NCBI GenBank assembly: GCA_041664165.1
Contig: JBAYLH010000005.1
Location: 344-64,343, forward strand
Reading direction: 5' to 3'
DNA: 64,000 bases
DNA from: Candidatus Buchananbacteria bacterium
GTDB taxonomy: Bacteria; Patescibacteriota; Patescibacteriia; Buchananbacterales; UBA6539
Part shown: positions 1-64,000 of the stretch, in pieces
Numbering within the stretch: position 1 is the stretch's first letter
Layout of the letters: the number at the start of each line of letters is the position of its first letter
Position numbers and translations under genes: made by a program
The notes under the pieces: generated by a model
What the model saw: the letters and a program-made list of their open reading frames with translations, nothing else
Database searches by the model: none
Told to the model about the DNA's origin: nothing

Positions 1-492
1 CTCCACTACCGACAAAGTATAATCGCTGCCGAAGGAATCACAAAGGAAGTGTGGGTTCCCGATAACTGCGAAGTCATTACGACTTGGGCAGCTTGGCAAG
101 AAAAGTTTTTCAGAGCCAGGCCGTTATTTCTTGGCGTTCCGCTTGAAACATATAAGCAGCTAGTAACAAGCGAAACCCAGAATTTCGTACTCATCACCCG
201 AGATGTGAGAATCATCTACTACAGATCTTACCAAGGCAAGGTTATCCTCGAGGCTTATGCCAAGATTAACTGGCCAGCCGGTTTCAATGATGCCATTGAT
301 CCTGTAGAATACCTTGGCAATGGCAAGATTCACATGATCGTCGAGAAAAGCATGTCCGGCCAAGTCGACGCCATTCTTATGGGTGCCTTTATCGGATTGC
401 TGGTAGATTCGGTTATAGCAATTCTTTTTGTGATTTTATTAGGCAACTGGGTCAAACGGCACCGAGAAAAACCACCTGTCACATTGCCTTAA
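1..492 (+). CDS. hypothetical protein, 5'-partial (the frame is open to the window edge); hydrophobic C-terminal helix
   Basis: The frame stays open from nt 1. The C-terminus (ILMGAFIGLLVDSVIAILFVILLG) is a transmembrane-like helix. No family recognised. Confidence 0.35.
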   Translation, partial: LHYRQSIIAAEGITKEVWVPDNCEVITTWAAWQEKFFRARPLFLGVPLETYKQLVTSETQNFVLITRDVRIIYYRSYQGKVILEAYAKINWPAGFNDAIDPVEYLGNGKIHMIVEKSMSGQVDAILMGAFIGLLVDSVIAILFVILLGNWVKRHREKPPVTLP

Positions 493-564
493 CAATGGTC
501 TGCACAAGTAACCTTAAATCGGGTAAAACTTTGTGCAGATCTTTTTTTATTTTTAAATATTTTT

Positions 565-846
565 TCAAAATTTTGGCAAGTGATTATTTTTCCGGTAAAA
601 ACGTTTTAACCAAATCTGCTTGAAATAAGGCATCGTTAAAGTGGAAATCATAAAAGCTACCGCCGGCACAATGGCGTTAATCCAAGGCCGGGGTAAATTT
701 ATCGCCCAAAGATAAACGCCGATTGCCAAATAAGTAAATAAAGACAAAAGCCCTCGCCGGTTCCAGCTGGTTTCCCAGGCCTTGTCAATTTCAACGCGTT
801 GATTTCGCTGTTCAATTTCTTTTAACTTTTCTTCAATGTTTTCCAT
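565..846 (-). CDS. small membrane protein, unknown function
   Basis: 93 aa with two hydrophobic helices (LLSLFTYLAIGVYLWAINL and IVPAVAFMISTL). Not recognisably similar to any family I can name. Confidence 0.35.
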   Translation of the reverse strand: MENIEEKLKEIEQRNQRVEIDKAWETSWNRRGLLSLFTYLAIGVYLWAINLPRPWINAIVPAVAFMISTLTMPYFKQIWLKRFYRKNNHLPKF

Positions 847-863
847 AAGCTAAAACTTAAATT

Positions 864-1760
864 CTAGCCAACAAACACCTGGTAAAAATGCTGGAATTTC
901 CGGCTGATTTGTTCGGCGGCTTCGGCTTGGCTGATTTTCCCGGCTTTGTAGTCAACCAGCGACTGCCAAAAAATTGTCCGACCCACGGCAAAACCAATAA
1001 CCCCGGAGACTTTAGCTCCGGCTTTCAACCATTTTTCTACCTGGGCATCATCGGCACCGCGGCCCAAAACAATGGCGTTGGCTTTCCGGCCACCAGCTTT
1101 AATTTGTTTAACTAACAACTCATAATCTTTAGTCTCGATAAACCCTTCAATTTTCCAAACATCCGGTTCTATGCCGTCCGCTTGCATTTCAACAATCATT
1201 TTAACCATCAAACCCGGCCGAAGTTCGCAATCATAGCGATTACCGTCATTATCAACACAACTTAATTGTTCAGTTGTTGCCGGCACTAACGGCTCAATAA
1301 TAAAACCATAGCCATTTTGGCGACAAAAGTCACTTAGTTCTTTTAACCGCGCTCTTTGCCGAACATTCAAATCTTGGTCGCCTTCGGGATTATAGCGCAC
1401 TAAAGCTTTGGCATAAGTCGGCTGGTATTTATTAATATGAACGCCAAAGTCAGCACCGTATTCAAAAGCATACTCGTCCTGGCCGCTTTTTTCCGTTGAA
1501 AGACAAGTAAGGTAACCCGCAGCTTTGGCGTCTTTTAAAATCGCATCGCCAAACTGCTCATCCACTAAAATTGCCGCCGAAGCCTTGGGCACGGCCCCGG
1601 ACTCAACGGCTAATTTAAAACCTTGATAAATTGTCTGCTTTAAATCTACTGCCTGGTTTAATTCCTCTGCCGTCAAATCCCGGCCATCAGATCCAAACAT
1701 CTTTTTTAAAAATGAAGACCGGTGGTCAAAAGGTAGAATGAATAGTGATTGTTTTTCCAT
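864..1760 (-). CDS. class I aldolase of the LacD/DUF2090 type (tagatose/fructose-1,6-bisphosphate aldolase family)
   Basis: The motifs ILPFDHRSSF, AILVDEQFG, LTCLSTEKSG and ALVRYNPEGDQD line up with the ALAFDQRG, SILLDPEYG, LAYEKTGYD and FLLYYDVDGDEQ blocks of LacD-type class I aldolases. The gene lies next to glpX. Confidence 0.5.
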   Translation of the reverse strand: MEKQSLFILPFDHRSSFLKKMFGSDGRDLTAEELNQAVDLKQTIYQGFKLAVESGAVPKASAAILVDEQFGDAILKDAKAAGYLTCLSTEKSGQDEYAFEYGADFGVHINKYQPTYAKALVRYNPEGDQDLNVRQRARLKELSDFCRQNGYGFIIEPLVPATTEQLSCVDNDGNRYDCELRPGLMVKMIVEMQADGIEPDVWKIEGFIETKDYELLVKQIKAGGRKANAIVLGRGADDAQVEKWLKAGAKVSGVIGFAVGRTIFWQSLVDYKAGKISQAEAAEQISRKFQHFYQVFVG

Positions 1761-1782
1761 AGATTTGGTTATTTATTATTAA

Positions 1783-2736
1783 CTAATCAATCCGATGATG
1801 GGTTGTAATATAGCGAACCGTGCCGGAAGTCGCGCGAATCACGACGGAATGAGTAACAATGCGGTCTTGGCTGAATAACACACCGTTAAGAAATGGCCCT
1901 TCAACAATACCGGTCGCCGTAAAAGTTAAACGATTGCCCTTCGCCAAATCCTTGGCATGAAAAGTATGATTAATATCTCTGATGCCGATTTTTTTTAAAT
2001 ATTTTGTAATTTCGGACTGATCTTTTTCGCTTCTGGGTTTAAATCGGCAGACAATACCGCCGCCAAAAATTTTAACAGCGACGGCGGCTAAAACTGCCTC
2101 CGTACTGCCGCCGGTGCCCATTAAAATATCAATACCCGATTCCGGCAAACAAGTCGCAATGGCCGCGGCGACATCGCCGTCAGTAATTAGCCGAACCCGC
2201 GCGCCGACCTGCCTGATTTCCTTAATCAATTGTTCATGGCGCGGCCGATCCAAGACTACAACCGTCACTTCGCCGATTTCTTTGCCTAATGCCTTAGCGA
2301 CTTTTTTTAAATTAACCTTTACCGGCGCATCCAAATCAATCACCGGCGCCGCAATCGGTCCGGCCGCAATTTTATCCATATAAGTATCCGGGGCATGAAG
2401 CAGGCTGCCTTTCGGTCCGGCGGCGATTACCGAGATAGCATTATACCGGCCCCAGGCGACGCTGTCAGTACATTCTAATGGGTCAATGGCTAAATCCATG
2501 ATTGGGGCTTTTCCCTTGCCGACGATTTCGCCGGTATAAAGCTGAGGGGCTTCGTCTTTTTCGCCTTCCCCGATCACGACTTTGCCCTTGAAATTAATTT
2601 GATTAAAGCGCGCTCGCATTTCCTTAACCGCGGCCGCATCAGCGGCATTTTTGTCGCCTTTACCTAGCCACTTGGCCGCGGCAATCGCCGCCGCTTCGGT
2701 AACCCGGACGAATTCTAAGGCTAAATTTCGATCCAT
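1783..2736 (-). CDS. glpX: fructose-1,6-bisphosphatase class II (GlpX)
   Basis: Full-length GlpX-like sequence (e.g. LAIDPLECT and the DGDVAAAI region). The probable start is the internal Met of MDRNLALE at 2736; the track ORF runs upstream to 2772. Confidence 0.85.
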   Translation of the reverse strand: MDRNLALEFVRVTEAAAIAAAKWLGKGDKNAADAAAVKEMRARFNQINFKGKVVIGEGEKDEAPQLYTGEIVGKGKAPIMDLAIDPLECTDSVAWGRYNAISVIAAGPKGSLLHAPDTYMDKIAAGPIAAPVIDLDAPVKVNLKKVAKALGKEIGEVTVVVLDRPRHEQLIKEIRQVGARVRLITDGDVAAAIATCLPESGIDILMGTGGSTEAVLAAVAVKIFGGGIVCRFKPRSEKDQSEITKYLKKIGIRDINHTFHAKDLAKGNRLTFTATGIVEGPFLNGVLFSQDRIVTHSVVIRATSGTVRYITTHHRID

Positions 2737-2753
2737 AATGTTTAAAGTAATTT

Positions 2754-3110
2754 TTAAGCTAATAAACCACAAGTTACTAAAATTCTTTCCAAGATTCCAT
2801 CAATATTGTCATCGACTTCATTATTCCAAAATCTTAAAACTTTATAACCCTGACTTTCAATATACTGCTGCTTCTTTTCATCTTTAACTACCTGGCTATC
2901 ATCGGCATGGTGACCGCCATCAAGCTCAATAACTAACTTTTTTTTCAAACAGCAAAAATCTGCTACATACTTGCCAATCTTGAATTGGCGCCTAAATTTT
3001 AAACTTCCTAATCGTCTGCCTCTAAGATTACGCCAGAGCTTTTGCTCGTGAGGAGTCTGATTTTTGCGCAATATTTTGGTAATGTGAGTTTTCATTGATT
3101 GCAACCTCAC
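2754..3110 (-). CDS. DUF559 (Vsr-like) endonuclease-domain protein
   Basis: Short protein with the DUF559 layout (LWRNLRGRRLGSLKFRRQ ... VIELDGGHH ... GYKVLRFWNNEV). A GC-rich nested inverted-repeat element sits immediately upstream. Confidence 0.6.
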   Translation of the reverse strand: MRLQSMKTHITKILRKNQTPHEQKLWRNLRGRRLGSLKFRRQFKIGKYVADFCCLKKKLVIELDGGHHADDSQVVKDEKKQQYIESQGYKVLRFWNNEVDDNIDGILERILVTCGLLA

Positions 3111-3258
3111 CCCTGCCTACCGGCAGGCAGGTCTGTCTCATCTCCCCAATGGGAGAGGAGGACTGAATTAATCTTTTGGCGTAGAATGAATGATGTTAAT
3201 AATATAGTTATTTTTTAGTTCCCCCTCTCCGAAGACGGAGAGGGCTGGGGTGAGGTGA
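3101..3258. repeat. GC-rich nested inverted-repeat element (REP-like) upstream of the DUF559 gene
   Basis: Outer inverted repeat cctcacccc (3105-3113) / ggggtgagg (3247-3255). It encloses three hairpins: cctgcc..gcagg (about 3111-3130), ctcccc aatg ggagag (3142-3157) and ccctctccg aaga cggagaggg (3223-3244). The GC content is far above the neighbouring DNA. Confidence 0.6.
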
Positions 3259-3339
3259 TAAAAATCTTTACTTTATTATTCACTTATCTATTAAAAAATA
3301 CTTTCCATGGCATTGTTTATATTTATTCCTTGAACCGCA

Positions 3340-3771
3340 TTAGTCTGAACATTTCTTTATGTAATTCTCCGCTTCTTTTTTTCCCAAAAATCGTCCCACT
3401 TTCACTGCCTTGCCAATTCGGTGATCGAAGACGTGTGATACAAATTCCATTAGCTTACTTTTTATTTTCTCATCAATCGTCGCTTTATCTCCGAACAACC
3501 TTGTCAAGATGTTGTGATCTTCCTTCCCATCTTCAATTTGTTCCATGATTCCAATCGGCTCACACTCTACTGTCTGCCCAGTCTTTAATTTTTGTTCGGT
3601 AATAACAAAGCAATCAAGTTTATCGCCATCTCCGCTTGTCGTTCCTAAAATAAAGCCATAAGGGAAAGGATATTTACGAGATACGGCAACAGTTTTCTTA
3701 TACTCCAAAGTTTTCTCGTTATACAGGTTTTTTTGGTCGGAACCAGCTTCGTTTTCAATAAATATCTTCAT
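3340..3771 (-). CDS. ppa: inorganic pyrophosphatase (family I)
   Basis: Soluble PPase-like sequence with DGDKLD (resembling the DGDPLD metal site) and YGFI..T. Its 143-aa length fits a family I PPase. Confidence 0.7.
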   Translation of the reverse strand: MKIFIENEAGSDQKNLYNEKTLEYKKTVAVSRKYPFPYGFILGTTSGDGDKLDCFVITEQKLKTGQTVECEPIGIMEQIEDGKEDHNILTRLFGDKATIDEKIKSKLMEFVSHVFDHRIGKAVKVGRFLGKKEAENYIKKCSD

Positions 3772-3796
3772 TTAATTTTTCACAGCACTTTTAAAT

Positions 3797-4468
3797 TTAG
3801 TCTTTGACTAAATGTTTATTATAGCCCGCCGCCACTAACTGCTTATATGCGGCCCAGACGTCAATAGGAATTTCTTGCGGGATTTGAAAACCTTTTTCGG
3901 GATAGATTTTGAGCCGCTGCAAATCGCCGACCATAAGATTGATTACTTCATCTTGAGATTTAAATCCTTTGGAATAATCTTCAAACGCGATTGGCGGCGA
4001 AGTAACAATAGCTTCCATTTCCGGCCAAAAATTTTTAAACGTAGCATCAGCCCGGCGTTCCATATAAGGTTTTTGAACCAAAATAATTTTTTTGGGCTTT
4101 AAACCCATTTTTTCCACTAACCTTTTGGTAAACAAAATATTTTCGCCGGTATTTTGCGATTCTTTTTCAATAATAATTTTGGCCTTTGGTACGCCCATTT
4201 CTTCGGCTTTCCGAGCAAAAACCTCGGCTTCGGCTTTTCCCCACGCCGACCAGCTGGTAGAAAGCAAATCAGCCCGATGGCCGAAGCCGGTTCCGGAAAA
4301 AATAATCAATGGCGCCCAATTAGCTAAAAATAATTTAGCGGCATATTCGGCGACCCGCAAATCATGGCTGCCCAAAACTAGCATCAAATCGCCATTTTCC
4401 AGCTTTTGATTCAAGTGGTGATAATCCCAAATTTTTTTGGCCAAAAAATTAATTTGATCTTTTTCCAT
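3797..4468 (-). CDS. YdcF/DUF218 (ElyC-like) family protein
   Basis: The LVLGSH ... IIFSGTG pattern followed by EAEVFA..A...GVP and a Q.TGEN segment matches the layout of the DUF218 fold. Confidence 0.55.
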   Translation of the reverse strand: MEKDQINFLAKKIWDYHHLNQKLENGDLMLVLGSHDLRVAEYAAKLFLANWAPLIIFSGTGFGHRADLLSTSWSAWGKAEAEVFARKAEEMGVPKAKIIIEKESQNTGENILFTKRLVEKMGLKPKKIILVQKPYMERRADATFKNFWPEMEAIVTSPPIAFEDYSKGFKSQDEVINLMVGDLQRLKIYPEKGFQIPQEIPIDVWAAYKQLVAAGYNKHLVKD

Positions 4469-4474
4469 AGTTAA

Positions 4475-4969
4475 TCATTGACAAAATATTTCTATCCACT
4501 TCCTTGTCGAATTTAAAAAATTATCAGGGTTTACCCGTATTGCCTGCAATAGTTCTTCTGTTTTGAACCATTTGATTTCTTCCACTTCATCCTTATTGAT
4601 AACAAATTCCGCTTCAGGCTTATTGATTTTAATCAAATACCGCTTTACAAAATAATTATACTTTCCCGATATTCTTTCTTTCGGTCCGGCTTGCGGCACA
4701 ATTCCTTTCAGCCCTATTTCTTCTTCAGCTTCTTTACAGATATTTGTTAAATAATCTTCTTCTTGCTCGACCGTTCCGGCAACTGCCGGCCCCCACTTTC
4801 CCGGGTCATGAGATTTTGTCAACGATCTTCGCGCTAGCAAAATATCGCCCTTATCGTTTGTGATCCATAGCGCCGACACCCGATAAATATCTTCTTGTTT
4901 CACCGCGTCTCTATCCTTATAGCCAATAACATTATCTTTTTCGTCCACGATTACAATTTTTGATTTCAT
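4475..4969 (-). CDS. NUDIX hydrolase
   Basis: Nudix box GPAVAGTVEQEEDYLTNICKEAEEEIGL (GX5EX7REUXEEXGU-like). Confidence 0.7.
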   Translation of the reverse strand: MKSKIVIVDEKDNVIGYKDRDAVKQEDIYRVSALWITNDKGDILLARRSLTKSHDPGKWGPAVAGTVEQEEDYLTNICKEAEEEIGLKGIVPQAGPKERISGKYNYFVKRYLIKINKPEAEFVINKDEVEEIKWFKTEELLQAIRVNPDNFLNSTRKWIEIFCQ

Positions 4970-5003
4970 ATTTCCACCGTATTTTTAAAATCTTTTTTAT
5001 TTA

Positions 5004-5654
5004 TCATCCGCGCTTGCGAATAATGATCAGATACGCCTCAGCTGTAAGCGTTACCGGGTCATGGTTTTCATTATACTCATAAACGTCAGCTTCCGGCGTT
5101 CTTATTTCTTCTATCTGGATATTGCCACCGGCTTTTAAATTCTCCAGCGCTTCATCAACACTTTGAGATGGCCGTTGTAATTTTGACTCTTTCCGTCTCA
5201 AAACCCGCGCCAGGCGAATTTCACCGCCAGGTCTTATCACTCTCACCATTTCAGCCAAACTATTCATTACTTTCTCTTTTGCGGTGTCACCATTTCCTTC
5301 GCCGGTATAGACATTCGGAATCGCGGCATTTGAAACGACCAAATCGAAAGATTCATCCGCAAACGGTATCGCCTCGGCTTGGGCCACCACACTTTTATCT
5401 TTTCCGGTCAGATTTTCTTTTCTGGGCTCTAAACTATAAATTTCAGTACTTACCCTATGTTCTTTTGCCCATTTTGCGAATTGAGCCGCCCCGGCGCCGA
5501 CATCAAGAATTTTCTTGCCAAAATCATCCGGCTCCAGCCGGAGATCTTCTATGTAGTCCTGAAAAACTTCCTCATTAGTTTTCTCGATTATTGATGGTTC
5601 TCGCTCAAAATTTTTCATAATTTTATCCGATCTTATTTCTGCTTCCTGCGACAC
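5004..5654 (-). CDS. class I SAM-dependent methyltransferase
   Basis: Motif I ILDVGAGAAQFA with a Rossmann-fold layout. An alternative start exists at the Met of MKNFEREP (5618). Confidence 0.7.
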   Translation of the reverse strand: MSQEAEIRSDKIMKNFEREPSIIEKTNEEVFQDYIEDLRLEPDDFGKKILDVGAGAAQFAKWAKEHRVSTEIYSLEPRKENLTGKDKSVVAQAEAIPFADESFDLVVSNAAIPNVYTGEGNGDTAKEKVMNSLAEMVRVIRPGGEIRLARVLRRKESKLQRPSQSVDEALENLKAGGNIQIEEIRTPEADVYEYNENHDPVTLTAEAYLIIIRKRG

Positions 5655-5737
5655 TTTTTAAACTTAATAGCGATACCACGCTGACTTAATTTTTAAAAAT
5701 GTAATGATTTTATATGGTAATTTTAGCATAAAATTGA

Positions 5738-5764
5738 GCCAAAATCAAAACTCCCCTTTCGAGG
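5738..5764 (-). terminator. Rho-independent terminator downstream of the hicBA pair
   Basis: On the minus strand: ctcctcgaaaggggag followed by ttttgattttg. Confidence 0.5.
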
Positions 5765-5792
5765 AGCTATATCTTCCATTCTTTATAATCTA

Positions 5793-6104
5793 TTACAACT
5801 TTGCTCTTATGTCATCCCAGGTGATTCCACTACAATTTTCTATCTCTTTTAGAAGATAATACAATACATCTTTTCTTAAATCAGCTTGTATGATAACACA
5901 TTTCTGAGTTCGCGGCCACGTCGCTTTATAATGGCTACCATCACCACCATCAGTATTTATATCAAATCCTAAACTACTTAACGCCCTAATAAATTTTTTC
6001 CTTCTTACATAACCTGGTAATTGACTAAGCGAGGGCATACTGCTTCTGAGTTTCATCAGTCCGCTGTATTTTAGCTTCTTGAGCGTATGACGACGGAACT
6101 TCAA
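5793..6104 (-). CDS. hicA: HicA-like toxin (YcfA family mRNA interferase)
   Basis: FIRALSSLGF ... GSHYKATWP ... DLRKDVLYYLLKEI resembles the HicA dsRBD-like fold. The true start is probably an internal Met (about 6056 or 6038). It overlaps the upstream antitoxin-like ORF. Confidence 0.5.
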   Translation of the reverse strand: MKFRRHTLKKLKYSGLMKLRSSMPSLSQLPGYVRRKKFIRALSSLGFDINTDGGDGSHYKATWPRTQKCVIIQADLRKDVLYYLLKEIENCSGITWDDIRAKL

Positions 6105-6348
6105 AGGAAGTTAAAATTGCATCTTTTATTTTTTTATCTAATTCTTTATAATTTTTACCAGAAGTAACTATTGATCCAAATTTAAAATTAGTACTTATAG
6201 CAACTATAGAATTATCACTTTTCTTATACTCAAAGTTAATAGATCCGTAATTTCTAAAATATTCACTTAAATCAAGCAAGCTTCGTGGAATTAATTCACC
6301 ACAAAAACACTTTAATATTAGATCTTTTGACTTCTTAATTATTGACAT
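6025..6348 (-). CDS. hicB: HicB-like antitoxin (UPF0150 family, N-terminal domain)
   Basis: The TSGKNYKELDKKIKDAILTSFE segment resembles the HicB N-terminal domain. It is paired and overlapping with the HicA-like gene inside a very AT-rich island. Confidence 0.4.
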   Translation of the reverse strand: MSIIKKSKDLILKCFCGELIPRSLLDLSEYFRNYGSINFEYKKSDNSIVAISTNFKFGSIVTSGKNYKELDKKIKDAILTSFEVPSSYAQEAKIQRTDETQKQYALA

Positions 6349-6562
6349 ATTGAGATAGATTATTTTAACTTAATTTGATTACCTTGTCAATAGATTGAAT
6401 AAAAATGTAAAGGCTAAGTTAAAATGTCATAGATTGAATAAAAACCACTATATTATTTACTATACTGGTAAGAAGTTAAGTCTTTATCAAAAATAAACTT
6501 ATCCACATTCTCTAATATAAGTATACCACTACCTCTGCTATAAATAAAACTTAAAAAATCCA

Positions 6563-9289
6563 TTATTTGCCGCAGCACTTCTTAAACTTTTTCCCGCTGC
6601 CACAAGGACACAAATCATTGCGGCTGACTTTTTGGCCTTGGTAATAATGCGTCGGGTCGTCAATTGGTTTTTGGGCATCGCGGCTGGCGGCTTCCTTTTC
6701 CTGCGGCGTGGCGGCCTGGGCAATTGCCGATTGGCCCTTAGCCATGGTTTTTGCCGGCGCGACAAAAGTTAAGTTGCCGGCCGCCGGCATGACCTGAGGC
6801 GCGATATTAGCCGCGACGCCGACTTTATAGATACTATAGACAACTTGTTTGCGAATGGTCAGTAGCAAATCTTTAAACAGCTGAAACGCTTCTCTTTTAT
6901 ACTCTACCAGCGGATCGCGCTGGCCGTAACCGCGCAAGCCGATACCGGTTCGCAGATGTTCCAATGATTCCAGATGCTCAATCCATAAAATATCCATGCT
7001 GCGAAGTAAAATTCCTTTTTCCACCTGATGCATCGCTCCTTCGTCATTTAACCGAGCGCCAATTTCTTTTTCCAGTTTGTTATAAGCTTCAACAGCTAAT
7101 TTGTATAAATAACCGATTAGCCGGCCGCGCGCGCTTTTGTCTTCAATGTAACTGCCGGCTTGTTCAGAAATATCCTGCAATTTCAATCGCGTGCCGGGCG
7201 GTACGGGAAATATCGTATTGATAACTTCGTAAATTTCTTCAATGTTCCAGGTTTTTTCATCAGCGGCCGCGGTATGGAAATCAACCGCTTCAACGATTTC
7301 ATCTTCTACCATTTCCAAAACTGTCGTTTTCAAATCGGAATTAGTTAAAACATCTTTGCGTTTTTTGTAAATCGTTTCGCGGTGCTTGTTCAAAACATCA
7401 TCATATTCAACCAAGTGTTTTCGGGTGTCAAAATGAAAACCTTCGACTTTTTTCTGCGCCGCTTCCAATGATTTGGAAATCAGATTATTTTCAATCGGCA
7501 TGTCGTCGGGAATTTTCAGGGTTTCCATGATTTTTTTAATCCGGTCGGAACCGAAAATCCGCATCAAGTCATCGTCCAAAGAAACATAAAACTGCGACTG
7601 CCCCGGGTCGCCTTGCCGGCCGCCGCGGCCGCGCAGCTGATTATCAATCCGCCTAGACTCGTGCCGCTCAGTGCCGATAATAATTAAACCGCCGGCTTCT
7701 TTAACTTTCCGTTCCTCTTCGGGATCAACCGGGTCGCCGCCAAGCTTGATATCAACGCCGCGACCGGCCATATTGGTAGCCACGGTTACCGCGCCGAACC
7801 GGCCGGCCTGAGAAATTATTTGGGCTTCTTTTTCGTGAAATTTAGCGTTCAAAACTTGAGCTTTTACTCCCTCGCGCTCCAACAGCTGAGCCAACAGCTC
7901 ATTTTTTTCAATGGAAATCGTGCCAATTAAAACCGGCTGGCCTTTTTGGCTTCTTTCCTTGACGTCTTTAGCCACCGCTAAAAACTTCGCTGCTTCGTTT
8001 TTGTATATTCGGTCGGCCAAATCAGCCCGAACCATCAGCTGGTTAGTCGGAATGACGGTAACGTCCAAATTATAAATTTTGGAAAATTCTTCCGCTTCCG
8101 TCGCGGCCGTGCCGGTCATGCCGGCCAATTTTTTGTAAAGCCGAAAATAATTTTGAAAAGTTACCGTCGCCAAAGTGCGGGACTCACGCTGAACCGTCAC
8201 ACCTTCCTTGGCTTCGATAGCCTGGTGCAAGCCTTCGCTGTAGCGCCGGCCAAACATCATCCGGCCGGTGAATTCATCGACAATGATTATTTCGCCGTCT
8301 TTAACGACGTAATCGCGGTCGAGCTTAAATAAAGCGTGAGCCCGCAACGCTTGTTCAATATGATGGACTTCGGAAACGCCGCCAGCGGTATAAATATTTT
8401 CCACCCCGAGCCACTTTTCCATTTTCGCCACCCCGGTTTCGGTCAGAGTCGCCGCCCGCATTTTTTCGTCAACGTTATAATCTTCGTTTTCTTTCAAATT
8501 AACCACCAACTTGGCAAACTGATGATATTTATCCGTTGACTCCATATCCGGCGCCGAAATAATCAAAGGCGTTCTGGCTTCATCGATTAAAATGCTATCG
8601 ACTTCATCGACAATGGCGTAGTGCAAATCGCGCTGAACCATCTGGCTTAAATCGGAAACCATATTGTCGCGCAGATAGTCAAAGCCGAATTCGTTATTGG
8701 TGCCATAAGTAATATCCGCCAAATATGCTTCCCGGCGCGAAATCGGTTTTAAGTTGACCAATCTTTCGTCGGTCGCATTTTCGTCGGTAAATTCCGGATC
8801 ATATAAATATGCCGCGTCGTGGATAATCACGCCGCAAGTTAACCCCAGCCGATGATAAACCGGACCCATCCAGCCGCAGTCACGGCGGGATAAATAATCG
8901 TTAACCGTAACCAAATGGCAGCCTTTGCCTGCCAAAGCGTTAAGGTAAACCGCTGTCGTCGCCGACAAAGTCTTGCCTTCGCCGGTCTTTTGCTCGGCAA
9001 TTTGGCCTGAATGTAAAACCATACCAGCCAAAAGCTGGACATCGTAATGCCGCTGGCCGATTGACCGCCTGGCCGCTTCTCGGACGCAGGCAAAAGTCTC
9101 CGGCAAAATATCGTCTAAAGTTTTTCCTTTTTCCAATTCGGCTTTGAATCTTTGAGTCTGGTCTTTAAGCTCTGAATCGGAAAAAGCCGAAAATTTAGAT
9201 TCCAGCTGATTAATTTGTTCGACTCTTGGCTGCAAAGTTTTTAAAAACTTCTCATTGGCATCACCGAAGATAAGATTAAGTAAATTCAT
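6563..9289 (-). CDS. secA: preprotein translocase ATPase SecA
   Basis: 908 aa with DEAD-like motor motifs, the preprotein cross-linking domain and a C-terminal zinc finger (CPCGSGKKFKKCCG). The match to SecA is unmistakable. Confidence 0.95.
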   Translation of the reverse strand: MNLLNLIFGDANEKFLKTLQPRVEQINQLESKFSAFSDSELKDQTQRFKAELEKGKTLDDILPETFACVREAARRSIGQRHYDVQLLAGMVLHSGQIAEQKTGEGKTLSATTAVYLNALAGKGCHLVTVNDYLSRRDCGWMGPVYHRLGLTCGVIIHDAAYLYDPEFTDENATDERLVNLKPISRREAYLADITYGTNNEFGFDYLRDNMVSDLSQMVQRDLHYAIVDEVDSILIDEARTPLIISAPDMESTDKYHQFAKLVVNLKENEDYNVDEKMRAATLTETGVAKMEKWLGVENIYTAGGVSEVHHIEQALRAHALFKLDRDYVVKDGEIIIVDEFTGRMMFGRRYSEGLHQAIEAKEGVTVQRESRTLATVTFQNYFRLYKKLAGMTGTAATEAEEFSKIYNLDVTVIPTNQLMVRADLADRIYKNEAAKFLAVAKDVKERSQKGQPVLIGTISIEKNELLAQLLEREGVKAQVLNAKFHEKEAQIISQAGRFGAVTVATNMAGRGVDIKLGGDPVDPEEERKVKEAGGLIIIGTERHESRRIDNQLRGRGGRQGDPGQSQFYVSLDDDLMRIFGSDRIKKIMETLKIPDDMPIENNLISKSLEAAQKKVEGFHFDTRKHLVEYDDVLNKHRETIYKKRKDVLTNSDLKTTVLEMVEDEIVEAVDFHTAAADEKTWNIEEIYEVINTIFPVPPGTRLKLQDISEQAGSYIEDKSARGRLIGYLYKLAVEAYNKLEKEIGARLNDEGAMHQVEKGILLRSMDILWIEHLESLEHLRTGIGLRGYGQRDPLVEYKREAFQLFKDLLLTIRKQVVYSIYKVGVAANIAPQVMPAAGNLTFVAPAKTMAKGQSAIAQAATPQEKEAASRDAQKPIDDPTHYYQGQKVSRNDLCPCGSGKKFKKCCGK

Positions 9290-9320
9290 AAGATAATAAG
9301 TTGAATTTAAATTTAAATTT

Positions 9321-9675
9321 GTAAAAACCTACCTCTCGCCCCCTCACCAAGCCTTTGATTAAACTTTGATATCCAACCGACTAAGCTGTTGGTTTAGCCC
9401 GGATAAGGTAGGCGGTTTCCGACGGGATAACACTTAATTTTTAGGATCACTCATTCGGGCTTGGTGGGGGTGGTCACCAAAAATTTTATTAAGTATGTTT
9501 ATAAGATATAAAAAATTTTAAAGTAAAAGTTAGTAAAAATTATCTTCTCGCCCCGTACTAAGTCGCAAATAAATATTTGAAATTGATCCAAGCCAGCCGC
9601 TAGGCGGTGTTCGCGCCAAAAAAACAAAATGTTAAATTGAAATGAACCGCGGACTTTAGTGCGGGGTCACCAGTT
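9321..9675. repeat. two tandem, diverged copies (9321-9480 and 9531-9675) of a ~150-nt GC-rich structured element; candidate ncRNA or leader structure
   Basis: Both copies start with gtaaaaa..ctctcgcccc and end with ..ggggtggtcacca / ..gcggggtcaccag. Each is closed by a 13-14 bp stem formed from its own ends: ccctcaccaagcc/ggcttggtggggg in copy 1, ccccgtactaag/cttagtgcgggg in copy 2. Both share an internal taggcggt-t-cg motif. GC content is well above the surrounding intergenic DNA. Confidence 0.5.
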
Positions 9676-9715
9676 TTTAAACTTAACTTTTTGCGAGATA
9701 AGGTTTAAATGCCAT

Positions 9716-9770
9716 CTTATTATACTAAATTTTTCTAGTCTTGACAAGAGTAAAACAAGAGGAGTAAGAT
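9716..9770. promoter_or_regulatory. divergent promoter pair with overlapping -35 hexamers
   Basis: Plus strand: TTGACA (9741-9746), an 18-nt spacer, then TAAGAT (9765-9770), upstream of the response-regulator gene. Minus strand: TTGTCA (reverse complement of 9742-9747), a 17-nt spacer, then TATAAT (reverse complement of 9719-9724). The minus-strand promoter would drive a long structured leader towards secA. Confidence 0.4.
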
Positions 9771-9822
9771 TAAAAGTCGTTGGTCGAAAATGACAAAAGC
9801 AACCCAACAAGGAGGGTTTGAG

Positions 9823-10560
9823 ATGGAGAGAATAAGAGTACTGCTCGTTGATGACGATCCTGAAATTGTGGATTGTCTTGCCGAAGCCTTAACTAGTCAA
9901 GGCTTCAATGTTTACGGCGTGACTAGTCTCGCTAAAGCCTTGGAGTGGCTGGAGCAAAATACCGTTGACCTGGTTATCACCGATAGCCAGGGGATGTTAA
10001 AGGATCGTAATGACCTCCTTCCGATGATGGAAGAAATCAGGAGAATTACCGCCGTGCCGGTAATTCTGATGACCGACGCCATTAAAGAAAATCAAATCCC
10101 AGAGTTTCTTCAGCAGGGATTTGCTGCCGTCTTAATCAAGGTGGCAACCCTGAAAGATCTCTACGAAGCTATCCGTAAGCCCTTTAGGACAAAGTTCACC
10201 GTCCTAGTGGTTAATGACTGCCAAACCGCATTAGAAACCACGGCCGAGCTTATTGAAACCTTCGGATACAGCGCAGCTACCGCCAAGGACGGTCAGGAAG
10301 CCTGGGAGATGGTCAAAAAAAATCCCCCAAATCTGGTCTTTACCAGTGATTCAATGCCAAGACTTTCCGGACCAGTGCTACTCGAAAAAATGAAAGCTTC
10401 GGCAGACGACACCATCAGCGACATCCCGGTAATCCTTTACGGAACCTGGGCTACCGTTAACGAAATTAGGCTGAGAGAGCAGGGTTTTGCCGTAGTGCTG
10501 CAAAAACCGGCCAAAGCCGAAACAATTAAAGACGCTCTAATAAGCGTCTTGGGCTGCTGA
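9823..10560 (+). CDS. orphan response regulator with two tandem receiver (REC) domains and no output domain
   Basis: REC1 has RVLLVDDD ... DLVITD; REC2 has TVLVVNDCQ ... LVFTSD ... K. The Shine-Dalgarno site AAGGAGGG (9809-9816) sits 7 nt before the ATG at 9823; an alternative in-frame ATG lies at 9790. GC content and codon use (CTG/CTC) are clearly richer than the neighbouring genes. Confidence 0.7.
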   Translation: MERIRVLLVDDDPEIVDCLAEALTSQGFNVYGVTSLAKALEWLEQNTVDLVITDSQGMLKDRNDLLPMMEEIRRITAVPVILMTDAIKENQIPEFLQQGFAAVLIKVATLKDLYEAIRKPFRTKFTVLVVNDCQTALETTAELIETFGYSAATAKDGQEAWEMVKKNPPNLVFTSDSMPRLSGPVLLEKMKASADDTISDIPVILYGTWATVNEIRLREQGFAVVLQKPAKAETIKDALISVLGC

Positions 10561-10577
10561 CACAGCAGCAGAGATTT

Positions 10578-10612
10578 CTCAAAGGTGACTTTTGACAGCC
10601 ACCTTTTTTCTT
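10578..10612. terminator. weak hairpin plus T-tract between the response regulator and murB (possibly bidirectional)
   Basis: aggtgacttttgacagccacct followed by tttttctttt. Confidence 0.3.
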
Positions 10613-10616
10613 TTGC

Positions 10617-11582
10617 CTAAAAACCTAAATATCGGATTTCTTCTTCCAGCTGAATTCCCAGCTGATTTCTGACTCGCATTTTAACGTCGGAAATAAGCAT
10701 AATCACGTGCTCGGCTTTGGCCGAACCGATATTAACAAAAAAATTTGAATGTTTTTCCGAAATTTGGCAGCCGCCGATAGTTTTTCCTCTTAAATCCAGC
10801 CGGTCAATCAAATAGCCTGCTGACAATTTTCCGTGCATCGTTACTTTTTGCCATTCGGCTTCATCGATATCCAGTTCTTTTTTCAGGCGCTCTTTGTCAA
10901 TTGCCGTTTTATCCAATTTGATATTTTTGAAAATACAGCCGGCCGACGGTTCAATCGGCAGCTTTTGATTTCTTTCCAAAATGAATTTAACCACCTGGCT
11001 TTGAATTGCTCTGGGATCGCCTTTTTCCAATTTAACCGTCACTGACAAAATTATTCCCGGCACTTTTTTTAAAATACTCCCCCGATACTCATAGGCCATT
11101 TCCGGCTGGCTTAACTTTTTTACTTCCCCGGCCTGGTAAATTTCAACTTCCTTGACAACTTTGCCGAAACTGACCCCGTAAGCGCCGGCATTGCCAAAAG
11201 CCGTACCGCCGACGGTTCCGGGAATTCCGGCCATGGTTTCCAAACCGGTTAGACCGGCCTGGCCGGCTAAACCGATTAAGCGGCTCAAATTCACCCCGGC
11301 TTCCACCCAGATTTCCTGGCCGTTAATCGTAAAATTATTACTGACTGTTTTGATAATTAACCCGGCAAAGCCATCGTCGGAAACTAGCATATTCGAACCC
11401 CAGCCTAAAATAAAAAACGGAATTTTCAGCTCTTCCGCCGTTTTTACCGCCGCTAAAAGCTCCTGGCTATTTTTCGCTTCATAAAAATACTTCGCCGGCC
11501 CGCCGATTTTAAAAGTGGTGTGGCTAGCCAAAGGCTCGTTTTCTTTGACACTGCCTAATTTTTCGATTAATTTATCTGACAT
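10617..11582 (-). CDS. murB: UDP-N-acetylenolpyruvoylglucosamine reductase (MurB)
   Basis: N-terminal FAD-binding segment (TTFKIGGPAKYF ... LGWGSNMLV) and the characteristic MurB C-terminal domain. Confidence 0.85.
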   Translation of the reverse strand: MSDKLIEKLGSVKENEPLASHTTFKIGGPAKYFYEAKNSQELLAAVKTAEELKIPFFILGWGSNMLVSDDGFAGLIIKTVSNNFTINGQEIWVEAGVNLSRLIGLAGQAGLTGLETMAGIPGTVGGTAFGNAGAYGVSFGKVVKEVEIYQAGEVKKLSQPEMAYEYRGSILKKVPGIILSVTVKLEKGDPRAIQSQVVKFILERNQKLPIEPSAGCIFKNIKLDKTAIDKERLKKELDIDEAEWQKVTMHGKLSAGYLIDRLDLRGKTIGGCQISEKHSNFFVNIGSAKAEHVIMLISDVKMRVRNQLGIQLEEEIRYLGF

Positions 11583-11590
11583 AAAAAATT

Positions 11591-12979
11591 CTAATTTATC
11601 AGTTTATCCCTGACCCGGTAAACATCCCCCGCACCCATGGTTACTAAAACCATGCCCGGCTTAATTTTATCTTTTAAATAATCAATGGCCTGGTTTAAAT
11701 CGCCGGCGTAAACCACATTGGGCTGGTACTTTTTTGTCGCTTCGGCTAAATCTTGGGAAGTAATATCTTGGGCGGTTTCCCGAGCCGAGGCGAAAATATC
11801 GGCGAAAATTACCAAGTTAACGTCGGCAAAACTAGCGGCAAAGTCGGCCAGCAGCGCTTTAGTCCGGGAAGCCATGTGCGGCTGAAAAACGCACCAAATC
11901 AGCTGATCCGGATAGCGGTGCCGGGCGGCGCTGAGCGTAGCTTTGATTTCGCTTGGATGATGGGCATAATCATCGATAAAAGTAACGCCGTTATTTTCCG
12001 AAACATCAAACCTTCTTTCAGTCCCTTGGAAATTTTTTAAAATATTTTTTATCAGTTCAACCGGCAAACCTTCGTTAATACCGACGATAATCGCCGCCAG
12101 CGCATTCAAAACGTTATGCTCACCAAACAGTTTAATCCGAAAATCTTTTAAGTCAAGGGTCTGGCTTTTTACGTCAAAAAGGGTCTGGTTGTATTCATGC
12201 CTGACATTACAAGCCTGCCATAAATTATCTTCGTTAAAGCCGTAAGTAATAACCTTTTTTTGAGTCTGACTGATAATTTTTCTGACACTTGGCCAATCAC
12301 CGCAAGCGACGACTAAATCTTTGGTTTTTTCAACTAATTGCTGAAAAGCTTTTTCGATCGCTTCCAAACTTTCAAAAACGTCAACGTGTTCCCATTCTAC
12401 GCTCGTAATCACCGAAATAGCCGGATCCAAATCTAAAAATTTCGGCATTTTTTCGGTTTTACTTCTGACATATTCATCGCCTTCAACAATGAAATGCCGA
12501 CCATCGCCCCAGCCGGCATTGCTTTTTAAATCCGGAACCGAGCCGGTGCCGATTAAAAAACTGGGTAACAATCCGGCCTGGGAAAAAAGATAGCTGATCA
12601 TCGCCGTTGTCGTGGTTTTGCCGTGAACTCCGGTAACGGCAATGGTTTTCTTTTCTCCGCTTAATAATCCGCGCATTTCAGAATCGGTTATCCAGGGCAA
12701 ATTTCTCTTTTTGGTTTCCGCCACTTCAATATTGTCATCCGACCAGGAAGCGCCGATAATTACCAAGTTCGGCTGGCAATTCAAATTTGCCGCTGAAAAA
12801 TTTTCAAAAACTTCAATTTCGTTGGCAATCAAAATTTTATCGGTAATAAATTTTTCCGAAACATCAGAACCGAAAACTTCAATTCCCCGCTGCTTGCAAA
12901 TCACCGCTAAACCCGACATCGCCACTCCCTTGATGCCGATGAAATATACTTTTTTTACTTTGGTTAAATCAACATTCAT
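11591..12979 (-). CDS. murC: UDP-N-acetylmuramate--L-alanine ligase (MurC)
   Basis: Mur ligase architecture: VYFIGIKGVAMSGLA N-domain and GVHGKTTTTAMI P-loop. It sits in the cell-wall cluster. Confidence 0.8.
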   Translation of the reverse strand: MNVDLTKVKKVYFIGIKGVAMSGLAVICKQRGIEVFGSDVSEKFITDKILIANEIEVFENFSAANLNCQPNLVIIGASWSDDNIEVAETKKRNLPWITDSEMRGLLSGEKKTIAVTGVHGKTTTTAMISYLFSQAGLLPSFLIGTGSVPDLKSNAGWGDGRHFIVEGDEYVRSKTEKMPKFLDLDPAISVITSVEWEHVDVFESLEAIEKAFQQLVEKTKDLVVACGDWPSVRKIISQTQKKVITYGFNEDNLWQACNVRHEYNQTLFDVKSQTLDLKDFRIKLFGEHNVLNALAAIIVGINEGLPVELIKNILKNFQGTERRFDVSENNGVTFIDDYAHHPSEIKATLSAARHRYPDQLIWCVFQPHMASRTKALLADFAASFADVNLVIFADIFASARETAQDITSQDLAEATKKYQPNVVYAGDLNQAIDYLKDKIKPGMVLVTMGAGDVYRVRDKLIN

Positions 12980-13066
12980 AAAGTTAAATACTAAATCCTA
13001 AATTCTAAATCCGAAACAAATTCCAATTTTTTAAATCACAAATTACAAACGGCTTGGAATTTATAT

Positions 13067-13951
13067 TTATAAGCCCAAATCCTGCTTAATCTGCGGCAAA
13101 GCCGCCATTGCCGCTTTTCGCCCTTCATTAATGCAATACTGAACCGAATTAACGTGATATCGCCTTACCCGGCTAATATCGGGTTTAATTAAAGCGTCAT
13201 AGCGATAGGCATGATGATATAAATTATTAATTTCGGTGGCTGACAGAACAAATACCCGCCACATTGTCTGAATTATATTCAAATTGCATAAACCGTTATT
13301 TTTCATCGAACAAATCGTCTCCCGGCTTTTTTTCACCCTTTTAAAGTTGGAAAAAAATCTGGTAACAAAGCTGGGATCTCTGGAAACATAAACCGCAATC
13401 ACGTAATCGGCGCCGCTGTCATAAAGCGGTTTGGAAGGAATCATATTAAAATTCCCGCCGTCAATGATAATTTTTCCAGCCCAATTCACCGGCACAAAAA
13501 TACCGGGAACGGCCGTGGCCGCCTGAATCGCTTTGCCGACCGGGCCTTCGGTAATCATCATTTCTTCCATACTGGCCAAATCAGTTACCGCCAAAATTAA
13601 TTTTTTATCCAAATCGGAAAACTTTTTATCGCCGACAAATTCTTCAAAAAATACCCGGTTTCGTTCGCCTTTAAGCAACCCGGCTTTCGGCATGGTCGGC
13701 TCAATAATCACATTCCAAAAATCACGCCTTCGGCCTTCAACCAGGCGTTTTTTGAGCTGAGGCAAAGTCCCGGCCGCATAAGCCGCGGCCACCGCCGAAC
13801 CGGAGCTGCAGCCGGCCAATAAGTCAATCGGGATATTATTTTCGGTCAAAACTTCAATGACGCCGATGGCCGCAGTCGCCCGAATAAAGCCGCCGGAAAT
13901 AGCCAAGCCTACTTTTATTTTAGGTATTTTAGGTTTTTGTTCTTCATTCAT
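13067..13951 (-). CDS. patatin-like phospholipase family protein
   Basis: GGFIRATAAIGV oxyanion region and GCSSG (GXSXG) nucleophile elbow. Confidence 0.7.
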   Translation of the reverse strand: MNEEQKPKIPKIKVGLAISGGFIRATAAIGVIEVLTENNIPIDLLAGCSSGSAVAAAYAAGTLPQLKKRLVEGRRRDFWNVIIEPTMPKAGLLKGERNRVFFEEFVGDKKFSDLDKKLILAVTDLASMEEMMITEGPVGKAIQAATAVPGIFVPVNWAGKIIIDGGNFNMIPSKPLYDSGADYVIAVYVSRDPSFVTRFFSNFKRVKKSRETICSMKNNGLCNLNIIQTMWRVFVLSATEINNLYHHAYRYDALIKPDISRVRRYHVNSVQYCINEGRKAAMAALPQIKQDLGL

Positions 13952-13954
13952 GGT

Positions 13955-15001
13955 TTATAAAATCATTTTGGCAATTTTTTCCGCCGCCTTGGCTGGCATA
14001 ATTTTTCCGATATTGCGGCTTAAATTTGCCAATTCCGCTTGGTCGAAAAGCAGCTGCTTAATCGCTTGGGCAAAATCTTTTGGCTCCAGTCCGGCTTCAT
14101 TGACGACGGCAATCGCGTTATGGCGAAAAAATTCCGTGGCATTTTCCTGCTGATGGCTTTGCGGCAAAGGAATAATTAAAGCGGGTTTGGCTAAGGCCGC
14201 CAGCTCAGTCAAAGTACCCATACCGGCTCGGGCAACAACCAAATCAGCCGCGGCATAAGCGTTTTTCAGCTGGTCGGTTAAAAAATCAAAATTTCGGTAG
14301 CGGGGGTCGGAAAAATTTTGGATCGGTTTGCCGCCGGTTAAATGAATCACCTGGCAAAACTTTACTAATTCAGCAATACTGCCGGCAACTAGCCGATTAA
14401 TGCTTAAAGCGCCGGTGCCGCCGCCCAAAATTAAAACCGTCGGCAGCTGCGGGTCAAAATTAAAAAATTTGTAGCCGGCTTCCCGGCTGCCGGTAAGGAT
14501 TTCCGGCCGAACCGGATTGCCGGTTAAAACTGTTTTCGGCCCGGGAAAATCAGCCAGCGATTTCGGGAAAGCCACGGCAATAATACTGGCAAACCGCGCC
14601 ATTAATTTATTGGCCAAACCGGGCCGAATATCCTGCTGTAAAATCAAAACCGGCCGGCGGCAAAGCCAGGCCGCCCAAGTTACCGGCACGGCAACAAACC
14701 CGCCGGCCGAAATTACCGCTTGGGGTTTAAATTTCAAAATTATTGCCAGCGCCTGAAAAAAACCGAAAATAATCAAAATTGGATCAAAAAAATTCTGCCA
14801 GGAAAAATAGCGGCGGAATTTACCGGCGAAAATTTTTTTCAGCGGAATTTGATAGCTGCCGATTAATTTATCCTCCGGCCCATCGGAAGTTGCCAGCCAC
14901 AAAAACTCAGCACCGGGATGCTGTTTTTTAATTTCTTCATAAACCGCAATCAAAGGGCTGACTGAACCGATCGTGCCGCCCCCGGAAAATAATATTTTCA
15001 T
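13955..15001 (-). CDS. murG: undecaprenyldiphospho-muramoylpentapeptide beta-N-acetylglucosaminyltransferase (MurG)
   Basis: GT-B MurG sequence (ILFSGGGTIGSVSP ... GGGTGALSIN). Confidence 0.85.
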   Translation of the reverse strand: MKILFSGGGTIGSVSPLIAVYEEIKKQHPGAEFLWLATSDGPEDKLIGSYQIPLKKIFAGKFRRYFSWQNFFDPILIIFGFFQALAIILKFKPQAVISAGGFVAVPVTWAAWLCRRPVLILQQDIRPGLANKLMARFASIIAVAFPKSLADFPGPKTVLTGNPVRPEILTGSREAGYKFFNFDPQLPTVLILGGGTGALSINRLVAGSIAELVKFCQVIHLTGGKPIQNFSDPRYRNFDFLTDQLKNAYAAADLVVARAGMGTLTELAALAKPALIIPLPQSHQQENATEFFRHNAIAVVNEAGLEPKDFAQAIKQLLFDQAELANLSRNIGKIMPAKAAEKIAKMIL

Positions 15002-15005
15002 AACT

Positions 15006-15037
15006 AAAAAATAGCAGATTTGGGCTTAAAAATCAAC
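15006..15037. repeat. 32-bp direct repeat, copy 1 (aaaaaatagcagatttgGgcttaaaaatcaac), flanking an inserted cassette
   Basis: Identical to 15964-15997 apart from one mismatch. It lies immediately upstream of the murG start codon. Confidence 0.8.
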
Positions 15038-15258
15038 AGCGGAAAAAAAATTTGTTGGATAATAAATCGGTAAAATAACTAATTCTAGCTATCCTTTCAT
15101 TTTGAATTTGCCGCGCAAAGACAACGCGTGAATATCGAAATCTTCCATTGGCGTCATCGCGAACGCTTCTTTTTCTCCCGACCCTTAAATAGTTTATCAT
15201 TAGCCAATATTTATCCCAAAAAGGTAACTTTAACTCTACGATTTTGGGGGCTACATTT

Positions 15259-15287
15259 TGACAGATAGCTTAAAATAAGCTATATTA
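15259..15287 (+). promoter_or_regulatory. sigma70-like promoter for the inserted antisense ORFs
   Basis: TTGACA, a 17-nt spacer, then TATATT. Confidence 0.45.
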
Positions 15288-15377
15288 CTATGTTGGTAGG
15301 GTTACCATCGCGCGTGCGGCGGTATTCCGACCGGTTACAATGCAACTTTACCCAACAAACAAGGGAGGAATTGGCGA

Positions 15378-15742
15378 TGACTATCGGCGAGTTTTTGTTT
15401 CGGAGTTTGGCAAAGGGGTTTGCAAGGTTCTGCGAATTTCTGTGGGACTACAAATCTTCCGCTGTCCTGGCCATGACGGGGTCGTTAGCATACTCATTGT
15501 TGTATGGCTTTCGAAATCCCCACCATGTTAAACGTGGATACTACAATTTCGTTCAACCTGGAGCCGATGTGACTTGGGACATGACAAGATATGTCTGGGG
15601 AGCATTATGGTCAGGAATAGACCAGTGGCTTGGTAATATCCATTGGGTAGCCGGTTTGATGGTTATAGCGGTTTTGATCCATTGGGCCGTCGTGAAATTG
15701 CTGACCTACAAACTGCCATCTCACCACGAAAAACAACGGTGA
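15378..15742 (+). CDS. hypothetical membrane protein encoded antisense to the dcw operon; GC-rich and SD-bearing
   Basis: Shine-Dalgarno AAGGGAGG 7 nt before ATG. Two hydrophobic helices plus a Trp-rich region. About 48-50% GC against roughly 40% background. The track ORF starts earlier, at 15290. Confidence 0.4.
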
Positions 15743-15758
15743 GAAAGGAGGAAAGGCA

Positions 15759-15878
15759 ATGTACTGTAGCTATTGCGGAAGCAGGGAGCATAATATTTCC
15801 CTGTGCCCCAAAACACATACCGGAAGTGCTGCTAGAGCATGGCACCCCGAAAGTATAGCCGATAATCGTATCGACTAA
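15759..15878 (+). CDS. 39-aa Cys-rich peptide (MYCSYCGSREHNISLCPKTHTGS...), SD-bearing
   Basis: Shine-Dalgarno AAAGGAGG 6 nt before ATG. CxxC...C spacing. Below the ORF-track cutoff and found by reading the sequence. Confidence 0.3.
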   Translation: MYCSYCGSREHNISLCPKTHTGSAARAWHPESIADNRID

Positions 15879-15963
15879 ACCTGTCGGCTTAAGCCGAGGG
15901 GTTTACTCCAAAAAAAAACACCGAAGCCTGGCGATAATTTCAAAGGGCTTCTTTTTCTTTTTC

Positions 15964-15997
15964 AAAAAAAATAGCAGATTTGAGCTTAAAAATCAAC
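15964..15997. repeat. 32-bp direct repeat, copy 2, at the 3' end of ftsW
   Basis: aaaaaaaatagcagatttgAgcttaaaaatcaac; it overlaps the ftsW stop codon. Confidence 0.8.
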
Positions 15998-17156
15998 TGA
16001 TTTCCCGCGAAATATTAGCTAAAATTCCGACGGCCGCTAACGAAGCGGCCAAAGCCGTGCCGCCATAACTGACAAAAGGTAAAGGAATACCGGTTAAAGG
16101 CATCAAACCAATCATCGCGGCAATATTGAAAAAGGCTTGCAAAACAAACCAGGAAGTTATGCCAATGATGACAAACCGGGCATAATCATCGCTAACGGCT
16201 TGAGCTAATTTTAATCCCCGCCAGGCTAAAAGGATAAATAGACCAATCAAAGCCACGGCAAAAATAAAGCCCAATTCTTCGGCAATGATGGCAAAAATTG
16301 AATCGCCCATGACTTCCGGCAGATAAGCAAATTTCTGGCGCGACTGGCCAAAACCTAAACCAAAAAATCCGCCGGAACCAATCGCCAAAAAAGCCTGGTT
16401 GATATGGTAACCGATTCCCTGCGGGTCAATTTTCGGATTCAAAAAAGTCAAAAGCCGCGCCGCCCGATATGGTGCCTGAATGACTAAAATGCCAAAAGCC
16501 GCTAGCCCACCCAAAATTAACCACAAAATATGGGTGAATCTGGCGCCGGCGGTAAAATAAACGGCCAAAGAAATACTAACGATTATGATCAAAGTGCCTA
16601 AATCCGGCTGCATTACCACTAAAAGCGAGATTAAACCCAAAATTACCGCAAACGGCACCAGACCATTCCAAAAATCATTATTTAGTTCCCGGCCGCGATA
16701 AGAAAACCAACCGGCCAAGCCTAAAATTAAAAACAGCTTGACGATTTCAGCCGGCTGAAACGAAAAAAGGCCAAAGACATTAATCCAGCTTTTAGCCGAA
16801 CTGCCATTATTGGAACCGATCCCCGGCAAAAAAACTAAAAGTAAAAGTATCAAAGAAATAATAAAAAACCAAACCGTGTATTTTTCCAGCCGCCGGTAAG
16901 GAATGGCGGCAAAAACAAAAAAGAAAGCCACCCCGGGGATAAAGCCGCTGACGACTTGGTGCCAAAAAAGGTAGTAGGTACTGCCAAAATTTCGATAAGA
17001 CTCAACCGCCGACGCCGAAGAAAGCATGATTAGGCCAAAAACCGTAATGAGGCCAAAAATACCCAGTAAAAAATAGTCTGGCTTGCCTAAAATTTTTTCT
17101 AAGTTCAGCCGGCTGGTTAGTTTTTTTTTACTTTGTTTAAAGTGAAACCGCTTCAT
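15993..17156 (-). CDS. ftsW: SEDS-family peptidoglycan glycosyltransferase FtsW
   Basis: Ten-TM SEDS protein with conserved QPDLGT, a PYRRLEK-region and SYGGT blocks. It overlaps murD by 4 nt. Confidence 0.85.
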   Translation of the reverse strand: MKRFHFKQSKKKLTSRLNLEKILGKPDYFLLGIFGLITVFGLIMLSSASAVESYRNFGSTYYLFWHQVVSGFIPGVAFFFVFAAIPYRRLEKYTVWFFIISLILLLLVFLPGIGSNNGSSAKSWINVFGLFSFQPAEIVKLFLILGLAGWFSYRGRELNNDFWNGLVPFAVILGLISLLVVMQPDLGTLIIIVSISLAVYFTAGARFTHILWLILGGLAAFGILVIQAPYRAARLLTFLNPKIDPQGIGYHINQAFLAIGSGGFFGLGFGQSRQKFAYLPEVMGDSIFAIIAEELGFIFAVALIGLFILLAWRGLKLAQAVSDDYARFVIIGITSWFVLQAFFNIAAMIGLMPLTGIPLPFVSYGGTALAASLAAVGILANISREIS

Positions 17157-18661
17157 TTTTTTAAGCCTAAAACAATTTGATTAAACTGATCGCCCCGGTC
17201 ATATTCATGGATAAATAAATTAAACGAGGCACAGGCCGGCGAGAGCAAAATAGTACTTCCTGATTTAGCAAAACTTTTAGCCAAACTAACGGCCGGTAAC
17301 ATTTCATTAACCCCAAAAACAAAATTCCGATAATTAACCTTTTTTAATTGCTTGGCAATCTGCTCGCTGCCTTCGCCGGAAAATAATACCACCGCTTTGC
17401 AAGTCTGTTTAATGATGCCGGCTAGCTCCCGATATTTGGCTTCGGGAATATTTTTAGTCGCGCCGCCGGCAATTAAAATAATGTTTTTAGCTTTTAGCTT
17501 ATAGCTTGTAGCTTGCAGAGTATTAAGGGCGGCGATAGTTCCATCGGGCGTGGTAGCAGTTGTATCATTGACATAATCAACCCCATCAACTTGTCTGATA
17601 AATTCAATCCGACCCGGCAAGCCGTTGAAGCTAGCCAAGGCTGATTTGATTTCTTTTGGTTTTACTCCAAAAATTCCCGCCACGGTCAAAGCGGCTAAAA
17701 TATTTTCTAAATTATGCTCGCCTTTCAGCTTGCAAGCGGACAAGCTGGCAAGCTGGCTAATTCTGCCATTGAACCGAAAATAAATTTTGCCATTTTTAAC
17801 GAAACTGCCGTTTTGCTCCTTAAACTCTTTTTTGGAAAACCAAAACCGCCGAGCCGCCACGCTTTGCCCCATTTTTCTAGTATCAGAATTATCTAAATTC
17901 AAAATCGCAAAATCACTTTCTTTCTGCCAAGAAATTATATTCTTTTTCGCCGCGATGTAATCAGCCATTCCCAAGTAACGATTCAAATGATCCGGATAAA
18001 TATTGGTAACCAAGGCGATATTTGGACTTAACTTTTGCTGGCCTAAAATTTCCAGCTGCCACGACGAAAGCTCTAAAACCGCCAAATCATCGGTTTTAAT
18101 TTGATCTAAAATTTCCAGCATTGGCTTTTGCGGCAATCCTGCCAGCCAAACCTTTCTTCCTGTTCTCTGATTTCTGTTCTCTGATTTCTGATTTCTGTTT
18201 TCTGTTTTCTGTAATAATTCATAAATTAAACTAGCCGTCGTTGATTTGCCGCGAGTGCCAGTCACGCCAATAATTTTAGCGGGGCCTGCCTCGCCTATTC
18301 TATTGCGAAGTAAGCGGCAAGGCGGGCAATTTTTAAAAAATAAACTGGCATCATTTTCCGTTAGAATCCCGGCTTTTTCGGCAATTTTCAGGTATTTTGA
18401 CTGCCGCGGAACACCCGGGTTTTGAATAATCAAATCAGCGTTTTTAAAATCAATTTCGCGGTGCCGACCTAAGATTAGTTTGCAAGTTGGTAAGTTGGTA
18501 AGTTTTCTGAGGGAAGGTTCTAATTCTTTTTTAGTTTTTAAATCAGTCACGGTCACTTTAGCTCCGTGTTTTACCAGCCATAAGACAACTGCGACTCCAC
18601 CGCCGTGAAGTCCCAAGCCCATGACTGTTACTTTTTTGCCTTGAAATAAATTTTTTACCAT
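17153..18661 (-). CDS. murD: UDP-N-acetylmuramoylalanine--D-glutamate ligase (MurD) with in-frame low-complexity insertions
   Basis: KVTVMGLGLHGGG N-domain, GVTGTRGKSTT P-loop and Mur ligase C-domain. About 50 aa longer than typical MurD because of repeat-encoded inserts. Confidence 0.85.
   Translation of the reverse strand: MVKNLFQGKKVTVMGLGLHGGGVAVVLWLVKHGAKVTVTDLKTKKELEPSLRKLTNLPTCKLILGRHREIDFKNADLIIQNPGVPRQSKYLKIAEKAGILTENDASLFFKNCPPCRLLRNRIGEAGPAKIIGVTGTRGKSTTASLIYELLQKTENRNQKSENRNQRTGRKVWLAGLPQKPMLEILDQIKTDDLAVLELSSWQLEILGQQKLSPNIALVTNIYPDHLNRYLGMADYIAAKKNIISWQKESDFAILNLDNSDTRKMGQSVAARRFWFSKKEFKEQNGSFVKNGKIYFRFNGRISQLASLSACKLKGEHNLENILAALTVAGIFGVKPKEIKSALASFNGLPGRIEFIRQVDGVDYVNDTTATTPDGTIAALNTLQATSYKLKAKNIILIAGGATKNIPEAKYRELAGIIKQTCKAVVLFSGEGSEQIAKQLKKVNYRNFVFGVNEMLPAVSLAKSFAKSGSTILLSPACASFNLFIHEYDRGDQFNQIVLGLKK
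18158..18212. repeat. in-frame tandem microsatellite (ttctctgatttctg / ttttctg units) inside murD, encoding ENRNQKSENRNQ
   Basis: Direct tandem repeats are visible in the sequence. A second short repeat, ttggtaag x2, lies at 18487-18502. A tagctt-rich repeat at 17475-17500 encodes KLQATSYKLKAKN. Confidence 0.75.
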
Positions 18662-18665
18662 TTTC

Positions 18666-19685
18666 TTATTTAGTATTTCCAGCTAATTTCTTGATTTGCT
18701 CAATTATTTTTTTATCAACTTCAAGCCAGCCTCGCCGCAAAGCTATTTCTTTATTTTGATAGGCTTTCTTACCGGGTATAACAATTTCTTTAATCCCCTT
18801 CTTTCTTTTTACTGATTTAATTTCTTTAATAAACTGGCTATTTTTTTGCTTAAATTTTTTTAAAGAAGTAAAAACTGACGGATTAATGGCAATAAATAAA
18901 GCCCCCCTATATTTTTTGCCATATTTATCTTTTGAGCTGCCAATATCTTTTTTCTTGTATCCGATTTCCGCGTTCACCAAAGACCCGGTCAAAATCTCAA
19001 ATAAAATACCCAAGTTAAATCCTTTATAATCGCCAAAAGGCAGAGCGGCAAAAAAAGAATCGGGATCTTTAATAATTTCACCTTTTTTGTCGACAAAAGA
19101 ATCTTCTGGCAAATCGCGGCCTAATAGTTTGGCTAATTTAACTTCACTGATGGCTTTTTTTGAAATTGCCATGTCGCAAACAATCGGTTTTCCAAAAGTT
19201 GGAATGGCAAAACCAATCGGATTGGTAGCAAGTATTGCATCTAAACCACCAGGCGGCACCACAGTTGGCCCACCGCCGTTGATCAAGACTAAACCGATCA
19301 AATCATTTTCGGCAATTTTTTCCGCTTGGCTGCCCGGGCGCAGGAAAGGCAATGAATCATAAACTCCAACCATGGCAATCCCGGTTTTTTTAGCCATTTT
19401 TATTACTGCTTTAGTTGCTACGCCAGCCACCAATTGGCCAATCTGACCATTGGCATTCAGCAACAAAAAATTATTACTTTTTCGACTAACCAATATTTTT
19501 TTAGCCTTAGTCTGCCCCGCTTTTTCTATTACTCCTGAAAAACTTATTAAGCCATGAGTTATTTTACCCAAGAGTTCACCTTCAAGATAATCAGCCACAA
19601 CTATTTTTGCTTCAGCGGGTTTTAGTCCCCGCTTAATTAAAATTACTTCGCAAAGCCGTCGAATTTCCTTAATTTTGACCTTCAT
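18666..19685 (-). CDS. Ldh_2 family (malate/L-lactate/sulfolactate dehydrogenase-like) oxidoreductase
   Basis: The N-terminus (EIRRLCEVILIKRGLKPAEAKIVVADYLEGELLGKITHGL) matches the Ldh_2 family pattern. Its ~340-aa length fits that family. Confidence 0.45.
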   Translation of the reverse strand: MKVKIKEIRRLCEVILIKRGLKPAEAKIVVADYLEGELLGKITHGLISFSGVIEKAGQTKAKKILVSRKSNNFLLLNANGQIGQLVAGVATKAVIKMAKKTGIAMVGVYDSLPFLRPGSQAEKIAENDLIGLVLINGGGPTVVPPGGLDAILATNPIGFAIPTFGKPIVCDMAISKKAISEVKLAKLLGRDLPEDSFVDKKGEIIKDPDSFFAALPFGDYKGFNLGILFEILTGSLVNAEIGYKKKDIGSSKDKYGKKYRGALFIAINPSVFTSLKKFKQKNSQFIKEIKSVKRKKGIKEIVIPGKKAYQNKEIALRRGWLEVDKKIIEQIKKLAGNTK

Positions 19686-19770
19686 ACGTGATCCAATTAA
19701 CTTTCTAAAATCTTTTCTTTAGTCTATCCACAATTCATAATTAATAATTTCTAATTAATAATTCTAACTC

Positions 19771-20811
19771 CTACCCCTTAGACACTAAAAACAAAATTAA
19801 CCCGATAATTGACGAAACCGCGGCCACGACCCAAAAGCGCATCACGATTTTCGGTTCCGGCCAGCCGATTGCTTCTAAATGATGATGCAAGGGCGAAGAA
19901 ATAAAAAACTTCCGGCCAAAAACTTTTTTCCAAAACATCTGGATTAAAACGGAAAATGTCTCCACCACAAAAATAAAACCGATAATCGGCAAAAACAAGG
20001 CGGCATTAGTCAGCATCGCAATAATTCCCAAAGTTACTCCCAAAGACGTTGAACCGGTATCGCCCATAAAAAATCGGGCCGGATTGATATTAAACCACAA
20101 AAAAGCCAAAAGCGCGCCCATAATCACCCCGCAAAAAGCCGCTAAGTTATACCGGCCCTGGGAAAAAGAAATAACGCCGTAAGCCGCAAAAGCCGCCAGT
20201 AAAGTGCCGCCGGCCAAACCATCAAGCCCGTCAGTTAGGTTAACGGCGTGCGCTGTGCCGATAATGACAAAAATGAAAAACGGAATATACCACCAGCCGA
20301 TATCGAAATAACCGGCAAATGGAATATACAGCGTTGTCCACCCCAATTTGTAGTAAAACCACCAGGCGCCGACAACGGCAATTAAGCCATAAATCAAAAA
20401 ACGATGGCGCATCCGCAAACCGCCGCCGTCTTTTCCCATCCGCCAAATATCAAACAAATCATCAACCAAACCGACCAGAGCCGAAGCGACTAAAGCACCA
20501 AGGGGCAATAAGGTTTCGCTGCGGGACAAAAAATCCAACTTGCCCAAAAAACCGCCGAAGAACTGGTTGAGATAAAAAAACAAAAGCATTAAAAATAAGG
20601 TTGTTCCCCAGACCAAAACGCCGCCCATCGTCGGCGTACCGGCTTTTTTTTGGTGCATACTGGCAAAAACCGGCGCGACTTTGGCGTCCCGAATTCCCTT
20701 GCCCAAATGATATTTGTATAAAAAATAAGTTAAAAACGGCGTCCAGGCCAAAGTCAGGATAAAAGACACCGTCGCCAAAAAAAAGACTTTTACAAGATAA
20801 AAATCAACCAT
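19771..20811 (-). CDS. mraY: phospho-N-acetylmuramoyl-pentapeptide transferase (MraY)
   Basis: Ten-TM MraY with the Asp-rich loop (VDDLFDIWR) and the NLTDGLDGLAGG and HHHLEA motifs. Confidence 0.9.
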   Translation of the reverse strand: MVDFYLVKVFFLATVSFILTLAWTPFLTYFLYKYHLGKGIRDAKVAPVFASMHQKKAGTPTMGGVLVWGTTLFLMLLFFYLNQFFGGFLGKLDFLSRSETLLPLGALVASALVGLVDDLFDIWRMGKDGGGLRMRHRFLIYGLIAVVGAWWFYYKLGWTTLYIPFAGYFDIGWWYIPFFIFVIIGTAHAVNLTDGLDGLAGGTLLAAFAAYGVISFSQGRYNLAAFCGVIMGALLAFLWFNINPARFFMGDTGSTSLGVTLGIIAMLTNAALFLPIIGFIFVVETFSVLIQMFWKKVFGRKFFISSPLHHHLEAIGWPEPKIVMRFWVVAAVSSIIGLILFLVSKG

Positions 20812-20814
20812 AGC

Positions 20815-21186
20815 TTAAAAATTGGCTAAAATGATTAAAAAAACCGCGATCCCCAAGATAACCTGGATAAAAGTAGTAACCGCCGCTAAAAGCTGACTCA
20901 AAATAATTTCTTTCTGATAAACCAGCCCGGCTAAAAGAAAATTTATAAAAATAAAGGCCAGCCCCAAACCCGGCAAAAAGAATATCTGGTACCAAGCTGC
21001 CAACAAATCAATGCCAAAATAAATATTGTAATGCAAAGCCAAAGATTCCGTAAAACTTCCGGCCTGACTAAAAATCCAAAGCCAGATGCTGAGATTAAAA
21101 AGCAGGCTTAAGAAAAAATTAATCCGGATGAACTTATTACGGGAATAATAATTGGCTAAAATCGGATTTTGCCGGCGGAAAAACAT
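20815..21186 (-). CDS. small polytopic membrane protein, unknown function
   Basis: Four hydrophobic segments. It ends 3 nt before mraY. Confidence 0.35.
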   Translation of the reverse strand: MFFRRQNPILANYYSRNKFIRINFFLSLLFNLSIWLWIFSQAGSFTESLALHYNIYFGIDLLAAWYQIFFLPGLGLAFIFINFLLAGLVYQKEIILSQLLAAVTTFIQVILGIAVFLIILANF

Positions 21187-21366
21187 TTTTTTGCTAATTT
21201 AATTACTACTACTAATAATAATAACTATTTGCCTTTTTGTCCACCTCCTCCTCCGTTAGAAATCTGGGTGTTTTCGGACAATATTAACTAGTATTAACTA
21301 AAAAACTAAACGAAGCGCTAGATGACAGGTTTAAGCTTAGCTCATAATTTCCGGCGCGATTCCCCT

Positions 21367-21393
21367 TTTGAAAAAATTAATTTTATGGTATAA
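21367..21393 (+). promoter_or_regulatory. promoter of the pilus operon with an extended -10 element
   Basis: TTGAAA (21367-21372), a 15-nt spacer, then TGgTATAAT (21385-21393). Confidence 0.5.
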
Positions 21394-21430
21394 TACGGCC
21401 AGGTAAACAACTATCCTTTCCACCAATTTT

Positions 21431-23158
21431 ATGTTTAATGACACCCAAATAAAAAAAATCCTGACTGAAACAAAAACAGTCGGCGAAAAAGAAATTGATA
21501 TCTGCATCGAAGAAGCCAAAAAAAGAAACCAAAAACTGGAAGAATACGTCATCAGCCAAAAAATTATCGGCGAAGAACAGCTCTACGAAGCCGCGGCAAA
21601 ATTTTTCGACTTGCCGTTTATTAATCTCAAAAATGAGACTATCCGCAAGGATATTCTTTTTTTAATCCCTGAAGCCATTGCCTCATCCCACAAAATCATT
21701 GCTTTTGACAAAAATGAGACTGAATTAAAAATTGCCACTTTGAACCCGGAAGATTTGGAAATATTTGAATTTTTGGGCAAAAAAACCGGTTTAGAAGTAA
21801 AAACTTTTCTTACCACGCCTGAAGGCATCGGCGAAGGAATAAAAAACTACCACAAAGGCTTAAAAGCTGAATTCCAGGACTTAACCAAAGAAGAAACCAA
21901 TACAGAGCTAGAAGGCAATACCAAATTGAAAGAATTAGCCCATGACCTGCCGGTGATCCGCATTGTCGATACCTTGCTCGAATATGCCATTTTTGAGAAT
22001 GCTTCGGATATTCACATTGAACCGACCGAAAAAGAAGTGGTTGTCCGCTACCGGATTGACGGCGTCTTGCGCAATGTGATGACCTTGCCCAAAACCATTC
22101 ATGCCGGAATCGTCGCCAGAATCAAAATTCTATCAAACCTCAAACTCGACGAGCACCGCCTGCCTCAGGACAGCCGCTTTAAGATTGAAACCAATGCCTA
22201 CAAAGTCTCTTTCCGGGTTTCGATTATCCCGGCCTACGACGGGGAAAAAATCGTTTTACGGGCCTTAAACGAAGCCACCAGCGTCATTACTTTGGAACAG
22301 CTTGGTTTCCAGCGGGAGCCACTGGAAAAAATGAGAAGAAATATTAAAAAACCCCACGGCCTAATTCTAGTCACCGGCCCGACCGGTTCGGGTAAAACTA
22401 CGACTCTTTATGCCGTTTTAAATATTTTAAACCGGCCGGAAGTTAATATTACCACCGTTGAAGACCCGATTGAATACCGCATGCCCGGCATTAACCAAAG
22501 CCAGGTCAACCCGAAAATCGGCTATACTTTTGCCGGCGCTCTCCGAGCCTTTTTGCGGCAAGACCCAAATATCATTATGGTCGGCGAAATCCGAGACCAG
22601 GAAACCGCCGAAATTGCCATTCACGCCGCTTTAACCGGCCATTTGGTTTTATCCACTCTGCATACTAACGACGCGCCGACTACTCTGCCCCGGTTAAGCG
22701 AAATGGGAATTCCGGCCTTTTTGGTCGCCTCAACCTGCAATTTAATCGTGGCCCAAAGGCTGGTCAGAAAAATCTGCCAGGATTGCCTGGAAAGCTATAC
22801 TTTAACCAAAATAGAAATTGACAAACTGGAAAAACAAATCAACTTGACTTCAATTTTAGAAACTTTGGAAAAAGAAAATTTAATCACCAAAAAACAGACT
22901 AAAGAATCACTGCTTTTTTACCGCGGCAAAGGCTGTAAAAAATGCGATAAAACCGGCTACAAAGGCCGGGTTGGCCTTTACGAAGTTTTAGAAATTACTT
23001 CGGAAATTTCCGATTTGATTTTACAAGGCGCGCCGGCCAAAGCGATTCAAAAAGCCGGCAAAGACCAGGGAATGTTAACCGTGATCGAAGACGGTTTTAT
23101 CAAAGCCAAAACCGGAATTACCACGATTGAAGAGGTTTTGAGAGTGACTAAAGATTAA
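21431..23158 (+). CDS. pilB: type IV pilus assembly ATPase PilB (GspE family)
   Basis: T2SSE N-domain, Walker A GPTGSGKTT, Asp box, His box, and a tetracysteine motif (CQDC ... CKKC). Confidence 0.9.
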   Translation: MFNDTQIKKILTETKTVGEKEIDICIEEAKKRNQKLEEYVISQKIIGEEQLYEAAAKFFDLPFINLKNETIRKDILFLIPEAIASSHKIIAFDKNETELKIATLNPEDLEIFEFLGKKTGLEVKTFLTTPEGIGEGIKNYHKGLKAEFQDLTKEETNTELEGNTKLKELAHDLPVIRIVDTLLEYAIFENASDIHIEPTEKEVVVRYRIDGVLRNVMTLPKTIHAGIVARIKILSNLKLDEHRLPQDSRFKIETNAYKVSFRVSIIPAYDGEKIVLRALNEATSVITLEQLGFQREPLEKMRRNIKKPHGLILVTGPTGSGKTTTLYAVLNILNRPEVNITTVEDPIEYRMPGINQSQVNPKIGYTFAGALRAFLRQDPNIIMVGEIRDQETAEIAIHAALTGHLVLSTLHTNDAPTTLPRLSEMGIPAFLVASTCNLIVAQRLVRKICQDCLESYTLTKIEIDKLEKQINLTSILETLEKENLITKKQTKESLLFYRGKGCKKCDKTGYKGRVGLYEVLEITSEISDLILQGAPAKAIQKAGKDQGMLTVIEDGFIKAKTGITTIEEVLRVTKD

Positions 23159-23176
23159 GCTTTTTAAAAAAACAAA

Positions 23177-24265
23177 ATGAACCTGACTGATTTTTTAGCC
23201 AAAATTACCGGTTTGATCAAAACTCCAAAAAAAGTCAACCTGGCCCAAAAGATATTTTTTGTCCAGCAGCTGGGCGTGATGCTCCGAGCCGGTATTTCTT
23301 TATCAATTGCTTTAAAAACTTTATCCGAACAGACTTCCGCCAAGGGCTTTCGGCTGATTCTCTCCGATTTGCAGCAAGGAGTCGAAAAAGGAAACCTCTT
23401 GTCCAAGGGTTTGGAAAAATACCAAAAAACTTTCGGCGAACTTTTTATCAATATGGTCAGAGCCGGCGAAGCTTCGGGCAAACTGGAAGATGTTTTAAAA
23501 CAGCTGTTTACTCAGATGAAAAAAGACCATGACATTATTGCCAAGGTTAAAGGCGCCATGATTTATCCGGCCATTGTCGTTACCATGATGATTGCCATCG
23601 GCATCTTGGTTTTGGTTTATGTCATTCCGACTATGTCGAGCGTCTTTACGGAAATGAATATCGAGTTGCCGCTACCCACCAGAATTTTAATCGGCAGCAG
23701 CGATTTTGCTCTAAAATATGGCATCTTCATTTTGGCCGCTCTTATTGTTCTGATCATTGTCTTTCAAAGACTAGCCAGTCTGCCGGCCGGCAAAAAAAAA
23801 TTCCATCAAGTTTTACTGAAAATTCCGGTTGCCGGCGGCATTATCCAAAAAATAAACTTGGCTCGGTTTTGCCGAACCTTGAGTTCGCTGCTAAAAACTG
23901 ACATTCCGATTGTCCAGTCGTTTGAAATCACTGCCCGGATTTTAGGCAATGTTGTTTACAAAAATGCTTTGTTTGAGGCCAAGGAAAAAATCAAAAAAGG
24001 CATCAGCATCCAGGAATCTTTGAAACCGCATATCAAGCTCTTTCCGCCGGTGGTTTTGCAAATGATCATGGTTGGCGAGGAAACCGGCGCGCTGGATAAT
24101 ATCTTGGAAGAATCGGCCAACTTCTACGAAGAAGAAGTCAACCAGGTTATGACCAACTTGCCTTCGATAATCGAGCCGCTGTTAATGGTTATTTTAGGCG
24201 TTGGCGTCGGCGGCATGGCCGTAGCCGTCATTATGCCGATGTATTCCCTAAGTCAGCAAATTTAA
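23177..24265 (+). CDS. pilC: type IV pilus platform protein PilC (GspF family)
   Basis: Two GspF repeats with three TM segments, typical of PilC. Confidence 0.9.
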   Translation: MNLTDFLAKITGLIKTPKKVNLAQKIFFVQQLGVMLRAGISLSIALKTLSEQTSAKGFRLILSDLQQGVEKGNLLSKGLEKYQKTFGELFINMVRAGEASGKLEDVLKQLFTQMKKDHDIIAKVKGAMIYPAIVVTMMIAIGILVLVYVIPTMSSVFTEMNIELPLPTRILIGSSDFALKYGIFILAALIVLIIVFQRLASLPAGKKKFHQVLLKIPVAGGIIQKINLARFCRTLSSLLKTDIPIVQSFEITARILGNVVYKNALFEAKEKIKKGISIQESLKPHIKLFPPVVLQMIMVGEETGALDNILEESANFYEEEVNQVMTNLPSIIEPLLMVILGVGVGGMAVAVIMPMYSLSQQI

Positions 24266-24268
24266 ATT

Positions 24269-24706
24269 ATGAGAAATAAAGGCTTTTCGATAGTTGAATT
24301 AATGATTGCCTTAACGGTAGTAGTTTTAATTTCCTTAATTTCTTTGCCGTTATTTATCACCTACCAAAAAACTACCAAGCTAAAAAGTGAATCCAGAATT
24401 TTAGTGTCTAACTTAAGATTAGCTCAGCAGCTAGCTATTACCGAACAAAATATTTATGACCTCAAACTTTTCCCCGACACTAAAACTTACCAAATAATCA
24501 ATGAGAAAGACAGCAGCATAAAAAAAACCGTGGTTTTAAACCCGGAAGTTTCAATTGCCGAAGTTACCGGTTTTACGGCTAATACCATCCGCTTTGTGGC
24601 TACCGGCGCCGTCATCGAAACCGGTACCATCCTGCTGTCAAACACTAATAATAACACTACGACTTTACAAATTAAACCTTCCGGTTATGTTGAGCTTTCC
24701 GAATAA
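24269..24706 (+). CDS. prepilin-type minor pilin, GspH/FimU-like
   Basis: Prepilin signal KGFSIVELMIAL (the G|F cleavage site, Glu at +5). The C-terminal pattern TIRFVATGAV ... TLQIKPSGYVEL resembles GspH/FimT. Confidence 0.6.
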   Translation: MRNKGFSIVELMIALTVVVLISLISLPLFITYQKTTKLKSESRILVSNLRLAQQLAITEQNIYDLKLFPDTKTYQIINEKDSSIKKTVVLNPEVSIAEVTGFTANTIRFVATGAVIETGTILLSNTNNNTTTLQIKPSGYVELSE

Positions 24707-25121
24707 AAACAAGGGTTTTTCTATCATCGAAGGCACCCTGGCAATTGCCGTCTTGATCATCGGTTTGATGGCAATAATGCAAGTTTTTCCTTTTGGCTTA
24801 AAAGTGATCGGCGATTCCCAAAATACCACCATTGCCTCAAGCGTGGCTTTGGAAAAAATTGAAGAATTAAGATCGGTTCAATATGACAGCTTGGCAACTG
24901 GAACAATTGAAGCCAAGCATCATTTGTCAGCTGATGCCGGAAACTATTTATATAGCTATCAGCGGCAAACCATTGTCGAATTAGTTGATGCTAATTTCAA
25001 TCAAAGCGGGACTGACATCGGTTTAAAAAAAATTACCGTCACGGTTTTTTGGGTTTCGCCGGTCGGCTTTGCCGAAAAGTCAATTCAGTTAAATTCAATC
25101 GTCGCTAAAACTGCTGATTAA
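24687..25121 (+). CDS. prepilin-type minor pilin, PilV-like
   Basis: KGFSIIEGTLAIAVLIIGLMA followed by a PilV-like segment (..VALEKIEELRS). The start is trimmed to the internal ATG at 24687; the track ORF began at 24555. It overlaps the preceding gene by 20 nt. Confidence 0.55.
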   Translation: MLSFPNKNKGFSIIEGTLAIAVLIIGLMAIMQVFPFGLKVIGDSQNTTIASSVALEKIEELRSVQYDSLATGTIEAKHHLSADAGNYLYSYQRQTIVELVDANFNQSGTDIGLKKITVTVFWVSPVGFAEKSIQLNSIVAKTAD

Positions 25122-25128
25122 CTTCATA

Positions 25129-25698
25129 ATGAATAAGCTGCTAAAAAACCAAAAAGGATTTACCTTGGCCGAATTGATAATATCGGTCATGATTATTTTG
25201 CTGATTTTAATAATCATTGCCAGCGTTTTTTCCTTAAACCAAAAAGTCTTCCGAAAAAGCAATCTCAAAGCCGAGTTGGATCAAAATGCCAGAATCACCC
25301 TTGATTTAATGGCTCGGGAAATCAGGCAGGCCAAAGCTTTAGTCACTGCTCTGCCGGCCGATAATTCCAACCCGGCTTTGGTTCCCCATGAAATTCAATT
25401 TGAAGACGGCCACAACACAACACAAATCCAATACATCAGATATTATTTAGACGGCGGCAATTTGAACCGGCAAACCATTGTTTATTATTTTGATACCAGC
25501 CCCGGTGTTTATGTCCGCTACAATGACGTCGATGCTTTTGGCGCTCCCGAATCAAATATTTTAGAAGATAAAGTCATCAGTGAAAATTTTTCGGCCCTTG
25601 ATTTTTACGGCACTGAAAACATTACTATTGATTTAACTTTAACCAAGCGCGGAGAACAAGTACAAATCAGATCGATTATCAACCCGCGGAATATTTAA
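25129..25698 (+). CDS. prepilin-type minor pilin, PilW-like
   Basis: KGFTLAELIISVMII signal, then ELDQNARITLDLMAREIRQA, which matches the PilW signature region. Confidence 0.55.
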   Translation: MNKLLKNQKGFTLAELIISVMIILLILIIIASVFSLNQKVFRKSNLKAELDQNARITLDLMAREIRQAKALVTALPADNSNPALVPHEIQFEDGHNTTQIQYIRYYLDGGNLNRQTIVYYFDTSPGVYVRYNDVDAFGAPESNILEDKVISENFSALDFYGTENITIDLTLTKRGEQVQIRSIINPRNI

Positions 25699-25710
25699 CC
25701 ATAAAAAAAT

Positions 25711-26910
25711 ATGAATTTAAAGAAAAGAAAAGGCTTTATTTTAATCATGTCAGTTTTGGTTTTATCAACCTTGCTAATGGTCGGAACTTATCTGCTGTCC
25801 AATGCCAATTCGGAAAGCAAAATCTCCAAAGTCCAGTTTCTGGCGACAAAAAATTATTACCTGGCGGAAACCGGCATCCACGATATGATTTGGAAAATTC
25901 AAAATGATGCCGCAACCAGACAGGCTTTTTTGAACGGCACTTTGAGCAGCAGCAATAATATCACTAAAACTAATATCTTCGGCGATGCCGCGGCCAGCTA
26001 CCAAGTCACTGCCGCTAATACCACCACTTCCGAAGCCTGGATTATTGCCACTTCCACTTATCAAATCGGCAATAATATCTCTCAGCGAGTAGTGAAATCA
26101 TACATCAGCAAGGCAACCGGCAGCACTGCCGACTGGGAATTCACCGTTTTCGCCGGCGGGCGAGGCTCCCAGCAAAATGGCAATTTTAATTTTACCGGAT
26201 CAGGAGTAATCCTGACGTCAACCGGTGGCCGGCTTCATGCCAACCAGCTTCTAAAAATTAAAGGCGGCGAATTAAAAATTAATAACGGCGGCATCACTGC
26301 CAGCAATAACATTATCGTCAACGCCGGCGGCAAATTAACCTTAAATAATAGCTATCAAGAGGCTCCCACTAGCACCATTGATACACTGCAAATTGATTTT
26401 GACTCCGCCTTGCCAACCTCTTGGAAAAACCGCGCCGACACAACCTATACCTCGGCTCAATTTTCCAATTTGGCCAATAACACCACTTTAAACGGCATTA
26501 TTTATGTTACCGGCGCCGCCAGCATCACTGGTAAAAATATGACCATTAATGGCGTATTGGTCGCCAGCGGTAATCTTTCCATCACTAACGCCGGCAATAC
26601 TTTTGTAATTAATGCCGATCCGGTCAAAGGCGGCGGGCTTTTATCCAAGGGTAATATCTCAATTACCACTTCGGGCGGCAGCGTAACAGTTAATGGCCTG
26701 ATTTATTCGGGCAATAAACTGAGCATGACCAGCGCCGGAACTAATTTTACTATCAACGGCAGTATGAGCGGTTTTGACGCCGATGTTACCGCCAGCGGCG
26801 GCTCAATAATTTTAAACTATACCCCGGCTAACTTTCAGCCGGTAATAGACCCTACGTATAATTCCACCTCGCCGATAATTCAAATCAACCACTGGGAAGA
26901 ACAATACTAA
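25711..26910 (+). CDS. PilX-like minor pilin (no Glu at +5) with a ~270-aa C-terminal beta-helix-like repeat domain; candidate pilus-tip protein
   Basis: The N-terminus (KGFILIMSVLVLSTLLMVGTYLL ... YYLAETGI) fits a PilX N-terminal domain. The C-terminus is rich in repeated N/G/T/S beta-strand motifs (GKLTLNNSY, NMTINGVLVASGNLSITNAGNTFVINAD, GNISITTSGGSVTVNG ...). Confidence 0.5.
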   Translation: MNLKKRKGFILIMSVLVLSTLLMVGTYLLSNANSESKISKVQFLATKNYYLAETGIHDMIWKIQNDAATRQAFLNGTLSSSNNITKTNIFGDAAASYQVTAANTTTSEAWIIATSTYQIGNNISQRVVKSYISKATGSTADWEFTVFAGGRGSQQNGNFNFTGSGVILTSTGGRLHANQLLKIKGGELKINNGGITASNNIIVNAGGKLTLNNSYQEAPTSTIDTLQIDFDSALPTSWKNRADTTYTSAQFSNLANNTTLNGIIYVTGAASITGKNMTINGVLVASGNLSITNAGNTFVINADPVKGGGLLSKGNISITTSGGSVTVNGLIYSGNKLSMTSAGTNFTINGSMSGFDADVTASGGSIILNYTPANFQPVIDPTYNSTSPIIQINHWEEQY

Positions 26911-26951
26911 ATTTAATTGTTTAATTATTTCATCACTGATATAATAGATAT

Positions 26952-28010
26952 ATGATTTTTGATGTCAATAAAAATATTTTCGGCCTTGATATTAGCGATC
27001 GGGCCTTACGGCTTGTCCAGCTCAAAAAATCGGGAAATAAAATAATCCTGGCTTCTTATAATGCCTTAGAAATACCGGCTGATGTTATCGCCGGCGGCGA
27101 AATCAAGCAAGAAGAAAAACTAGCTGAACTAATCAAAAAATTAGTTAAGACAGCTAACGGTAAAAAAATTAAGACAAAAAATACGGTAACCGTCTTGCCG
27201 GAAACTAAAACTTTTATTAAAGTAATCGATGTTCCTTCGGTTGGCAACGATGAAGAGCTGGCCGAAATTATCAAAGAAGAAATTAAAAATCATATTCCGC
27301 TGAGCTCAGACGAAATCTACTTGGATTGGCAAATTTTAGCAAAACAATCAGGATCAACAAAAGTGCTAATTGGCGCCGCTCCGAAATACATCGTTGATTC
27401 TTATTTCTCCGTGATCGAAAAAAGCGGCCTCGTGCCTTATGCTTTGGAGATCGAATCAGCGGCAATTGTCCGCAGCTTATTTGCCAAAGATGATAAAACC
27501 GCCAAAATTATTGTTGATTTCGGCGCCGTCCGGACCGGTTTAATTATTTATAGCCAAAAGGCAATCCCTTTCACTATCACTCTGCCGATTTCCGGCAATA
27601 AAATTACGGATACCATTGCTACAACTTTAAAGCTAGACCCGCTAAAAGCCGAGAAAGCTAAAATTGTCTGCGGTCTTGATCCAAAAAAATGCGAAGGCGC
27701 ATTGCTGAAAATTCTGCTTAAACCGATCCAAAGTATCGCTGACCAGATCAAAAAAGCGATAATTTTTTATAAAAGTAATTTCTCAATCAATAATGAAATT
27801 TCCGAAGTCATCCTTTGCGGCGGCGGCGCTAATTTTTCTAATATCGACAAAATTCTGGCCGAAAAATTAAATCTGACAGTAAAAATCGGCAATCCCCTGA
27901 CTAATATTGCAAAAACTAAAAAAATCAAAATCCCGCCAGATAAAATTTTATCCTATACTACGGCAATCGGCCTGGCCCTGAGGGCTTTTCAAAAAAAAGA
28001 CGTAATATGA
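26952..28010 (+). CDS. pilM: type IV pilus assembly protein PilM (actin-like ATPase fold)
   Basis: FGLDISDRALRLVQL N-terminus, an actin/FtsA-like fold, and the CGGGAN segment. Confidence 0.8.
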   Translation: MIFDVNKNIFGLDISDRALRLVQLKKSGNKIILASYNALEIPADVIAGGEIKQEEKLAELIKKLVKTANGKKIKTKNTVTVLPETKTFIKVIDVPSVGNDEELAEIIKEEIKNHIPLSSDEIYLDWQILAKQSGSTKVLIGAAPKYIVDSYFSVIEKSGLVPYALEIESAAIVRSLFAKDDKTAKIIVDFGAVRTGLIIYSQKAIPFTITLPISGNKITDTIATTLKLDPLKAEKAKIVCGLDPKKCEGALLKILLKPIQSIADQIKKAIIFYKSNFSINNEISEVILCGGGANFSNIDKILAEKLNLTVKIGNPLTNIAKTKKIKIPPDKILSYTTAIGLALRAFQKKDVI

Positions 28011-28549
28011 TTACCCTTAACTTAATTTCACCGGAAAAAAAGCAGGAGCTCCGCTTGACCCAGCTTTATTTAGTGATCAAAAATTTAATTATTTTAGTTC
28101 TGCTTTTAACTATCATGATCGGCATCGTTCTTTTAGTCACCAAGGCAATACTGCAAAATTATTTTAATGACGTAATAAATGAAACGACGCTGACCACCAA
28201 GTACGCTTCGATTTTTAATAAGGAGCTTAAAGAATTCAATAAACAGATCCGATCGGTGGAAAGCATCCAGAAAAATTATATTTCCTGGCCTAATTTCTTT
28301 ATTGATTTCGCCAAACTGATACCAACCGATGTTAAAATTAATGATTTTACCATTAATAACAACAAAATATTAATCACTGGCGACGCCAAAACCAGGGAAA
28401 AACTCTTAGAGTTTAAAGGCAATTTGGAAAAATCAAACCTTTTGAGCAACGTGGCGATTCCTTTGGAAAATTTGCTTAAAAAAGTTGATGTTGTTTTCAA
28501 TGTTAAGGCTGATATTAATTTGGACAAAATAAAAAACTATGAAAATTAA
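28007..28549 (+). CDS. pilN: PilN-like pilus assembly protein
   Basis: A single N-terminal TM segment and a position and size typical of PilN. It overlaps pilM by 4 nt. Confidence 0.55.
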   Translation: MITLNLISPEKKQELRLTQLYLVIKNLIILVLLLTIMIGIVLLVTKAILQNYFNDVINETTLTTKYASIFNKELKEFNKQIRSVESIQKNYISWPNFFIDFAKLIPTDVKINDFTINNNKILITGDAKTREKLLEFKGNLEKSNLLSNVAIPLENLLKKVDVVFNVKADINLDKIKNYEN

Positions 28550-29081
28550 ACAAAAAATCATTATATTTTTAGCCATAGTTTTGTTTATTACCGGCTTAGT
28601 TATTTATTTCGTAATTTTACCAACCGTTAATGACATAAAAAAAATCAGCAGCGATATTTATGCCGAAAGAATCGACTTGGAAAAAAAATACCAGCGAGGC
28701 CAGCTGCTCAAAAAAACTATCGCCGATTTTGAAAAAATTAAACCCCAAAAAGACAGATTATCCAGTATTTTTATCGTTAGCGGCAATGAATTAAAATTTA
28801 TTACCGACTTGGAAGAAATCGCCGCTTTGCATAAATTGACCCAAAATCTCAATTTACAGCCGATAAAAAATTTAGAAGACGGGAGCTTCTACTCTTCGCC
28901 TTTGGAAATCAAAACTTTAGGCGGGTTTACCGAAACCCTGAAATACCTTAAAGACTTAGAAAAATTAACTTACTATTTCAATATTTCTTCTCTGGAGTTC
29001 AGATCCGACGACCAGACTGGCTTAATCAGTAACACTGTCTCAGGAAAAATTTATTTTACAGAAGATCAAACGAAACAATAA
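28539..29081 (+). CDS. pilO: PilO-like pilus assembly protein
   Basis: Single TM segment, coiled-coil, then an alpha/beta domain. The gene order matches pilMNO. Confidence 0.5.
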   Translation: MKIKQKIIIFLAIVLFITGLVIYFVILPTVNDIKKISSDIYAERIDLEKKYQRGQLLKKTIADFEKIKPQKDRLSSIFIVSGNELKFITDLEEIAALHKLTQNLNLQPIKNLEDGSFYSSPLEIKTLGGFTETLKYLKDLEKLTYYFNISSLEFRSDDQTGLISNTVSGKIYFTEDQTKQ

Positions 29082-29082
29082 T

Positions 29083-29439
29083 ATGACATTTAAACTGCCA
29101 AAAATAAAAATATTTAATGTCTTGCTTTCTTTGAAATATTTTTATTTCCTGATGCTTCTCTTGGTAATTGCCGTATTAATTTTTGTCGGTCTGTTCCTCT
29201 ACAAAAATTTTTACCAGACCATCACTCAGTCGCAAGAAATTATCCTCCTCAGGCAAGAAGTGGCTCCTGACGTGATAAATATGGATAAGGTTGAAAAAAT
29301 TCTGAAACTTTTAGATCAGAAAGCTACTACCACTGAAGAAATAAACTGGCAAGACGTCAAAAACCCTTTTATTTTTCAAACCGCGCCAAAAATTGAATCT
29401 CCGGAAATATCAGCTAACCCGCCAGCGGTTAAAAACTAA
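29083..29439 (+). CDS. small bitopic membrane protein at the end of the pilus operon (PilP-like position)
   Basis: One TM helix and no recognisable family. Confidence 0.35.
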   Translation: MTFKLPKIKIFNVLLSLKYFYFLMLLLVIAVLIFVGLFLYKNFYQTITQSQEIILLRQEVAPDVINMDKVEKILKLLDQKATTTEEINWQDVKNPFIFQTAPKIESPEISANPPAVKN

Positions 29440-29457
29440 AAAAATAAACATCAAAAA

Positions 29458-29489
29458 ACACCCCCGGCAAAAGCCGAGGTGTTTTTTTA
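29458..29489. terminator. Rho-independent terminator between the pilus operon and iscS (bidirectional context)
   Basis: acacccccggc aaaa gccgaggtgt followed by ttttttt. Confidence 0.6.
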
Positions 29490-29511
29490 TTGCTCCCAAT
29501 GCAATACTTCT

Positions 29512-30669
29512 TTATTTTATTGGCGATATTTTTCTTAATTTTTCTACAATTCCAGGCAAAACCTTTAGCAGCTGGTCAATATCTTTTTCCGGATTAAATT
29601 TACCCAGGGTAATTCTTAAACTGCCGTGAGCCAACAGCGGCTCCAGCCCCAGGCTCATTAAAACGTGAGACGGCTTAAGCGAACCGGAAGAACAGGCCGA
29701 ACCGGTCGAAACCGCAATTCCCGCCTGGTCTAAAAGCAAAAGCAGGCTTTCTCCTTCAACGCCCCTGAAACTGAAATGAGCATTGCCGGGTACTCGCTTT
29801 TTCAAATCACCATTGACTTGAGCATTAGGCACCGCCTTGATAATGCCGTCAATTAATTTATCTCTGAGTTTCTTAATTTTTTCATTATTCTCTTTTTCTA
29901 AAGCGACTAGCTCAATCGCCTTGCCTAAGCCGATAATCCCGGTAACATTCAAAGTTCCCGGCCGAATGCCGGACTCATGATGGCCGCCAAATTGAATCGG
30001 CCGTAGTGGCACCACGGTTTTTTTGTATAAAGCGCCGATGCCCTTGGGGGCGTAAATTTTATGGCCGGATAGAGAAAGCAAATCAACTCCAAGTTTATCA
30101 ACATTCATCTCGCAATAGTTAACCGCTTGGACAGCATCGGTGTGAAAATAAATTTTTTCTTTTCTTTGCTGATTCAACTCCTTAATCATTTGGCCGATTT
30201 CGGCAATTGGCTGAATCGTGCCGATTTCATTATTAACGTACATAATTGAAACCAGCCTGGTATTTTCTTTAATCGCTTTTCTGACGGCTTCAACTGAAAC
30301 TAAGCCTTCGCGGGAAACGCCGAGATAAGTTACTTCCACCCCTCTTTTTTCCATTTCCCGGCAAGGTTCCAAAATCGCCGGATGCTCAATTTCGGCAGTG
30401 ATAATATGTTCTCCGGATTTAGCCAGGCCCAAAATAACTAAGTTATCGCTTTCCGTCGCTCCGGAGGTAAAAATCACTTCATTGGTTTTGCCGCCTAAAA
30501 AATCAGCAATCTTTTCCCTGGCCTCATCAACGGCGGCCATTGCTTTTTGGCCGAAAAGATGAATCGAAGAAGCATTACCGAAATCCTCGCTAAAATACGG
30601 CAGTATCGCCGCCAATACTTTTGGATCAACTGGCGTTGTCGCTGAATGATCAAAATAAACCCTAGCCAT
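29512..30669 (-). CDS. iscS: cysteine desulfurase (IscS/NifS)
   Basis: PLP fold with SGHK lysine and C-terminal SSGSACSSGS active-site Cys loop. The start is taken at the Met of MARVYFDHS; the track ORF extends to 30687. Confidence 0.85.
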   Translation of the reverse strand: MARVYFDHSATTPVDPKVLAAILPYFSEDFGNASSIHLFGQKAMAAVDEAREKIADFLGGKTNEVIFTSGATESDNLVILGLAKSGEHIITAEIEHPAILEPCREMEKRGVEVTYLGVSREGLVSVEAVRKAIKENTRLVSIMYVNNEIGTIQPIAEIGQMIKELNQQRKEKIYFHTDAVQAVNYCEMNVDKLGVDLLSLSGHKIYAPKGIGALYKKTVVPLRPIQFGGHHESGIRPGTLNVTGIIGLGKAIELVALEKENNEKIKKLRDKLIDGIIKAVPNAQVNGDLKKRVPGNAHFSFRGVEGESLLLLLDQAGIAVSTGSACSSGSLKPSHVLMSLGLEPLLAHGSLRITLGKFNPEKDIDQLLKVLPGIVEKLRKISPIK

Positions 30670-30673
30670 ACAA

Positions 30674-30898
30674 TTAAACTGATTCAATTTCTTTAACCCC
30701 TTTGACTTTGCTTTTTAAAGCCCGGCCGATGCCTTCCTGCAAAGTCATTTGCGACATCGGGCAGCAAGAACAGGCGCCTTGCAGCTTGAGTTTAACCACG
30801 CCGCTCTTTTCGTCAAAATCAATAAATTCAACGTCCCCGCCGTCGGCCTGCAAACTCGGCCTGATTTCGTCTAAAACTTTTTTAATTTCGTCTTTCAT
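30674..30898 (-). CDS. nfu: NifU C-terminal domain Fe-S protein (Nfu)
   Basis: LQGACSCCPMS CxxC motif inside a Nfu fold, 74 aa. Confidence 0.8.
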   Translation of the reverse strand: MKDEIKKVLDEIRPSLQADGGDVEFIDFDEKSGVVKLKLQGACSCCPMSQMTLQEGIGRALKSKVKGVKEIESV

Positions 30899-30918
30899 AA
30901 TTTTTTAGCTTTTAGCTA

Positions 30919-30964
30919 TTAGCTTATAGCATGTAGAACCCTCGCTCTAAAAACTATAAGCTAA
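30919..30964. promoter_or_regulatory. perfect 11-bp inverted repeat hairpin (ttagcttatag ... ctataagctaa) inside the isc operon, between iscU and nfu
   Basis: Read directly from the sequence. The loop is 24 nt. The motif TAGCTTATAGC recurs at 17475-17500 and 58700-58745. Confidence 0.6.
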
Positions 30965-30967
30965 CAG

Positions 30968-31417
30968 CTAATGCAATTCCTCCGCAACTTTAAAATTCTT
31001 AATTTCCGGATAGTTATCTAAAACTCCCTGGTCGCGCAAATAATTTTCTATCGCTACTTTTAAGGCGTCAGAAGCTAAAACCGAACAATGGAGCTTAACC
31101 GGCGGCAATTCGCCTAAGCCTTTGACAATATCGGCTTTCTCCAAACCAAAAGCCTGTTTTAGACTTTGACCTTTGACCATGTCAGTTGAAACCGAAGAAC
31201 AGGCAATGGCCGCGGCGCAACCCAAGGTTTCAAATTTAACATCACTAATTTTGTCTTGTAGCCGATCACCAGAATCGGCCTTAGTAATTTTTAAATAAAT
31301 TTTCATCATGTCGCCGCAAAGCGGATTACCGACTTCGCCGACGGCGTCGGCACCGGGTATTTGACCCTGGTTATGCGGATTTTGAAAATGGTCCATGACC
31401 AATTTGGAATAAGCCAT
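30968..31417 (-). CDS. iscU: Fe-S cluster scaffold protein IscU/SufU
   Basis: The three conserved cysteines lie in GNPLCGD, ETLGCAAAIA and KLHCSVLA. Confidence 0.85.
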   Translation of the reverse strand: MAYSKLVMDHFQNPHNQGQIPGADAVGEVGNPLCGDMMKIYLKITKADSGDRLQDKISDVKFETLGCAAAIACSSVSTDMVKGQSLKQAFGLEKADIVKGLGELPPVKLHCSVLASDALKVAIENYLRDQGVLDNYPEIKNFKVAEELH

Positions 31418-31421
31418 ATAA

Positions 31422-31844
31422 TTAAATTAAATCTTTTAAACTTATCTTTCTAAGTGAATCAGCAATCGCCTTTTGTACCTTTTGATAAACTTGGGCTGAA
31501 GGGCAGGCTTTAACCCCGCAAACAACCTTACCCTTAGAATTAACGCAATGAAAGACCGAAATTGACCCCTCTAGGGTCGAAATTACGTCAAAAATGGCGA
31601 TTTGCGCCGGGTCTTTAGTCAATTGATAGCCACCGGCCATTCCTTTTGAACTCATCACCAAACCAGCCCTTTTTAACTGCGCAAAAAGGCGTTCCAAATA
31701 AGCTTGCGAGATTTTTTCTTCCCGGGCGATTTTGGCTAAAGAGTATGGCTTTTTGGCCGCCTGGCCTCGGCGAGGCTGGTTGTAATTTTTGGCTAAATGG
31801 CTTAAAGCCCTCAGTCCGTAGGAAGAACGGGTGGAAAATTTCAT
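31422..31844 (-). CDS. iscR: Rrf2-family transcriptional regulator (IscR-like)
   Basis: Rrf2 HTH (YGLRAL ... ISQAYLERLFAQLKRAGLV) plus a three-Cys cluster CVNSKGKVVCGVKACP. It is the first gene of the isc operon. Confidence 0.75.
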   Translation of the reverse strand: MKFSTRSSYGLRALSHLAKNYNQPRRGQAAKKPYSLAKIAREEKISQAYLERLFAQLKRAGLVMSSKGMAGGYQLTKDPAQIAIFDVISTLEGSISVFHCVNSKGKVVCGVKACPSAQVYQKVQKAIADSLRKISLKDLI

Positions 31845-31857
31845 AAATAAACTTTAA

Positions 31858-31911
31858 CACCAACTAAAATGGTTGGTATTTACATTTTAGCATAAAAAAA
31901 AATCCTGTCAA
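31858..31911 (-). promoter_or_regulatory. isc operon promoter (TTGACA, 16 nt, TGcTAAAAT extended -10) with a palindromic operator (ACCAAC TAAAATG GTTGGT) downstream of the -10
   Basis: The -35 and -10 elements were read as reverse complements at 31906-31911 and 31884-31892. The palindrome at 31858-31876 is a candidate autoregulatory site for the Rrf2 regulator. Confidence 0.45.
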
Positions 31912-31933
31912 GCCTCTGATTGTAAATAAGCAA

Positions 31934-32743
31934 TTATTTGCTGACTATAATTACCACCTTTCTCCCCTGCGCCATTTCGGCGTCAGTCATGCCGCCGCTA
32001 GCCAGCTCGTGATTCCAATCGTGAACCGCGTTAATCAGGGTTTGATATTTATAACGATAACCGGCTCCGTTTCTGGTACCGGGGTCATTAGTGATAAACT
32101 CGCCCCTGGCTTCGTCATAACCGCGGGCAACTAGCATGTGGTAAATCGGGCCTGGCGGTTTAAAATTGGGATTGCCCAAAAGCCGGCCGGCGGCGGGAAT
32201 AATAATCAAATTCCCGGCCAGTAACTCCTTTTTAATTCTGGCAACCGTCACTTCGCTTGTTACTTCGGCTTTTAAGCTAAAATAACTTTTCAAAATTACC
32301 GTCGCTTCACTGGCCGTCACGTCAACTTGATAGCCATTTTGTTCTTCCCATTTTACCAAATTTAAAATCCCCTGTTCCATCAAATGGGCGCTCAGCGGCT
32401 CGCCCTTGAAATACTTTGCCGTCATAATCATGGCGGCTTCTTCGCAGGCTTCTTCGTGCAACGCATCCCAATTGGCAAGCGGCGCTTGAGACGCAAAAGC
32501 TACCGGATAATCCAAAAATTTCGACGGTTCGCTATTGGTTTCTGGCTTGGGTTTTTCTGCCTCAACTTTCGCGGTGGAAGTGGCTTTGACTGGCTCAACT
32601 GTTTCCGGCGGCAAAGCCGGCGTTGAAGTTACCGATGAATCTTTATCTTGACTGACCAACTTACCAGCTTTATCTTGACTGGCCGTCTGGCAGCCAGCCA
32701 AAAGCAAAATAGGCAAAATTAACCATAAATACTTGATTTTCAT
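31934..32743 (-). CDS. lipoprotein with a putative C39-like/papain-fold peptidase domain
   Basis: Lipobox LLLAGC. A Pro/Thr/Glu/Lys-rich linker is followed by a ~190-aa domain with Cys and His residues arranged like YvpB/C39_2. The similarity is weak. Confidence 0.3.
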   Translation of the reverse strand: MKIKYLWLILPILLLAGCQTASQDKAGKLVSQDKDSSVTSTPALPPETVEPVKATSTAKVEAEKPKPETNSEPSKFLDYPVAFASQAPLANWDALHEEACEEAAMIMTAKYFKGEPLSAHLMEQGILNLVKWEEQNGYQVDVTASEATVILKSYFSLKAEVTSEVTVARIKKELLAGNLIIIPAAGRLLGNPNFKPPGPIYHMLVARGYDEARGEFITNDPGTRNGAGYRYKYQTLINAVHDWNHELASGGMTDAEMAQGRKVVIIVSK

Positions 32744-32773
32744 ACTATAATAGTATATACCAATTAGCCTGGC

Positions 32774-32802
32774 TTGACAATTCGCCTTTGATAAGTTATA
32801 TT
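32774..32802 (+). promoter_or_regulatory. rpmA promoter
   Basis: TTGACA, a 17-nt spacer, then TATATT. Confidence 0.45.
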
Positions 32803-32851
32803 ACTTTCATCCCTAATTTTTAATTTCCTATTTTCTAAAACCTAAAACAAT

Positions 32852-33133
32852 ATGGCACATAAGAAAGCCGGTGGTTCCACTAGTTTGGGCCGCGATTCCC
32901 AGTCTAAAAGATTAGGCGTAAAAATTTACGAAGGTCAGCATACCAATGCCGGCAATATTTTGATCAGACAAAGAGGCACTAAAATTCGGCCGGGACAAAA
33001 TGTCAGACGAGGCGAAGACGACACGCTCTACGCCGCAATTGCCGGTTTCGTTAAATTCAGCCGGAAAAAAGTAAAAAAATTCACCGGCAAATTGGAATGG
33101 GTGAAATTAATCAATGTCTTTCCGAAAAAATAA
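32852..33133 (+). CDS. rpmA: 50S ribosomal protein L27
   Basis: [16 protein letters not shown] ... a canonical bL27 N-terminus, with a C-terminal extension. Confidence 0.9.
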
Positions 33134-33162
33134 CCTTTTCTTCAAAATCTACCAACAAATAG

Positions 33163-33188
33163 ACCCGCGAAAGCGGGCTATTTTTTTA
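33163..33188 (+). terminator. rpmA Rho-independent terminator
   Basis: gacccgc gaaa gcgggc followed by tattttttt. Confidence 0.65.
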
Positions 33189-33214
33189 GGACTAAAAGCA
33201 CTGATTTTTTAAAC

Positions 33215-33249
33215 AAAAAAAAGACGACCTCTTTTGTAGGTGGGTCGTC
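33215..33249 (-). terminator. terminator of the small minus-strand gene
   Basis: Minus strand: gacgaccc acctacaaaagag gtcgtc followed by tttttttt. Confidence 0.6.
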
Positions 33250-33270
33250 GTAGCTTTCGTGAAAGCAACC

Positions 33271-33462
33271 TTATCCGAATAGGACGTCGTAGGCTTTACG
33301 CGCCTGTTTCCTTCTCCGCCAAAAAGCGGCTTCAAAAACACTTCCATTCCAACCGTCAGGCGTCCACCACTCAGCATCATGATTCTGGCCGCCCCTTTGA
33401 ATCATGTAGCCGGCTGCGACTTTTTTAGTCACAAATGGCTTCCTATCATTCGTCGCTTCCAT
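33271..33462 (-). CDS. 63-aa Trp/Arg-rich protein of unknown function with its own promoter, strong Shine-Dalgarno site and terminator
   Basis: Shine-Dalgarno AAGGAGGT 7 nt before ATG. Promoter TTGACA (17 nt) TAGAGT at 33529-33557 (minus strand). Terminator at 33215-33249. About 50% GC. Confidence 0.5.
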   Translation of the reverse strand: MEATNDRKPFVTKKVAAGYMIQRGGQNHDAEWWTPDGWNGSVFEAAFWRRRKQARKAYDVLFG

Positions 33463-33528
33463 CGCTCTCTACCTCCTTATTGAAGCCGATTTTGGCCTCA
33501 GACGTTAACTACTGGACCGAAACATCTT

Positions 33529-33557
33529 ACTCTATCATAAATCAGACTACTTGTCAA
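33529..33557 (-). promoter_or_regulatory. promoter of the 63-aa gene
   Basis: Reverse complement reads TTGACA agtagtctgatttatga TAGAGT. Confidence 0.45.
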
Positions 33558-33600
33558 CACGCTGTAGCCTAAGTTCAATGAGTAAGTGCAACACTAACCG

Positions 33601-33676
33601 AAAAGAAGCCAAGCCGGCTTCTCTAGGTTGAAAACTAGGCACTACCCGCAGCATTGCTTCGCGGGTAGTTTTTTTT
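33601..33676. terminator. two hairpins; the plus-strand hairpin+T8 (33642-33676) terminates plus-strand transcription, the minus-strand hairpin+TTTT (33604-33622) is a candidate terminator for the DUF1846 gene
   Basis: Plus strand: ctacccgc agcattgcttc gcgggtag followed by tttttttt. Minus strand: gaagcc ggctt ggcttc followed by tttt. Confidence 0.45.
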
Positions 33677-33678
33677 CG

Positions 33679-35193
33679 CTACAAAACTAATTCCGCGTCA
33701 GTTGTAAAATTCAGGCGCAGCCTGATCAAAGCGGCTTCATTATTTTGGCTGGGCAAATAGGTTGAATGCAGTTCGCAATTTTTCAGCTGGTCTAGCATTT
33801 TCAAAGCCTTTTCCGCCATCGGATTGGTCGCGGCCGAAATCGCCAAAGAGATTAGAGTTTCTTCCAAATTAAGCGACCCACTGAGACTGCCTAAATACTC
33901 TTTTTTGAAGGCAATAATTTTTTGAATAACCTGCTCGCTGAGCAGATGAATTTCATCGGGAATATTGGCTAATTTTTTAATCGCATTCAAAATTACGGCC
34001 GACTCCGCGTGGAGCAAAGCCGAGTTTTTACCGGTTATTATCTCGCCATTGGCTAATTCCAGAGCCGCGCCGCAAAAAATATCACCAAAACCATTGCCCT
34101 TAATTTTAGCGGCCGCTTTGGCTTGGCGCGCCGGTTTAACCACCGGCCGGTCAATACTTTCAACGCCGGCTTTGGCCATAATTTTTTTCATCCAGTCAAC
34201 CGTGGTCTGAGTTTCAATGCCTTCCATTCTTTCCTGGTAATAGCGGAAATAACGCCGGATAATTTCCTGCTTGGCCGCGGCGCTGACGACCTTATCATCA
34301 ATAATTCCGACTTTGGCGGTATTGACTCCCATATCAGTTGGCGACTGGTATTGCGTCGCATAATTGCTTTCGCCGACAATCCGGCTGATCATTTCTTTCA
34401 TGATTTTAAAATTTTCAATGTCGCGGTTATAATTAATGGCCGTTACGCCGTAAGCTTTTTGATGGAAAGGATCGATCAAATTGACGTCGCGCAAATCAAC
34501 CGTGGCCGCTTCGTAAGCGGTATTGACCGGATGGCCAAGCGGCAGATTCCAGATCGGAAAAGTTTCAAATTTAGCAAAACCGGAATTGATCTGATTTTGT
34601 TTGTCGTGGTACATTTGCGCCAGACAAAAAGACATTTTCCCCGAACCGCCGCCCGCGCCGGTTACGACAACAATTGATTTTTTGGTTTTAACGTAGGGCT
34701 GTTGGCCATAACCGTCGCGGCTGACGACTTTGTCTAAATCATCAGGATAACCGGAAAGTTCAGCATGAATATAAGTTTCAATTCCCCTGACTTCAAGTTT
34801 TTCTTTCAACCGCTTGGCCAAGCTTTCGCCTTCGAAGCGGCAAATCACCACGGCTCGGACATTCAAACCAAAAGACTTGAAGTCGGCAATATCCTTCAAA
34901 GTCTGGTTATCGTAAGTCAAACCGAAATCCCGGCGCACCCGGCCTTTTTGGATGTCTTTGGCGCTGACGCAATAAATTATCTCAACGTCCTTTAGTTCCT
35001 TCAAAAGCTGAACTTTGGCCGTCGGTTCGTAACCGGGCAAGACTCTGGCCGCGTGTAAATCATAACAAAGCTTGCCGCCGAATTCCAAGTAAAGCTTGCC
35101 ATCAAACTTTTTAACTCTTTCTAAAATGGCTTTAGTTTGGGCTTTAAGGTATTTTGCCGTGTCAAAGCCTTTCTGTTTGTAGAGCGGAATCAT
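33679..35193 (-). CDS. DUF1846 / UPF0371 family protein
   Basis: Collinear match along its ~500-aa length to the recalled UPF0371 pattern: YL..Q...ILERV..FDGKLYLEFGGK...D.HAARVLPGYEP, KFETFPIWNLPLGHPVN, NYNRDIE, GNGFGD..CGAALELANGEIITGKNS. Confidence 0.7.
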   Translation of the reverse strand: MIPLYKQKGFDTAKYLKAQTKAILERVKKFDGKLYLEFGGKLCYDLHAARVLPGYEPTAKVQLLKELKDVEIIYCVSAKDIQKGRVRRDFGLTYDNQTLKDIADFKSFGLNVRAVVICRFEGESLAKRLKEKLEVRGIETYIHAELSGYPDDLDKVVSRDGYGQQPYVKTKKSIVVVTGAGGGSGKMSFCLAQMYHDKQNQINSGFAKFETFPIWNLPLGHPVNTAYEAATVDLRDVNLIDPFHQKAYGVTAINYNRDIENFKIMKEMISRIVGESNYATQYQSPTDMGVNTAKVGIIDDKVVSAAAKQEIIRRYFRYYQERMEGIETQTTVDWMKKIMAKAGVESIDRPVVKPARQAKAAAKIKGNGFGDIFCGAALELANGEIITGKNSALLHAESAVILNAIKKLANIPDEIHLLSEQVIQKIIAFKKEYLGSLSGSLNLEETLISLAISAATNPMAEKALKMLDQLKNCELHSTYLPSQNNEAALIRLRLNFTTDAELVL

Positions 35194-35209
35194 AATATTT
35201 TCTATTCTA

Positions 35210-36838
35210 TCACTTTTTATTTTTCTTTAAAGCGGCATTAATAAACCCAAGAAATAGAGGATGCGGTTTTAACGGCCGGGATTTGAATTCCGGATGAAAC
35301 TGGGTGCCGACAAAATAAGGATGGTTGGGAATTTCAATAATCTCAACCAGCTTTTTGTCCGGCGAAAGACCGGCTAAGACCAGGCCTTTTTTGGTCAATT
35401 TATCGCGATATTCGTTATTAAACTCATAGCGATGGCGGTGGCGCTCAGAAATCCGGCGCGCGCCGTAAAGCTTGGAAGCCTTGGAATTCTTAGCCAAAAT
35501 ACAAGGATAAGCCCCCAGCCTCATGCTATTGCCATATTGCTTTTTGGCCAATTTTTCCGCTTGGTCAGGCATAATATGAATCACCGGATATTTGGTTTTA
35601 GGATCAATCTCAGTCGTGTTTGCCCCTTTGAGACCGGCGACATGGCGGGCAAATTCAATCGTCGCCAGCTGCATCCCATAGCAGAGGCCGAGGTAAGGGA
35701 TATTATTTTCCCGCGCATATTTAATGGCTAAAATTTTGCCTTCAATCCCCCGCTTGCCGAAACCGCCAGGCACGATAATGCCGTCATAATTTTTTAGTTC
35801 TTTGGCCAAACCAGGGTTAGTTTCGTAGCTATCGGAATTAATCCAGTCAATTTTGGCTTTGACGCCATTGGCGGTGGCCGCGTGCTTAATCGACTCAATT
35901 ACCGAAATATAAGCATCCGGCAGGATAAAATCACCGGTGGCAAAATACTTGCCAACCATGCCGATTCTGACTTCTTTTTTGAGATTTTTAATTTTGCGCA
36001 CCATTTTCTCCCAATCCTTCAAATTCTTTTTTCTCGGGCGGAGGCTTAATTTTTTAATAATTTTGTCGCTCAAGCGTTCCTTTTCTAAAATCAAAGGCAC
36101 TTCATAAATTGAATCAACGTCAGGATTGGCAATCACGGCGTCTTTGTCAACACTGCAGAAAACCTGAAGTTTTTTCTTCCGCGGTTCGTCAACCGGCTTT
36201 TCCGAGCGGCAAATAATAAAATCCGGCTGAATCCCAACGGCATTAAGCTGCTGGGTGGCGTATTGAGTCGGCTTGGTTTTCATTTCGCCAAGTTTGCTCG
36301 GAATCGGCAGATAACTGACCAAAACGAATAAAACATCCTTAGGGTTTTGGTAATGCATCAGCCTGGCCGCTTCCAAAAACATCACGTTCTGGAATTCACC
36401 GACGGTCCCGCCGATTTCCACGATGGTAACGTCGGCCTTGGCTTTCAGGGCGGCGGTTTTAATCCGGCGGATTGCCTCTTGCGGAATATGAGGCACGGCC
36501 TCAACACATTTGCCGCCATACTCAAAATTTCTTTCCCGGGAAATCACTGACTGATAAACCCGGCCGGAAGTCATATAGTTAGTCCGGTAAATATTAATTT
36601 CTAAAAATCTTTCATAATTACCGACGTCCTGATCGGTTTCATCGCCGTCTTCGGTTACAAAAACTTCGCCGTGTTCGGTCGGATTCATGGTTCCGGCGTC
36701 AACATTGATGTAAGGATCGATTTTTAGGGCAGTAACTTTAAATCCCCGCGCTTGCAAAATCAGACCGATTGAAGCGGAAGTAATCCCCTTGCCTACTCCT
36801 GACATTACTCCGCCGATGACAAAGATGTATTTTGACAT
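35210..36838 (-). CDS. pyrG: CTP synthase
   Basis: N-terminal synthetase domain (KYIFVIGGVMSGVGKGI) and C-terminal glutamine amidotransferase domain (GLCYGMQ, HPEF). Confidence 0.95.
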   Translation of the reverse strand: MSKYIFVIGGVMSGVGKGITSASIGLILQARGFKVTALKIDPYINVDAGTMNPTEHGEVFVTEDGDETDQDVGNYERFLEINIYRTNYMTSGRVYQSVISRERNFEYGGKCVEAVPHIPQEAIRRIKTAALKAKADVTIVEIGGTVGEFQNVMFLEAARLMHYQNPKDVLFVLVSYLPIPSKLGEMKTKPTQYATQQLNAVGIQPDFIICRSEKPVDEPRKKKLQVFCSVDKDAVIANPDVDSIYEVPLILEKERLSDKIIKKLSLRPRKKNLKDWEKMVRKIKNLKKEVRIGMVGKYFATGDFILPDAYISVIESIKHAATANGVKAKIDWINSDSYETNPGLAKELKNYDGIIVPGGFGKRGIEGKILAIKYARENNIPYLGLCYGMQLATIEFARHVAGLKGANTTEIDPKTKYPVIHIMPDQAEKLAKKQYGNSMRLGAYPCILAKNSKASKLYGARRISERHRHRYEFNNEYRDKLTKKGLVLAGLSPDKKLVEIIEIPNHPYFVGTQFHPEFKSRPLKPHPLFLGFINAALKKNKK

Positions 36839-36922
36839 AATATTAAAGCGATAAACCCCGCATCCCGCGGGGTTTTTTAGTTATTATTGAAATTAAATTT
36901 TTTGAAAACGATGCTGGCCATT

Positions 36923-37363
36923 TTATTCCGGACTAATGATTAAGGTAATCCTGGCTTCCAAGCCATGAGCCAGGCTGATAACTATTTCATGTTCGCCGAT
37001 CTCTTTGATTTGGCCGGCCTTAATTTGATCTTTGGCAACGTTAAAGCCCTTTTCCTTCAAAGCCGCCGCAATTTTAGCCACCGATACCGCCGCATACAAA
37101 GATCCCTGTTCGCTAGCCTTGGCGTTAATCTCTACTGTCTGGCCTTCCAGTCTTTGAGCCAAACTTTCCACTTTCACCAAATCAGTTTCCGCCTCTTGGG
37201 CTTCTTTGGCCTTCTTGATTTCCACTTCTTTAATGGCTTGATCCGTTGCTTCTTTGGCTAAACCTTTGGGAATTAAAAAATTCCGAGCGTAACCGAGGGC
37301 CACGTCTTTAATGTCATAAGCTTCGCCCAAGGTTGGTACTTTTTTCAGTAGAATTACTTTCAT
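36923..37363 (-). CDS. rplI: 50S ribosomal protein L9
   Basis: MKVILLKKVPTLGEAYDIKDVALGYARNFLIPKGLA ... a canonical bL9. Confidence 0.85.
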   Translation of the reverse strand: MKVILLKKVPTLGEAYDIKDVALGYARNFLIPKGLAKEATDQAIKEVEIKKAKEAQEAETDLVKVESLAQRLEGQTVEINAKASEQGSLYAAVSVAKIAAALKEKGFNVAKDQIKAGQIKEIGEHEIVISLAHGLEARITLIISPE

Positions 37364-37421
37364 GAAGGTTAGTTTAGCGCGCCAGGTTGATTAACTTGAT
37401 CTCTTAATTAACTCAATTCAC

Positions 37422-37697
37422 TTATCTTATCTTAAAATCAGAAAACTGGCTAGTCGGATCTGACCAGTTTTGTTCAATTTTTGAGACTTGAGCAGTCCCA
37501 ACTCCATTATAGCACCAATTTAAAAAATCTTTCAAGTCCGTTTCTGCCCCTTCGAGCACCAATTTAACCGTTCCATCAGACTCGTTTATCGCGTAGCCGG
37601 TGAAACCTCTCTTTTTAGCTTCTTTTTGGCTTAGATAGCGAAAGCCAACGCCCTGAACCAGGCCATGGATTTTCAGTGTTAGCTGCTTTTTCTGCAT
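37422..37697 (-). CDS. acyP: acylphosphatase
   Basis: VQGVGFR motif and GYA/V.N motif; 91 aa. Confidence 0.85.
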   Translation of the reverse strand: MQKKQLTLKIHGLVQGVGFRYLSQKEAKKRGFTGYAINESDGTVKLVLEGAETDLKDFLNWCYNGVGTAQVSKIEQNWSDPTSQFSDFKIR

Positions 37698-37791
37698 AGT
37701 AATTAAAGGCGACCCCGCTTTTTTACCAATCCGCCGCTGGCGGAAGTGGGCTATTCAAGCCAGCTAAAACCGGGTTATCTAAATTTATATT

Positions 37792-39228
37792 TTATATTTT
37801 TCTCACCACGCCATTATCCGCATCGACTTCCACTTTGTCACCGTCTTTTAAAATTTTGGTTGAGATCTTAGTCCCAACAATACAAGGTATCTTTAATTCT
37901 CTGGCAACAATCGCCGCATGACAAGTCAAACCGCCTTCATCGGTAACTATTGCCGCCGCCTTTTTCATAATCGGCAGCATCTCCGGCCGGGTCATACCGG
38001 TAACCAAAATATCGCCTGATTTCATTTTGTAAAAGCCGCTTTCGCCAAATATCACCTTAACTTCACCTGAAACTTTGCCGCCCGAAGCGACTGTCCCGGA
38101 AATTTTATCAAGCCGGCCATGAATTTTTTTGAACTCTTTTGGGATTCGTTTTTTCGCGTCATTGCCGCTGTAAACTTTAAAAAATTTCTTTTGGTAATCC
38201 ACGTCCAAAATCATAAACTCTTTTCTTTTTTTCAATTCCGCTAAGTTAAAACTTTTTCCATTTTTTAAAACCAGGAGCTCTTCAAGCGTAAAAAATTGAA
38301 GATCCGATAAGCGATAGCCGAATCTTTTTGCCAATTCTTCGCGAATGTCGTCGGCATAAAATATTGACTTGACAAAAATTTCTTTCCGCCGGTCACGCAA
38401 TGGCCCGATTTCATCAACAATATCAATCAACTGCCGGGTTTTTTTATCAAACTTGTACTTTTTAATGATCTGTTTTTTCCGTTTCTCCAAATTTTTCTTA
38501 AAATCCGCCAGGTGTTTTAATTCTTCAGTCAAATTTTTATGCTGTTTGATCAATTCATTGATTCTTTTTGCAAAATAATCGGCATCGACTAGCTTTTTGC
38601 CGCTATGGCCGGTTGCCAGCCATTCATATTTTTTAAGATGGTTGTCTAAATCCTTTTGAATTTTTCGGCCGCTTCTTTTTTTAATCGCTAACCTGATTAA
38701 CTTTTGGGCTTCCAAATTTAAGTAACTGATGTCGGGAATTGCCGCTGAATCGGAAAATTCATCGCTGGAAAGTTTATATTTCATTAATTCTTTTTCAAAA
38801 ATCCGGGGCAAAACGTAATCAAAAGCTTCGGCAAAAAAACCGTAGCTAAACATTTCTTTGTAGCATTTCGTAAAGAAGTCCAAATGACCAAATAAGGCAT
38901 CAACCGACATCGCTGACGGGTTTTTTTGCCGGTACTCCAAGATTTTTTTATCCAATTTTGACTTTAATCCGGCTAATCCTATTTTGATTTTAGCCCTGAA
39001 CTTTTTAGCTTTAAATTTGTTATAGCATTTATTGCCAATTACGATATTGTCTTTAATTAGAGTACTCCATCTAAACGGCTGATTTTTTTCCAAAATTACC
39101 AAATTGCGATCAAAGCCAAACCCGTAAATTTTTCGCATGCCGACAGTCATCGCCCAGGCCGCTTCCGGACAAATCCAATAAATCGCCTCGGCTTCGTCAA
39201 TATCCCATTTCGGATTTGTTTTTTTCAT
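37792..39228 (-). CDS. PEP-utilizer paralog 1: divergent N-terminal domain plus C-terminal phospho-histidine swivel domain (rifampicin-phosphotransferase-like C-terminal half)
   Basis: The C-terminal ~100 aa (GDILVTGMTRPEMLPIMKKAAAIVTDEGGLTCHAAIVARELKIPCIVGT) is a PEP-utilizer mobile domain with the catalytic His. It begins 10-14 nt after the stop codon of the PPDK_N gene. Confidence 0.7.
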   Translation of the reverse strand: MKKTNPKWDIDEAEAIYWICPEAAWAMTVGMRKIYGFGFDRNLVILEKNQPFRWSTLIKDNIVIGNKCYNKFKAKKFRAKIKIGLAGLKSKLDKKILEYRQKNPSAMSVDALFGHLDFFTKCYKEMFSYGFFAEAFDYVLPRIFEKELMKYKLSSDEFSDSAAIPDISYLNLEAQKLIRLAIKKRSGRKIQKDLDNHLKKYEWLATGHSGKKLVDADYFAKRINELIKQHKNLTEELKHLADFKKNLEKRKKQIIKKYKFDKKTRQLIDIVDEIGPLRDRRKEIFVKSIFYADDIREELAKRFGYRLSDLQFFTLEELLVLKNGKSFNLAELKKRKEFMILDVDYQKKFFKVYSGNDAKKRIPKEFKKIHGRLDKISGTVASGGKVSGEVKVIFGESGFYKMKSGDILVTGMTRPEMLPIMKKAAAIVTDEGGLTCHAAIVARELKIPCIVGTKISTKILKDGDKVEVDADNGVVRKI

Positions 39229-39242
39229 ACTTATTTATAACC

Positions 39243-40235
39243 TTATAATGTCGTTATTGGCCGGCTTTGAGTAATGTAAAATTTGCCCTTGGCAAAAGCC
39301 CACTCAATATCCTGCGGCTTTTTATAATGTTTTTCAATCGCCAGACAAATTTTGGCCAGCTCAATTATTTGTCTGCCGGACAGCACTTGAGTTTCCTGTT
39401 TGTTTTTCGGCACCGGCCGCCAAATATTGCCGCCGTTAATTCCTTTTTTTACCAGCATTCTTTTTTGCTCAGAGACATTAATATCAATACTGCTGAAATC
39501 CCGTTTGTCAATCACGTAGCTGTCAGGCGTAATTTGGCCGGAAACAATCGCTTCGCCCAAGCCAAAACCCGCTTCAATAATCATCTGATTTTTATCTTTG
39601 GTAACAGGGTGAACCGTAAAAGTAATCCCGGAAATTTCCGAATCAACCATTTGCTGAACCACGACGGCGACTGAAACTTTCTGGTCGCTTAATTTTTTTT
39701 CATAGCGGTAAAAAATCGCCCGCGGCGTGAAAAGCGACGACCAGCAGAGTCCGACATTTTTTAGCAATGTTTTTTCGGTTGTGTTTAAATAAGTTTCCAG
39801 TTCCCCGGCCCAGGAAGCCACGCTTGAATCTTCCGCCGTCGCCGAAGACCTGACGGCGACATACTTGGTTTTAAGTTTTTTAAATTCCTGTTTTATTTCT
39901 TCGGCTAAAACTTTGGGAATTTTGGTATCAACCATAATATCCCGGATGATATTGGAAGCCTGGTCAATTGAATTGGTGTCTTTAAAATTAACTTTTTTCA
40001 AATTGGCAGCGACTTCCAAACCCACCTCGGCCACTTCTTTTCTGGTTTTCAGGCTCAAAAAATACTCAAAAGCCTCGGCTAAAATCACAAACCCCGGCGG
40101 CACCGGAATTTTGGCTTTAGTCATTTCGCCAAGCGAAGCGCCTTTGCCGCCGGCGATGCCAACGTCAATTTTGGAAATTTGCGAAAATGGCTTGATGAAT
40201 TTAGACATAGATTTAATATCCTTGAGGTTTCCCAT
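39243..40235 (-). CDS. stand-alone PEP-utilizer ATP-binding domain (PPDK_N-like ATP-grasp), 330 aa
   Basis: GGKGASLGEM nucleotide-binding start. The size and ordering of the QQMVDSE.SG..F and IEWA blocks match the N-terminal domain of PEP synthase / pyruvate phosphate dikinase / rifampicin phosphotransferase. Confidence 0.7.
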   Translation of the reverse strand: MGNLKDIKSMSKFIKPFSQISKIDVGIAGGKGASLGEMTKAKIPVPPGFVILAEAFEYFLSLKTRKEVAEVGLEVAANLKKVNFKDTNSIDQASNIIRDIMVDTKIPKVLAEEIKQEFKKLKTKYVAVRSSATAEDSSVASWAGELETYLNTTEKTLLKNVGLCWSSLFTPRAIFYRYEKKLSDQKVSVAVVVQQMVDSEISGITFTVHPVTKDKNQMIIEAGFGLGEAIVSGQITPDSYVIDKRDFSSIDINVSEQKRMLVKKGINGGNIWRPVPKNKQETQVLSGRQIIELAKICLAIEKHYKKPQDIEWAFAKGKFYITQSRPITTL

Positions 40236-41514
40236 CTTTAATCAAAAAGAATCTACTGCCATCATCTTTTTCGCACTCAACGTTCACTTCGCCCATCAAT
40301 ATCATGTCGCAATGGACTTTAGCTCTATTAAAACTAGGGTGGCTTTTGGGAACTCCCATTGAGCCGTTACTGCCAACGGCAATATGAACCGTGCCATACA
40401 TCTTTTCGCCTTCGCTTGACCCGACGTCTTTGGCTTCTTTTCCCCGGCAAGCCATAGTGTTTGTTCCAATACCCAATTCCGCCAAGCGATAAGCATCATT
40501 ATGGCCATTATTACCGGCATTCAAATATGCTTTTACCGATTCAACTAAAGGATTGCCGGTATCATCGCTAATCGGCCGGTTATTGATTTCAGTTACCTCT
40601 CCATTTGCAATAGTCAGCCTTACCGGTCCGTGCTCGTTAACCGCATCAAGCATGTGCTCGCCGCCAATCGGGCCGTTAATCACTAAACTCCCGCTGCTGC
40701 CTTCCCAATTTGGCGAGCAGGCCCATTCGCCGATTGGATAATTACCCATCGAACCCGGCTTGGTAAAATCTTCACTCTCATAGCCCTTGGTCTCCTTAAT
40801 GATTGGCAGCCAAAGGTCGGTGCCGGCCAATGAAGTGAGATGAACTCTTTCAACATTTTTCATCAACTCATTGACTTTATCATCTCTTTCTAAAATTGCT
40901 TCCGCTGACTCCTCCACTGCGCCCTCGGTTAAAATCTCATGGGGATTCTTTCCTTTGGTAATTGAAATGATCCGACAGGCATTCTGGCGGGCAAATTGTT
41001 CCAATTTTTCCCATTGCTCATCAGATAATTTATCTTCCAGACCGGCTAGCTGGCTCTTACTTCTGGCGGCTGACAAAGTGGCGTCTAATTTTTCCCGGTC
41101 AGCAATACTGCGGATTGCCGCCCCGGTTTCTTTTGAGTGCGACCGCGACATGGAAGTAATAATTAATATTGGCGCCTGGCGCTGACTTTCCATTTCTGCC
41201 TCTACATAATCACCCATATCTTCAGCTGATCTTTCCGATTCGGTCAAAACTCTGATTCTAAAATTACCCCTAGCTTTATGTCCAGCCGTCATTGCTTCTA
41301 ATTCGCCTTGAATAGCGGCAATTAATTCCGGCTGAGACTCCATAACGCCGGTATCGGTAATTACCGTCATAGTTTCTTTTTTTGGATCAAAACCGAAGGA
41401 TCCAATAATATTTTTAGCAACCACTGCCATTCTTTCTAATCTTTCCTTTTGTTCAGGGTTTAACTCTTGGGCTGGTAAAAAATTTTCGGCAATCCCCTTC
41501 AAACTTCTTTTCAT
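40213..41514 (-). CDS. putative M29-family aminopeptidase (AmpS/aminopeptidase T-like)
   Basis: About 430 aa with a C-terminal GTVHIAVGSN ... HCDMIL metal-site-like pattern. Start taken at the Met of MKRSLKG (41514); the track ORF extends to 41586. The similarity is recalled, not searched. Confidence 0.4.
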   Translation of the reverse strand: MKRSLKGIAENFLPAQELNPEQKERLERMAVVAKNIIGSFGFDPKKETMTVITDTGVMESQPELIAAIQGELEAMTAGHKARGNFRIRVLTESERSAEDMGDYVEAEMESQRQAPILIITSMSRSHSKETGAAIRSIADREKLDATLSAARSKSQLAGLEDKLSDEQWEKLEQFARQNACRIISITKGKNPHEILTEGAVEESAEAILERDDKVNELMKNVERVHLTSLAGTDLWLPIIKETKGYESEDFTKPGSMGNYPIGEWACSPNWEGSSGSLVINGPIGGEHMLDAVNEHGPVRLTIANGEVTEINNRPISDDTGNPLVESVKAYLNAGNNGHNDAYRLAELGIGTNTMACRGKEAKDVGSSEGEKMYGTVHIAVGSNGSMGVPKSHPSFNRAKVHCDMILMGEVNVECEKDDGSRFFLIKDGKPQGY

Positions 41515-41524
41515 ATTATTATTT

Positions 41525-42349
41525 TTATTTTTTAGAGTTGCATAAAGCCACGGCATGGACGATATGCCAAAAAAAATCTTTTTCATTTCTCGTACCGTCT
41601 TCGTAAACTACGCCCAAATCCAAGTAGTTAGCTGACAACATATTCCAACCCCCCAAATAGAGCAGAGCTTTGATCCAGGAATTGCCAACCAGACCGGTGG
41701 AAGGAACAATTAGATTCCTGCCTTCCCAAACAGCGGTTTCGTACTCCATGTAATATTCTTTGGCATCATAACCTTTGTTGGTTAAATATTCATAAAATTG
41801 AGTGCATTGTTCGCTGATGTTATCCAAAATTTGGTATTCGCCGTGGTGGCTGGACGGCCGCAAAATCCCCATAACTGCAATTTTTGGTTCAATGCCGAAA
41901 TCTTCCTTCATGTGCCTAATCGTTCTTTCAACTTCATAAATTTTATCTTCTAAGTTCAAACCTTGATAAACCGAGCAGGTAGACAGAAAAAAATTATAAT
42001 CGCCTTTCTGCATTATGCCGCCAAACACCTTGCGATTGCTGGGAATGGGCTCAATTCCGAATTCTTTATAAAATACACTCAAGGTAGTTGAGTCTTTTAC
42101 TTGTCCCCTGACAATTCCTTCAACTTTGCCGTCTTTTAACAATTTAATTAAGATTTCACTTGATTTATCTTGATCCGGTTCGACAATATTTTCAAAGCCT
42201 TTTACTTTCGCGCCGACCACGACTAAATCGGCAAATTTTGAGGCCTTTTTTAGGCTTTTGATCGTTTCCGGAATCGGCCGCATAATTGCAATACCAATTT
42301 TTCTTTTTTGTTTTTTAGCTTGGGTTAAAAAAATTTTGGTAAAGTCCAT
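41525..42349 (-). CDS. phosphate acyltransferase (Pta/Ptb-like) family protein
   Basis: KRKIGIAIMRPIPETIKSLKKA ... VVVG ... KIAVMGIL resembles the PTA_PTB fold organisation. Start trimmed to the Met of MDFTKIF. Confidence 0.3.
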   Translation of the reverse strand: MDFTKIFLTQAKKQKRKIGIAIMRPIPETIKSLKKASKFADLVVVGAKVKGFENIVEPDQDKSSEILIKLLKDGKVEGIVRGQVKDSTTLSVFYKEFGIEPIPSNRKVFGGIMQKGDYNFFLSTCSVYQGLNLEDKIYEVERTIRHMKEDFGIEPKIAVMGILRPSSHHGEYQILDNISEQCTQFYEYLTNKGYDAKEYYMEYETAVWEGRNLIVPSTGLVGNSWIKALLYLGGWNMLSANYLDLGVVYEDGTRNEKDFFWHIVHAVALCNSKK

Positions 42350-42359
42350 ACATTTTAAG

Positions 42360-43133
42360 TTAATCATTAAAGATAAAAATTGGCTCCTGATAATGCCTGA
42401 TTTTATTTTCTTCAAACCTTTTTTTAATCAAGTTTTGCAGCTGCTGATTTTTCCAAGTTAAGCCCTTACTGCTTTTCAAAATAACTATCGGCAAATCAAT
42501 TCGTAAAGCCCGGCCGGAAACAAGATGGCGCGTAATCCCCGAGGGCACCTTGAGGTTTTTTTCCGCTACCAAAATGATATCTTGCGGCGTAAACTTAGGA
42601 AAAACAATTAAAGTTTTATTTTCGCCGTTAACCGAAAAATCGCTGGCATTATCCAAGCGATAAAATTTATAACGCTTGGCGTATAAATCAACAATTTTAT
42701 TTAAAGCTTCAATCTGCGTAAAAAAATCTTTCTTTTTAATCGGCCGGCAAACAATTTTATTGCCTCGCAATTTAAATTTCTTAGCCATCGGCTTGCTGAC
42801 CATTTTTTTGATCTGGCTAAAAAAATCTCTGGCCTTGATGCCGGCAACTAAATGATTCCAAGTTTTTAATTCCAGCCCCGGTTGCTGGTAATCAATGACT
42901 TGCACTAAAATATCTTTAAATCCCAATTGACGAAAAACTGTGGTCCGGTTTGCTCCGTCTAAAACGACAAATTTCCCCGACTTGCTGATTGGTGCTACGA
43001 CGGGCGGATTGGTAAAAATATCGTCTTTTTTTATTTTGGCCGCCAACCTTTTGACCCGGTTGGGATCAACATCTTCATGCAAAACCAAATTCGATAAACT
43101 GACAATTTTTAAATTAGGTAAATTTTTGGTCAT
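42360..43133 (-). CDS. ParB/sulfiredoxin-like nuclease-domain protein
   Basis: LVLHEDVDPNRVKRL ... PPVVA ... FVVLDGANRTTVFRQLG matches the ParB N-terminal (ParBc) core. Confidence 0.4.
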   Translation of the reverse strand: MTKNLPNLKIVSLSNLVLHEDVDPNRVKRLAAKIKKDDIFTNPPVVAPISKSGKFVVLDGANRTTVFRQLGFKDILVQVIDYQQPGLELKTWNHLVAGIKARDFFSQIKKMVSKPMAKKFKLRGNKIVCRPIKKKDFFTQIEALNKIVDLYAKRYKFYRLDNASDFSVNGENKTLIVFPKFTPQDIILVAEKNLKVPSGITRHLVSGRALRIDLPIVILKSSKGLTWKNQQLQNLIKKRFEENKIRHYQEPIFIFND

Positions 43134-43139
43134 ACTTAA

Positions 43140-43772
43140 TTACTTAAACTTTTTTTCATTAGCCAGCAAATCTTTTAAGTTGCCAATCTGCCACCAGTCA
43201 GCTTTTTTAGCTAACCCTGAATTATTATTCAAAATATGGTAAATTCGCCGGGAAAAACCAAGATATTTTTTCTGCACTAATTTTACCGCTTCAATAAACA
43301 TTTGGCAATTTGTCAATTTATCATCGGTATAAACGACCGTTTTATAGCCTTGCTGATATTTCTTTTGCAAATAACCAACTAGCATCTCTTCGGTCTTTTT
43401 GTTGGTCTCGCCGTAGTCAAAAGTGGTATTGATTTTTTGAAAATATTTCCGAAAATCAAAGCCAGTTTTTGGCACCAAATACGCCGCTCGCCAATCCATC
43501 TGCTCCGGCACGCCCGTGGTAAAGGCTTCGTTATGCTTTGCCAAAATTAATGCTTCTTTTGCCCCCGGCTGCAGTTTGAGCTGAAAATACCAGCCTTTTT
43601 CATAAGGAATTTGATACGTCTCTTCATATTCACGGTCAGAAACTTCAGAAATTTTTTTACCCAGTTGAGCCGCCACCCAGGCATCGTAATTTGGCCAGCC
43701 GGTTTTTTCTTTATCCCAAACCTCATAAAAAATCGTGCCCGCCAAATCCCAAAGATAAAGAGTCTTATTCAT
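43140..43772 (-). CDS. hypothetical protein (possible degenerate HAD-like fold)
   Basis: LYLWDLAGTIF resembles HAD motif I, but the second Asp is Ala. No other motif recognised. Confidence 0.25.
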   Translation of the reverse strand: MNKTLYLWDLAGTIFYEVWDKEKTGWPNYDAWVAAQLGKKISEVSDREYEETYQIPYEKGWYFQLKLQPGAKEALILAKHNEAFTTGVPEQMDWRAAYLVPKTGFDFRKYFQKINTTFDYGETNKKTEEMLVGYLQKKYQQGYKTVVYTDDKLTNCQMFIEAVKLVQKKYLGFSRRIYHILNNNSGLAKKADWWQIGNLKDLLANEKKFK

Positions 43773-43864
43773 ATTTTAATTTATCTCAATTTTTTCTGAA
43801 TCTATTATTTTGCCATCATTATCAAATTTAAATTGCTCACAGAAATGCGGCACTTCTTCCGCTG

Positions 43865-44554
43865 TTATCCCCCCCCCCTATCTTCATAAAGTGCCTGCCC
43901 CAATGACCCGGAATGGCCGACGGCAAACAAAACAATGGGTGACTGCCGTCGATTTGAATCACTATCTTTCGACTGCTTTATACTGTCATGAACCAATTTG
44001 ACGAATTGTCGATATCTTTCCGCTGATTCCTTGGGCAATATTTCAGGAGCTATATCATTATTTGGATTATTCATGTCGTTCAGCCACCTGTATGTCGCTT
44101 CTTCTTCACTAATACCCTCCTCTTTTATCATCCTATCATAAGGATCCCAGGTATCAGGGCTTGAATCAGCTAACATGCTTACGATCTCTTTTCCATCAAT
44201 TTCCAACATATCAATTATTTTATCCTTTCCCTCACGCTGGCTTAAACGTTCATTAACCAAGTGACGACATAATTTAGCCCTGTCTTTACCGCTATCAAGC
44301 GTTACTAAAATTGACTGCACCGGCAATTTATCATAAAGATTATCAGCTAATTTGAGACTGCGCTGAATTCCTTCAAGCTTAAGAGGTGTTTCACCGGCCT
44401 CAAGCATTTCCGGAAACTCATTTTTTAAAACTCCCATTACCAAGCTTATTTGCTCAGCTGGAAAAACTCGTGACAATGATTCTTCGCTTATTTGCCATGA
44501 TCCCTTATCTGCATGACGAGTAATAATAGAGTCACCATTTCTTAATTTGTCCAT
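43865..44554 (-). CDS. histidine-phosphatase-superfamily-like protein ending in a G10/C10 homopolymer
   Basis: IITRHADKGSW (RHG-like) and LFAVGHSGSLG (second His). The last codons, GGG GGG GGG, are encoded by a 10-C run at 43869-43878. Confidence 0.3.
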   Translation of the reverse strand: MDKLRNGDSIITRHADKGSWQISEESLSRVFPAEQISLVMGVLKNEFPEMLEAGETPLKLEGIQRSLKLADNLYDKLPVQSILVTLDSGKDRAKLCRHLVNERLSQREGKDKIIDMLEIDGKEIVSMLADSSPDTWDPYDRMIKEEGISEEEATYRWLNDMNNPNNDIAPEILPKESAERYRQFVKLVHDSIKQSKDSDSNRRQSPIVLFAVGHSGSLGQALYEDRGGG

Positions 44555-44570
44555 ATTTTTTTATTATTAA

Positions 44571-46157
44571 TTATTTTCTTTTTAAAATCGTTACCACTCC
44601 GTGATTGCCGTTAACCTCGACTAGATCCCCGTCTTTGAGAACTTCCGTGGCAATTTTCGTGGCAATCACGCAGGGAATGCCCAGCTCTCGGGCAATGATG
44701 GCGGCGTGACAAGTAACTCCACCTTCGTTAGTAACAATCGCCGCGGCTTTTTTAATCCCCATGATATAATCCGGCCGCGTCATCACGGCTACCAAAATAT
44801 CGCCCGAATTAACTTTGCCGACTTCATGAGCGCTTTTGACGATTTTAACCATGCCCCGCACTTTGCCACTGGAAGCGCTTAAGCCGCGAAAATCATTAAT
44901 ATTTTTTTTGATGCCGGTTTTAAATATCGCCTTCTGCAGCTGACGAGCTTCTTTCCCGGCGACTATTTCATAAGTCTGTTTATGATCATAATGAAAACTG
45001 AATTCCCTTCGTTTTCTGGCTTCGTTTCGGGAAACATAATGCCCTTGGCCGGTAAACAAAGTTATGACTTCGAAATAAAACAGACATTTCATTTCCACCA
45101 AGGAATAACCAAAGCGTTTACCGATTTCCGCCAAAAAAACTGAGCCGCAATGAGTCGCCAGAAAAGTACATTTTTTTCGCTCGTCTTGCCAATAAGTAAA
45201 AGTTTCGGAAATTTCAATTAGATTAACCAAAAATTTGGGCAGCTTTAATTTTTTTATTAATTTCTGCTTGTTAATTTTGCTTTTTCGGGGTGAGCCTTCA
45301 ATCCTTTTAATTTGCCCGGCCAAATCAATTTCATTTTTTAACAATTCCTTGATTTCCTTGATAAAAAAAGAAATGTTTAGAATATGGCTGTCAACATAGT
45401 TATTTTTACCCCAAAAATAATTTTGCCGGTGTTTTTGCAAAATTTGATATTCGGCCGAAAAATTCCTTATTTTTTTTAAAATTAGACTCAAATTATCAGC
45501 GATAAAAATTTTTCTTAATTTCTGGTTTTGATAAATTTTCAAAGCGACTTTCAATAAAGCAATTTCCGCTTCATTGATGAATGATTGGCTGGTCGGCGCC
45601 GTCAGAACGGAAAAAATTATTCCCCGGCCTTTAATGATTTTTTTACTGTCCAAAAATTTATTTAACTCCGTTTGAATATACTCATCGCTGCCCAAGGCGA
45701 AACCATCAATAACTGAACTCATTGTTGTCCAGCCAAAATATGACCTGAAAAAATCTTGATATAAATTTTTTAATTCCTCGTCAGATAGCCTGGTTAAATT
45801 TATTTTATCCAATTCATCGCATTTTTTTATAAAAGCAATTTTATCTTTATCCCATTTCTGCATAATTTTTTTGCCGATGCCAAAGGGCTCGCAAAAACTT
45901 TTTTTAATAAAAATACTACAAACACGGCGAATATCGGCTAAATCAATATACCAATCAACCCGATTATCATTAAAAATTATCAAATGATTCGTAAATTCCC
46001 CGCCTTTTTCTTTTCTTGGTTCCGGCTTAAGCTCCATCTGGCCAATTAAATAAATAAGATTCGGACAACCGTCAAACCTTTGGTGATACCATTCTTTTTT
46101 CTTTAATTTTTTTAGGTCTTTTTTAATTAAGCCTTTTTTAAACTGCATGCAAGACAT
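44571..46157 (-). CDS. PEP-utilizer paralog 2 (divergent N-terminal domain plus His swivel domain)
   Basis: C-terminus GDILVAVMTRPDYIMGIKKAAAIVTNEGGVTCHAAIIARELGIPCVIAT. Confidence 0.7.
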   Translation of the reverse strand: MSCMQFKKGLIKKDLKKLKKKEWYHQRFDGCPNLIYLIGQMELKPEPRKEKGGEFTNHLIIFNDNRVDWYIDLADIRRVCSIFIKKSFCEPFGIGKKIMQKWDKDKIAFIKKCDELDKINLTRLSDEELKNLYQDFFRSYFGWTTMSSVIDGFALGSDEYIQTELNKFLDSKKIIKGRGIIFSVLTAPTSQSFINEAEIALLKVALKIYQNQKLRKIFIADNLSLILKKIRNFSAEYQILQKHRQNYFWGKNNYVDSHILNISFFIKEIKELLKNEIDLAGQIKRIEGSPRKSKINKQKLIKKLKLPKFLVNLIEISETFTYWQDERKKCTFLATHCGSVFLAEIGKRFGYSLVEMKCLFYFEVITLFTGQGHYVSRNEARKRREFSFHYDHKQTYEIVAGKEARQLQKAIFKTGIKKNINDFRGLSASSGKVRGMVKIVKSAHEVGKVNSGDILVAVMTRPDYIMGIKKAAAIVTNEGGVTCHAAIIARELGIPCVIATKIATEVLKDGDLVEVNGNHGVVTILKRK

Positions 46158-46160
46158 ATA

Positions 46161-46230
46161 CTATTTTATTTTTTTAACCACGCCTTTATCAGCATCTACC
46201 TCAATTCTGTCGCCTGTCTGAAAAACCAAG
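46161..46230 (-). pseudogene. remnant of the last ~20 codons of a PEP-utilizer paralog (..FQTGDRIEVDADKGVVKKIK*), fused to REP sequence
   Basis: The tail matches the DRIEVDAD.G..KKI C-termini of the intact paralogs. The upstream part of the 64-aa track ORF is a translation of hairpin repeats. A second, ~8-codon tail remnant (AERVVKKI*) lies at about 46893-46920. Confidence 0.55.
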
Positions 46231-46242
46231 GCCGTGGTCTTT

Positions 46243-46350
46243 AAAAAAAATGGCGACCCGACTTTTCCGCCCGAGGCGGATGCGCCCTGACTGCCGTCAG
46301 GGCGGCGATAGGCAGGCTTTGGCGCAAGTCGGCATTCATTTAAATAATTT
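46243..46350. repeat. REP/BIME-like hairpin block, left flank of the RAYT gene
   Basis: The aaaaaaaatggcgacccgactt ... gtcggcattcatttaaataattt unit recurs at 46942-46996. Internal perfect hairpins: cgccctgac tgcc gtcagggcg (46283-46303) and ccgcc cga ggcgg. Confidence 0.65.
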
Positions 46351-46863
46351 ATCAAAGTTAGTTCTATCTTCCAAATTTAAGGCATTAACTGATAAAATCA
46401 GATCCTGAATCGTCTGCTCTCCATATTGAGCCGCCCCTTGCTTGCAGCTGGTAAAGGGACTGCTATTCAATTCATCAAAATTCTTGGCTTCTCCATGTTT
46501 TAAAAGATTACCTAAGATATAGCCTAAAACCTTTTTTAATTTTTCCTCGTCCACCACTTTTTCCCAATACTCGCCCCAGACGCTCCGCTTGATATTATTT
46601 AAAACATTTAATTCATGGGAACTGCCGCCGGCGATAAATTGTTCTAATTTTGGCAAAACCTCGCCTTTTGGTAAATAAATCAGGTAATGGTAATGATTGG
46701 AAATAATACTGAAGGCATGGAGCGAAAAATTAAATTTTTTTTGAGCGGCCATCAAACGATTTAAAATGATTTTCTTCTTATCAGCGGTGTCAAACAGCTT
46801 TTCATGGTTATTGGTTGAGCGAGTGACAAAATAATAGCAATCATCAAAGTATAAATGAATCAT
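46336..46863 (-). mobile_element. REP-associated tyrosine transposase (RAYT; IS200/IS605 TnpA-like, HUH Y1)
   Basis: HUH motif SNHYHYLIY, an N-terminal YYFVTRSTNNHEKLF block typical of RAYT/IS200 TnpA, and ~175 aa length. It is flanked on both sides by hairpin-rich repeats. Confidence 0.65.
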
Positions 46864-47008
46864 ATAATCTGTTATAGCCGACTAAAGTCGGGTTACCTAA
46901 TTTATTATATTTTTTTAACTACTCTCTCGGCAAAAATGAACTTTAAAAAAATGGCGACCCGACTTTAGTCGGCATTCATTTAAATAATTTCTCGTCGGGT
47001 TACCTAAT
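46864..47008. repeat. REP/BIME-like hairpin block, right flank of RAYT
   Basis: Contains gccgactaaagtcgg hairpins, two copies of gggttacctaatttatt, and a direct copy of the aaaaaaatggcgacccgactttagtcggcattcatttaaataattt unit. Confidence 0.65.
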
Positions 47009-48334
47009 TTATTTTATTTTTCTAATTATTCCTTCATCGGCATCAACCTCAATTCTGTCACCGTCTTTAAAGACTTTCGTTGCTATTTCGGTACCAACCA
47101 CACAGGGAATTTTCAGCTCCCGGGCGACAATGGCCGAATGCGAAGTAAAGCCTCCGATATCGGCCACAATGGCTGAAACTTTATGCAAAACCGGCATATA
47201 ATCTGGCATGGTAATTTCACAAACAATAATATCACCTTTTTTTACCTTGTTGAACTCGGCCGTTGAAAGCACAACTTTTGCGATTCCTCGGACAATGCCG
47301 GCAGAAACGCCTTTGCCAGAAACTTGATCTTTTTTTTCGAAAACTCGGTTAAAAAGTTGGTAAATTTTGGCCGCCGGCTCGCCGGTATAAATATTATTTT
47401 TAATGTTGACATACCGCTTCTGTCGCAAAGTCAAATCAACTGGAATTTTTTTAGCCATAACTTCTTGGGGTTTGAGATGAATTAATTCGTCACAACTCAA
47501 ACCCAGCCGCCGGCCCAGCTCTTTGAACAAAGGATAAAAATTATAAATGCCGCGCAGAAATTGTTCAAACCGAAAATCTCGAATGTAAAGCAATCTCTGT
47601 GAAATCTCAGCTTGTTTTTTTAGTCCGGCCGGCAATTTTTTATATATCTGAAAATAACGTTTTTCGGAATTTTGATGCTGCTTTTCCATTTCCGCCAATT
47701 CCTTTTTGGGATTTTTGATGGCGGCTAGCTGTTCTTTGAGGTAAAAATCATCGACAGTTTTAAAAGCCGCCAATTCAATATTGCTCCAAGCCCATTTGGT
47801 TTTAAACTCGCTTTTTTTTATTTGGCCAGACCTGAGAAGCAATAAATCCTTTTTTCGGCGCTGGTTGTAAGTGTTGGATAAAGGGTAGGTTAAAGCGTCA
47901 AATTCTTTATTGGTTAAACCGAATCGCAAAAGCGAATTGATTAATTTTTTCTCAAAATGATATGAGGCATAAACAGAAATATCAATGATCCTTAAATAAT
48001 TGCCCCAAAGCCGATAACACTCCTTAAACGATTTAACTAGGCTGGGCCAACTAGCCTCGACAAAACTTCTCCTATATTTTTTTGAGGCGGCGACATATTC
48101 CCGCGCTCGCTTGTCAATTAAATTTATAACCTTTACGATTTCTTGATCCGATAAATAATATTTGGCTAAATCTTTTTTACTAAAAAACCATTGACCGTCA
48201 AGATAAATTAGTTCGACATTGCTAAAGCCGTCTTTAGCCATTCTTTGCCTTTCCCTAATTTCGGCCGATGACAAAAAAACTGATTCTTTGCCATAAAAAA
48301 GTTTAATGTAATTTTTCGGGTTAAGCTTAATCAT
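47009..48334 (-). CDS. PEP-utilizer paralog 3 (divergent N-terminal domain plus His swivel domain)
   Basis: C-terminus GDIIVCEITMPDYMPVLHKVSAIVADIGGFTSHSAIVARELKIPCVVGT. Confidence 0.7.
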   Translation of the reverse strand: MIKLNPKNYIKLFYGKESVFLSSAEIRERQRMAKDGFSNVELIYLDGQWFFSKKDLAKYYLSDQEIVKVINLIDKRAREYVAASKKYRRSFVEASWPSLVKSFKECYRLWGNYLRIIDISVYASYHFEKKLINSLLRFGLTNKEFDALTYPLSNTYNQRRKKDLLLLRSGQIKKSEFKTKWAWSNIELAAFKTVDDFYLKEQLAAIKNPKKELAEMEKQHQNSEKRYFQIYKKLPAGLKKQAEISQRLLYIRDFRFEQFLRGIYNFYPLFKELGRRLGLSCDELIHLKPQEVMAKKIPVDLTLRQKRYVNIKNNIYTGEPAAKIYQLFNRVFEKKDQVSGKGVSAGIVRGIAKVVLSTAEFNKVKKGDIIVCEITMPDYMPVLHKVSAIVADIGGFTSHSAIVARELKIPCVVGTEIATKVFKDGDRIEVDADEGIIRKIK

Positions 48335-49791
48335 TATATTTTTTTAACTATTCCCTCATTGGCATCAACTTCAATCCTATCCCCTGTCTTAAAAACTTGA
48401 GTGGCAATTTTAGTTCCGACAATGCACGGGATACCAAGCTCGCGCGAGACAATGGCCGCGTGACAAGTAATACCGCCATCATCCGTAACAATGGCGGCGG
48501 CTTGGCGCATGGCCGGCAAATAGTCAATGGTAGTCATTGACGCCACTAAAACACCGCCCTTTTTGACGATTTTTAAAGCTTCTCTGGCTCCTTTTACCAC
48601 AAAAGCTTGCCCTACCACCTTGCCTCGGCTAGCTGAAACACCGGTAACCTGAGAAGTTTTACTGGCCTTAATTTCTGAAAGAACCAATTTATCTAAAATT
48701 TTCTTTGCTTCCAAGCCTAAATATTCTTTGATTTTTCCTCGTTTAATCACCCAGGTTAAACCCTGCTGGCGTTCAGCAATCAGCGATTTATCAACTTTAA
48801 TATTTTTTAAACACAAATTTTTAATCTCCGAATTATCATAAAATACCAAATCTCGATATTTAAGTTTAAACCTTTTTGCCATCATTCGCAAAGCCGGAAA
48901 AATAATCTGGTTAGAACGCATTTGCGTTTCCTTTCGCCAGTCATGAAACATGGCAAAAGCATCCAAGAGATGAAAATATGGCTTTAGTTTTCCAAAAGAC
49001 AAATGATATTTATTTACCAAATCATTTCTTCCGGCTTCAACTGATTTAATAAAATTATTAATTCGTTTCAATTCCTCGCTTCTTAAATCAAAACTTTTTA
49101 TTTTCAATTTTTTTATGTCTTTTTCAATGCGGCCGACAGTCAGTTCATTGCTGCCGTCCCAGCCCATCATAATCCAGCCAAAACGCTTAGCCATTTTTTT
49201 CAAATCAGCCTGACTAACAATTTTATTCAGGGAAAATTGCAAAAGATTTTTTTTATAAAGCAAACTTTCGGAAATATAGGCGGGTTCCATCAATTGGCCT
49301 AAATCGGTTTGATTAATTTTGTTTTTGGCCATTAATTGCAGCTTTTCGCTAAAAATTTTACCAAAAAAATCATCAAATAAATCGGTAGTATATTCGGAAA
49401 AACTAATGCTTTTTAAAAACACCTGCTGGGCTTGGCGATACAAATTATACAGTTCCTGATCGGTTATATTTTTTAATTCGGCATCTCTCAAAGGCAGTAA
49501 AATTGTTTTGACCTCGCATTGGGATTTCCGGTATAAAGAAAAAATTTTATTGAATTCGGTTTTATCGGTTAGCCATTTTTTTAACCAGCGGCGCAGGGTT
49601 TTTTCCAAATAATCAGCATCGCGCGACCAGTAAAAATAATCCTGGCAATAAGCCATGACTTCATAATGATTGGCCAAATAAGGATATTTTTTCGAAGGCG
49701 AAAGCTTAATCAAATCCAAATAAGCCGACATACCTTGCGGATAAAGCCGATCCCGCTCGTAAACCCGCCAATTGATTTTTTTAGTAGGCAT
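48334..49791 (-). CDS. PEP-utilizer paralog 4
   Basis: C-terminus VLVASMTTIDYLPAMRQAAAIVTDDGGITCHAAIVSRELGIPCIVGT. Its stop overlaps the start of paralog 3 by 1 nt. Confidence 0.7.
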   Translation of the reverse strand: MPTKKINWRVYERDRLYPQGMSAYLDLIKLSPSKKYPYLANHYEVMAYCQDYFYWSRDADYLEKTLRRWLKKWLTDKTEFNKIFSLYRKSQCEVKTILLPLRDAELKNITDQELYNLYRQAQQVFLKSISFSEYTTDLFDDFFGKIFSEKLQLMAKNKINQTDLGQLMEPAYISESLLYKKNLLQFSLNKIVSQADLKKMAKRFGWIMMGWDGSNELTVGRIEKDIKKLKIKSFDLRSEELKRINNFIKSVEAGRNDLVNKYHLSFGKLKPYFHLLDAFAMFHDWRKETQMRSNQIIFPALRMMAKRFKLKYRDLVFYDNSEIKNLCLKNIKVDKSLIAERQQGLTWVIKRGKIKEYLGLEAKKILDKLVLSEIKASKTSQVTGVSASRGKVVGQAFVVKGAREALKIVKKGGVLVASMTTIDYLPAMRQAAAIVTDDGGITCHAAIVSRELGIPCIVGTKIATQVFKTGDRIEVDANEGIVKKI

Positions 49792-49792
49792 A

Positions 49793-51346
49793 TTATTTAA
49801 TTTTTTTCACTGTGCCGTTATTCATATCCATTTCAATCAAATCGTTGTTTTTTAAAATTCTAGTTGCTGTTTTTGTCCCAATAATACAGGGAACCCCAAG
49901 CTCCCGAGACACAATCGCTGCGTGGCACGTCAAACCGCCTTCGTCAGTGACAATGGCTTTGACCCGGCGCAACAAAGGCAAAAATTCCGGCCGCGTCATA
50001 GTAGTAACTAAGATATTTCCAGCTTTAAAATTCTGCCGATTAACGTCCAAAATAACCTGTGCCTTACCGCTGATTTTTTCAACCGGCGCACAAGCCACTT
50101 GGCCTTTTATTTCCGTACCGTTTAAAATTTTTGAAAACAAATTATAAATTGATTTAGCCTGGCCGCCATAAAAAATTTTTTCTTCACAGCGCCAGTTTTT
50201 TGACCGAATCACAACTTGGGCTGAAAATTTCCGCCTTGATTCTAACAAAGCAGTAAGCACTTTTTTGTTGTTTATAAGCAAATCATGAAATTCCTCTGAC
50301 GTATAGTATTTGACCAAGCCGACATCTTGTTTAAATCGTTTAGCAACTTGCTGACAAAAAATTTCGTTATAATGATCAGCTATTGTCATAAATTTTTTCC
50401 GGTCATCTATCCATTCTGCCATATAAGCTACGATTAAAAAATGCCGTTTTAAATTTTTAGAAAAATTATATTGTTTTAGGTATTTTTTCTTGGCTTGTTT
50501 GAGTCGGGAAACTTTTGTTGAAAAATTATTAAATATTGCCAATAATTCATTTTTAGTTTTCTCTAATGCCAAAATTTTCATCCGATCTAAAAAATACTGC
50601 TCATCTAATATCTGAGCTTTTTGAAAATTATTACCAATCCAAAAATAGCTTTTAACTAATTTTTTAAGTATTATTCGTAAAGTCGGCAGTTTTAAAATAA
50701 TTTTTTCAGATTCAATTTTGTTTTTGTCTGATAAAATTTTGTAGGCCAAAATTGCTCCCTTGAAAATTAGATACTCTTCTTTTTCTAAAAATGACAACTT
50801 TACCGGCGCGGAAAAAGTTATGGCAATATCCAAAGCTTTATTTTCAGATAAGCCGGAAGTTTCTTTTTTAATTAACCCAATCAATTTTTCGCTGGAAAAA
50901 ATATCAGTACACTCTAAAGCCATGCCATAGCGAATAAAATCCATATAAGCTTTTTCACCATAAAAATTTTGATAAAACTTCCATAATTGTTTATTATTGA
51001 CATTGGAAATATTTTTTTCCAATATTTTGCCAGCCGCTAGAAAATGACTGACAAATTTTTCACTGGCCTTTCTCAAATTTTTTAAATAATTTTTATTTTT
51101 TAAAACCTGATCATAAATATAATAATAAACCTTTAATTTCTCATCGGCTGGAGTCAATTCGGAAAAAAAATCATTGCGATAGATAAAAACAGACAAGGTT
51201 AGATATTTTGGATGAAAATATTTAGCTTGCTCAATAAAAGCTCTAAGTGGCCATCCAACGAAAGCGTAAACCCCTGGCGCTTCTTCCAACCACCAAGTAT
51301 GATTATTAATCTCTTCTAATACTGATGACAAATTAATATTTTTCAT
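49793..51346 (-). CDS. PEP-utilizer paralog 5
   Basis: C-terminus GNILVTTMTRPEFLPLLRRVKAIVTDEGGLTCHAAIVSRELGVPCIIGT. Confidence 0.7.
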   Translation of the reverse strand: MKNINLSSVLEEINNHTWWLEEAPGVYAFVGWPLRAFIEQAKYFHPKYLTLSVFIYRNDFFSELTPADEKLKVYYYIYDQVLKNKNYLKNLRKASEKFVSHFLAAGKILEKNISNVNNKQLWKFYQNFYGEKAYMDFIRYGMALECTDIFSSEKLIGLIKKETSGLSENKALDIAITFSAPVKLSFLEKEEYLIFKGAILAYKILSDKNKIESEKIILKLPTLRIILKKLVKSYFWIGNNFQKAQILDEQYFLDRMKILALEKTKNELLAIFNNFSTKVSRLKQAKKKYLKQYNFSKNLKRHFLIVAYMAEWIDDRKKFMTIADHYNEIFCQQVAKRFKQDVGLVKYYTSEEFHDLLINNKKVLTALLESRRKFSAQVVIRSKNWRCEEKIFYGGQAKSIYNLFSKILNGTEIKGQVACAPVEKISGKAQVILDVNRQNFKAGNILVTTMTRPEFLPLLRRVKAIVTDEGGLTCHAAIVSRELGVPCIIGTKTATRILKNNDLIEMDMNNGTVKKIK

Positions 51347-52809
51347 ATTTTTTTAACTGTCCCCTTGCCAGTATCAACTTCTACCAAGTCCCCGTCTTTC
51401 AAAACCTTGGTGGCAATTTTGGTGCCGACAATGCACGGTATGCCAAGCTCGCGCGAAACAATGGCCGCGTGGCTAGTCATCCCGCCTTCGTCAGTGATAA
51501 TGGCGGCGGCCTTTTTAATCACGACAATATAATCGGGCGAAGTCATCGGGGTGACTAAAATTTCGCCTTTTTCCATGGTTTTGAAATCAGCGGCGGAATT
51601 TATAATCCTGACTTTCGCCGCAACTTTTTTGCCGCGGCTGACCACCAAACCCTTAAATTCACTGATTTTTTTATTGGCGGCCTTTGCCGCGGGCGGAATA
51701 AATTGAGCGATAATCTTTTTTGCCGGCGCGCCGGAAACATATTTCAAAGAATTGCTATTCTGCGAATAATGAACGACTAAATAATTCTGCCGACTTTTGA
51801 TTTCTTCGGCGGAAATTTTTTTACCCTTCTCGGCCAAATCCAAAGTCTCATAAACATTGTAAAAATGCAGATCATTAAAACTCAGGCCGTATCGTCTGGC
51901 AAATTCAGCCAAAAATAAGTCAATATAATGATTGGCCAAAAAAATGTAATATTTCCTTAAATCTTGCCACCAAACGCAAAAACTCAAACGGCTGGCGATT
52001 TTTTTAATTACCGGCGTAATTTTATATTTCCTGGCCAATTCGTCTTTTTCCTTTTTCACCCGCCGACTGAAAAATTCTAATTCTTTAATTTTAGCTTGGG
52101 CTTTTTTCAAGCTATAACCGGCCAGTTCATTTTCAAAATATTTTCTATCTAAAATTTTAGTATGATGATAGCTGTTTAAAAGCCAAAAATGGTTTTTTTG
52201 ATAATTAACTAATTTACTTTCGAATAAGGCCTGACGCTTTTCATATTTTTTTAATTTTAGCAGCTCCAAATCCGCCTTTTGATAAAAAGATAAATTTTCC
52301 GGAGCCGACAACCTTTCAAAAACAAAAATAAAATCTTTTGGCTGAATTATTTTTTCCAAAATTTTTTTTAAAATATCCTCCGCTCCCCAATTCGCGACTT
52401 CCGGCAATAAACCGAATTTCCAGAAATTGACATAAGCTTTGACCCAATTTTTATAAAATTTCGCCAGCTGCCGGTCGGTTAAATTCCTCAGCCGATCTTT
52501 TGTTATATCTTTTTGCAAATCCAACAAAAGATTAACGCTATTATGCCATAGCCCATAATACCGTTTTAAATTTTTACCAGCCAAAACAAACCGATTAAAA
52601 TTATTCCGCCCGCTTTTTCTTAAATTGGCAAAATCGACTATGGCAATCATTTTGTCCGGATAATATTCCAGCCATAAAACATCGGGCCAGCTATAAAAAG
52701 TTTTTTGGTACTGCGTGAAAGCTACATTAAAAAAATCGGGGTAAATCAACTTGCCGTCAATCGGACCCCAACGAAATAATTCCGCCTTCGGGTTGATATC
52801 AATCTTCAT
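51343..52809 (-). CDS. PEP-utilizer paralog 6
   Basis: C-terminus GEILVTPMTSPDYIVVIKKAAAIITDEGGMTSHAAIVSRELGIPCIVGT. It overlaps paralog 5 by 4 nt. Confidence 0.7.
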   Translation of the reverse strand: MKIDINPKAELFRWGPIDGKLIYPDFFNVAFTQYQKTFYSWPDVLWLEYYPDKMIAIVDFANLRKSGRNNFNRFVLAGKNLKRYYGLWHNSVNLLLDLQKDITKDRLRNLTDRQLAKFYKNWVKAYVNFWKFGLLPEVANWGAEDILKKILEKIIQPKDFIFVFERLSAPENLSFYQKADLELLKLKKYEKRQALFESKLVNYQKNHFWLLNSYHHTKILDRKYFENELAGYSLKKAQAKIKELEFFSRRVKKEKDELARKYKITPVIKKIASRLSFCVWWQDLRKYYIFLANHYIDLFLAEFARRYGLSFNDLHFYNVYETLDLAEKGKKISAEEIKSRQNYLVVHYSQNSNSLKYVSGAPAKKIIAQFIPPAAKAANKKISEFKGLVVSRGKKVAAKVRIINSAADFKTMEKGEILVTPMTSPDYIVVIKKAAAIITDEGGMTSHAAIVSRELGIPCIVGTKIATKVLKDGDLVEVDTGKGTVKKI

Positions 52810-52857
52810 ATTTTAGCAAAAAAAGTGACTAAAACTTGCCCTGGAGTTAAACGCTAT

Positions 52858-53184
52858 TTATTTCCTCGCTACCGTCGCATACTCAAAAAACATTTTCTCC
52901 AAATCAGGCAAAGCCACCGAATAATTCCCGGCGGCGGAATAAATATCGGCCAAAACTTCTTTCAGCCGGCCGATTTCACCGCTATGCCCGACATTTTTTC
53001 TGTCTGCCAAAGTCAAATCAAGCAAATCAAAAGACCTCTCTAGCGAAGAATTACGCTTTTTAATCTCGCCTTTATCCTCAAAATATCTTGCCCGAGAGAC
53101 TTCGCTGCCGATATTTCCCAGTTGCTCAAAAATATTCAATTTTTGCCATTTCTCCAGCTCCATACTAAATAACCAAGTTATCAA
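52858..53184 (-). CDS. putative HEPN-domain toxin-like protein
   Basis: An R-x4-H motif (ADRKNVGHSGE) in a small all-alpha-looking protein. It overlaps the upstream 114-aa partner by 20 nt. Confidence 0.25.
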   Translation of the reverse strand: MITWLFSMELEKWQKLNIFEQLGNIGSEVSRARYFEDKGEIKKRNSSLERSFDLLDLTLADRKNVGHSGEIGRLKEVLADIYSAAGNYSVALPDLEKMFFEYATVARK

Positions 53185-53509
53185 TTATCTTTCTAATTTT
53201 TTCCTTTACTTCCGGAATTTCAATCATCATTGATCGATTCTCCCTTTTTGGACTGATGTTAATCAGCGAAGAAAAAATAATCAAATCTTGCCGGGAGTTT
53301 TCCGGATAAAGATTTATCCCCCATAAATCATGCTGGTCCGAACCCGCTTGCAATAAAATCTCTTCCGCATCGGCATGCAGATCGCCGCCTAAAGCAAAAA
53401 TTTCTTTTTTGATGTCAACTACGGCTTTAACCATGTCACCATAGCTCTCCTCGGCTGCCTGCTTTACCTCTGACAAAGAAATTTTTTCCTTAATAATCTT
53501 AATTTCCAT
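53165..53509 (-). CDS. putative cognate partner (degenerate minimal-nucleotidyltransferase-like antitoxin, or a DUF)
   Basis: The GSDQHDL segment weakly resembles the MNT GS...D.D motif. Assignment is by pairing and overlap only. Confidence 0.2.
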   Translation of the reverse strand: MEIKIIKEKISLSEVKQAAEESYGDMVKAVVDIKKEIFALGGDLHADAEEILLQAGSDQHDLWGINLYPENSRQDLIIFSSLINISPKRENRSMMIEIPEVKEKIRKIIDNLVI

Positions 53510-53513
53510 AGAG

Positions 53514-54824
53514 TTATTTTTGTTTAAAACGCAAGACTTCCAAAGCCTTGTCTAGCTGTGGGTCTTTATCCGCGTCATAATCTTCTTTGGTCAATTTGAC
53601 TTCAATATTGGGTTTAGTGCCGGCTTCGTTGATATTTTTGCCGTTGGGCGTCAGCCATTCGGCAATGGTCAATTTCACGGCTGAACCATCCGGGAAATTC
53701 TTTAAGTCCTGAACCGAACCTTTGCCGAAAGTCGTTTCGCCGATCAAAGTCGCCACGCCGTAATCCTGCAAAGCGCCGGCCACAATTTCCGAACCGGAAG
53801 CGCTGCCTTTATTAACCAAGACCACGGTGGGAATGCCTTCAAACCGAGGCTGCCGATTGCCGCTGTGGGCGATTTTATCGCCGTTGCGCAAACGCTCAAA
53901 AACCACGGTTTTACCATTGATCCATTCGCCGGCCACTTCAATGGCCGTATTCAAATAGCCGCCCGGATTATTGCGCAAATCCAAAATTATGCCCTTAGGA
54001 TTGGCGGCTAAAACGTCCTGAACGGTTTTATTCCAGTCCGCCAAGGTATTTTCATTAAAGTAAAGTAATTCAATATCGGCAATATCCCCTGCTTTCAGTT
54101 CAAAGCTTTTGTCGGCCGCCGCCACGGTTTTACCGCTGCTGTCTTTGCGGGAAAATTTAACGCTGTCAATTTCAATTTTACCCCGAGTGATTTTTACTTC
54201 CCGCGGCTCTTTATCGCCGTTACTGACCACCGTTAAAGTTACGGCTGTCCCCTGTTCGCCCCGGATCAGGTTGACCGCGTAGTCAAGGGCGATACCGGCA
54301 GTATCTTTGCCATCAATAGCCAAAACCTTATCACCGGCTTTTAAACCGGCTTTATCGGCCGGCGTGCCTGGCAGCGGCGCGATGATTGTCAGTTGGTTGT
54401 CTTTTAAACCGATTTCCGCGCCAATCCCCTCAAAACTGCCGGACAGCTCCTGTTCGAATTTTTTTGAAATTTCGGGGTCTAAAAACACCGAGTACGGATC
54501 TTTAAGCGAGGCCACGATTCCGGCTAGCGCGCCATAAAACATCTGGGATTCGGAAACATCGGCTTTGACATAATTATTTTTGACATAACTCCAAATTTGC
54601 CAAAATTCCTGAAAGTCGACATCTTTGCTTAGATATTCCGGCGCGGGCTGCTCCGTATTTAAAACTTTACCTTTGGCTGAATTAGCTTGTTTAATTTCCG
54701 GTAAACGACCAAAAATAAAACCAGCTCCGAAAATCAAGCCAACCAAAATAATTAGAGAATAAATTTTCAGAATTGCGCTAAATGATTTTTTTCGCGGTTT
54801 TTCGGGATTTAAGATTGATGGCAT
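53514..54824 (-). CDS. ctpA: S41-family C-terminal processing (tail-specific) peptidase
   Basis: N-terminal TM segment, PDZ domain (GLKAGDKVLAIDG), and S41 catalytic region (VVLVNKGSASGSEIVAGALQD ... TFGKGSVQ). Confidence 0.85.
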   Translation of the reverse strand: MPSILNPEKPRKKSFSAILKIYSLIILVGLIFGAGFIFGRLPEIKQANSAKGKVLNTEQPAPEYLSKDVDFQEFWQIWSYVKNNYVKADVSESQMFYGALAGIVASLKDPYSVFLDPEISKKFEQELSGSFEGIGAEIGLKDNQLTIIAPLPGTPADKAGLKAGDKVLAIDGKDTAGIALDYAVNLIRGEQGTAVTLTVVSNGDKEPREVKITRGKIEIDSVKFSRKDSSGKTVAAADKSFELKAGDIADIELLYFNENTLADWNKTVQDVLAANPKGIILDLRNNPGGYLNTAIEVAGEWINGKTVVFERLRNGDKIAHSGNRQPRFEGIPTVVLVNKGSASGSEIVAGALQDYGVATLIGETTFGKGSVQDLKNFPDGSAVKLTIAEWLTPNGKNINEAGTKPNIEVKLTKEDYDADKDPQLDKALEVLRFKQK

Positions 54825-54841
54825 TTATTTTTATTTAAAAA

Positions 54842-56146
54842 TTAATCAATTTTTTCAATTTTCGCCCCGACTTCGCTCAAACGGCTGCATAAATCTTGGT
54901 AGCCTCTTTCAATCGAATAAATATTTCGCAGGATTGATTTGCCCGAAGCCGCCAGCATGGCAACTAAAATTATCGTTGACGGCCGCAACGCCGGCGGACA
55001 CATGACTTCAGCCGCTTTCAATTTTGTCGGGCCGGTAACGTAAGCCCGGTGAGGATCAGCCAATTCAATGTTAGCGCCCAGCCGATTTAACTCGGTATAA
55101 TAAATCGCCCGATTTTCATAGACCCAGTCAAAAATCAAAGTCCGCCCTTTGGCTTGAGTCGCAATGGGGACAAAAAACGGCAAGTTATCGATATTTAAGC
55201 CAGGATACGGCCGGGCGTAAATTTTTTCTTCCAGGGCGACTAATTTTGACGGCAGAGTTTTAATGTCAACTAGCAAAGTTTTGCCATTTTTAGCTTTATA
55301 GATTTTTGAAACACTGAACTTAAACCCCATTCTTTTTAGTTTAAGCAATTCCAGCTGTAAAAATTCAATCGGGCAGCGTTTAATAGTTAAAGCGGAATTA
55401 GTCGTGGCGGCAATGGCCAAGAAAAGCATTGACTCAATCGGATCTTCGCTCAAATAATAAGTTACATTTTTATTGATATTTTTCTGGCCGCTGATTTCTA
55501 GTGTTGAATTGCCGATGCCGGTTACTTTGACGCCCAATTTCTGTAAAAAGTAGCAAAGATCCTGAACCTGATAATTGGCCGAGGCAAAATTAATTTTGGT
55601 TTTACCCGGAATTTTGGCGGCGGCTAGCATCGCATTTTCCGTGACGGTATCGCCTGATTCATATAAAACAAATTCGCCGCCGGCCTTTAACTTTGCCGCG
55701 CTGACTTTGTAATATTTAGCCAGGGTATCAATTTTAATGCCAAAATTTTCCAAAGCGTCTAAATGAGGCCGGACGGTCCTTTTGCCGAGCCGGCAACCGC
55801 CCGGCTGCGGCACTAAAAAAGTCTTTTGCCAATTCGGCATGATTGCCAATAAAAACAAAACGCTTCTGGTCTTAACCGCTGACTCATAATTAATTTTTGC
55901 CAAATCTATTTTTTTCGGCGGAATAATGACAATATTTTTACCGGCTTGCCATTTGACAGCCACGCCGATACTCTGTAATACTTCAATAATCCGATTAACC
56001 TCTTCGATTTTTGGCACATTCATTAGCGTTGTTTTGCCTTTGTTCAGCAAAGCGGCAAAAAGCAAAACCACGGCGGCATTTTTGGAAGTATTAGTTGTTA
56101 AGACTCCCTGAAGTTTTTTACCGCCGGTGATTAGATAATTTGGCAT
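54842..56146 (-). CDS. murA: UDP-N-acetylglucosamine 1-carboxyvinyltransferase (MurA)
   Basis: EPT fold with a MurA-type catalytic Cys loop (CRLGKRTVRPHLDAL) and LITGGKKLQG N-terminus. Confidence 0.8.
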   Translation of the reverse strand: MPNYLITGGKKLQGVLTTNTSKNAAVVLLFAALLNKGKTTLMNVPKIEEVNRIIEVLQSIGVAVKWQAGKNIVIIPPKKIDLAKINYESAVKTRSVLFLLAIMPNWQKTFLVPQPGGCRLGKRTVRPHLDALENFGIKIDTLAKYYKVSAAKLKAGGEFVLYESGDTVTENAMLAAAKIPGKTKINFASANYQVQDLCYFLQKLGVKVTGIGNSTLEISGQKNINKNVTYYLSEDPIESMLFLAIAATTNSALTIKRCPIEFLQLELLKLKRMGFKFSVSKIYKAKNGKTLLVDIKTLPSKLVALEEKIYARPYPGLNIDNLPFFVPIATQAKGRTLIFDWVYENRAIYYTELNRLGANIELADPHRAYVTGPTKLKAAEVMCPPALRPSTIILVAMLAASGKSILRNIYSIERGYQDLCSRLSEVGAKIEKID

Positions 56147-56238
56147 ATTTGAGTAGAAATAAAATTAAAAATCTGGTAAGATTTAATTAGGTTTACTTCC
56201 CAATTTTACAATTTTTTAAGCCTTTTTACAAGTGCCTT

Positions 56239-57615
56239 ATGAATTTACGCTATCGCCGATTAATTTATCTTTCCTTTTTTGCCATCTTTTTTATTGTCAC
56301 GCCAATCGCCATCCTTTACACGACCGGCTATCGTTATAATTTTAAAAAGCATAAAATCGAAAAAACCGGCATTTTATACGTCGATTCAAAACCCAAGGGA
56401 GCTTTGGTTTATCTTAATGATCAATATGTGAATAAAACTCCGAGCCGGTTTACCGAACTACTCCCGGATGTCTATCGAGTCCGAGTCGAAAAAGAAGGTT
56501 ATTACCCCTGGCAAAAAAATTTGGAAGTCAAAAGCAATTTAACGACTTTCAGCAAAAACATCATCTTGTTTAAAAAAAGTCTGCCAACAAACATCATCGT
56601 CGGAAAAATTAACATTTTTAATATTTCGCCGTCGCAGGATAAATTATTTTATTCAACTATAGACAAAAATAATGAGGAGTTAAAAATTTATAATTTAAAT
56701 AATAAAACTGAATTTCTAATCAAATCTTTGGACAAAAAAACCTACAGCCAGATTGAGCTGGTCGGTTGGGCGCCCGACAGCAATAAAGCGTTGCTTAAAG
56801 AAACAATCGGCGACTTTAATAAATTTATCATTACCGACGTTGATAATCTTAAAACCAAAGAGTTGTTTGATATTACCAAACTGAATTTTGACAAAGTTAT
56901 CTGGGATGAAACCAATGAAAATTATCTGTACGGCTTGAGAAAAACCGCTTTATACCAAATCGATTTAGTAAATAACTCGGCCAAAAATATTATGGCCGGC
57001 AATATTTCCGATTTCAAGGCTTCGGGCAAGAATATTTACTACATTACCAAATTGGGAAAAGAATCATTTTTGAATAAAGCAACTTTATTGGAACAAAAAT
57101 TCACGTTCGACAGTAAAATTAAACTGCCGGCTTTTTCGTCATTTACTCTTCAGCCTTCAAGCCAAGACTATTTAGTTTTGCTTGATCCAAAAAACCAAAA
57201 TTTATTTATTATTACTCCCAACGCTTTTACCACTGATGAAGATATAAATAATGACATAGTTTTACAGGACAAAGCAAAAAAAATTATCTGGTCTAAAGAC
57301 TACAAGACTTTGCTTTGTTACACTGACTTGGAAATTTGGACTTTTGACCTAACCACTTTTCAAAAAAATTTAATCACTCGCTACGGCAAACCGATTGATC
57401 AGTTGCTTTGGTATCCGGACAATAAATACGCCATTTACCAGACTCAAAACACAATTCATGCCATTGAAGCCGATTATTTAGAAGCTAAAAATGATACCCA
57501 GCTGGCTGAAATGCCGCAACTGGGCTTGATTATCGTTGACGAAGCCGGCAAAAATCTTTTCTTTGTCGGTCAAGCCGGAACGGTTGAAGGAATTTACCAG
57601 CTCGAAATCCTTTAA
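56239..57615 (+). CDS. PEGA-domain membrane-anchored protein with a C-terminal beta-rich (propeller-like) region
   Basis: N-terminal TM segment, then ILYVDSKPKGALVYLNDQYVNKTP ... YRVRVEKEGY, which is the PEGA pattern. Confidence 0.55.
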   Translation: MNLRYRRLIYLSFFAIFFIVTPIAILYTTGYRYNFKKHKIEKTGILYVDSKPKGALVYLNDQYVNKTPSRFTELLPDVYRVRVEKEGYYPWQKNLEVKSNLTTFSKNIILFKKSLPTNIIVGKINIFNISPSQDKLFYSTIDKNNEELKIYNLNNKTEFLIKSLDKKTYSQIELVGWAPDSNKALLKETIGDFNKFIITDVDNLKTKELFDITKLNFDKVIWDETNENYLYGLRKTALYQIDLVNNSAKNIMAGNISDFKASGKNIYYITKLGKESFLNKATLLEQKFTFDSKIKLPAFSSFTLQPSSQDYLVLLDPKNQNLFIITPNAFTTDEDINNDIVLQDKAKKIIWSKDYKTLLCYTDLEIWTFDLTTFQKNLITRYGKPIDQLLWYPDNKYAIYQTQNTIHAIEADYLEAKNDTQLAEMPQLGLIIVDEAGKNLFFVGQAGTVEGIYQLEIL

Positions 57616-57642
57616 AAAAATTACACAATTTAAACTTCCTCC

Positions 57643-57671
57643 CCCCAGCTAAACCGCTGGGGTTTAGTTTT
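57643..57671 (+). terminator. terminator of the PEGA-domain gene
   Basis: ccccagc taaacc gctgggg followed by tttagtttt. Confidence 0.55.
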
Positions 57672-57689
57672 AGCTGCTGATAATTTAAA

Positions 57690-57900
57690 TCACTTTAGAT
57701 GTTCCGTGGGTGGGGGCTTGGGGGCAACATTAAGCCCCCGGCGAAACAGAATTAGTTAAATTGGCGAATCAGGCGCATTGTTGCCCCCAAAACTTTTGGT
57801 TACAAAAGTAACCCCGGCCGGAGGCTAAAAACATCACTAGGATAATTAAATGCTTAATCGACCTAGGTGATGGGAAGAGAGATATAGTTTTTAGAACTTA
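57690..57900. other. GC-rich cluster of nested hairpins; candidate structured ncRNA of unknown family
   Basis: A 12-bp stem, ttgggggcaaca ... tgttgcccccaa, encloses about 50 nt. Also present: gggggc aacattaa gccccc, ggttac aaaa gtaacc, and catcactagg ... cctaggtgatg. The ~200-nt region has GC far above the surrounding intergenic DNA. Confidence 0.3.
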
Positions 57901-57904
57901 AAAT

Positions 57905-57940
57905 TTGTAATACTAAAAGGCCAGGCGTCAGAGCCTGGCC
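57905..57940 (-). terminator. rmlA terminator
   Basis: Minus strand: ggccaggc tctgac gcctggcc followed by ttttag. Confidence 0.6.
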
Positions 57941-57971
57941 TTGGTAATACTATTTTGATTTGCTAATTTAA

Positions 57972-58697
57972 TTAACTCTTAACCAATTTCTGAGTTTCAA
58001 TATTGGCATTCATCAAATCATCAAAATCACCGGCATCAAGCCATTTGCCGGAAAGTTTGCTTGCTTTCAAGGTCTTGCGCTTTAAATATTCCCGGTTGAC
58101 TTCGGTAATTTCCGTTTCACCCCGAGCCGAAGGCTTTAAGGTTTTAATAATTTCAAAAACGCTTGGCGTATACATATAAATGCCGATGGAAATTAAATTG
58201 CTCGGCGGATCTTTCGGTTTTTCAATTAAATCCGTCACTTCGTCACCGGCTAAAACCGCCACGCCGGATTTTTTCGCTTCTTCAATAGTTCCTTCGTAAA
58301 GCAGGATTCTGGCTTCTTCTTTACCCTTGGCAAATTCTTTGGCGAAAGTCGATAACGATTCAAAAATAATATTATCGCCGTTAATTGAAATAAATTTATC
58401 ATCACCAATAAAACCTTCGGCCAGCGAAATGGCACTAGGAATACCACCAGCCATATCCTGGACCCGATAGGTAAATTCAACCCCGTAATCCTTACCGCTG
58501 CCTAGAAGGCTAAAAATGGCCCCGGCGTGATGTGTGCCCGTAACCACCATAATCTTTTCAATCCCAGCACTTTTTAAGGCTTCCAAGGGATAATAAATCA
58601 TCGGTTTGTTATAAACCGGCAATAAATGCTTATTAGTAACTTTGGTTAAAGGCGACAACCGCGAACCAGTGCCACCGGCTAAAATTATACCTTTCAT
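57972..58697 (-). CDS. rmlA: glucose-1-phosphate thymidylyltransferase-like sugar nucleotidyltransferase (short RmlA type)
   Basis: GIILAGGTGSRLSPLT signature. It clusters with rmlB, rmlC and rmlD. Confidence 0.8.
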   Translation of the reverse strand: MKGIILAGGTGSRLSPLTKVTNKHLLPVYNKPMIYYPLEALKSAGIEKIMVVTGTHHAGAIFSLLGSGKDYGVEFTYRVQDMAGGIPSAISLAEGFIGDDKFISINGDNIIFESLSTFAKEFAKGKEEARILLYEGTIEEAKKSGVAVLAGDEVTDLIEKPKDPPSNLISIGIYMYTPSVFEIIKTLKPSARGETEITEVNREYLKRKTLKASKLSGKWLDAGDFDDLMNANIETQKLVKS

Positions 58698-58769
58698 AAG
58701 GTTAGCTTATAGGTTAGTAGCTTATAGCTGATAGGGATAGCTAAGCTTAAATAATAAAATTAGATAAAA

Positions 58770-58860
58770 AAATTTTTCACCTGGCTACCGACAAAACAGG
58801 TAGGTGAAAAATCCAGGTTTGACACGGATTAACCCTGGATGCCGGCTCGCTGGCCGGCAT
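58770..58860 (-). terminator. three consecutive hairpins downstream of rmlD (tandem terminators)
   Basis: gccggc tcgctg gccggc; then atccagg..cctggat followed by tttt on the minus strand; then cacctacc..ggtagccaggtg followed by aaaaattttttt. Confidence 0.45.
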
Positions 58861-58891
58861 GACAAGTAAAATACTTCTAAAAGCCAAACGG

Positions 58892-59734
58892 CTAAAAGCT
58901 ACCAGCTAGATACTCTCTCAACGCTTCTTCCCAGCTTTGCAATGGTTCGGTCTTAGTATTATTCAAAGCAGCAAACTGTGGCCGCTTGGCCGGCTGGGGA
59001 AATTCCGTTGAGCTGCAGGGCACGACTTTAGTTTTCAAACCTCTTAACTCAACTGCCTTTTTGGCAAAATCATACCAAGTGATGCCGCCGGGTTTAGTTG
59101 AATTAGTAAAATGATAAATGCCACAAGGTAATTGCTGGTCAATAATTTCTCTGGTTTTTTTTGCCAAATCTTTGGCATAAGTCGGCCGGCCAAAATGGTC
59201 ATTCACCACTTTTAACTTACGCTCCTTTTCGGCTTTTGTCAAAATCCGATTAACAAAATTTTTCGGCCCGAATTCGCCGAAAAGCCAGGACGAACGGATT
59301 AAATAGTACATTTCGCCGTTTTGCTGTAAAAGCCTTTCGCCTAAAAGTTTTGACCGGCCGTAAGCGCTGATCGGATTAGGCAAATCAGTTTCGTTATAGC
59401 CTTCTTTTTTTGAGCCGTCAAAAACATAATCCGTACCGTAATGGACTAAAACTGCGCCAAGTTCTTTGGCGGCTTTGGCTAAATAACCAATAGCCAAACC
59501 ATTGATTGAATTGGCTAACTCTATATTTTTTTCGGCGCAATCAACGTCGGTATAAGCCGCGGCGTTGATGATTAAAGTCGGTTTCAAGGCAGTTAATTTT
59601 TCCTTGACTTGCATTTCATCGGTAATATCCAAATCAGCCCTGTCCCACAAAACCGGATTTTTATCGGCAAAAGCTTGAGCCAGTTGCTGGCCTAACATGC
59701 CTTTAGCGCCTAAAATTAAGATTTTTTGTTCCAT
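58892..59734 (-). CDS. rmlD: dTDP-4-dehydrorhamnose reductase (RmlD)
   Basis: ILILGAKGMLG Rossmann start; RmlD length and layout. Confidence 0.85.
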   Translation of the reverse strand: MEQKILILGAKGMLGQQLAQAFADKNPVLWDRADLDITDEMQVKEKLTALKPTLIINAAAYTDVDCAEKNIELANSINGLAIGYLAKAAKELGAVLVHYGTDYVFDGSKKEGYNETDLPNPISAYGRSKLLGERLLQQNGEMYYLIRSSWLFGEFGPKNFVNRILTKAEKERKLKVVNDHFGRPTYAKDLAKKTREIIDQQLPCGIYHFTNSTKPGGITWYDFAKKAVELRGLKTKVVPCSSTEFPQPAKRPQFAALNNTKTEPLQSWEEALREYLAGSF

Positions 59735-60408
59735 TGTTTTGCTAAAAGTTTAGCCAAATATTTTCTAAATTTAAGCTGCTCGGGAATCGGATTTGTCAAT
59801 TCTAAATTAATATAGCGGGAAAAATAAAATTTAGGAATATTAGCGACATACGCCAAATCAGAAGCTTTACTGGCGCGATGCCAGCTTTTGCCGCCGGGTA
59901 AAACCGCGCTTAAATGATTGCAGCCGACTTTGTAAGTCCTGGCTGCCCGCTCCGAAATTTCATAATAATTTTTGGCCGTTAAACGAAATTCTTCTAAGTG
60001 CGCTAAATCAATGCAAGCGCCGCCGGCTTGGCCTAAAACCTTCAAATCTTTAATCCGATGCTGGCCGTTATTATTTTCAATAAAAATCTTTTTCCGATGT
60101 TTTGACTTGGCGAAACTTTTAAAATATTGACAATGCGTGGTAAAAACTTTGGATTTAAAAGTCTTAACCAAAAAATCAAGCTCTGCTTCCCTAAAATCAT
60201 GGCGGATATGGACATGGGGAATTCTTTTGACTTTGGTTTTTTGCAGCGCCTGATAAATTCCTTGTCTTTCGCGAAAGCCAGCCTTTGTCAAAAACAAAGA
60301 AATATCTTCCAGTCCCAGCCGGTCGACAGCTTTAACCATTAACCGCCAGTCGGCATAACAAGTCACCACTGAAGGATAAATTCGTTTTAAAATTTCTTTT
60401 TCAGTCAT
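59716..60408 (-). CDS. hypothetical protein inside the rml cluster
   Basis: No family recognised. It overlaps rmlD by 19 nt. Confidence 0.3.
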   Translation of the reverse strand: MTEKEILKRIYPSVVTCYADWRLMVKAVDRLGLEDISLFLTKAGFRERQGIYQALQKTKVKRIPHVHIRHDFREAELDFLVKTFKSKVFTTHCQYFKSFAKSKHRKKIFIENNNGQHRIKDLKVLGQAGGACIDLAHLEEFRLTAKNYYEISERAARTYKVGCNHLSAVLPGGKSWHRASKASDLAYVANIPKFYFSRYINLELTNPIPEQLKFRKYLAKLLAKQWNKKS

Positions 60409-60537
60409 CAGTTACTTTTTCCCTCATACCCGGTAGTGATCCCTCACTTTAATTAGAAAAAACTATCGGCCGAAATTTCTTAATTTTAATAATAAATTAT
60501 CGATTCACTTTTAAAAATTATGAAAAGTGAGGGACTA

Positions 60538-61548
60538 CTACCGGGTGTACTGCTTTTGATAATACTCTTGATATTGGCCGGATTTTACTTTCTGCCACCA
60601 GTCTTGATTTTGCTCGTACCATTTTACTGTTGCCTCAAGCCAATCTTCAAAATTATGCTCGGGTTTGTAACCCAGCTCCTTTTTCGCTTTTGACCAGTCA
60701 ATCGCATAACGGCGGTCATGACCCGGCCGGTCTTTGACAAACTCAATCGCGGCTTCGGTTTTACCTAAAATTTTGATGATTCTTTTGGCCACTTCCAAAT
60801 TACTGACATCATCGGCCATCCCGCCCAGACAATAAGTCTCACCGATTTTTCCCTTCTCTAAAATCAAATCAATCCCCCGGCAGTGGTCGGTAACATAAAT
60901 CCAGTCGCGAATATTTAAGCCGTCGCCATAGACTGGAATTTTTTTGCCTTCAATCAGGTTAGTGACGGCTAAAGGAATAAACTTTTCCGGAAATTGATAC
61001 GGCCCGAAATTATTGGAACAATTTGAAATCGTAATTGGCAGTTGATAGGTATGGAAATAAGAACGAACCAAATGGTCAGAAGCCGCCTTGGAAGCCGAAT
61101 AAGGGTTGGAAGGATTATAAATGGTATTTTCGTTAAATTTTGCTTTGGACTTTAAATCCAAAGAACCGAAAACTTCATCGGTTGAGACGTGATGAAATCT
61201 TTTGTTAAATTCTTTGGCTGCCTCTAAAAGTATCTGGGTACCCAAAACATTTGTTTTGACAAATTCACCTGAGTCAAGAATTGACCGGTCAACGTGGGAT
61301 TCGGCGGCAAAATGGACAATCAAATCACAATCCTTAACCAAGTCTCGGACTAATTCGGGGTTACAAATATCCCCCAAAACAAACCGATAATTAGGGTTAG
61401 CTTCAATTGCTTTGAGATTTTCTAAATTGCCGGCGTAGGTTAATTTATCTAGATTGGTAATTTCATCGCTCCCATGAGCTTTGAGCCAATAATGGATAAA
61501 ATTGGAACCAATAAACCCGGCACCACCTGTTACCAATATTTTACTCAT
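60538..61548 (-). CDS. rmlB: dTDP-glucose 4,6-dehydratase (RmlB)
   Basis: ILVTGGAGFIGSNF, a catalytic YSASKA region, and the extended-SDR fold. Confidence 0.9.
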   Translation of the reverse strand: MSKILVTGGAGFIGSNFIHYWLKAHGSDEITNLDKLTYAGNLENLKAIEANPNYRFVLGDICNPELVRDLVKDCDLIVHFAAESHVDRSILDSGEFVKTNVLGTQILLEAAKEFNKRFHHVSTDEVFGSLDLKSKAKFNENTIYNPSNPYSASKAASDHLVRSYFHTYQLPITISNCSNNFGPYQFPEKFIPLAVTNLIEGKKIPVYGDGLNIRDWIYVTDHCRGIDLILEKGKIGETYCLGGMADDVSNLEVAKRIIKILGKTEAAIEFVKDRPGHDRRYAIDWSKAKKELGYKPEHNFEDWLEATVKWYEQNQDWWQKVKSGQYQEYYQKQYTR

Positions 61549-61614
61549 ATAATAATTTTAAAGTAGTAAAAAATAATTAGCTAATAATCATTCATTAATC
61601 CAACAAGTGTGCGG

Positions 61615-61650
61615 GTAAACCCGGCACCACCTGTTACCAATATTTTACTC
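61615..61650. repeat. 36-bp direct duplicate of the rmlB start region (aaacccggcaccacctgttaccaatattttactcat), a second copy of 61513-61548
   Basis: Exact repeat visible in the sequence. The copy would encode MSKILVTGGAGF followed by unrelated residues and a stop. Confidence 0.8.
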
Positions 61651-61665
61651 ATAAACAAAAAGGTG

Positions 61666-62088
61666 TTAGGTATTAGGTATTAGGTATTTTTTAATTTTTT
61701 CAGCAACCGCTTCGCCTTCACCGGCTCCGTATTTCCGCTGCGGCCAAAGCTTTAAACCGTCGCCTTCTGACCGGGGAACCAGATGAAAATGAAGATGAGG
61801 AATGATTTGACCGGCGACCGGATCATTATTAACGCTTAAATTATAGCCAGCCGTGCCTAAACCGGTTTTAATAGCTAAACCGACTTTTTTAACCGCTTTG
61901 ATTAATTCGCAAAGTTCGGCTTCGTTAATTTCTTCCAAATTAGCGTAGTGTTTTTTTGAAACCACTAAAACATGGCCGGGACTAACCGGATTAATATCCA
62001 AAAAAGCAAAAGCGCAGTCATTTTCATAAATTTTAAAACTCGGAATCTCACCGGCAATAATTTTGCAAAAGATACAATTGTCAACCAT
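61666..62088 (-). CDS. HIT-family (histidine triad) nucleotide hydrolase
   Basis: HLHFHLV histidine triad. Confidence 0.85.
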   Translation of the reverse strand: MVDNCIFCKIIAGEIPSFKIYENDCAFAFLDINPVSPGHVLVVSKKHYANLEEINEAELCELIKAVKKVGLAIKTGLGTAGYNLSVNNDPVAGQIIPHLHFHLVPRSEGDGLKLWPQRKYGAGEGEAVAEKIKKYLIPNT

Positions 62089-62092
62089 ATAA

Positions 62093-62416
62093 TTATTTTT
62101 TACTACTGACTAAAAAATATTTTTTATCAAAGCTGCCGCGTTTTTGATTCTTTTGCTTCCGATAAGTTTCAACTTCCGACCATTTTATCTTAAAAATCTT
62201 GGCAATATTTAACAAAACTTCATAGACGTCGGCAATTTTATTTTTTATTTCGGCCAAAGGCGCCCGCTCCACCTCTTTGGCTTCCTCAACTAATTTCCTT
62301 TTTAATTCATTTTTAAACTTTGACTGGCTGCAAGTATAATATTCCGGAACTTCGCCGTCGTCTTCGCAAATTTGAAGAATTTTATCCCGCACCAGCTTGT
62401 TATAAATTTTTTTCAT
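62093..62416 (-). CDS. small all-alpha NTP pyrophosphohydrolase-like (MazG/HisE-like) protein
   Basis: KLVRDKI ... E..E..KL.EEA.E helical pattern. Confidence 0.3.
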   Translation of the reverse strand: MKKIYNKLVRDKILQICEDDGEVPEYYTCSQSKFKNELKRKLVEEAKEVERAPLAEIKNKIADVYEVLLNIAKIFKIKWSEVETYRKQKNQKRGSFDKKYFLVSSKK

Positions 62417-62419
62417 AAA

Positions 62420-62896
62420 TTATCCTCCAGTAGCCACCTCTTTTGGCCAGACATAGGGCACTTCCGGCGAATTCCAGGCGACCCGGTATTCGTCCGGTTT
62501 TTCATAATTATATTTTTCCGTCGGGATATTAATAATTCTGGCTTCTTCGCAATCAGTTGCCGTAAAGCCGTGAAAAACTCCGACGGGAATTTTAAGCAAA
62601 ATTTGGCTGCCAGCCGTTTCCGGTTCGCTCAAAATAAATTCCTGGACTTCACCTTTAGTCTTTGAATTTTCCCGCGCATCATACAAAACCACCAAGGCCT
62701 TGCCGCCCACGCAGATAAAATGGTCGGTTTGAATTTTATGGTAATGCCAGCCTTTGGCCACGCCGCGTTTGACACCGGTCATATAAATTTGCCCGAATTT
62801 ATCAAAAACCTCGTCATCAGACCGCAGCATTTCCATTAAAAATCCCCTGTCATCGGGAATCACTTTTAATTTTTTGACAATTACGCCTTCAATCAT
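62420..62896 (-). CDS. rmlC: dTDP-4-dehydrorhamnose 3,5-epimerase-like cupin (RmlC)
   Basis: DDRGFLMEM ... WHYHK ... cupin motifs. It sits in the rml cluster. Confidence 0.75.
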   Translation of the reverse strand: MIEGVIVKKLKVIPDDRGFLMEMLRSDDEVFDKFGQIYMTGVKRGVAKGWHYHKIQTDHFICVGGKALVVLYDARENSKTKGEVQEFILSEPETAGSQILLKIPVGVFHGFTATDCEEARIINIPTEKYNYEKPDEYRVAWNSPEVPYVWPKEVATGG

Positions 62897-62904
62897 AAAA
62901 AAAA

Positions 62905-63111
62905 TTAATCGTTAGTATTAGCTATTATACCCGAAATCAGCGCTAAAATCAAGAGCCAAATCGGACTAAACCAATTAGTAATAAAGCCGGGCAAAAAATA
63001 ATCAATGGCATAAAAAATTACAAAAGCCATAAAGGCAATCTCAAAAATTTCCTGAACAATTTCGACCCAAAGCCGGGTTTTTCTTTTAAAAAAGTTTAAT
63101 TTAATTTTCAT
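62905..63111 (-). CDS. small two-TM membrane protein
   Basis: 68 aa, hydrophobic. Its start lies 3 nt inside the stop region of the upstream gene. Confidence 0.3.
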   Translation of the reverse strand: MKIKLNFFKRKTRLWVEIVQEIFEIAFMAFVIFYAIDYFLPGFITNWFSPIWLLILALISGIIANTND

Positions 63112-63629
63112 CGAATTAAGCTTATTTCTAATGACTTGATTATTAATTCACCCGGAATATTGGGATCAATTTGAGAACTGGAAATTAAAAACCGCCGGAC
63201 ATTTTTTTGCTGATAAATTTTGGCGGCGGAAAAATCAAAAATCGCTTCCTGCCAGTTTCCAGACACGTCCGTAATTAAAAGCGGTTTTTTTAAATCATAC
63301 TGAAAACCCGGTCCGGTTTGGCCGCCGATGCCGTCAAGTTTCCGGCCGGCTGGCCGAAAAATTAACTTGATTCTGATCTTTTCAAACCAGGGCAGCGAGC
63401 GCAAATCAAAATAAACCTGATTGTCTAAAACAATTTGGTAATCTTTGACTAGTTTAATCCGCGGATCAGGACCTAAACGCGAAAGCATCGGCAAATCTTT
63501 GCCGGGCTGGCCGGTAATTTCTAATTGGCCGGATAACGGAAAATTTTTGTTAACCAGCCAAAGCAATAAACCAATGAAAAAAACAACCAGGATAAAACTG
63601 ATAATTTTTGGCCAAAAAAATCTTTTCAT
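63108..63629 (-). CDS. membrane-anchored hypothetical protein
   Basis: N-terminal TM anchor; no family recognised. Confidence 0.35.
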   Translation of the reverse strand: MKRFFWPKIISFILVVFFIGLLLWLVNKNFPLSGQLEITGQPGKDLPMLSRLGPDPRIKLVKDYQIVLDNQVYFDLRSLPWFEKIRIKLIFRPAGRKLDGIGGQTGPGFQYDLKKPLLITDVSGNWQEAIFDFSAAKIYQQKNVRRFLISSSQIDPNIPGELIIKSLEISLIR

Positions 63630-63631
63630 AA

Positions 63632-63982
63632 TTAAAGCTGGCTAAATTTAACCTGGTATAAAATTTCCGCCCCAATTTCTTTGACTGGCTCTAATTTTAA
63701 GCCATTAGTAAACTCCAAAATCGGCTCCTGCCCCAAAGCATAATAATAAACCGGCGCGATTTTTACCAAGCCGGGCAAAGTATCGGTTAATTCTTGGTTT
63801 AGCGACAAGGCATCAAAAGTATGAATGACTTTTCGCTCCGGAAAAAATACTTTATCTTTGCGCACCGTAACAATGACTGAATCGGTCGGCGTCAGCTTCA
63901 TCACTTCCAAAGCATTCAGCTTGTAAGCTAAAATCCGCTCGCGAACTGGCAAAATACTGTCGGGCTTGTCTTTTAAAACCAA
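63632..63982 (-). CDS. hypothetical protein
   Basis: 116-aa ORF immediately upstream of, and co-directional with, the previous two genes. Confidence 0.3.
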   Translation of the reverse strand: MVLKDKPDSILPVRERILAYKLNALEVMKLTPTDSVIVTVRKDKVFFPERKVIHTFDALSLNQELTDTLPGLVKIAPVYYYALGQEPILEFTNGLKLEPVKEIGAEILYQVKFSQL

Positions 63983-64000
63983 ATTGGCCGACTGATAAAA

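Follow-up and report, generated by a model that had tools for sequence, protein, structure and literature searches.

The stretch of DNA considered here, referred to below as the window, is 64,000 nucleotides long and comes from a Candidatus Buchananbacteria bacterium (contig JBAYLH010000005.1). Its secA gene lies on the minus strand at 6563-9289 and encodes a protein of 908 aa, with five SecA Pfam domains and a 100% match to a Patescibacteria SecA; by this SecA the organism falls within Candidatus Buchananbacteria. A response-regulator gene lies on the plus strand at 9823-10560. The 533-bp gap between the two genes is the site of two diverged copies of a structured element, just where the original prediction had placed them. 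Both copies contain TCTCGCCCC (at 9334 and 9546), TAGGCGGTnTnCG (at 9409 and 9601), and GGTCACCA (at 9472 and 9665), and the local alignment of one copy to the other scores 79, against 25.6 +/- 4.1 for shuffled sequences, none of 300 of which reaches 79. The bounds of the copies could be refined to two cores on the secA strand, W1 (copy 1, 9334-9472) and W2 (copy 2, 9546-9665), which are 72% identical at aligned positions. Each copy was said to be closed by a stem of 13-14 bp, and stems of 13-16 bp are indeed found: copy 1 has a 13-nt stem formed by 9341-9353 and 9458-9470 (complementarity 92%), and in copy 2 the stem has ~16 bp with two bulges. The spacers are AT-rich as described (15-18% GC), whereas the description of the copies as GC-rich holds relative to these surroundings only, the cores having 45-49% GC against 40.9% for the window. 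Motif searches and a covariance model run with its filters off found no third copy within the 64-kb window, and no tRNA or tmRNA was found in it.

The minus-strand promoter-like site at 9747-9719 (TTGTCA-17 nt-TATAAT), proposed at the same time, is real: it matches 11 of 12 positions and is conserved in relatives, the same -35 and -10 elements, CTCTTGTCAA...TAGTATAAT, standing directly 5' of secA at three related loci (L096, L105, and L102). Between this ancestral promoter and the ATG at 9289, the secA strand has no predicted terminator-like site. Because the ancestral promoter lies upstream and no terminator is predicted before the ATG, it is very probable that secA is transcribed here with a ~420-nt leader that includes both hairpins, as the original prediction had supposed from their placement. 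In the predicted fold of a 473-nt leader, each core forms a hairpin domain of its own and the surroundings of the AUG are about half unpaired. The secA start of the window has no Shine-Dalgarno sequence, unlike those of its relatives. It may also be mentioned that the -35 element of the secA promoter palindromically overlaps the -35 element of the divergent response-regulator promoter.

A core and a second gene start

The repeated unit exceeds the copy first described. It covers ~194-212 nt and consists of the core and a block of 73-74 nt, rich in AT, that ends in a copy of the first ten codons of secA: ATAAAC..GGTGAC at 9502-9473 (minus strand) corresponds to the real start, ATGAAT..GGTGAT, at 9289-9260. 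The register of the repeat is 212-213 nt and runs on into secA, and GGTCACCA, originally listed as the 3' motif of the copies, is the complement of the secA codons Phe-Gly-Asp.

Read from the promoter towards secA, with all features on the minus strand, the locus begins with r2 (9666-9718), a decayed remnant of the original secA leader and first codons, which ends in ...CTGGTGAC right before core W2. The last ~24 nt of r2 resemble the two later blocks, r1 and r0, with no resemblance further upstream, and its sole ATG opens a 10-codon ORF that stops short of the core. Core W2 (9546-9665) is a palindromic sequence of 120 nt, CCCGCACTAAAGTCCGC...GCGACTTAGTACGGGG and then CGAGA, and scores 93.5 bits with the covariance model. 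It is followed by block r1 (9473-9545), made up of a 43-nt AT-rich tail and the pseudo-start ATAAACATACTTAATAAAATTTTTGGTGAC (9502-9473); no start codon is present in r1, and the frame read from it meets a stop within W1. Core W1 (9334-9472), likewise palindromic and scoring 91 bits, is 139 nt long, with ~20 extra internal nucleotides compared with the other cores, and reads CACCCCCACCAAGCC...GGCTTGGTGAGGGGG and then CGAGA. The last block, r0 (9260-9333), joins a 44-nt AT-rich tail (9333-9290) to the functional secA start, codons 1-10 (9289-9260, ATGAATTTACTTAATCTTATCTTCGGTGAT), and this start is of the type of the native starts in two element-free relatives, L160 and L158. Over their full 73-74 nt, r1 and r0 are 78% identical.

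Copies at related secA loci and in other host genes

We compared the secA neighbourhood of the window with those of nine other Buchananbacteria lineages. The element is absent from eight of the ten lineages (L096, L097/98, L099-101, L103, L104, L105/106, L158/159, and L160/161), and at these eight loci the secA ATG stands 0-55 nt from the promoter or the preceding gene. In other words, the orthologous secA position is occupied in two of the ten lineages only, the window and L102. At secA, L102 has one copy, and the order of the parts is plain to see: the promoter comes first, then the old start, still intact (ATGTCTATTTTAAATAAAATTTTTGGTGAT), a core of 117 nt that begins CCCCTCACCAAGCC, a tail of 26 nt, a second start (ATGAATTTACTTGATAAAATCTTTGGTGATCCC), and secA. 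The core sits after codon 10 of the old secA coding sequence and the gene restarts behind it, and it is from this layout that the position of the core inside old coding sequence, with a restart behind, can be read.

A scan of metagenomes for the stem (CACCAAGCC, 80-110 nt, GGCTTGGTGAGGGG) gave two AT-rich contigs with the same core, L108 and L109, whose cores score 103-113 bits with covariance model R1. In L108, the core follows codon 14 of a response-regulator gene, whose pseudo-start and real start encode MDNKNKKILIIEDD and MGSNPTKKILIIEDDKFLAKML, respectively, and a second, half-decayed unit lies further upstream. In L109, the core follows codon 7 of a GT4 glycosyltransferase gene, with ATGAAGTTATTAATGATCAC as the pseudo-start and ATGAAGCTTCTAATGATCAC as the real start. 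The same regulator gene has one unit in L162, against two in L108, and the PilB proteins of these two contigs are 95% identical. The best protein matches of the host genes place the L108, L109, and L162 contigs in Buchananbacteria too. The total known is seven copies on five contigs and in three genes, all seven in sense orientation to the host gene; with three independent host genes, the preference for gene starts and for this orientation is statistically weak.

Among these copies, the unit measures ~190 nt, of which the core takes 116-139 nt and the block 72-74 nt (59 in L102). The core is closed by an inverted repeat of 13-14 bp, CCCC.TCACCAAGCC ... GGCTTGGTGAGGGG. L102, L108b, and L109 have the same arms, and those of W1 are almost the same. 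As CGAGA and the block come after it, the 3' arm does not form the very end of the unit. The central motif CGGAAnCGCCTGCGGCTTAG (in its fuller form CGGAAnCGCCT(A)GCGGCTTAG) and the CGAGA at the 3' end of the core are conserved, whereas the loops have diverged beyond alignment. The block is made of sequence from its host gene (a short leader, the start codon, and the first 7-14 codons); it is gene-specific, and the blocks of different genes are unrelated. From CGAGA to the insertion point there are 74 and 73 nt in the window, 72 and 72 nt in L108, 73 nt in L162, 71-72 nt in L109, and 56-59 nt in L102, and the place of the ATG within the block varies by gene, being +44 for secA, +28/+31 for the regulator, and +52 for GT4. 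The unit is non-coding: the frame that enters from the pseudo-start meets a stop within the core, 16 aa on in L102, 45 aa on in L162, and 22 codons on in the window, and L102, L108, and L109 differ in the frame that runs through the core.

The direct repeats that flank the cores score well above shuffled sequences at all five sites compared: 35 vs. 18.4 +/- 3.0 in L102, 37 vs. 18.2 +/- 2.6 in L108b, 27 vs. 15.2 +/- 2.4 in L109, 41 vs. 19.2 +/- 3.3 at W1 (over 67 nt), and 29 vs. 16.1 +/- 2.6 in L162 (over 48 nt). Their recognisable length is 20-21 nt in L102 and L109, 26 nt in L108b, 48 nt in L162, and 67-74 nt in the window. In L102, L108b, and L109, the repeat adjoining the core is 86-95% identical over 20-27 nt. 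Upstream of the 20-21 nt repeat in L102 and L109, there is no significant similarity to the block, 184 and 453 of 1000 shuffles, respectively, scoring as high; a still-recognisable 72-bp duplication at these two single-copy loci is unsupported beyond 20-21 nt. As read from these comparisons of sequence, the element is shown to lie within gene starts, with a duplicated start behind it.

The history of the copies is a mosaic one. The SecA of L102 is 85% identical to that of L096 and 84% to that of L105, both element-free, but 81% identical to that of the window; because L102 is nearer to these element-free lineages, the two lineages that bear the element at secA are not sisters. The upstream start of L102 is of the native clade type (83-90% identical to L096, L103, and L105 over ten codons), and the 44 nt before it are 71-77% identical to L096 and L105, whereas its downstream start opens with the same twelve bases as the window, ATGAATTTACTT, and resembles the native starts of the element-free L160 and L158. 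The pseudo-start of L108 is in turn a mosaic of the two starts of L162. As for the cores, W1 and those of L102, L108b, and L109 are mutually 79-87% identical (W1 being 80-84% identical to the other three), and W2 is 72-75% identical to every other core, its neighbour W1 included, which makes it an outlying subfamily. These mosaics fit units that would have moved laterally and recombined at their repeats; a single inherited insertion would not account for them, and neither would a recent local duplication.

Several searches bear on the abundance of the element and on possible partners. No further copies were found in ~150 kb of contigs from related bacteria. A scan of a genome collection for CTCGCCCC..AGGCGGT..GGTCACCA gave 95 matches, and among the matches listed all are in high-GC organisms and represent chance matches. 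A scan of viral contigs with TTGGTGNGGGGCGAGA gave 46 matches, none of them with the complementary arm. No transposase was seen at the loci examined (L102, L108, L109, L162, and relatives), and neither these loci nor the viral contigs yielded an autonomous partner or enzyme for the element. A GC-rich ORF of 419 aa beside the L108 array was considered as a partner enzyme and set aside, being without a Pfam, NCBIfam, or PHROG match. A GC-rich 47-bp hairpin in L107 and two weak covariance-model matches in L108 (2342-2455 and 7651-7745) are not members of the family.

Origin of the units

We consider it probable that the window carries two copies of an insertion element of Candidatus Buchananbacteria that is rare, palindromic, non-coding, and non-autonomous. 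A unit would lodge in the extreme 5' coding end of a gene, in sense orientation; the original start would be cut off and would decay to a short dead ORF upstream of the core, the downstream block would supply a working start, and the promoter of the host would read through the hairpin. It is because of the start in the block and of this read-through that an essential gene such as secA could tolerate the insertion. In the window, the old secA start would contain two such units, one behind the other. The primary insertion, we infer, would duplicate a target of ~72-74 bp, and the survivors would be only those insertions whose duplication includes the ribosome-binding region and the ATG. Such a duplication would explain both the constant length of the block at three unrelated genes and its gene-specific content, and only early-codon insertions may be seen because they would be the only intragenic ones that leave a complete gene. 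Later recombination between the repeats would make or remove tandem units, and whole units could pass laterally into the same gene of related genomes, which would leave a sharp repeat of 20-27 nt and foreign first codons. An effect of the hairpin on secA expression, if any, would be a by-product and not the reason for the element.

Some observations tell against this reading. No primary insertion could be matched with a near-identical site that lacks the unit, so that the case for a duplication of 72-74 bp is made by the constancy of the block length. The dissimilarity upstream of the repeat at L102 and L109 can be reconciled with a duplication only if recombination or transfer came later; the short, sharp repeats at these two loci and at L108b would then be secondary, the products of recombination or of transfer from another lineage. 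The low copy number in the sequences searched also counts against an insertion element, most MITE families being more abundant, and so does the failure of the searches to reveal an autonomous partner or enzyme.

The main rival to target duplication, which we regard as unlikely, is an integrative minicircle. On this account, the unit would always travel with its block, which would play the part of an att site: a circle of ~190 bp (core plus block) would be excised via the flanking repeats and would re-integrate in the Campbell manner at a match of 20-30 nt between the block and a gene start, be it that of the same gene in a different genome or a similar sequence, with no duplication. Such a circle would account well for the mosaic starts: the repeats of L102 and L108b are short (20-26 nt) and end abruptly, with a downstream start that has foreign first codons, and the start of L102_B, with type II codons 1-4 and alpha-type codons 5-10, is the one expected from excision by a crossover between r0 and r1. 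The three target sites are also alike, each an AT-rich run and then GGTGAT, GATGAT, or ATGATC, and the unit size is near-constant at 188-194 nt. It would, however, leave unexplained how a new gene-specific block was first acquired in secA, in the regulator gene, or in the GT4 gene; the tails of L102 and W1 are unrelated (0.44 identity) save for ATGAATTTACTT; and no recombinase was identified, while a double-stranded circle of 190 bp would be sterically demanding. A purely local tandem duplication of the 5' region of secA, without any mobile element, would account for units that lie in register with a period of 212-213 nt and for the 78% identity of r1 and r0 over their full length. We give it scarcely any credence, as the same core occurs in other genes and genomes, and L108, L109, and L162 contradict it; W2, moreover, is no nearer to W1 than to the cores of other loci, and this equidistance led us to reject a recent local tandem duplication as the origin of W2.

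Two further accounts place the function in RNA. The original prediction was of a structured leader that controls secA in cis, with its structure under selection, and to this we now allow a slim chance. The elements do lie within the transcribed leader, each core is a separate domain of the 473-nt fold, the stem of W2 is retained through two compensated changes relative to W1, and in L102, L108, L109, and L162 the dead upstream ORF enters the 5' arm of the stem, where translation could open the hairpin. A similar arrangement is familiar from the secM-secA leader of E. coli, in which an upstream ORF and an RNA helix precede the secA start on a single transcript and secM encodes a conserved, translated arrest peptide. 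Here, in contrast, the upstream ORF is a decaying remnant of secA with no conserved peptide, and in the window it is dead, r1 having no start codon and the ORF of r2 ending before the core. Nor is the element specific to secA: it is absent from eight of ten secA loci and present in two unrelated genes, and its core recurs there as a dispersed repeat, an outcome which the original prediction had itself set against its proposal. Its statement that the copies match no RNA family agrees with our Rfam searches, which gave no match at the gathering threshold when the whole window was searched, none on the window elements even at E <= 10, and none on the copies of L102, L108, L109, and L162 at E <= 0.1. 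With no Rfam match and no conserved loops, SRP RNA, 6S RNA, Y RNA, retron ncRNA, ribozymes, and TnpB/IscB guide RNAs were rejected as identities, and for retron, Y RNA, and TnpB guide there is also no reverse transcriptase, Ro, or TnpB gene nearby. Selection on structure, which had been argued from the conserved terminal stems, finds little in the alignment: the stems are mostly conserved in sequence, and in an alignment of five sequences 91% of stem cells pair, with one compensatory pair, which 111 of 500 shuffles equal. W2 and L162 have a compensated change in common (GCC/GGC to GTC/GAC), and this, with the conservation of stem, motif, and CGAGA despite the divergence of the loops, could mean that the hairpin has a function of its own.

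To the remaining account, a small antisense or guide-like RNA from the plus strand, we allow a slimmer chance. A scaffold (TCTCGCCCC...GGGG) with a 3' portion of 20-27 nt complementary to the translation start of the host would act in trans. In both window stems, a pair that is U.G on the plus strand would be mismatched, as A.C, on the secA strand, the plus strand of the two window copies folds better (z of -1.7 and -2.2, against -0.6 and -0.9 for the secA strand), and the repeat next to the core is of guide-like length in L102, L108b, and L109. Across the family, however, folding of each strand, which had been suggested as a check, reveals no preference, the two strands of L102, L108b, and L109 folding equally well; this tells against both RNA accounts. 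No promoter-like site precedes either window copy on the plus strand, no effector gene lies near the loci examined, and recombination would also explain the sharp edges of the repeats.

Relation to known elements and significance

The insertion element that we favour has features in common with several known systems. Phages and genomic islands integrate into the ends of tRNA or protein genes and bring a replacement gene end with them, so that attL and attR form direct repeats. The likeness lies in an insertion inside a gene that nevertheless leaves the gene intact, with the displaced end copied and sharp-edged direct repeats. Those elements, however, are of kilobase size, carry an integrase, and usually use 3' ends, whereas the present unit is ~190 bp long, has no genes, occupies the 5' end, and supplies a start codon. 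The attC sites of integrons, which carry RYYYAAC and GTTRRRY core sites at the two ends of a hairpin, were rejected as an identity, the ends here being CCCC.TCACC and GGTGAGGGGCGAGA, without GTTRRRY.

Bacterial MITEs and small palindromic repeats (Correia, ERIC, RUP, and the Rickettsia palindromic elements) are closer in form. Like them, the present element is small and non-coding, with an inverted-repeat core that makes a long hairpin; like them, it lies within transcription units, has direct repeats at its flanks, and can sit within genes, as do the Rickettsia elements (PMC10969869). As in a MITE, the terminal inverted repeats are common to the members of the family and the element is small and non-coding. 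The flanking repeats, however, are 20-74 nt long and not a few bp, so that a short target-site duplication of constant size is lacking; beyond the 3' inverted repeat come a conserved CGAGA and a block taken from the host; the copy number is very low in the 64-kb window and the ~150 kb of related contigs searched; and all known copies lie in the first 7-14 codons, in sense orientation. The Rickettsia elements insert in frame and are translated as part of the host protein (PMC10969869), whereas here the host protein is not read through the element, stops being met in the entering frame and the gene restarting at the duplicated ATG.

Long direct repeats are shared with the IS1549/IS1634 elements, whose transposition generates direct repeats of 8-514 bp (PMC2266710), and with the IS1202 subgroup, which has target repeats of 27-28 bp (bioRxiv 10.1101/2022.12.17.520857). 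These insertion sequences are 1.3-2 kb long and have DDE transposases, whereas no transposase was seen at the loci of the present element that were examined. The ends of IS1202 begin with TGT, but the core ends here are CCCC.../...GGGGCGAGA, and in contrast to the variable repeats of IS1549/IS1634, the block seems to be fixed near 72-74 nt. In summary, the element differs from known ones in the length and apparent fixity of the duplication, in its exclusive position in the first codons, in the restart of the host gene in place of read-through, and in its very low copy number in the sequences searched, and we found no description of such an arrangement in the literature.

A bolder proposal, which we put forward as doubtful, is that these units are "gene-start squatters", an undescribed class of ~190-bp elements that would reside in the gene-dense genomes of Patescibacteria, in the first codons of genes, essential ones included, and would carry or create a prosthetic start in a block of ~72-74 nt. 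A new mechanism would then be involved, either an integrase or transposase with a stagger of ~72 bp or a homology-guided minicircle, and the hairpin would serve as the recognition structure.

Genome annotators should be wary, in the vicinity of such elements, of called starts and of "long structured leaders", either of which may be misleading. The near-constant block of 72-74 nt points to insertion with an unusually long and precise target duplication. The mosaic starts would record lateral exchange of tiny DNA segments between Buchananbacteria lineages, and the insertions would explain why closely related SecA, regulator, and glycosyltransferase proteins begin with unrelated residues. The element suggests how selfish DNA could persist in very compact genomes, where there is hardly any room between genes, by taking its seat in the first codons of a gene, even of the essential secA, and having the start rebuilt behind it.

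Sequences adjoining the element array

Two relatives' contigs, L108 and L162, carry the element within the first codons of a response-regulator gene. In L108, directly upstream of the array, lies a 1.3-kb GC-rich island (about 5250-6550; 58-63% GC, compared with 31-44% for the contig). This island encodes a 419-aa ORF with FVxxAL-type repeats, for which searches of Pfam, NCBIfam, and PHROG gave no matches; its counterpart at the same position in L162 (3897-5027) is a 376-aa ORF with no match in Pfam. L162 also contains a heptamer microsatellite of about eight units (GTTCCAT / GTTTCAT / GATACAT) at 5270-5335, immediately 5' of the pseudo-start of the regulator gene, the non-functional version of the gene start upstream of the core.

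Other inverted repeats

Two intergenic gaps in a type IV pilus locus of L108 (2342-2455, minus strand, and 7651-7745, plus strand) hold another kind of inverted repeat, an AT-rich element with the sequence aaattcaaaatcacaaattcc ... ggtatttgagatttgtaatttg, to which R1, the covariance model of the element core, gives only weak hits (13-15 bits). The metagenome stem scan returned a contig of 60% GC, L107, with a near-perfect 47-bp hairpin at 1759-1877, the outer 14 nt of which equal the element's arm and are followed by GGGGCG. The R1 score of this hairpin is 16 bits, and its agreement with the scan pattern is probably coincidental. In L109, where the element sits within the first codons of a GT4 glycosyltransferase gene, a perfect palindrome of 12 nt, GGCCAATTGGCC, occurs in the block behind the core (about 4610-4625, minus strand); the native upstream sequence lacks this palindrome.

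Promoters and start of secA

In the window, the secA promoter (9747-9719, minus strand, TTGTCA-17-TATAAT) and the divergent response-regulator promoter (9741-9770, plus strand, TTGACA-18-TAAGAT) share a palindromic -35 region, CTTGACAAG, at 9740-9748. The stretch just before the functional secA start (9290-9305, cttattatcttATG) contains no Shine-Dalgarno sequence; the neighboring regulator gene has AAGGAGGG, and in relatives that lack the element GAGG or AAGG lies 8-10 nt ahead of the secA start. In the element-free Buchananbacteria lineage represented by L158/L159, only 3 nt separate the end of murB from the secA start (2997-3001). This lineage has neither the regulator gene nor the secA promoter, so its secA presumably shares a transcript with the mur genes.

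Follow-up and report, generated by a model that had tools for sequence, protein, structure and literature searches.

A recently inserted two-gene cassette between ftsW and murG of a Candidatus Buchananbacteria genome, flanked by two copies of the predicted murG promoter

In the 64,000-nt stretch of Candidatus Buchananbacteria DNA analysed here (the window), the dcw genes ftsW (15993-17156, - strand; Pfam FTSW_RODA_SPOVE, E 4e-95) and murG (13955-15001, - strand; Pfam Glyco_transf_28, N-terminal E 1e-30 and C-terminal E 4e-26) are separated by a self-contained two-gene unit of 928 bp, with ftsW lying upstream and murG downstream of it. The unit is a well-documented small insertion and not a new kind of system. 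It is enclosed by two direct copies of a 32-nt sequence (15006-15037 and 15966-15997), identical at 31 of 32 positions, the mismatch being a G at 15023 and an A at 15983. This repeat occurs nowhere else in the window (two occurrences, 0.00 expected). A preliminary description of this DNA had recognised the two flanking genes and the 32-bp repeat with its single mismatch correctly, but had started the right copy at 15964, thereby including two extra A's that lie outside the repeat. The surroundings, according to the Pfam list of the flanking 16 kb, are made up of dcw, secA and pilus genes, and within 8 kb on either side of the insert no phage genes were found; a tRNA/tmRNA scan detected none, and Rfam reported no RNA family either in the whole window at the gathering threshold or in 14950-16050 at E up to 5. 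The same description had called the cassette GC-rich, which it is not: the unique part of the insert has 44.0% GC and its two ORFs 47.0% and 47.5%, compared with 47.7% for the neighbouring murG, 43.6% for ftsW and 40.9% for the window. GC content thus offers no evidence for a foreign origin.

As had been proposed, the cassette reads as a self-contained unit antisense to the cell-wall genes, with its own predicted promoter and two + strand ORFs; it also has its own predicted terminator. Its left end (15038-15257) is a section of 36% GC that appears non-coding, has similarity to none of the fetched loci, and contains a weak + strand terminator-like site (15150-15176) as well as a 55-aa - strand ORF (15033-15200) that is probably spurious. 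A sigma-70-type promoter, TTGACA-17-TATATT, follows (15258-15286, + strand; a motif match at 11/12 consensus positions) and would give rise to an 84-nt 5' leader, whose fold is not significant (z -0.3). The first gene (15377-15742, + strand) encodes a predicted small helical membrane protein of 121 aa and has the Shine-Dalgarno sequence AAGGGAGG (15361-15368, +) 8 nt before its ATG; the second (15759-15878, + strand) encodes a 39-aa protein with a single CCHC zinc knuckle and has the Shine-Dalgarno sequence AAAGGAGG (15744-15751, +) 7 nt before its ATG. A stem-loop (15873-15908), identified as inverted repeat I2 and by folding, overlaps the end of the second gene, and a predicted bidirectional intrinsic terminator (15910-15963) completes the unit, with a run of nine A's (15910-15918), a hairpin (15923-15951) and a T-rich run (15952-15963). 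The terminator fold is significant in both orientations, with a z-score of -4.2 for the + strand and one of -2.8 for the - strand, where the hairpin is followed by GGUGU9. The collision with dcw transcription that the preliminary description had envisaged would accordingly be limited, because this terminator sits at the ftsW-proximal end of the cassette.

The two Shine-Dalgarno sites are strong, and no further AA[AG]GGAGG octamer occurs in the window, whichever strand is read. Host genes mostly lack such sites: 0/56 have one at the first ATG, and at most 7/63, with the cassette ORF counted in, have one at any candidate start. The contrast noted earlier is thus real, but it carries less weight as evidence of foreign origin than had been given to it, since a few resident genes have sites too. 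In fact, a resident response-regulator gene (9823-10560) has a matching layout of TTGACA promoter, leader and AAGGAGG, so that such signals are no proof of a foreign origin. We rejected the idea that the leaders of this gene and of the cassette are homologous, their common part being merely ACCCAACAA plus the ribosome site.

What the repeat itself appears to be is the conserved promoter of murG, present here in duplicate, and not an anonymous boundary. In the left copy (- strand), which is the one predicted to serve murG, a -35 box TTGATT (15036-15031) and a -10 box TATTTT (15013-15008) are separated by a 17-nt spacer with a TG extended -10, and the repeat ends 6 nt from the murG ATG (15001). 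Since the -10 box lies 6 nt before this ATG, the murG mRNA is probably leaderless; a -10 box immediately ahead of the ATG is found in four host genes including murG. The assignment is based on repeat searches and on conservation: the motif TTGATTTT..TG.TA...T is conserved across 12 sequences and is kept in the spacers of Buchananbacteria-like relatives with just 59-68% FtsW identity, in which the adjoining bases vary, and the window contains 3 matches to it against 0.04 expected. The -35 box of the right copy (- strand), the predicted duplicate, includes the TGA stop codon of ftsW (15995-15993). This copy is oriented into the bidirectional terminator and would yield an RNA of about 50 nt.

The preliminary description had taken the segment for an insertion, of which an empty site with a single repeat copy should be found in related genomes. 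Such a site is present in contig L004, in which FtsW is identical, murG begins 31 nt further on, and only one copy of the repeat is found. Filled and empty alleles co-occur in one metagenome (JGI sample 3300037810). On the ftsW side the empty contig differs from the window by 0.4% (15/3936 nt) and on the murG side by 3.8% (25/662 nt), the higher divergence setting in at the repeat mismatch. The segment is therefore inserted and not ancestral, as the ftsW-murG spacers of close relatives, 31-70 nt long, also indicate, and none of 80 related loci (0/80) encodes either cassette protein. The insertion is genuine, and it is recent. Given the metagenomic source and a 1131-bp bubble contig in the JGI sample, an assembly artefact, in the form of a chimeric join or a collapse at the repeat, would be conceivable. 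However, the filled junctions are 100% identical, with unique flanks, across three independent assemblies (ENA, Logan and JGI) made from different samples with different assemblers, a 32-nt repeat is below the usual assembly k-mers, and the empty contig has flanking SNPs of its own and so represents a distinct strain. An artefact is thus scarcely credible. It is also very unlikely that the cassette is an old resident from which the empty allele arose by deletion: although recombination between the two repeat copies would produce exactly the empty site observed, and the cassette has a host-like composition, close relatives are short and empty at this junction, related loci encode neither product, the repeats are still 31/32 identical and the three filled copies show no variation at all. 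Moreover, the one distant homologue of the 121-aa protein occurs in a different context, and the creation of the repeat would still require an insertion.

The two products differ in how far they can be traced. The 39-aa peptide, previously described only as a CxxC ORF, has a CX2CX4HX4C motif, with the knuckle residues C3, C6, H11 and C16 in MYCSYCGSREHNISLC, and matches Pfam zf-CCHC_2 with E 0.007, below the curated cut-off. It is 63-69% identical to two proteins, P0004 and P0005 (E ~4e-20), and falls in the phage family phrog_9083 (E 8e-4; P0004, E 3e-6), which bears out the suspected link to phages for this one cassette gene. Its relatives occur on contigs where almost every neighbouring gene matches PHROGs, and also at 20 IMG/VR viral loci. 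It shares with the double-knuckle proteins of phrog_9083 (66-70 aa) the CX2CX4HX4C motif and the tail AARAWHPESxAD, at 56-69% identity. In contrast to these phage proteins, it is encoded in a bacterial chromosome and possesses a single knuckle where they have two, as though a 29-aa unit were missing; in alignment A2 it aligns with the second knuckle unit plus the tail. The 121-aa ORF, found where it had been proposed, is predicted to have hydrophobic segments at residues ~29-45 and 84-113. A search of 1.8 billion representative sequences recovered a sole, distant homologue, the 111-aa P0003 (E 2.4e-4 in the whole-library search and 2e-12 when the two proteins are compared directly), which shares a YNFVxPGxD motif and also begins with MTIG, supporting the assigned start, and whose gene context differs from ftsW-murG. 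A profile of the two proteins detected no further member among 5.8 billion proteins, and viral contigs and phage records contained no member of the family. With a pLDDT of 51.5, the all-helical AlphaFold2 model is of low confidence and too poor for a fold search. Neither cassette product has a match in Pfam above the cut-off, in NCBIfam or in PADLOC.

The junction in which the cassette lies is itself unusual. Clade-conserved dcw gene junctions are tight except ftsW-murG and one other variable spot (Ldh_2, at mraY-murD). For most of about 50 relatives the ftsW-murG gap is 2-150 nt long, and in eight relatives it extends over 437-3087 nt and contains unrelated cargo: a diversity-generating retroelement, DoxX, NUDIX, a phosphofructokinase-like gene and orphan ORFs. 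In L011, L013 and L006, the clearest examples of relatives with cargo, the promoter motif precedes the murG ATG by 5, 6 and 17 nt and the cargo is on the ftsW side; no direct repeats above chance flank the cargo in relatives. Several relatives also have terminator-like hairpins after ftsW. Judging from this pattern, ftsW|murG appears to be a natural operon boundary that is tolerant of cargo across the clade. The cassette therefore does not divide the operon anew, as had been suggested, since the predicted murG promoter is clade-wide and the operon was already split at this point.

The cassette shows no sign of self-mobility: it has no terminal inverted repeats, no recombinase and one copy. The best end-to-end score (8) equals that of a shuffled null (8.1 ± 1.6), and no inverted-repeat pair joins the ends; no integrase or recombinase is encoded in the 928 bp or appears in the Pfam list of the flanking 16 kb; and no second copy exists in the 64-kb window. 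These observations bear on two alternatives. A non-autonomous, MITE-like transposon with a long target-site duplication could account for an insert directly abutted by a long direct repeat, as in the IS1202 group, whose target-site duplications are 27-28 bp, and a REP-associated tyrosine transposase gene does lie elsewhere in the window. Such an origin is nevertheless highly improbable, given the lack of terminal inverted repeats, the single copy in the window and the fact that no DDE transposase was seen; Y1 and REP-associated tyrosine transposases are not known to make target duplications. Unlikely too, if with more in its favour, is that the repeats are attL and attR and that a phage, satellite or small integrative element entered by means of a site-specific recombinase or a single Campbell-type crossover, leaving either the degraded remains of an element or a mini-element that depends for its mobility on a recombinase gene located elsewhere. 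Under this explanation the circular or attP junction would read …GGGCTTCTTTTTCTTTTTC-repeat-AGCGGAAAAAAAA…. It would account for a direct repeat at both ends with a precise single-copy empty site, for a phage-family gene among the cargo, and for a repeat far longer than selection alone would require, and the sequence of the repeat includes a small dyad, GATTT-N8-AAATC. Against it, neither the element nor the annotated genes of the 8 kb to each side include an integrase or recombinase, a second copy or free attP form is absent from all the collections searched, the repeat corresponds exactly to a predicted, conserved promoter of the host, the mismatch falls within the putative overlap region, and a 5-nt dyad is weak in AT-rich DNA.

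The reading that we favour, to which we give a probability of roughly 75%, is that, in one strain lineage of a Buchananbacteria-like member of the Patescibacteria, the 31-nt spacer between ftsW and murG recently received a foreign fragment of 928 bp. The insertion would have duplicated 32 nt corresponding to the entire murG promoter and, since the duplication covers the whole promoter, the stop codon of ftsW would have been preserved, and the left copy would have left murG with an intact promoter. The fragment would have arrived as an autonomous and insulated unit, antisense to dcw, whose terminator would both end the cassette mRNA and block transcripts running on from ftsW or started at the duplicate promoter. 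Its source was most likely a phage or another mobile gene pool, although the cassette DNA had no blastn match in phage or plasmid records, and an exact-pattern search for the 32-nt repeat in viral and JGI metagenome contigs found none. Entry was probably a single event, in which recombination was illegitimate, involved a template switch or made use of the 32-bp homology, and the presence and absence alleles may now be exchanged among strains through ordinary homologous recombination, as the change in the divergence of L004 at the repeat mismatch suggests. The length of the duplication needs a mechanistic cause, since the 4-nt overlap TTGA alone suffices for both functions. We consider it a long shot that the 32 nt (promoter positions -37 to -5) are the trace of a route of integration not yet described for CPR bacteria, such as staggered joining at both edges of a promoter bound by RNA polymerase, or a template switch of the fork at a promoter that the polymerase occupies; if this were the case, such a route would deliver foreign promoter-gene-terminator units into operon boundaries and leave the neighbours unharmed. 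Literature searches on morons, on leaderless translation in Patescibacteria and on homology-facilitated illegitimate recombination turned up nothing that bears specifically on it.

Among known systems, the cassette is a moron-like accessory cassette, and hence a new member of an already known type. Phage morons, a concept that reportedly goes back to Hendrix and co-workers, are autonomous promoter-gene-terminator units located between conserved genes. The cassette resembles them in having a predicted consensus promoter, one or two small genes and a predicted terminator, all of its own, in lying between genes that are adjacent in close relatives, in being present or absent among near-identical genomes, and in that the phage family of its 39-aa gene varies in position between phage genomes. 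It departs from them in residing in a bacterial cell-wall cluster instead of a phage or prophage genome, in its flanking 32-bp target duplication and in a composition equal to that of the host. We suggest, with low confidence, that its products may act as a phage-derived, moron-like accessory function at the membrane. Three other types of element share some of its features: (i) Integrative elements with attL and attR, and their recombinase-less, cis-mobilisable derivatives, also have bounding direct repeats and a precise one-copy empty site, but the cassette is only 928 bp long, has neither a recombinase nor another copy or free form that could be found, and its repeat corresponds to a predicted host promoter and not to the end of a tRNA or other gene. 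(ii) Integron cassettes are likewise about 1 kb in length, contain one or two ORFs and are structured at the 3' end; unlike them, this cassette has its own predicted promoter and 32-bp direct repeats, has no IntI or attI nearby and is not part of an array. (iii) Genomic islets at permissive inter-operon sites provide a parallel in the varied, unrelated cargo that relatives carry at the same junction, and in alleles apparently exchanged through flanking homology, although the event described here, unlike the cargo of the relatives, is young enough to retain an exact duplication at its junctions.

CPR organisms are uncultured and gene flow among them is poorly documented. The locus provides a recent gene gain in Patescibacteria, resolved to the base pair, with filled and empty alleles in one community. 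It also indicates that in this clade a conserved promoter, probably a leaderless one, divides the dcw cluster at ftsW|murG, and that accessory cargo, a diversity-generating retroelement among it, has repeatedly settled at this boundary. In functional terms the yield is modest, unless a specific mechanism lies behind the 32-bp duplication. A subgroup of Parcubacteria has been reported to lack the anti-Shine-Dalgarno motif in its 16S rRNA (PMC9297842). The two cassette genes, with their strong Shine-Dalgarno sites against a genomic background poor in them, could serve as a natural reporter of site function in this host.

A second insertion with a long flanking repeat, of 38 nt, occurs in the same window (61512-61653), where it encloses a 66-nt insert. 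A kinship of this insert with the left end of the cassette was rejected (score 15 against a null of 12.2 ± 1.6), and a look-up of the epimerase adjoining the 38-nt repeat gave no record. The presence of this second case hints that insertion events with long repeats recur.

The ftsW and murG genes of the window's dcw (cell-wall) cluster, in which murD (17153-18661), ftsW (15993-17156), murG (13955-15001), a patatin-like gene (13067-13951) and murC (11591-12979) all lie on the - strand, are separated by 991 nt. As the preliminary description had stated, the cassette in this interval is flanked by two near-identical direct repeats: the left, murG-proximal copy (15006-15037) and the right, ftsW-proximal copy (15966-15997) agree at 31/32 positions, with G versus A at position 18. 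Nor is the repeat a common motif in the window, where no third match was found (0 expected by chance). The empty site with a single repeat copy that had been predicted does exist. Looking up the exact FtsW protein identified L004, a locus from JGI 3300037810 (also in NCBI), in which murG begins 31 nt past the ftsW stop, one repeat copy is present and the flanks are otherwise as in the window. ENA ERZ27249449, Logan SRR6484324 and JGI 3300037810 (there as a 1131-bp contig) are independent assemblies, and the filled junction is the same in all three (100% identity); this JGI sample contains both alleles, which therefore coexist in one community. That the cassette is a real, recent and strain-variable insertion is well supported.

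Assembly collapse of L004 is ruled out by its own flanking SNPs, which identify a different strain. On the ftsW side (15966-19901), 15 SNPs in 3936 nt (0.4%) separate it from the window, whereas on the murG side (14376-15037) there are 25 SNPs in 662 nt (3.8%), the first of them being the repeat mismatch. The murG side has thus diverged about tenfold more between these two co-occurring strains, an asymmetry indicative of a recombination mosaic with its boundary at the cassette, which suggests that presence and absence of the cassette are swapped among strains via the flanking homology.

Among the GTDB species representatives no FtsW relative exceeds 68% identity; all come from metagenome-assembled genomes of Candidatus Buchananbacteria, Parcubacteria or Patescibacteria. 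Those dcw genes that are conserved across the clade have tight junctions. Among the roughly 50 loci with both ftsW and murG, most gaps between the two span 2-150 nt; eight measure 437-3087 nt and are filled with unrelated cargo: a diversity-generating retroelement (bAvd plus reverse transcriptase) in L014, DoxX in L009, NUDIX in L077, a phosphofructokinase-like gene in L057, and orphan ORFs in L006, L011, L012 and L013. No flanking repeats above chance were found around the cargo of these eight loci. The L014 element (4047-7140) comprises a bAvd-like protein, the reverse transcriptase and a candidate target gene of 228 aa, all inside the gap, and the gap of L059 contains a 68-nt tandem duplication (7147-7272; 57/58 aligned nt identical). 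Elsewhere in the cluster, the patatin-like phospholipase gene is tightly packed between murG and murC in the window (13067-13951) and in L005, L006, L008, L009, L011, L012, L014, L015 and L023; it is a conserved resident of the Buchananbacteria-like clade, unusual for a dcw cluster. The mraY-murD interval is a second variable spot: an Ldh_2-family gene lies there in the window (18666-19685), in the near-identical L004 and in L023, and is absent from the other relatives.

What the insertion duplicated is the predicted murG promoter. On the - strand the repeat reads G-TTGATT-TTTAAGCYCAAATCTGC-TATTTT-TT, followed by AGTT and the murG ATG: a -35 box, a 17-nt spacer that includes the extended -10 TG, then a -10 box, with the ftsW stop codon being the TGA within TTGATT. 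With 6 nt between the -10 box and the ATG, transcription is predicted to start at the A of this codon, and the spacing therefore implies a leaderless murG mRNA. The same element follows ftsW or precedes murG in ten related sequences, across which TTGATTTT, the TG, the TA and the last T are invariant and the remaining positions vary. In the cargo-bearing L011, L013 and L006 it lies 5, 6 and 17 nt before the murG ATG, and the cargo sits on its ftsW side, often past a terminator-like hairpin. The window has three matches to the pattern TTGAYW-N14-TGNTAWWWT where 0.04 would be expected: both repeat copies and one further site. Four host genes, murG included (1783-2736, -; 13955-15001, -; 26952-28010, +; 31934-32743, -), have a -35/-10 pair whose end lies 4-9 nt ahead of the ATG. 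We therefore read the ftsW-murG junction as an operon boundary that has an internal promoter.

The cassette's own signals are as first described. A TTGACA-17-TATATT promoter motif (15258-15286, + strand; 11/12 consensus positions) is followed by the Shine-Dalgarno site AAGGGAGG (15361-15368) and the 121-aa ORF (15377-15742, + strand), and then by AAAGGAGG (15744-15751) and the 39-aa ORF (15759-15878, + strand); apart from these two sites, the 64 kb contain no AA[AG]GGAGG octamer on either strand. Contrary to what had been claimed, the cassette is not GC-rich: its unique part has 44.0% GC and the ORFs 47.0% and 47.5%, versus 47.7% for murG and 43.6% for ftsW. No recognisable feature was found in the left section (15038-15257, 220 nt). 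At the 3' end there are two strong hairpins (15873-15908 and 15923-15951), the second with A9 before it and a T-rich run after it (fold z -4.2 and -2.8 on the two strands), so that it reads as a bidirectional intrinsic terminator. Such a terminator would end the cassette mRNA short of ftsW, halt read-through from ftsW and cut transcripts of the right promoter copy after about 50 nt; with both of the latter blocked, murG would rely on the left copy alone.

The contrast drawn with host genes in Shine-Dalgarno sites is real, although a few residents do carry one. No first ATG among 56 has such a site, and counting any candidate start gives at most 7 of 63, a cassette ORF among them. Together with the -10 boxes near several start codons, this rarity suggests widespread leaderless initiation in the host. 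Related genomes are likewise poor in such sites, and a survey describes a Parcubacteria subgroup without the anti-Shine-Dalgarno motif in its 16S rRNA (PMC9297842); the 64-kb window contains no rRNA genes. One resident gene on the + strand, amid genes on the - strand, encodes a response regulator (9823-10560); AAGGAGG lies 7 nt ahead of its ATG, with a leader and a TTGACA promoter further upstream. In four relatives, response-regulator genes of weak similarity (27-34% identity) stand at this position. The cassette's ribosome sites are unusual but, as this resident has the same layout, no proof of foreign origin. The stretches 9740-9825 and 15258-15380 share the order TTGACA promoter, leader, ACCCAACAA and strong Shine-Dalgarno site; nothing in the two leaders is alignable beyond that short stretch.

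The 39-aa product has a CX2CX4HX4C zinc knuckle and is 63-69% identical, tail AARAWHPESxAD included, to P0004 and P0005, proteins of 68-69 aa with two knuckles, of which it looks like a one-unit deletion derivative. These two proteins lie in phage gene strings, and so do relatives in 20 IMG/VR contigs; the position of the family, phrog_9083, varies by phage among early genes, replication, head-tail and lysis modules, the usual behaviour of an accessory gene that floats between sites. The 121-aa product is a near-orphan that fits no defence, Pfam or NCBIfam family, with a low-confidence AlphaFold2 model of four helices. Its one true homologue in 1.84 billion representatives, P0003 (111 aa, ~28% identity), shares the start MTIG, the motif YNFVxPGxD and the hydrophobic layout. 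The P0003 gene stands alone between obg and a BI-1 gene on a ~33% GC contig, with a TTGACA promoter, a AAAGGAGG ribosome site, a terminator and no zinc-knuckle gene nearby. Residues 59-96 of the 121-aa product (15551-15664) also resemble ten copies of an 11-residue WDGTKYVxGAx repeat (E 2.9e-10) in P0002, a large, secreted-looking protein of 1263 aa, a match that may come from a common amphipathic repeat and not from true homology. On this loose basis, the two genes probably form an accessory of phage style, pairing a small membrane protein with a small one that binds zinc and nucleic acid. The cassette matched no phage or plasmid record.

Taken together, the well-supported insertion brought a moron-like, predicted insulated unit of two genes to a permissive boundary between operons, where the duplicated, predicted leaderless murG promoter flanks it. 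Of interest are the clean pair of empty and filled alleles in a CPR population, the promoter duplication and the 32-nt length of the repeat. Keeping both the ftsW stop and the promoter needs only the 4-nt TTGA overlap to be duplicated, and we therefore infer that this length reflects mechanism and not selection. As for the mechanism, on rough and subjective weights, we tentatively favour a single event of illegitimate or template-switch insertion (about 0.4), supported by a second structure in the window, where a perfect 38-nt repeat (61512-61549, 61616-61653) surrounds a 66-nt insert containing an 18-nt exact inverted copy of 62090-62107. Recombination between the site and a circular element, via an att or homology segment of 32 bp, would suit the exactness of the repeat, the precision of the empty site and the presence of a phage-type gene, but with neither a recombinase nor a second copy it appears somewhat less likely. 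A transposon with a long target duplication is highly improbable, the cassette having no terminal inverted repeats and being present in a single copy in the window. The 61.5-kb structure itself looks like a local template-switch rearrangement giving an epimerase-like gene (60538-61548, - strand) its own leaderless promoter: the repeat duplicates the first 12 codons of this gene, and the insert provides a TAAAAT box 6 nt before its downstream ATG.

Elsewhere, the window carries a REP-associated tyrosine transposase-like gene (46336-46863, - strand; NCBIfam E 7e-17, below cut-off), flanked by repeated hairpin-like sequences (46241/46942, 46327/46967 and 46887/46994, in the region 46161-47031) and adjoined by the 3' fragment of a paralogue (46161-46226). 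It lies within a run of five paralogous genes (44571-46157, 47009-52809), with a sixth copy apart at 37792-39228, which have in common the C-terminal motif ...GIPCVxGT...GDxIEVDAxxGxV.

Follow-up and report, generated by a model that had tools for sequence, protein, structure and literature searches.

A predicted beta-solenoid capping minor pilin as a candidate type IV pilus tip protein of Buchananbacteria

ComZ of Thermus thermophilus HB27 is a GspK-like pilin in which a solenoid is inserted before the last strand; the closest relative of this solenoid is FfIBP, the pilus tip has been argued to be the sole position which the protein fits, and ComZ binds DNA (Salleh et al., mBio 2019; PMC6561018). 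The same solenoid-pilin design is shared by all cyanobacterial PilX homologs, whose solenoid has been proposed as a PilY1 substitute, the idea of PilY1 replacement thus being already in print for these proteins (bioRxiv 10.64898/2026.02.12.705559), and modular pilins are widespread in general (PMC8179133). In Saccharibacteria, efficient binding to the host requires PilX2, a PilX-like pilin with a module of another kind (PMC11623550). A central part in host attachment and DNA uptake is ascribed to the type IV pili of Patescibacteria. A sequence-only reading of the Candidatus Buchananbacteria locus considered here had regarded a minor pilin carrying its own tip adhesin domain as an unusual architecture, a description which these precedents, including ComZ (PDB 6QVI), do not bear out.

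The window, that is, the whole stretch of 64,000 nucleotides of contig JBAYLH010000005.1 that was analysed, harbors a type IV pilus operon whose genes all lie on the + strand. The first of these (21431..23158) encodes a PilB-type extension ATPase of 575 aa, assigned through an 80% identical ortholog with MshEN and T2SSE domains at locus L001, and is followed by the gene for the PilC platform protein (23177..24265; 362 aa), whose L001 ortholog carries T2SSF (PF00482). Three minor pilin genes come next, each specifying a product with Glu5: a GspH/FimU/ComGD-like pilin (24269..24706; KG|FSIVE; N_methyl 4e-5, GspH 3e-4, ComGD 2e-11 and Verru_Chthon cassette D), a PilV/GspI-like pilin (24687..25121; KG|FSIIE; PilV TIGR02523 1e-5, Verru_Chthon cassette B and motif scan), whose gene shares its first 20 nt with the one before it, and a PilW/GspJ/ComGF-like pilin (25129..25698; KG|FTLAE; N_methyl 5.5e-6, Verru_Chthon cassette C 2e-8 and ComGF 6e-6). 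The target gene (25711..26910) completes this GspH/I/J/K-like cassette as its fourth member and is in turn followed by genes for PilM (26952..28010; PilM_2 4e-49, TIGR01175 5e-52), PilN (28007..28549; PilN PF05137 2e-7) and a PilO-like protein (28539..29081), the latter matching PilO PF04350 below threshold (0.004) and having a position which is conserved in relatives. The last gene of the operon (29083..29439) encodes a 118-aa protein with a hydrophobic N-terminal stretch, as read from its translation; it is conserved downstream of PilO in relatives and gave no family match in Pfam or NCBIfam. The cassette thus lies between pilB-pilC and pilMNO, and the target likewise ranks fourth among the pilins that lie between pilC and pilM at loci L001, L002 and L003 and in most of 78 genome loci. 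A motif scan of the window returned no pilins beyond the operon's own, so the major pilin is absent from the window, and neither PilD/prepilin peptidase nor PilT was found among the window ORFs scanned with Pfam; because these components lie outside the window, processing and assembly are assumed. No secretin gene is present in the operon, and no PilQ gene in the window.

The target gene is real, being a 399-aa open reading frame with an ATG start and numerous homologs, and its product is described here, on the evidence of the reading frame, the homologs, AlphaFold2 and Foldseek, as a capping minor pilin of the PilX/GspK/ComGG class with a beta-solenoid module. Its N-terminus, MNLKKRKG|FILIMSVLVLSTLL, has the form of a class III signal peptide, in which a short, basic leader with Gly as its last residue precedes a hydrophobic alpha-1N helix; the leader (aa 1-8; 25711..25734) is presumed, from sequence, to be cleaved after Gly8, the -1 Gly being retained in 51 of 51 aligned family members. 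In the alpha-1 helix which follows (aa 9-75, 25735..25935; helix at 7-65 in AlphaFold2), the N-terminal half is hydrophobic, Met replaces Glu at position +5, and a conserved YYLAE(A/T)G motif occupies aa 49-55. Position +5 holds T, I, M, L or V across the 51 aligned members, among which, as among 169 family proteins, Glu5 does not occur.

The PilX-type N-terminus claimed by the sequence-only reading was upheld at the level of the family, in which 47 of 52 aligned members match PilX_N (PF14341; E<=0.1; best E among the 52, 7.6e-8, many family-level matches lying below curated cut-offs), but not for the window protein itself, which has no Pfam match at E<=1 and, in NCBIfam, insignificant matches only (ComGE 0.035; ComGG 0.086). 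With scans of the window protein yielding nothing usable, the class is, therefore, assignable at family level only. Among 56 family members, other models were matched by 8 (GspK; best 1.4e-6), 8 (ComGG) and 10 (Verru_Chthon cassette protein A). The invariant -1 Gly, the absence of Glu5, the family-level PilX_N, GspK and ComGG matches and the position in the cassette all argue for a PilX/GspK-class minor pilin. We consider it likely that the product is the capping core minor pilin (PilX/GspK/ComGG class) of a type IV pilus from a Buchananbacteria-like patescibacterium, and that its solenoid fills the role of PilY1 at the tip.

The full-length AlphaFold2 model (pLDDT 88.5) places four antiparallel pilin-sheet strands (aa 84-134; 25960..26112) at 84-89, 92-105, 108-119 and 122-134, after which come approximately 25 short strands (144-369) and, at 389-398, a last strand. 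The pilin sheet has a weak Foldseek match to the Streptococcus sanguinis minor pilin PilA (7O5Y; E 2.1, TMt 0.42). The beta-solenoid (aa 144-369; 26140..26817), which is built of coils of approximately 20 residues, is supported by a model of the domain alone, by Foldseek and by sequence periodicity, and is predicted with high confidence (domain-only model of aa 138-385; pLDDT 95.3, pTM 0.92). The repetitive beta-strand domain read from the sequence was thus confirmed at the level of prediction, the C-terminal region being neither disordered nor non-repetitive in the AlphaFold models, and all four quoted motifs were located, namely, GGKLTLNNSY at aa 206, GKNMTING...VINAD at aa 274, GNISITTSGG...TINGS at aa 314 and ADVTASGGSIILNY at aa 357. 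The residues N, G, T, S and I make up 56% of residues 138-385 versus 45% of the N-terminal part, and Cys is absent from the solenoid domain, in which K+R and D+E number 12 each (248 aa). The autocorrelation of G/N peaks at 6-7, 13-14, 20-21, 27-28, 34 and 41 residues, corresponding to approximately 7 residues per side and a coil of approximately 20 residues. The solenoid is interrupted by a nonrepetitive connecting loop that contains short helices (aa 218-257; 26362..26481); this loop carries the highly conserved pattern P..DFDS..SWK.RA, and both AlphaFold2 models lack strands at 218-243 and place a helix at 248-252.

In a Foldseek search of the PDB, the top match of the full-length model was ComZ (6QVI; E 2.7e-7, probability 1.0), a match which rests on the predicted structure and has low global TM-scores (0.2-0.44). 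The domain alone retrieved tapirin 6N2B (E 4e-4), ComZ (TMq 0.43) and the ice-binding proteins 6EIO, FfIBP and 3WP9 (probability 0.9-1.0; TM 0.34-0.48, or 0.38-0.48 for matches such as 6EIO and FfIBP), and DUF3494 proteins headed its matches in the viral library. The predicted solenoid is, at fold level, of the triangular type of the ice-binding/DUF3494 proteins, ComZ and tapirin. No DUF3494 sequence match was obtained; DUF7305 matched over the second half of the solenoid below threshold, and a literature search found no papers on this family. Neither phmmer nor two family profiles yielded a significant sequence match to ComZ in the PDB, the best (E 3.4) falling in the N-terminal helix. Sequence matches to tapirin are marginal (family profile versus 4WA0, E 0.029; NCBIfam tapirin model, E 0.078, in 2 of 56 members). 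The pectate-lyase likeness suggested from the sequence alone was not sustained, matches to PL3 pectate lyases and filamentous hemagglutinin being insignificant (E>0.1, TM<=0.22); as the fold matches are not significant, similarity to these proteins and to tailspikes is rejected. For a pectate-lyase-type beta-helix specifically, the PL3 structures 4YZ0 and 4Z03 gave E values of 0.13-8 at a TM of approximately 0.2, with no Pfam match.

The protein ends in a strand (aa 389-399, 26875..26907; AlphaFold2 strand 389-398) which terminates in HWEEQY-COOH. This C-terminal strand is the family's most conserved segment, and W[ED]Ex[YFW] forms the C-terminal end in 206 of 214 full-length family proteins; the 32 C-terminal residues returned no significant match among PDB sequences. 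The presence of the HWEExY terminus in nearly all family members was an unexpected result. In the AlphaFold2 model, the four pilin strands are followed by the solenoid, a 20-residue linker and strand 389-398. This last element probably completes the pilin sheet as its final strand and presumably pairs with it. The predicted order of elements, together with the invariant C-terminal strand, suggests that the solenoid is inserted ahead of the last pilin strand, as in ComZ, and is not the C-terminal fusion that had been read from the sequence.

The family is widespread in Patescibacteria and, judged by sequence similarity, occurs in many lineages: 88 homologs were found at E<=1e-3, mostly full length and 55-70% identical, and 171 clusters (50% identity) match at E<=1e-30. 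Its public records mostly read "hypothetical protein." When two Buchananbacteria clades were compared, the solenoid was approximately 65% identical and the rest of the operon 40-60%, the N-terminal helix, the other operon genes and the flanking housekeeping genes having diverged to the level seen between Patescibacteria lineages. That the solenoid is conserved beyond the rest of the operon was likewise not expected. Within Buchananbacteria, its conservation equals that of the pilin domain (60-73%). Conservation is highest in alpha-1C, in the connecting loop and in the C-terminal strand. A host-specific adhesin is made less probable by this high conservation, which is unlike that of typical fast-evolving adhesins. 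That the solenoid evolves independently of the pilus which carries it is a speculative and rather doubtful proposition; were it true, the invariant HWEExY C-terminus would represent the joint permitting module exchange, and, if a tip cassette is being exchanged laterally or a single shared ligand is selected for, the solenoid would decide what is bound or taken in by these uncultured episymbionts.

The absence of a PilY1 homolog from the operon, as noted from the sequence, was corroborated: Pfam scans of 33 window ORFs, with all those of at least 400 aa included, revealed none, and the largest ORF in the 64-kb window encodes SecA. The possibility that a longer assembly would reveal an adjacent PilY1 gene was likewise addressed by an ortholog on a 601-kb Buchananbacteria contig (GCA_013359225.1), which has the same neighbors and no PilY1 gene within 10 kb.

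A model of how the target may function can be assembled from the sequence, the predicted structure and the relatives named above. The prepilin would be held in the membrane by its hydrophobic N-terminal helix, and the 8-residue leader would be cut off after Gly8. Since the target lacks Glu5, it is presumed to take the top place of a priming complex with the upstream GspH-, GspI/PilV- and GspJ/PilW-like pilins, beneath which PilB, PilC and PilMNO would polymerize the major pilin, encoded elsewhere. With the target on top and the major pilin polymerized beneath, the rigid triangular solenoid of approximately 230 residues, probably flanked by the fourth pilin strand and the invariant HWEEQY strand, would be displayed at the pilus tip, the location which we infer for it. 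Here, it may fill the plug and ligand-binding role that PilY1 holds in Proteobacteria. By analogy to tapirin, cyanobacterial PilX-EPS and Saccharibacteria PilX2, the ligand could be a cell surface or polysaccharide of a host or partner cell, an identity which we favor tentatively and with somewhat less than even confidence. The adhesin role proposed from the sequence alone is one candidate function among several.

With architecture and tip location unaltered, the solenoid might instead be a ComZ-like DNA receptor for natural transformation, so that the operon would amount to a competence pilus of the ComG kind, supplying DNA to these nucleotide-auxotrophic cells. ComZ, the best structural match, binds DNA; the best scores of the cassette genes are to ComGD, ComGF and ComGG models; a competence-type subfamily of cyanobacterial PilX has the same design; and strong conservation of the solenoid across clades would fit a universal ligand. 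However, K+R equals D+E in a solenoid of low charge density (12 K/R and 12 D/E in 248 aa), the two DNA-binding lysines of ComZ are unmappable on the target given the lack of sequence similarity, the operon contains neither comEA nor comEC, and mutants in the second pilus of Saccharibacteria (T4P-2) have no competence defect (PMC11623550), leaving a DNA receptor possible but on balance doubtful. A solenoid that binds nothing, acting as a rigid plug and primer on which the minor-pilin complex nucleates and by which the filament is capped, we hold to be unlikely: conservation equal to that of the pilin domain within Buchananbacteria exceeds what a spacer would need, and the structural relatives are binding modules (for DNA in ComZ, cellulose in tapirins and ice in ice-binding proteins), even though a plug role has been proposed for the cyanobacterial PilX solenoid (10.64898/2026.02.12.705559) and the most conserved segments (alpha-1C, the loop and the C-terminal strand) are probably interfaces and not exposed solenoid faces.

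Two further readings carry far less weight. The protein would lie outside the pilus altogether if its N-terminal helix were an uncleaved signal anchor holding a surface protein in the membrane, as might be entertained given that ComZ and the Saccharibacteria PilX1 and PilX2 are not predicted PilD substrates (PMC6561018, PMC11623550) and that the window has no prepilin peptidase gene; the invariant -1 Gly and short basic leader, a minor-pilin cassette position that is fixed in all loci examined and the pilin-like fold predicted after the helix make this very improbable. Least probable of all is that the pilus tip bears an enzyme which, like pectate lyases or tailspikes, cleaves polysaccharides as a lyase or hydrolase. 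Carbohydrate-active enzymes are common among parallel beta-helices, and a pectate-lyase resemblance had been seen in the sequence, but Foldseek gave E>0.02 and TM<=0.29 for all PL3 pectate lyases, the PL6 lyase and tailspikes, and no catalytic family was matched in Pfam/NCBIfam.

The capping minor pilin reading provides a specific annotation for a mostly "hypothetical protein" family across many Patescibacteria lineages. The target reveals no new mechanism. It carries the design of ComZ and cyanobacterial PilX, in which a capping pilin bears a solenoid like that of ice-binding proteins and PilY1 is lacking, into a third deep lineage of bacteria, here with an operon devoid of a secretin gene, which suggests that this design is ancient or has been repeatedly reinvented. 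With a solenoid conserved beyond the machinery, the tip module would be a good target for finding the hosts or ligands of uncultured Buchananbacteria.

Compared with the classical capping pilins GspK, Pseudomonas aeruginosa PilX and ComGG, the target shares the absence of Glu5, the last place in an H-I-J-K type cassette and, through its family members, sub-threshold sequence matches. As is suggested for the target, the pilin sheet of GspK accommodates an additional domain, but this is alpha-helical and lies between strands 3 and 4, while P. aeruginosa PilX and ComGG are both small and devoid of a module. The likeness to the PilY1/PilC tip adhesin is limited to the proposed tip role as plug and adhesin: PilY1 does not belong to the pilins, and the beta-propeller (PF05567) at its C-terminus has no match in the target, whose model is a solenoid and which has neither sequence nor fold similarity to PilY1. 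The PilX1 and PilX2 proteins of Nanosynbacter lyticus TM7x are, like the target, patescibacterial minor pilins of the PilX-like type that carry a large accessory module, and are candidate tip proteins; their modules are, however, a beta-jelly-roll and a seven-bladed beta-propeller and not a solenoid. The tapirins of Caldicellulosiruptor (PDB 4WA0, 6N2B and 6N2C) have a beta-helix whose ends are joined by a long loop and genes that adjoin a type IV pilus locus, and they gave the isolated domain its best Foldseek E value, but they are larger, with an N-terminal region of approximately 300 residues whose fold is undescribed, match at low TM-scores (0.17-0.32) and bind cellulose via an aromatic-lined face; the paper on them gives no pilin description.

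The cyanobacterial PilX proteins (PilX-Com and PilX-EPS/HpsA-like) have the same design and occur in genomes without PilY1; they belong to another phylum with a diderm envelope, and homology to them is not established, a weak HpsA match (E 0.012) being found in only 1 of 56 family members. ComZ resembles the target in combining a GspK-like pilin domain with a large triangular solenoid related to ice-binding proteins, in lacking Glu5, in having minor-pilin gene neighbors, in the tip position argued for it and in a long loop with a short helix that breaks the solenoid. It differs in being larger (a 534-residue chain with a solenoid of approximately 380 residues, versus approximately 230 here), in its diderm host, where the tip must traverse the PilQ secretin, and in that DNA binding is demonstrated for ComZ and is a candidate function of the target. 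The HWEExY C-terminus is the signature of the target's own family.

The ORF encoding the candidate tip pilin (window positions 25711 to 26910, plus strand; ATG start, 399 codons) is, judged by its sequence homologs, a genuine, conserved gene. These homologs (n = 88) are mostly 55 to 70% identical across their full length, and those that bear organism names are assigned to Candidatus Buchananbacteria, Falkowbacteria, or “Patescibacteria group.” When a family profile was run against 1.84 billion cluster representatives, 4472 proteins were retrieved at an E value of ≤1e-3 and 171 at ≤1e-30, nearly all of which aligned from end to end. Most relatives are labeled “hypothetical protein,” and the present analysis provides this widespread family with a concrete, testable role. 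The public record of the protein, P0001, agrees with the ORF at every shared residue (100% identity) but has 387 aa, lacking the first 12 residues (window 25711 to 25746); its probable start at Met13 would remove the prepilin leader and the Gly/Phe site. Eight loci (L009, L011, L013, L016, L017, L023, L024, and L028) harbor the Patescibacteria-type operon that includes this gene on contigs titled “uncultured Gammaproteobacteria,” “uncultured Candidatus Saccharibacteria,” or “Pirellulales”; such titles probably reflect automatic mislabels or mis-binned contigs rather than a spread of the family beyond Patescibacteria.

The gene is the sixth of a 10-gene plus-strand operon, in which it is preceded by those encoding PilB (21431 to 23158), PilC (23177 to 24265), and three pilins, resembling GspH/ComGD (24269 to 24706), PilV (24687 to 25121), and PilW/ComGF (25129 to 25698), and is followed by those for PilM, PilN, and a PilO-like protein, in that order. 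The three upstream pilins all possess Glu5 and match Verru_Chthon cassette proteins D, B, and C, whereas members of the target family match cassette protein A, GspK, and ComGG and carry T, I, M, L, or V at mature position +5, Glu being absent there from all 51 members aligned and from 169 family proteins. These matches, together with the Glu5 pattern, identify the four genes as a GspH/I/J/K-type core minor-pilin set, of which the target is the Glu5-less capping member. Its N terminus (MNLKKRKG/FILIMSVL) ends the leader with a Gly that is invariant throughout the family; the PilX-like identity assigned in the sequence-only reading is upheld at the level of the family. This gene order, from pilC through the three pilins and the target to pilM, recurs on a 601-kb Buchananbacteria contig, around distant homologs (30 to 33% identity), and in most of 78 loci from species-representative genomes labeled Buchananbacteria, Falkowbacteria, Nealsonbacteria, Kerfeldbacteria, Jorgensenbacteria, Gribaldobacteria, Doudnabacteria, and Paceibacterota.

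A Pfam scan of 33 window ORFs, including all those of at least 400 aa (the largest being SecA), returned no match to a secretin or a PilY1/PilC adhesin, in agreement with the reported absence of PilY1 from the operon. Patescibacteria are generally credited with a single-membrane envelope, with which the lack of a detected secretin agrees. PilD and PilT were likewise not seen among the scanned ORFs, and a motif scan of the window revealed no further pilin motif outside the operon. Downstream of the PilO-like gene, the tenth gene of the operon encodes a 118-aa protein with a hydrophobic N-terminal stretch and no family match (29083 to 29439, plus strand), which has counterparts at the equivalent site in relatives (33 to 55% identity) and may be an extra alignment-complex component. 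The operon is flanked by a cell wall/division cluster (MurG, FtsW, MurD, and MraY; 13955 to 21186, assigned through synteny with the 601-kb contig locus, L001) and by an iron-sulfur cluster (NifS, NifU, and Rrf2; 29512 to 33133), an arrangement retained in clade A relatives, one of two Buchananbacteria groups compared with the window. Elsewhere, the minus strand at 37792 to 52809 encodes six paralogs of 441 to 528 aa (37792 to 39228, 44571 to 46157, 47009 to 48334, 48334 to 49791, 49793 to 51346, and 51343 to 52809), whose sole Pfam match is a 72-residue C-terminal PEP-utilizers mobile domain, their N-terminal parts of approximately 400 residues being without a match; a separate PPDK_N-only ORF lies at 39243 to 40235, and several ORFs without a Pfam match lie between the paralogs.

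The full-length AlphaFold2 model, built from an alignment of 52 sequences (mean pLDDT, 88.5), comprises a long N-terminal helix (aa 7 to 65), four antiparallel strands (aa 84 to 134), and a solenoid of approximately 25 short strands (aa 144 to 369), interrupted at aa 218 to 257 by a non-repetitive stretch with a short helix, with a 20-residue linker then leading to a final strand (aa 389 to 398). Modeled in isolation, residues 138 to 385 reached a pLDDT of 95.3 and a pTM of 0.92, bearing out the repetitive, beta-helix-like domain perceived previously, and the four peptide strings cited in its favor were all located, at residues 206, 274, 314, and 357. This region contains 56% N/G/T/S/I, no Cys, and 12 each of K+R and D+E. 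Gly/Asn residues are spaced approximately 6.7 residues apart, with autocorrelation peaks at 6 to 7, 13 to 14, 20 to 21, 27 to 28, 34, and 41, the pattern expected of a three-sided solenoid with coils of approximately 20 residues. The strongest family signature is the C terminus, where W[ED]Ex[YFW], mostly as HWEE(E/Q)Y, forms the exact end of 206 of 214 full-length proteins (aa 389 to 399 of the target; window 26875 to 26907), W395 and E396 being invariant even in members at 25% overall identity; no described motif resembling it was found. The other most conserved stretch, YYLAE(A/T)G, occupies the second half of the N-terminal helix.

Foldseek comparison of the full model with the PDB placed ComZ, the tip pilin of Thermus thermophilus (6QVI), in the top three positions (E values of 2.7e-7 to 4.9e-6; probability, 1.0), followed by the tapirin C-terminal domain. 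The isolated solenoid matched tapirin 6N2B (E value, 4e-4), ComZ (TMq, 0.43), and the DUF3494-type ice-binding proteins 6EIO, FfIBP, ColAFP, and LeIBP (TM, 0.34 to 0.48), and DUF3494 proteins were the top three matches in a viral structure library. Matches to PL3 pectate lyases, filamentous hemagglutinin, and tailspikes were not significant, and the pectate lyase resemblance suggested earlier gives way to a fold of the ComZ, DUF3494, and tapirin type. Sequence and profile searches provided no link to ComZ and a marginal one to tapirins (profile versus 4WA0, E value of 0.029; NCBIfam tapirin, E value of 0.078).

That conservation of the tip module is decoupled from that of the machinery, the other main point of interest, emerged when 17 close loci were compared with the window. 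For clade A loci, the target is 58 to 68% and PilB 73 to 80% identical; for clade B loci (L009, L010, L012, L015, and L019), the target remains 63 to 65% identical, with values of 60 to 62% for PilB, 48 to 50% for PilC, 42 to 47% for PilM, and 34 to 47% for the other minor pilins. Between the two clades, no gene of the locus is better conserved than the target (60 to 71%), the ranges being 60 to 64% for PilB, 47 to 52% for PilC, 42 to 49% for PilM, and 50 to 58% for NifS. The flanking NifS and NifU are 50 to 58% identical to those of clade B and 52 to 61% to those of unrelated Patescibacteria lineages, which makes clade B as distant as those lineages, in which the target retains just 30 to 35% identity. 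In presumed clade B members (three matched to clade B loci and the rest grouped by a shared N-terminal extension), the leader and membrane helix are 30 to 40% and alpha-1C 56 to 62% identical to the window protein, while the solenoid and loop, at 59 to 75%, are on par with clade A. Divergence of the N-terminal helix follows the pilus machinery, and that of the solenoid does not. Either very strong constraint on approximately two thirds of the solenoid sites or lateral exchange of the module between the clades would account for this finding; in both cases, these identities argue against a rapidly diversifying, host-specific adhesin.

The leader, the absence of Glu5, the cassette position, and the predicted fold with its relatives are established here, and the protein is likely to be a capping pilin which carries a solenoid, the model suggesting a ComZ-like insertion of the latter into the pilin. 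We propose that it is synthesized as a prepilin, would be cleaved after Gly8, and would top a priming complex built with the three upstream pilins, to be extruded first by the PilB/PilC/PilMNO machine, which would place the solenoid at the filament tip. There, it is presumed to plug the filament end and to offer its flat Thr/Ser/Asn-rich faces to a putative ligand. Cell surface or polysaccharide material is a tentative candidate for this ligand, DNA is a somewhat weaker one, and a solenoid serving as a plug only, with no ligand, appears unlikely.

Precedents exist for such a design, which the sequence-only reading had considered unusual. The ComZ solenoid has the ice-binding protein FfIBP as its nearest relative, and its ends are joined by a long loop that contains a short helix; ComZ, which binds DNA, is argued to have the pilus tip as its sole possible location (PMC6561018). 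Tapirins, whose genes adjoin a type IV pilus locus, share this design of a helix with a long connecting loop. All cyanobacterial PilX homologs are reported to carry a solenoid resembling ice-binding proteins, inserted where ComZ has its own, and this solenoid is proposed to assume the plug role of PilY1, generally absent from cyanobacteria (2026 preprint; 10.64898/2026.02.12.705559). In Saccharibacteria, PilX-like pilins with jelly-roll or propeller modules are likewise candidates for the pilus tip, and efficient host binding requires PilX2 (PMC11623550). Modular pilins are widespread, with >1,200 proteins in 264 architectures, Patescibacteria examples included (PMC8179133); no publication on this particular family was found in the literature searched. 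In light of these precedents, the idea of a tip adhesin replacing PilY1 is sound but not new, its observations being confirmed and its interpretation partly supported: the protein is a Patescibacteria example of the solenoid-bearing capping pilins typified by ComZ and cyanobacterial PilX.
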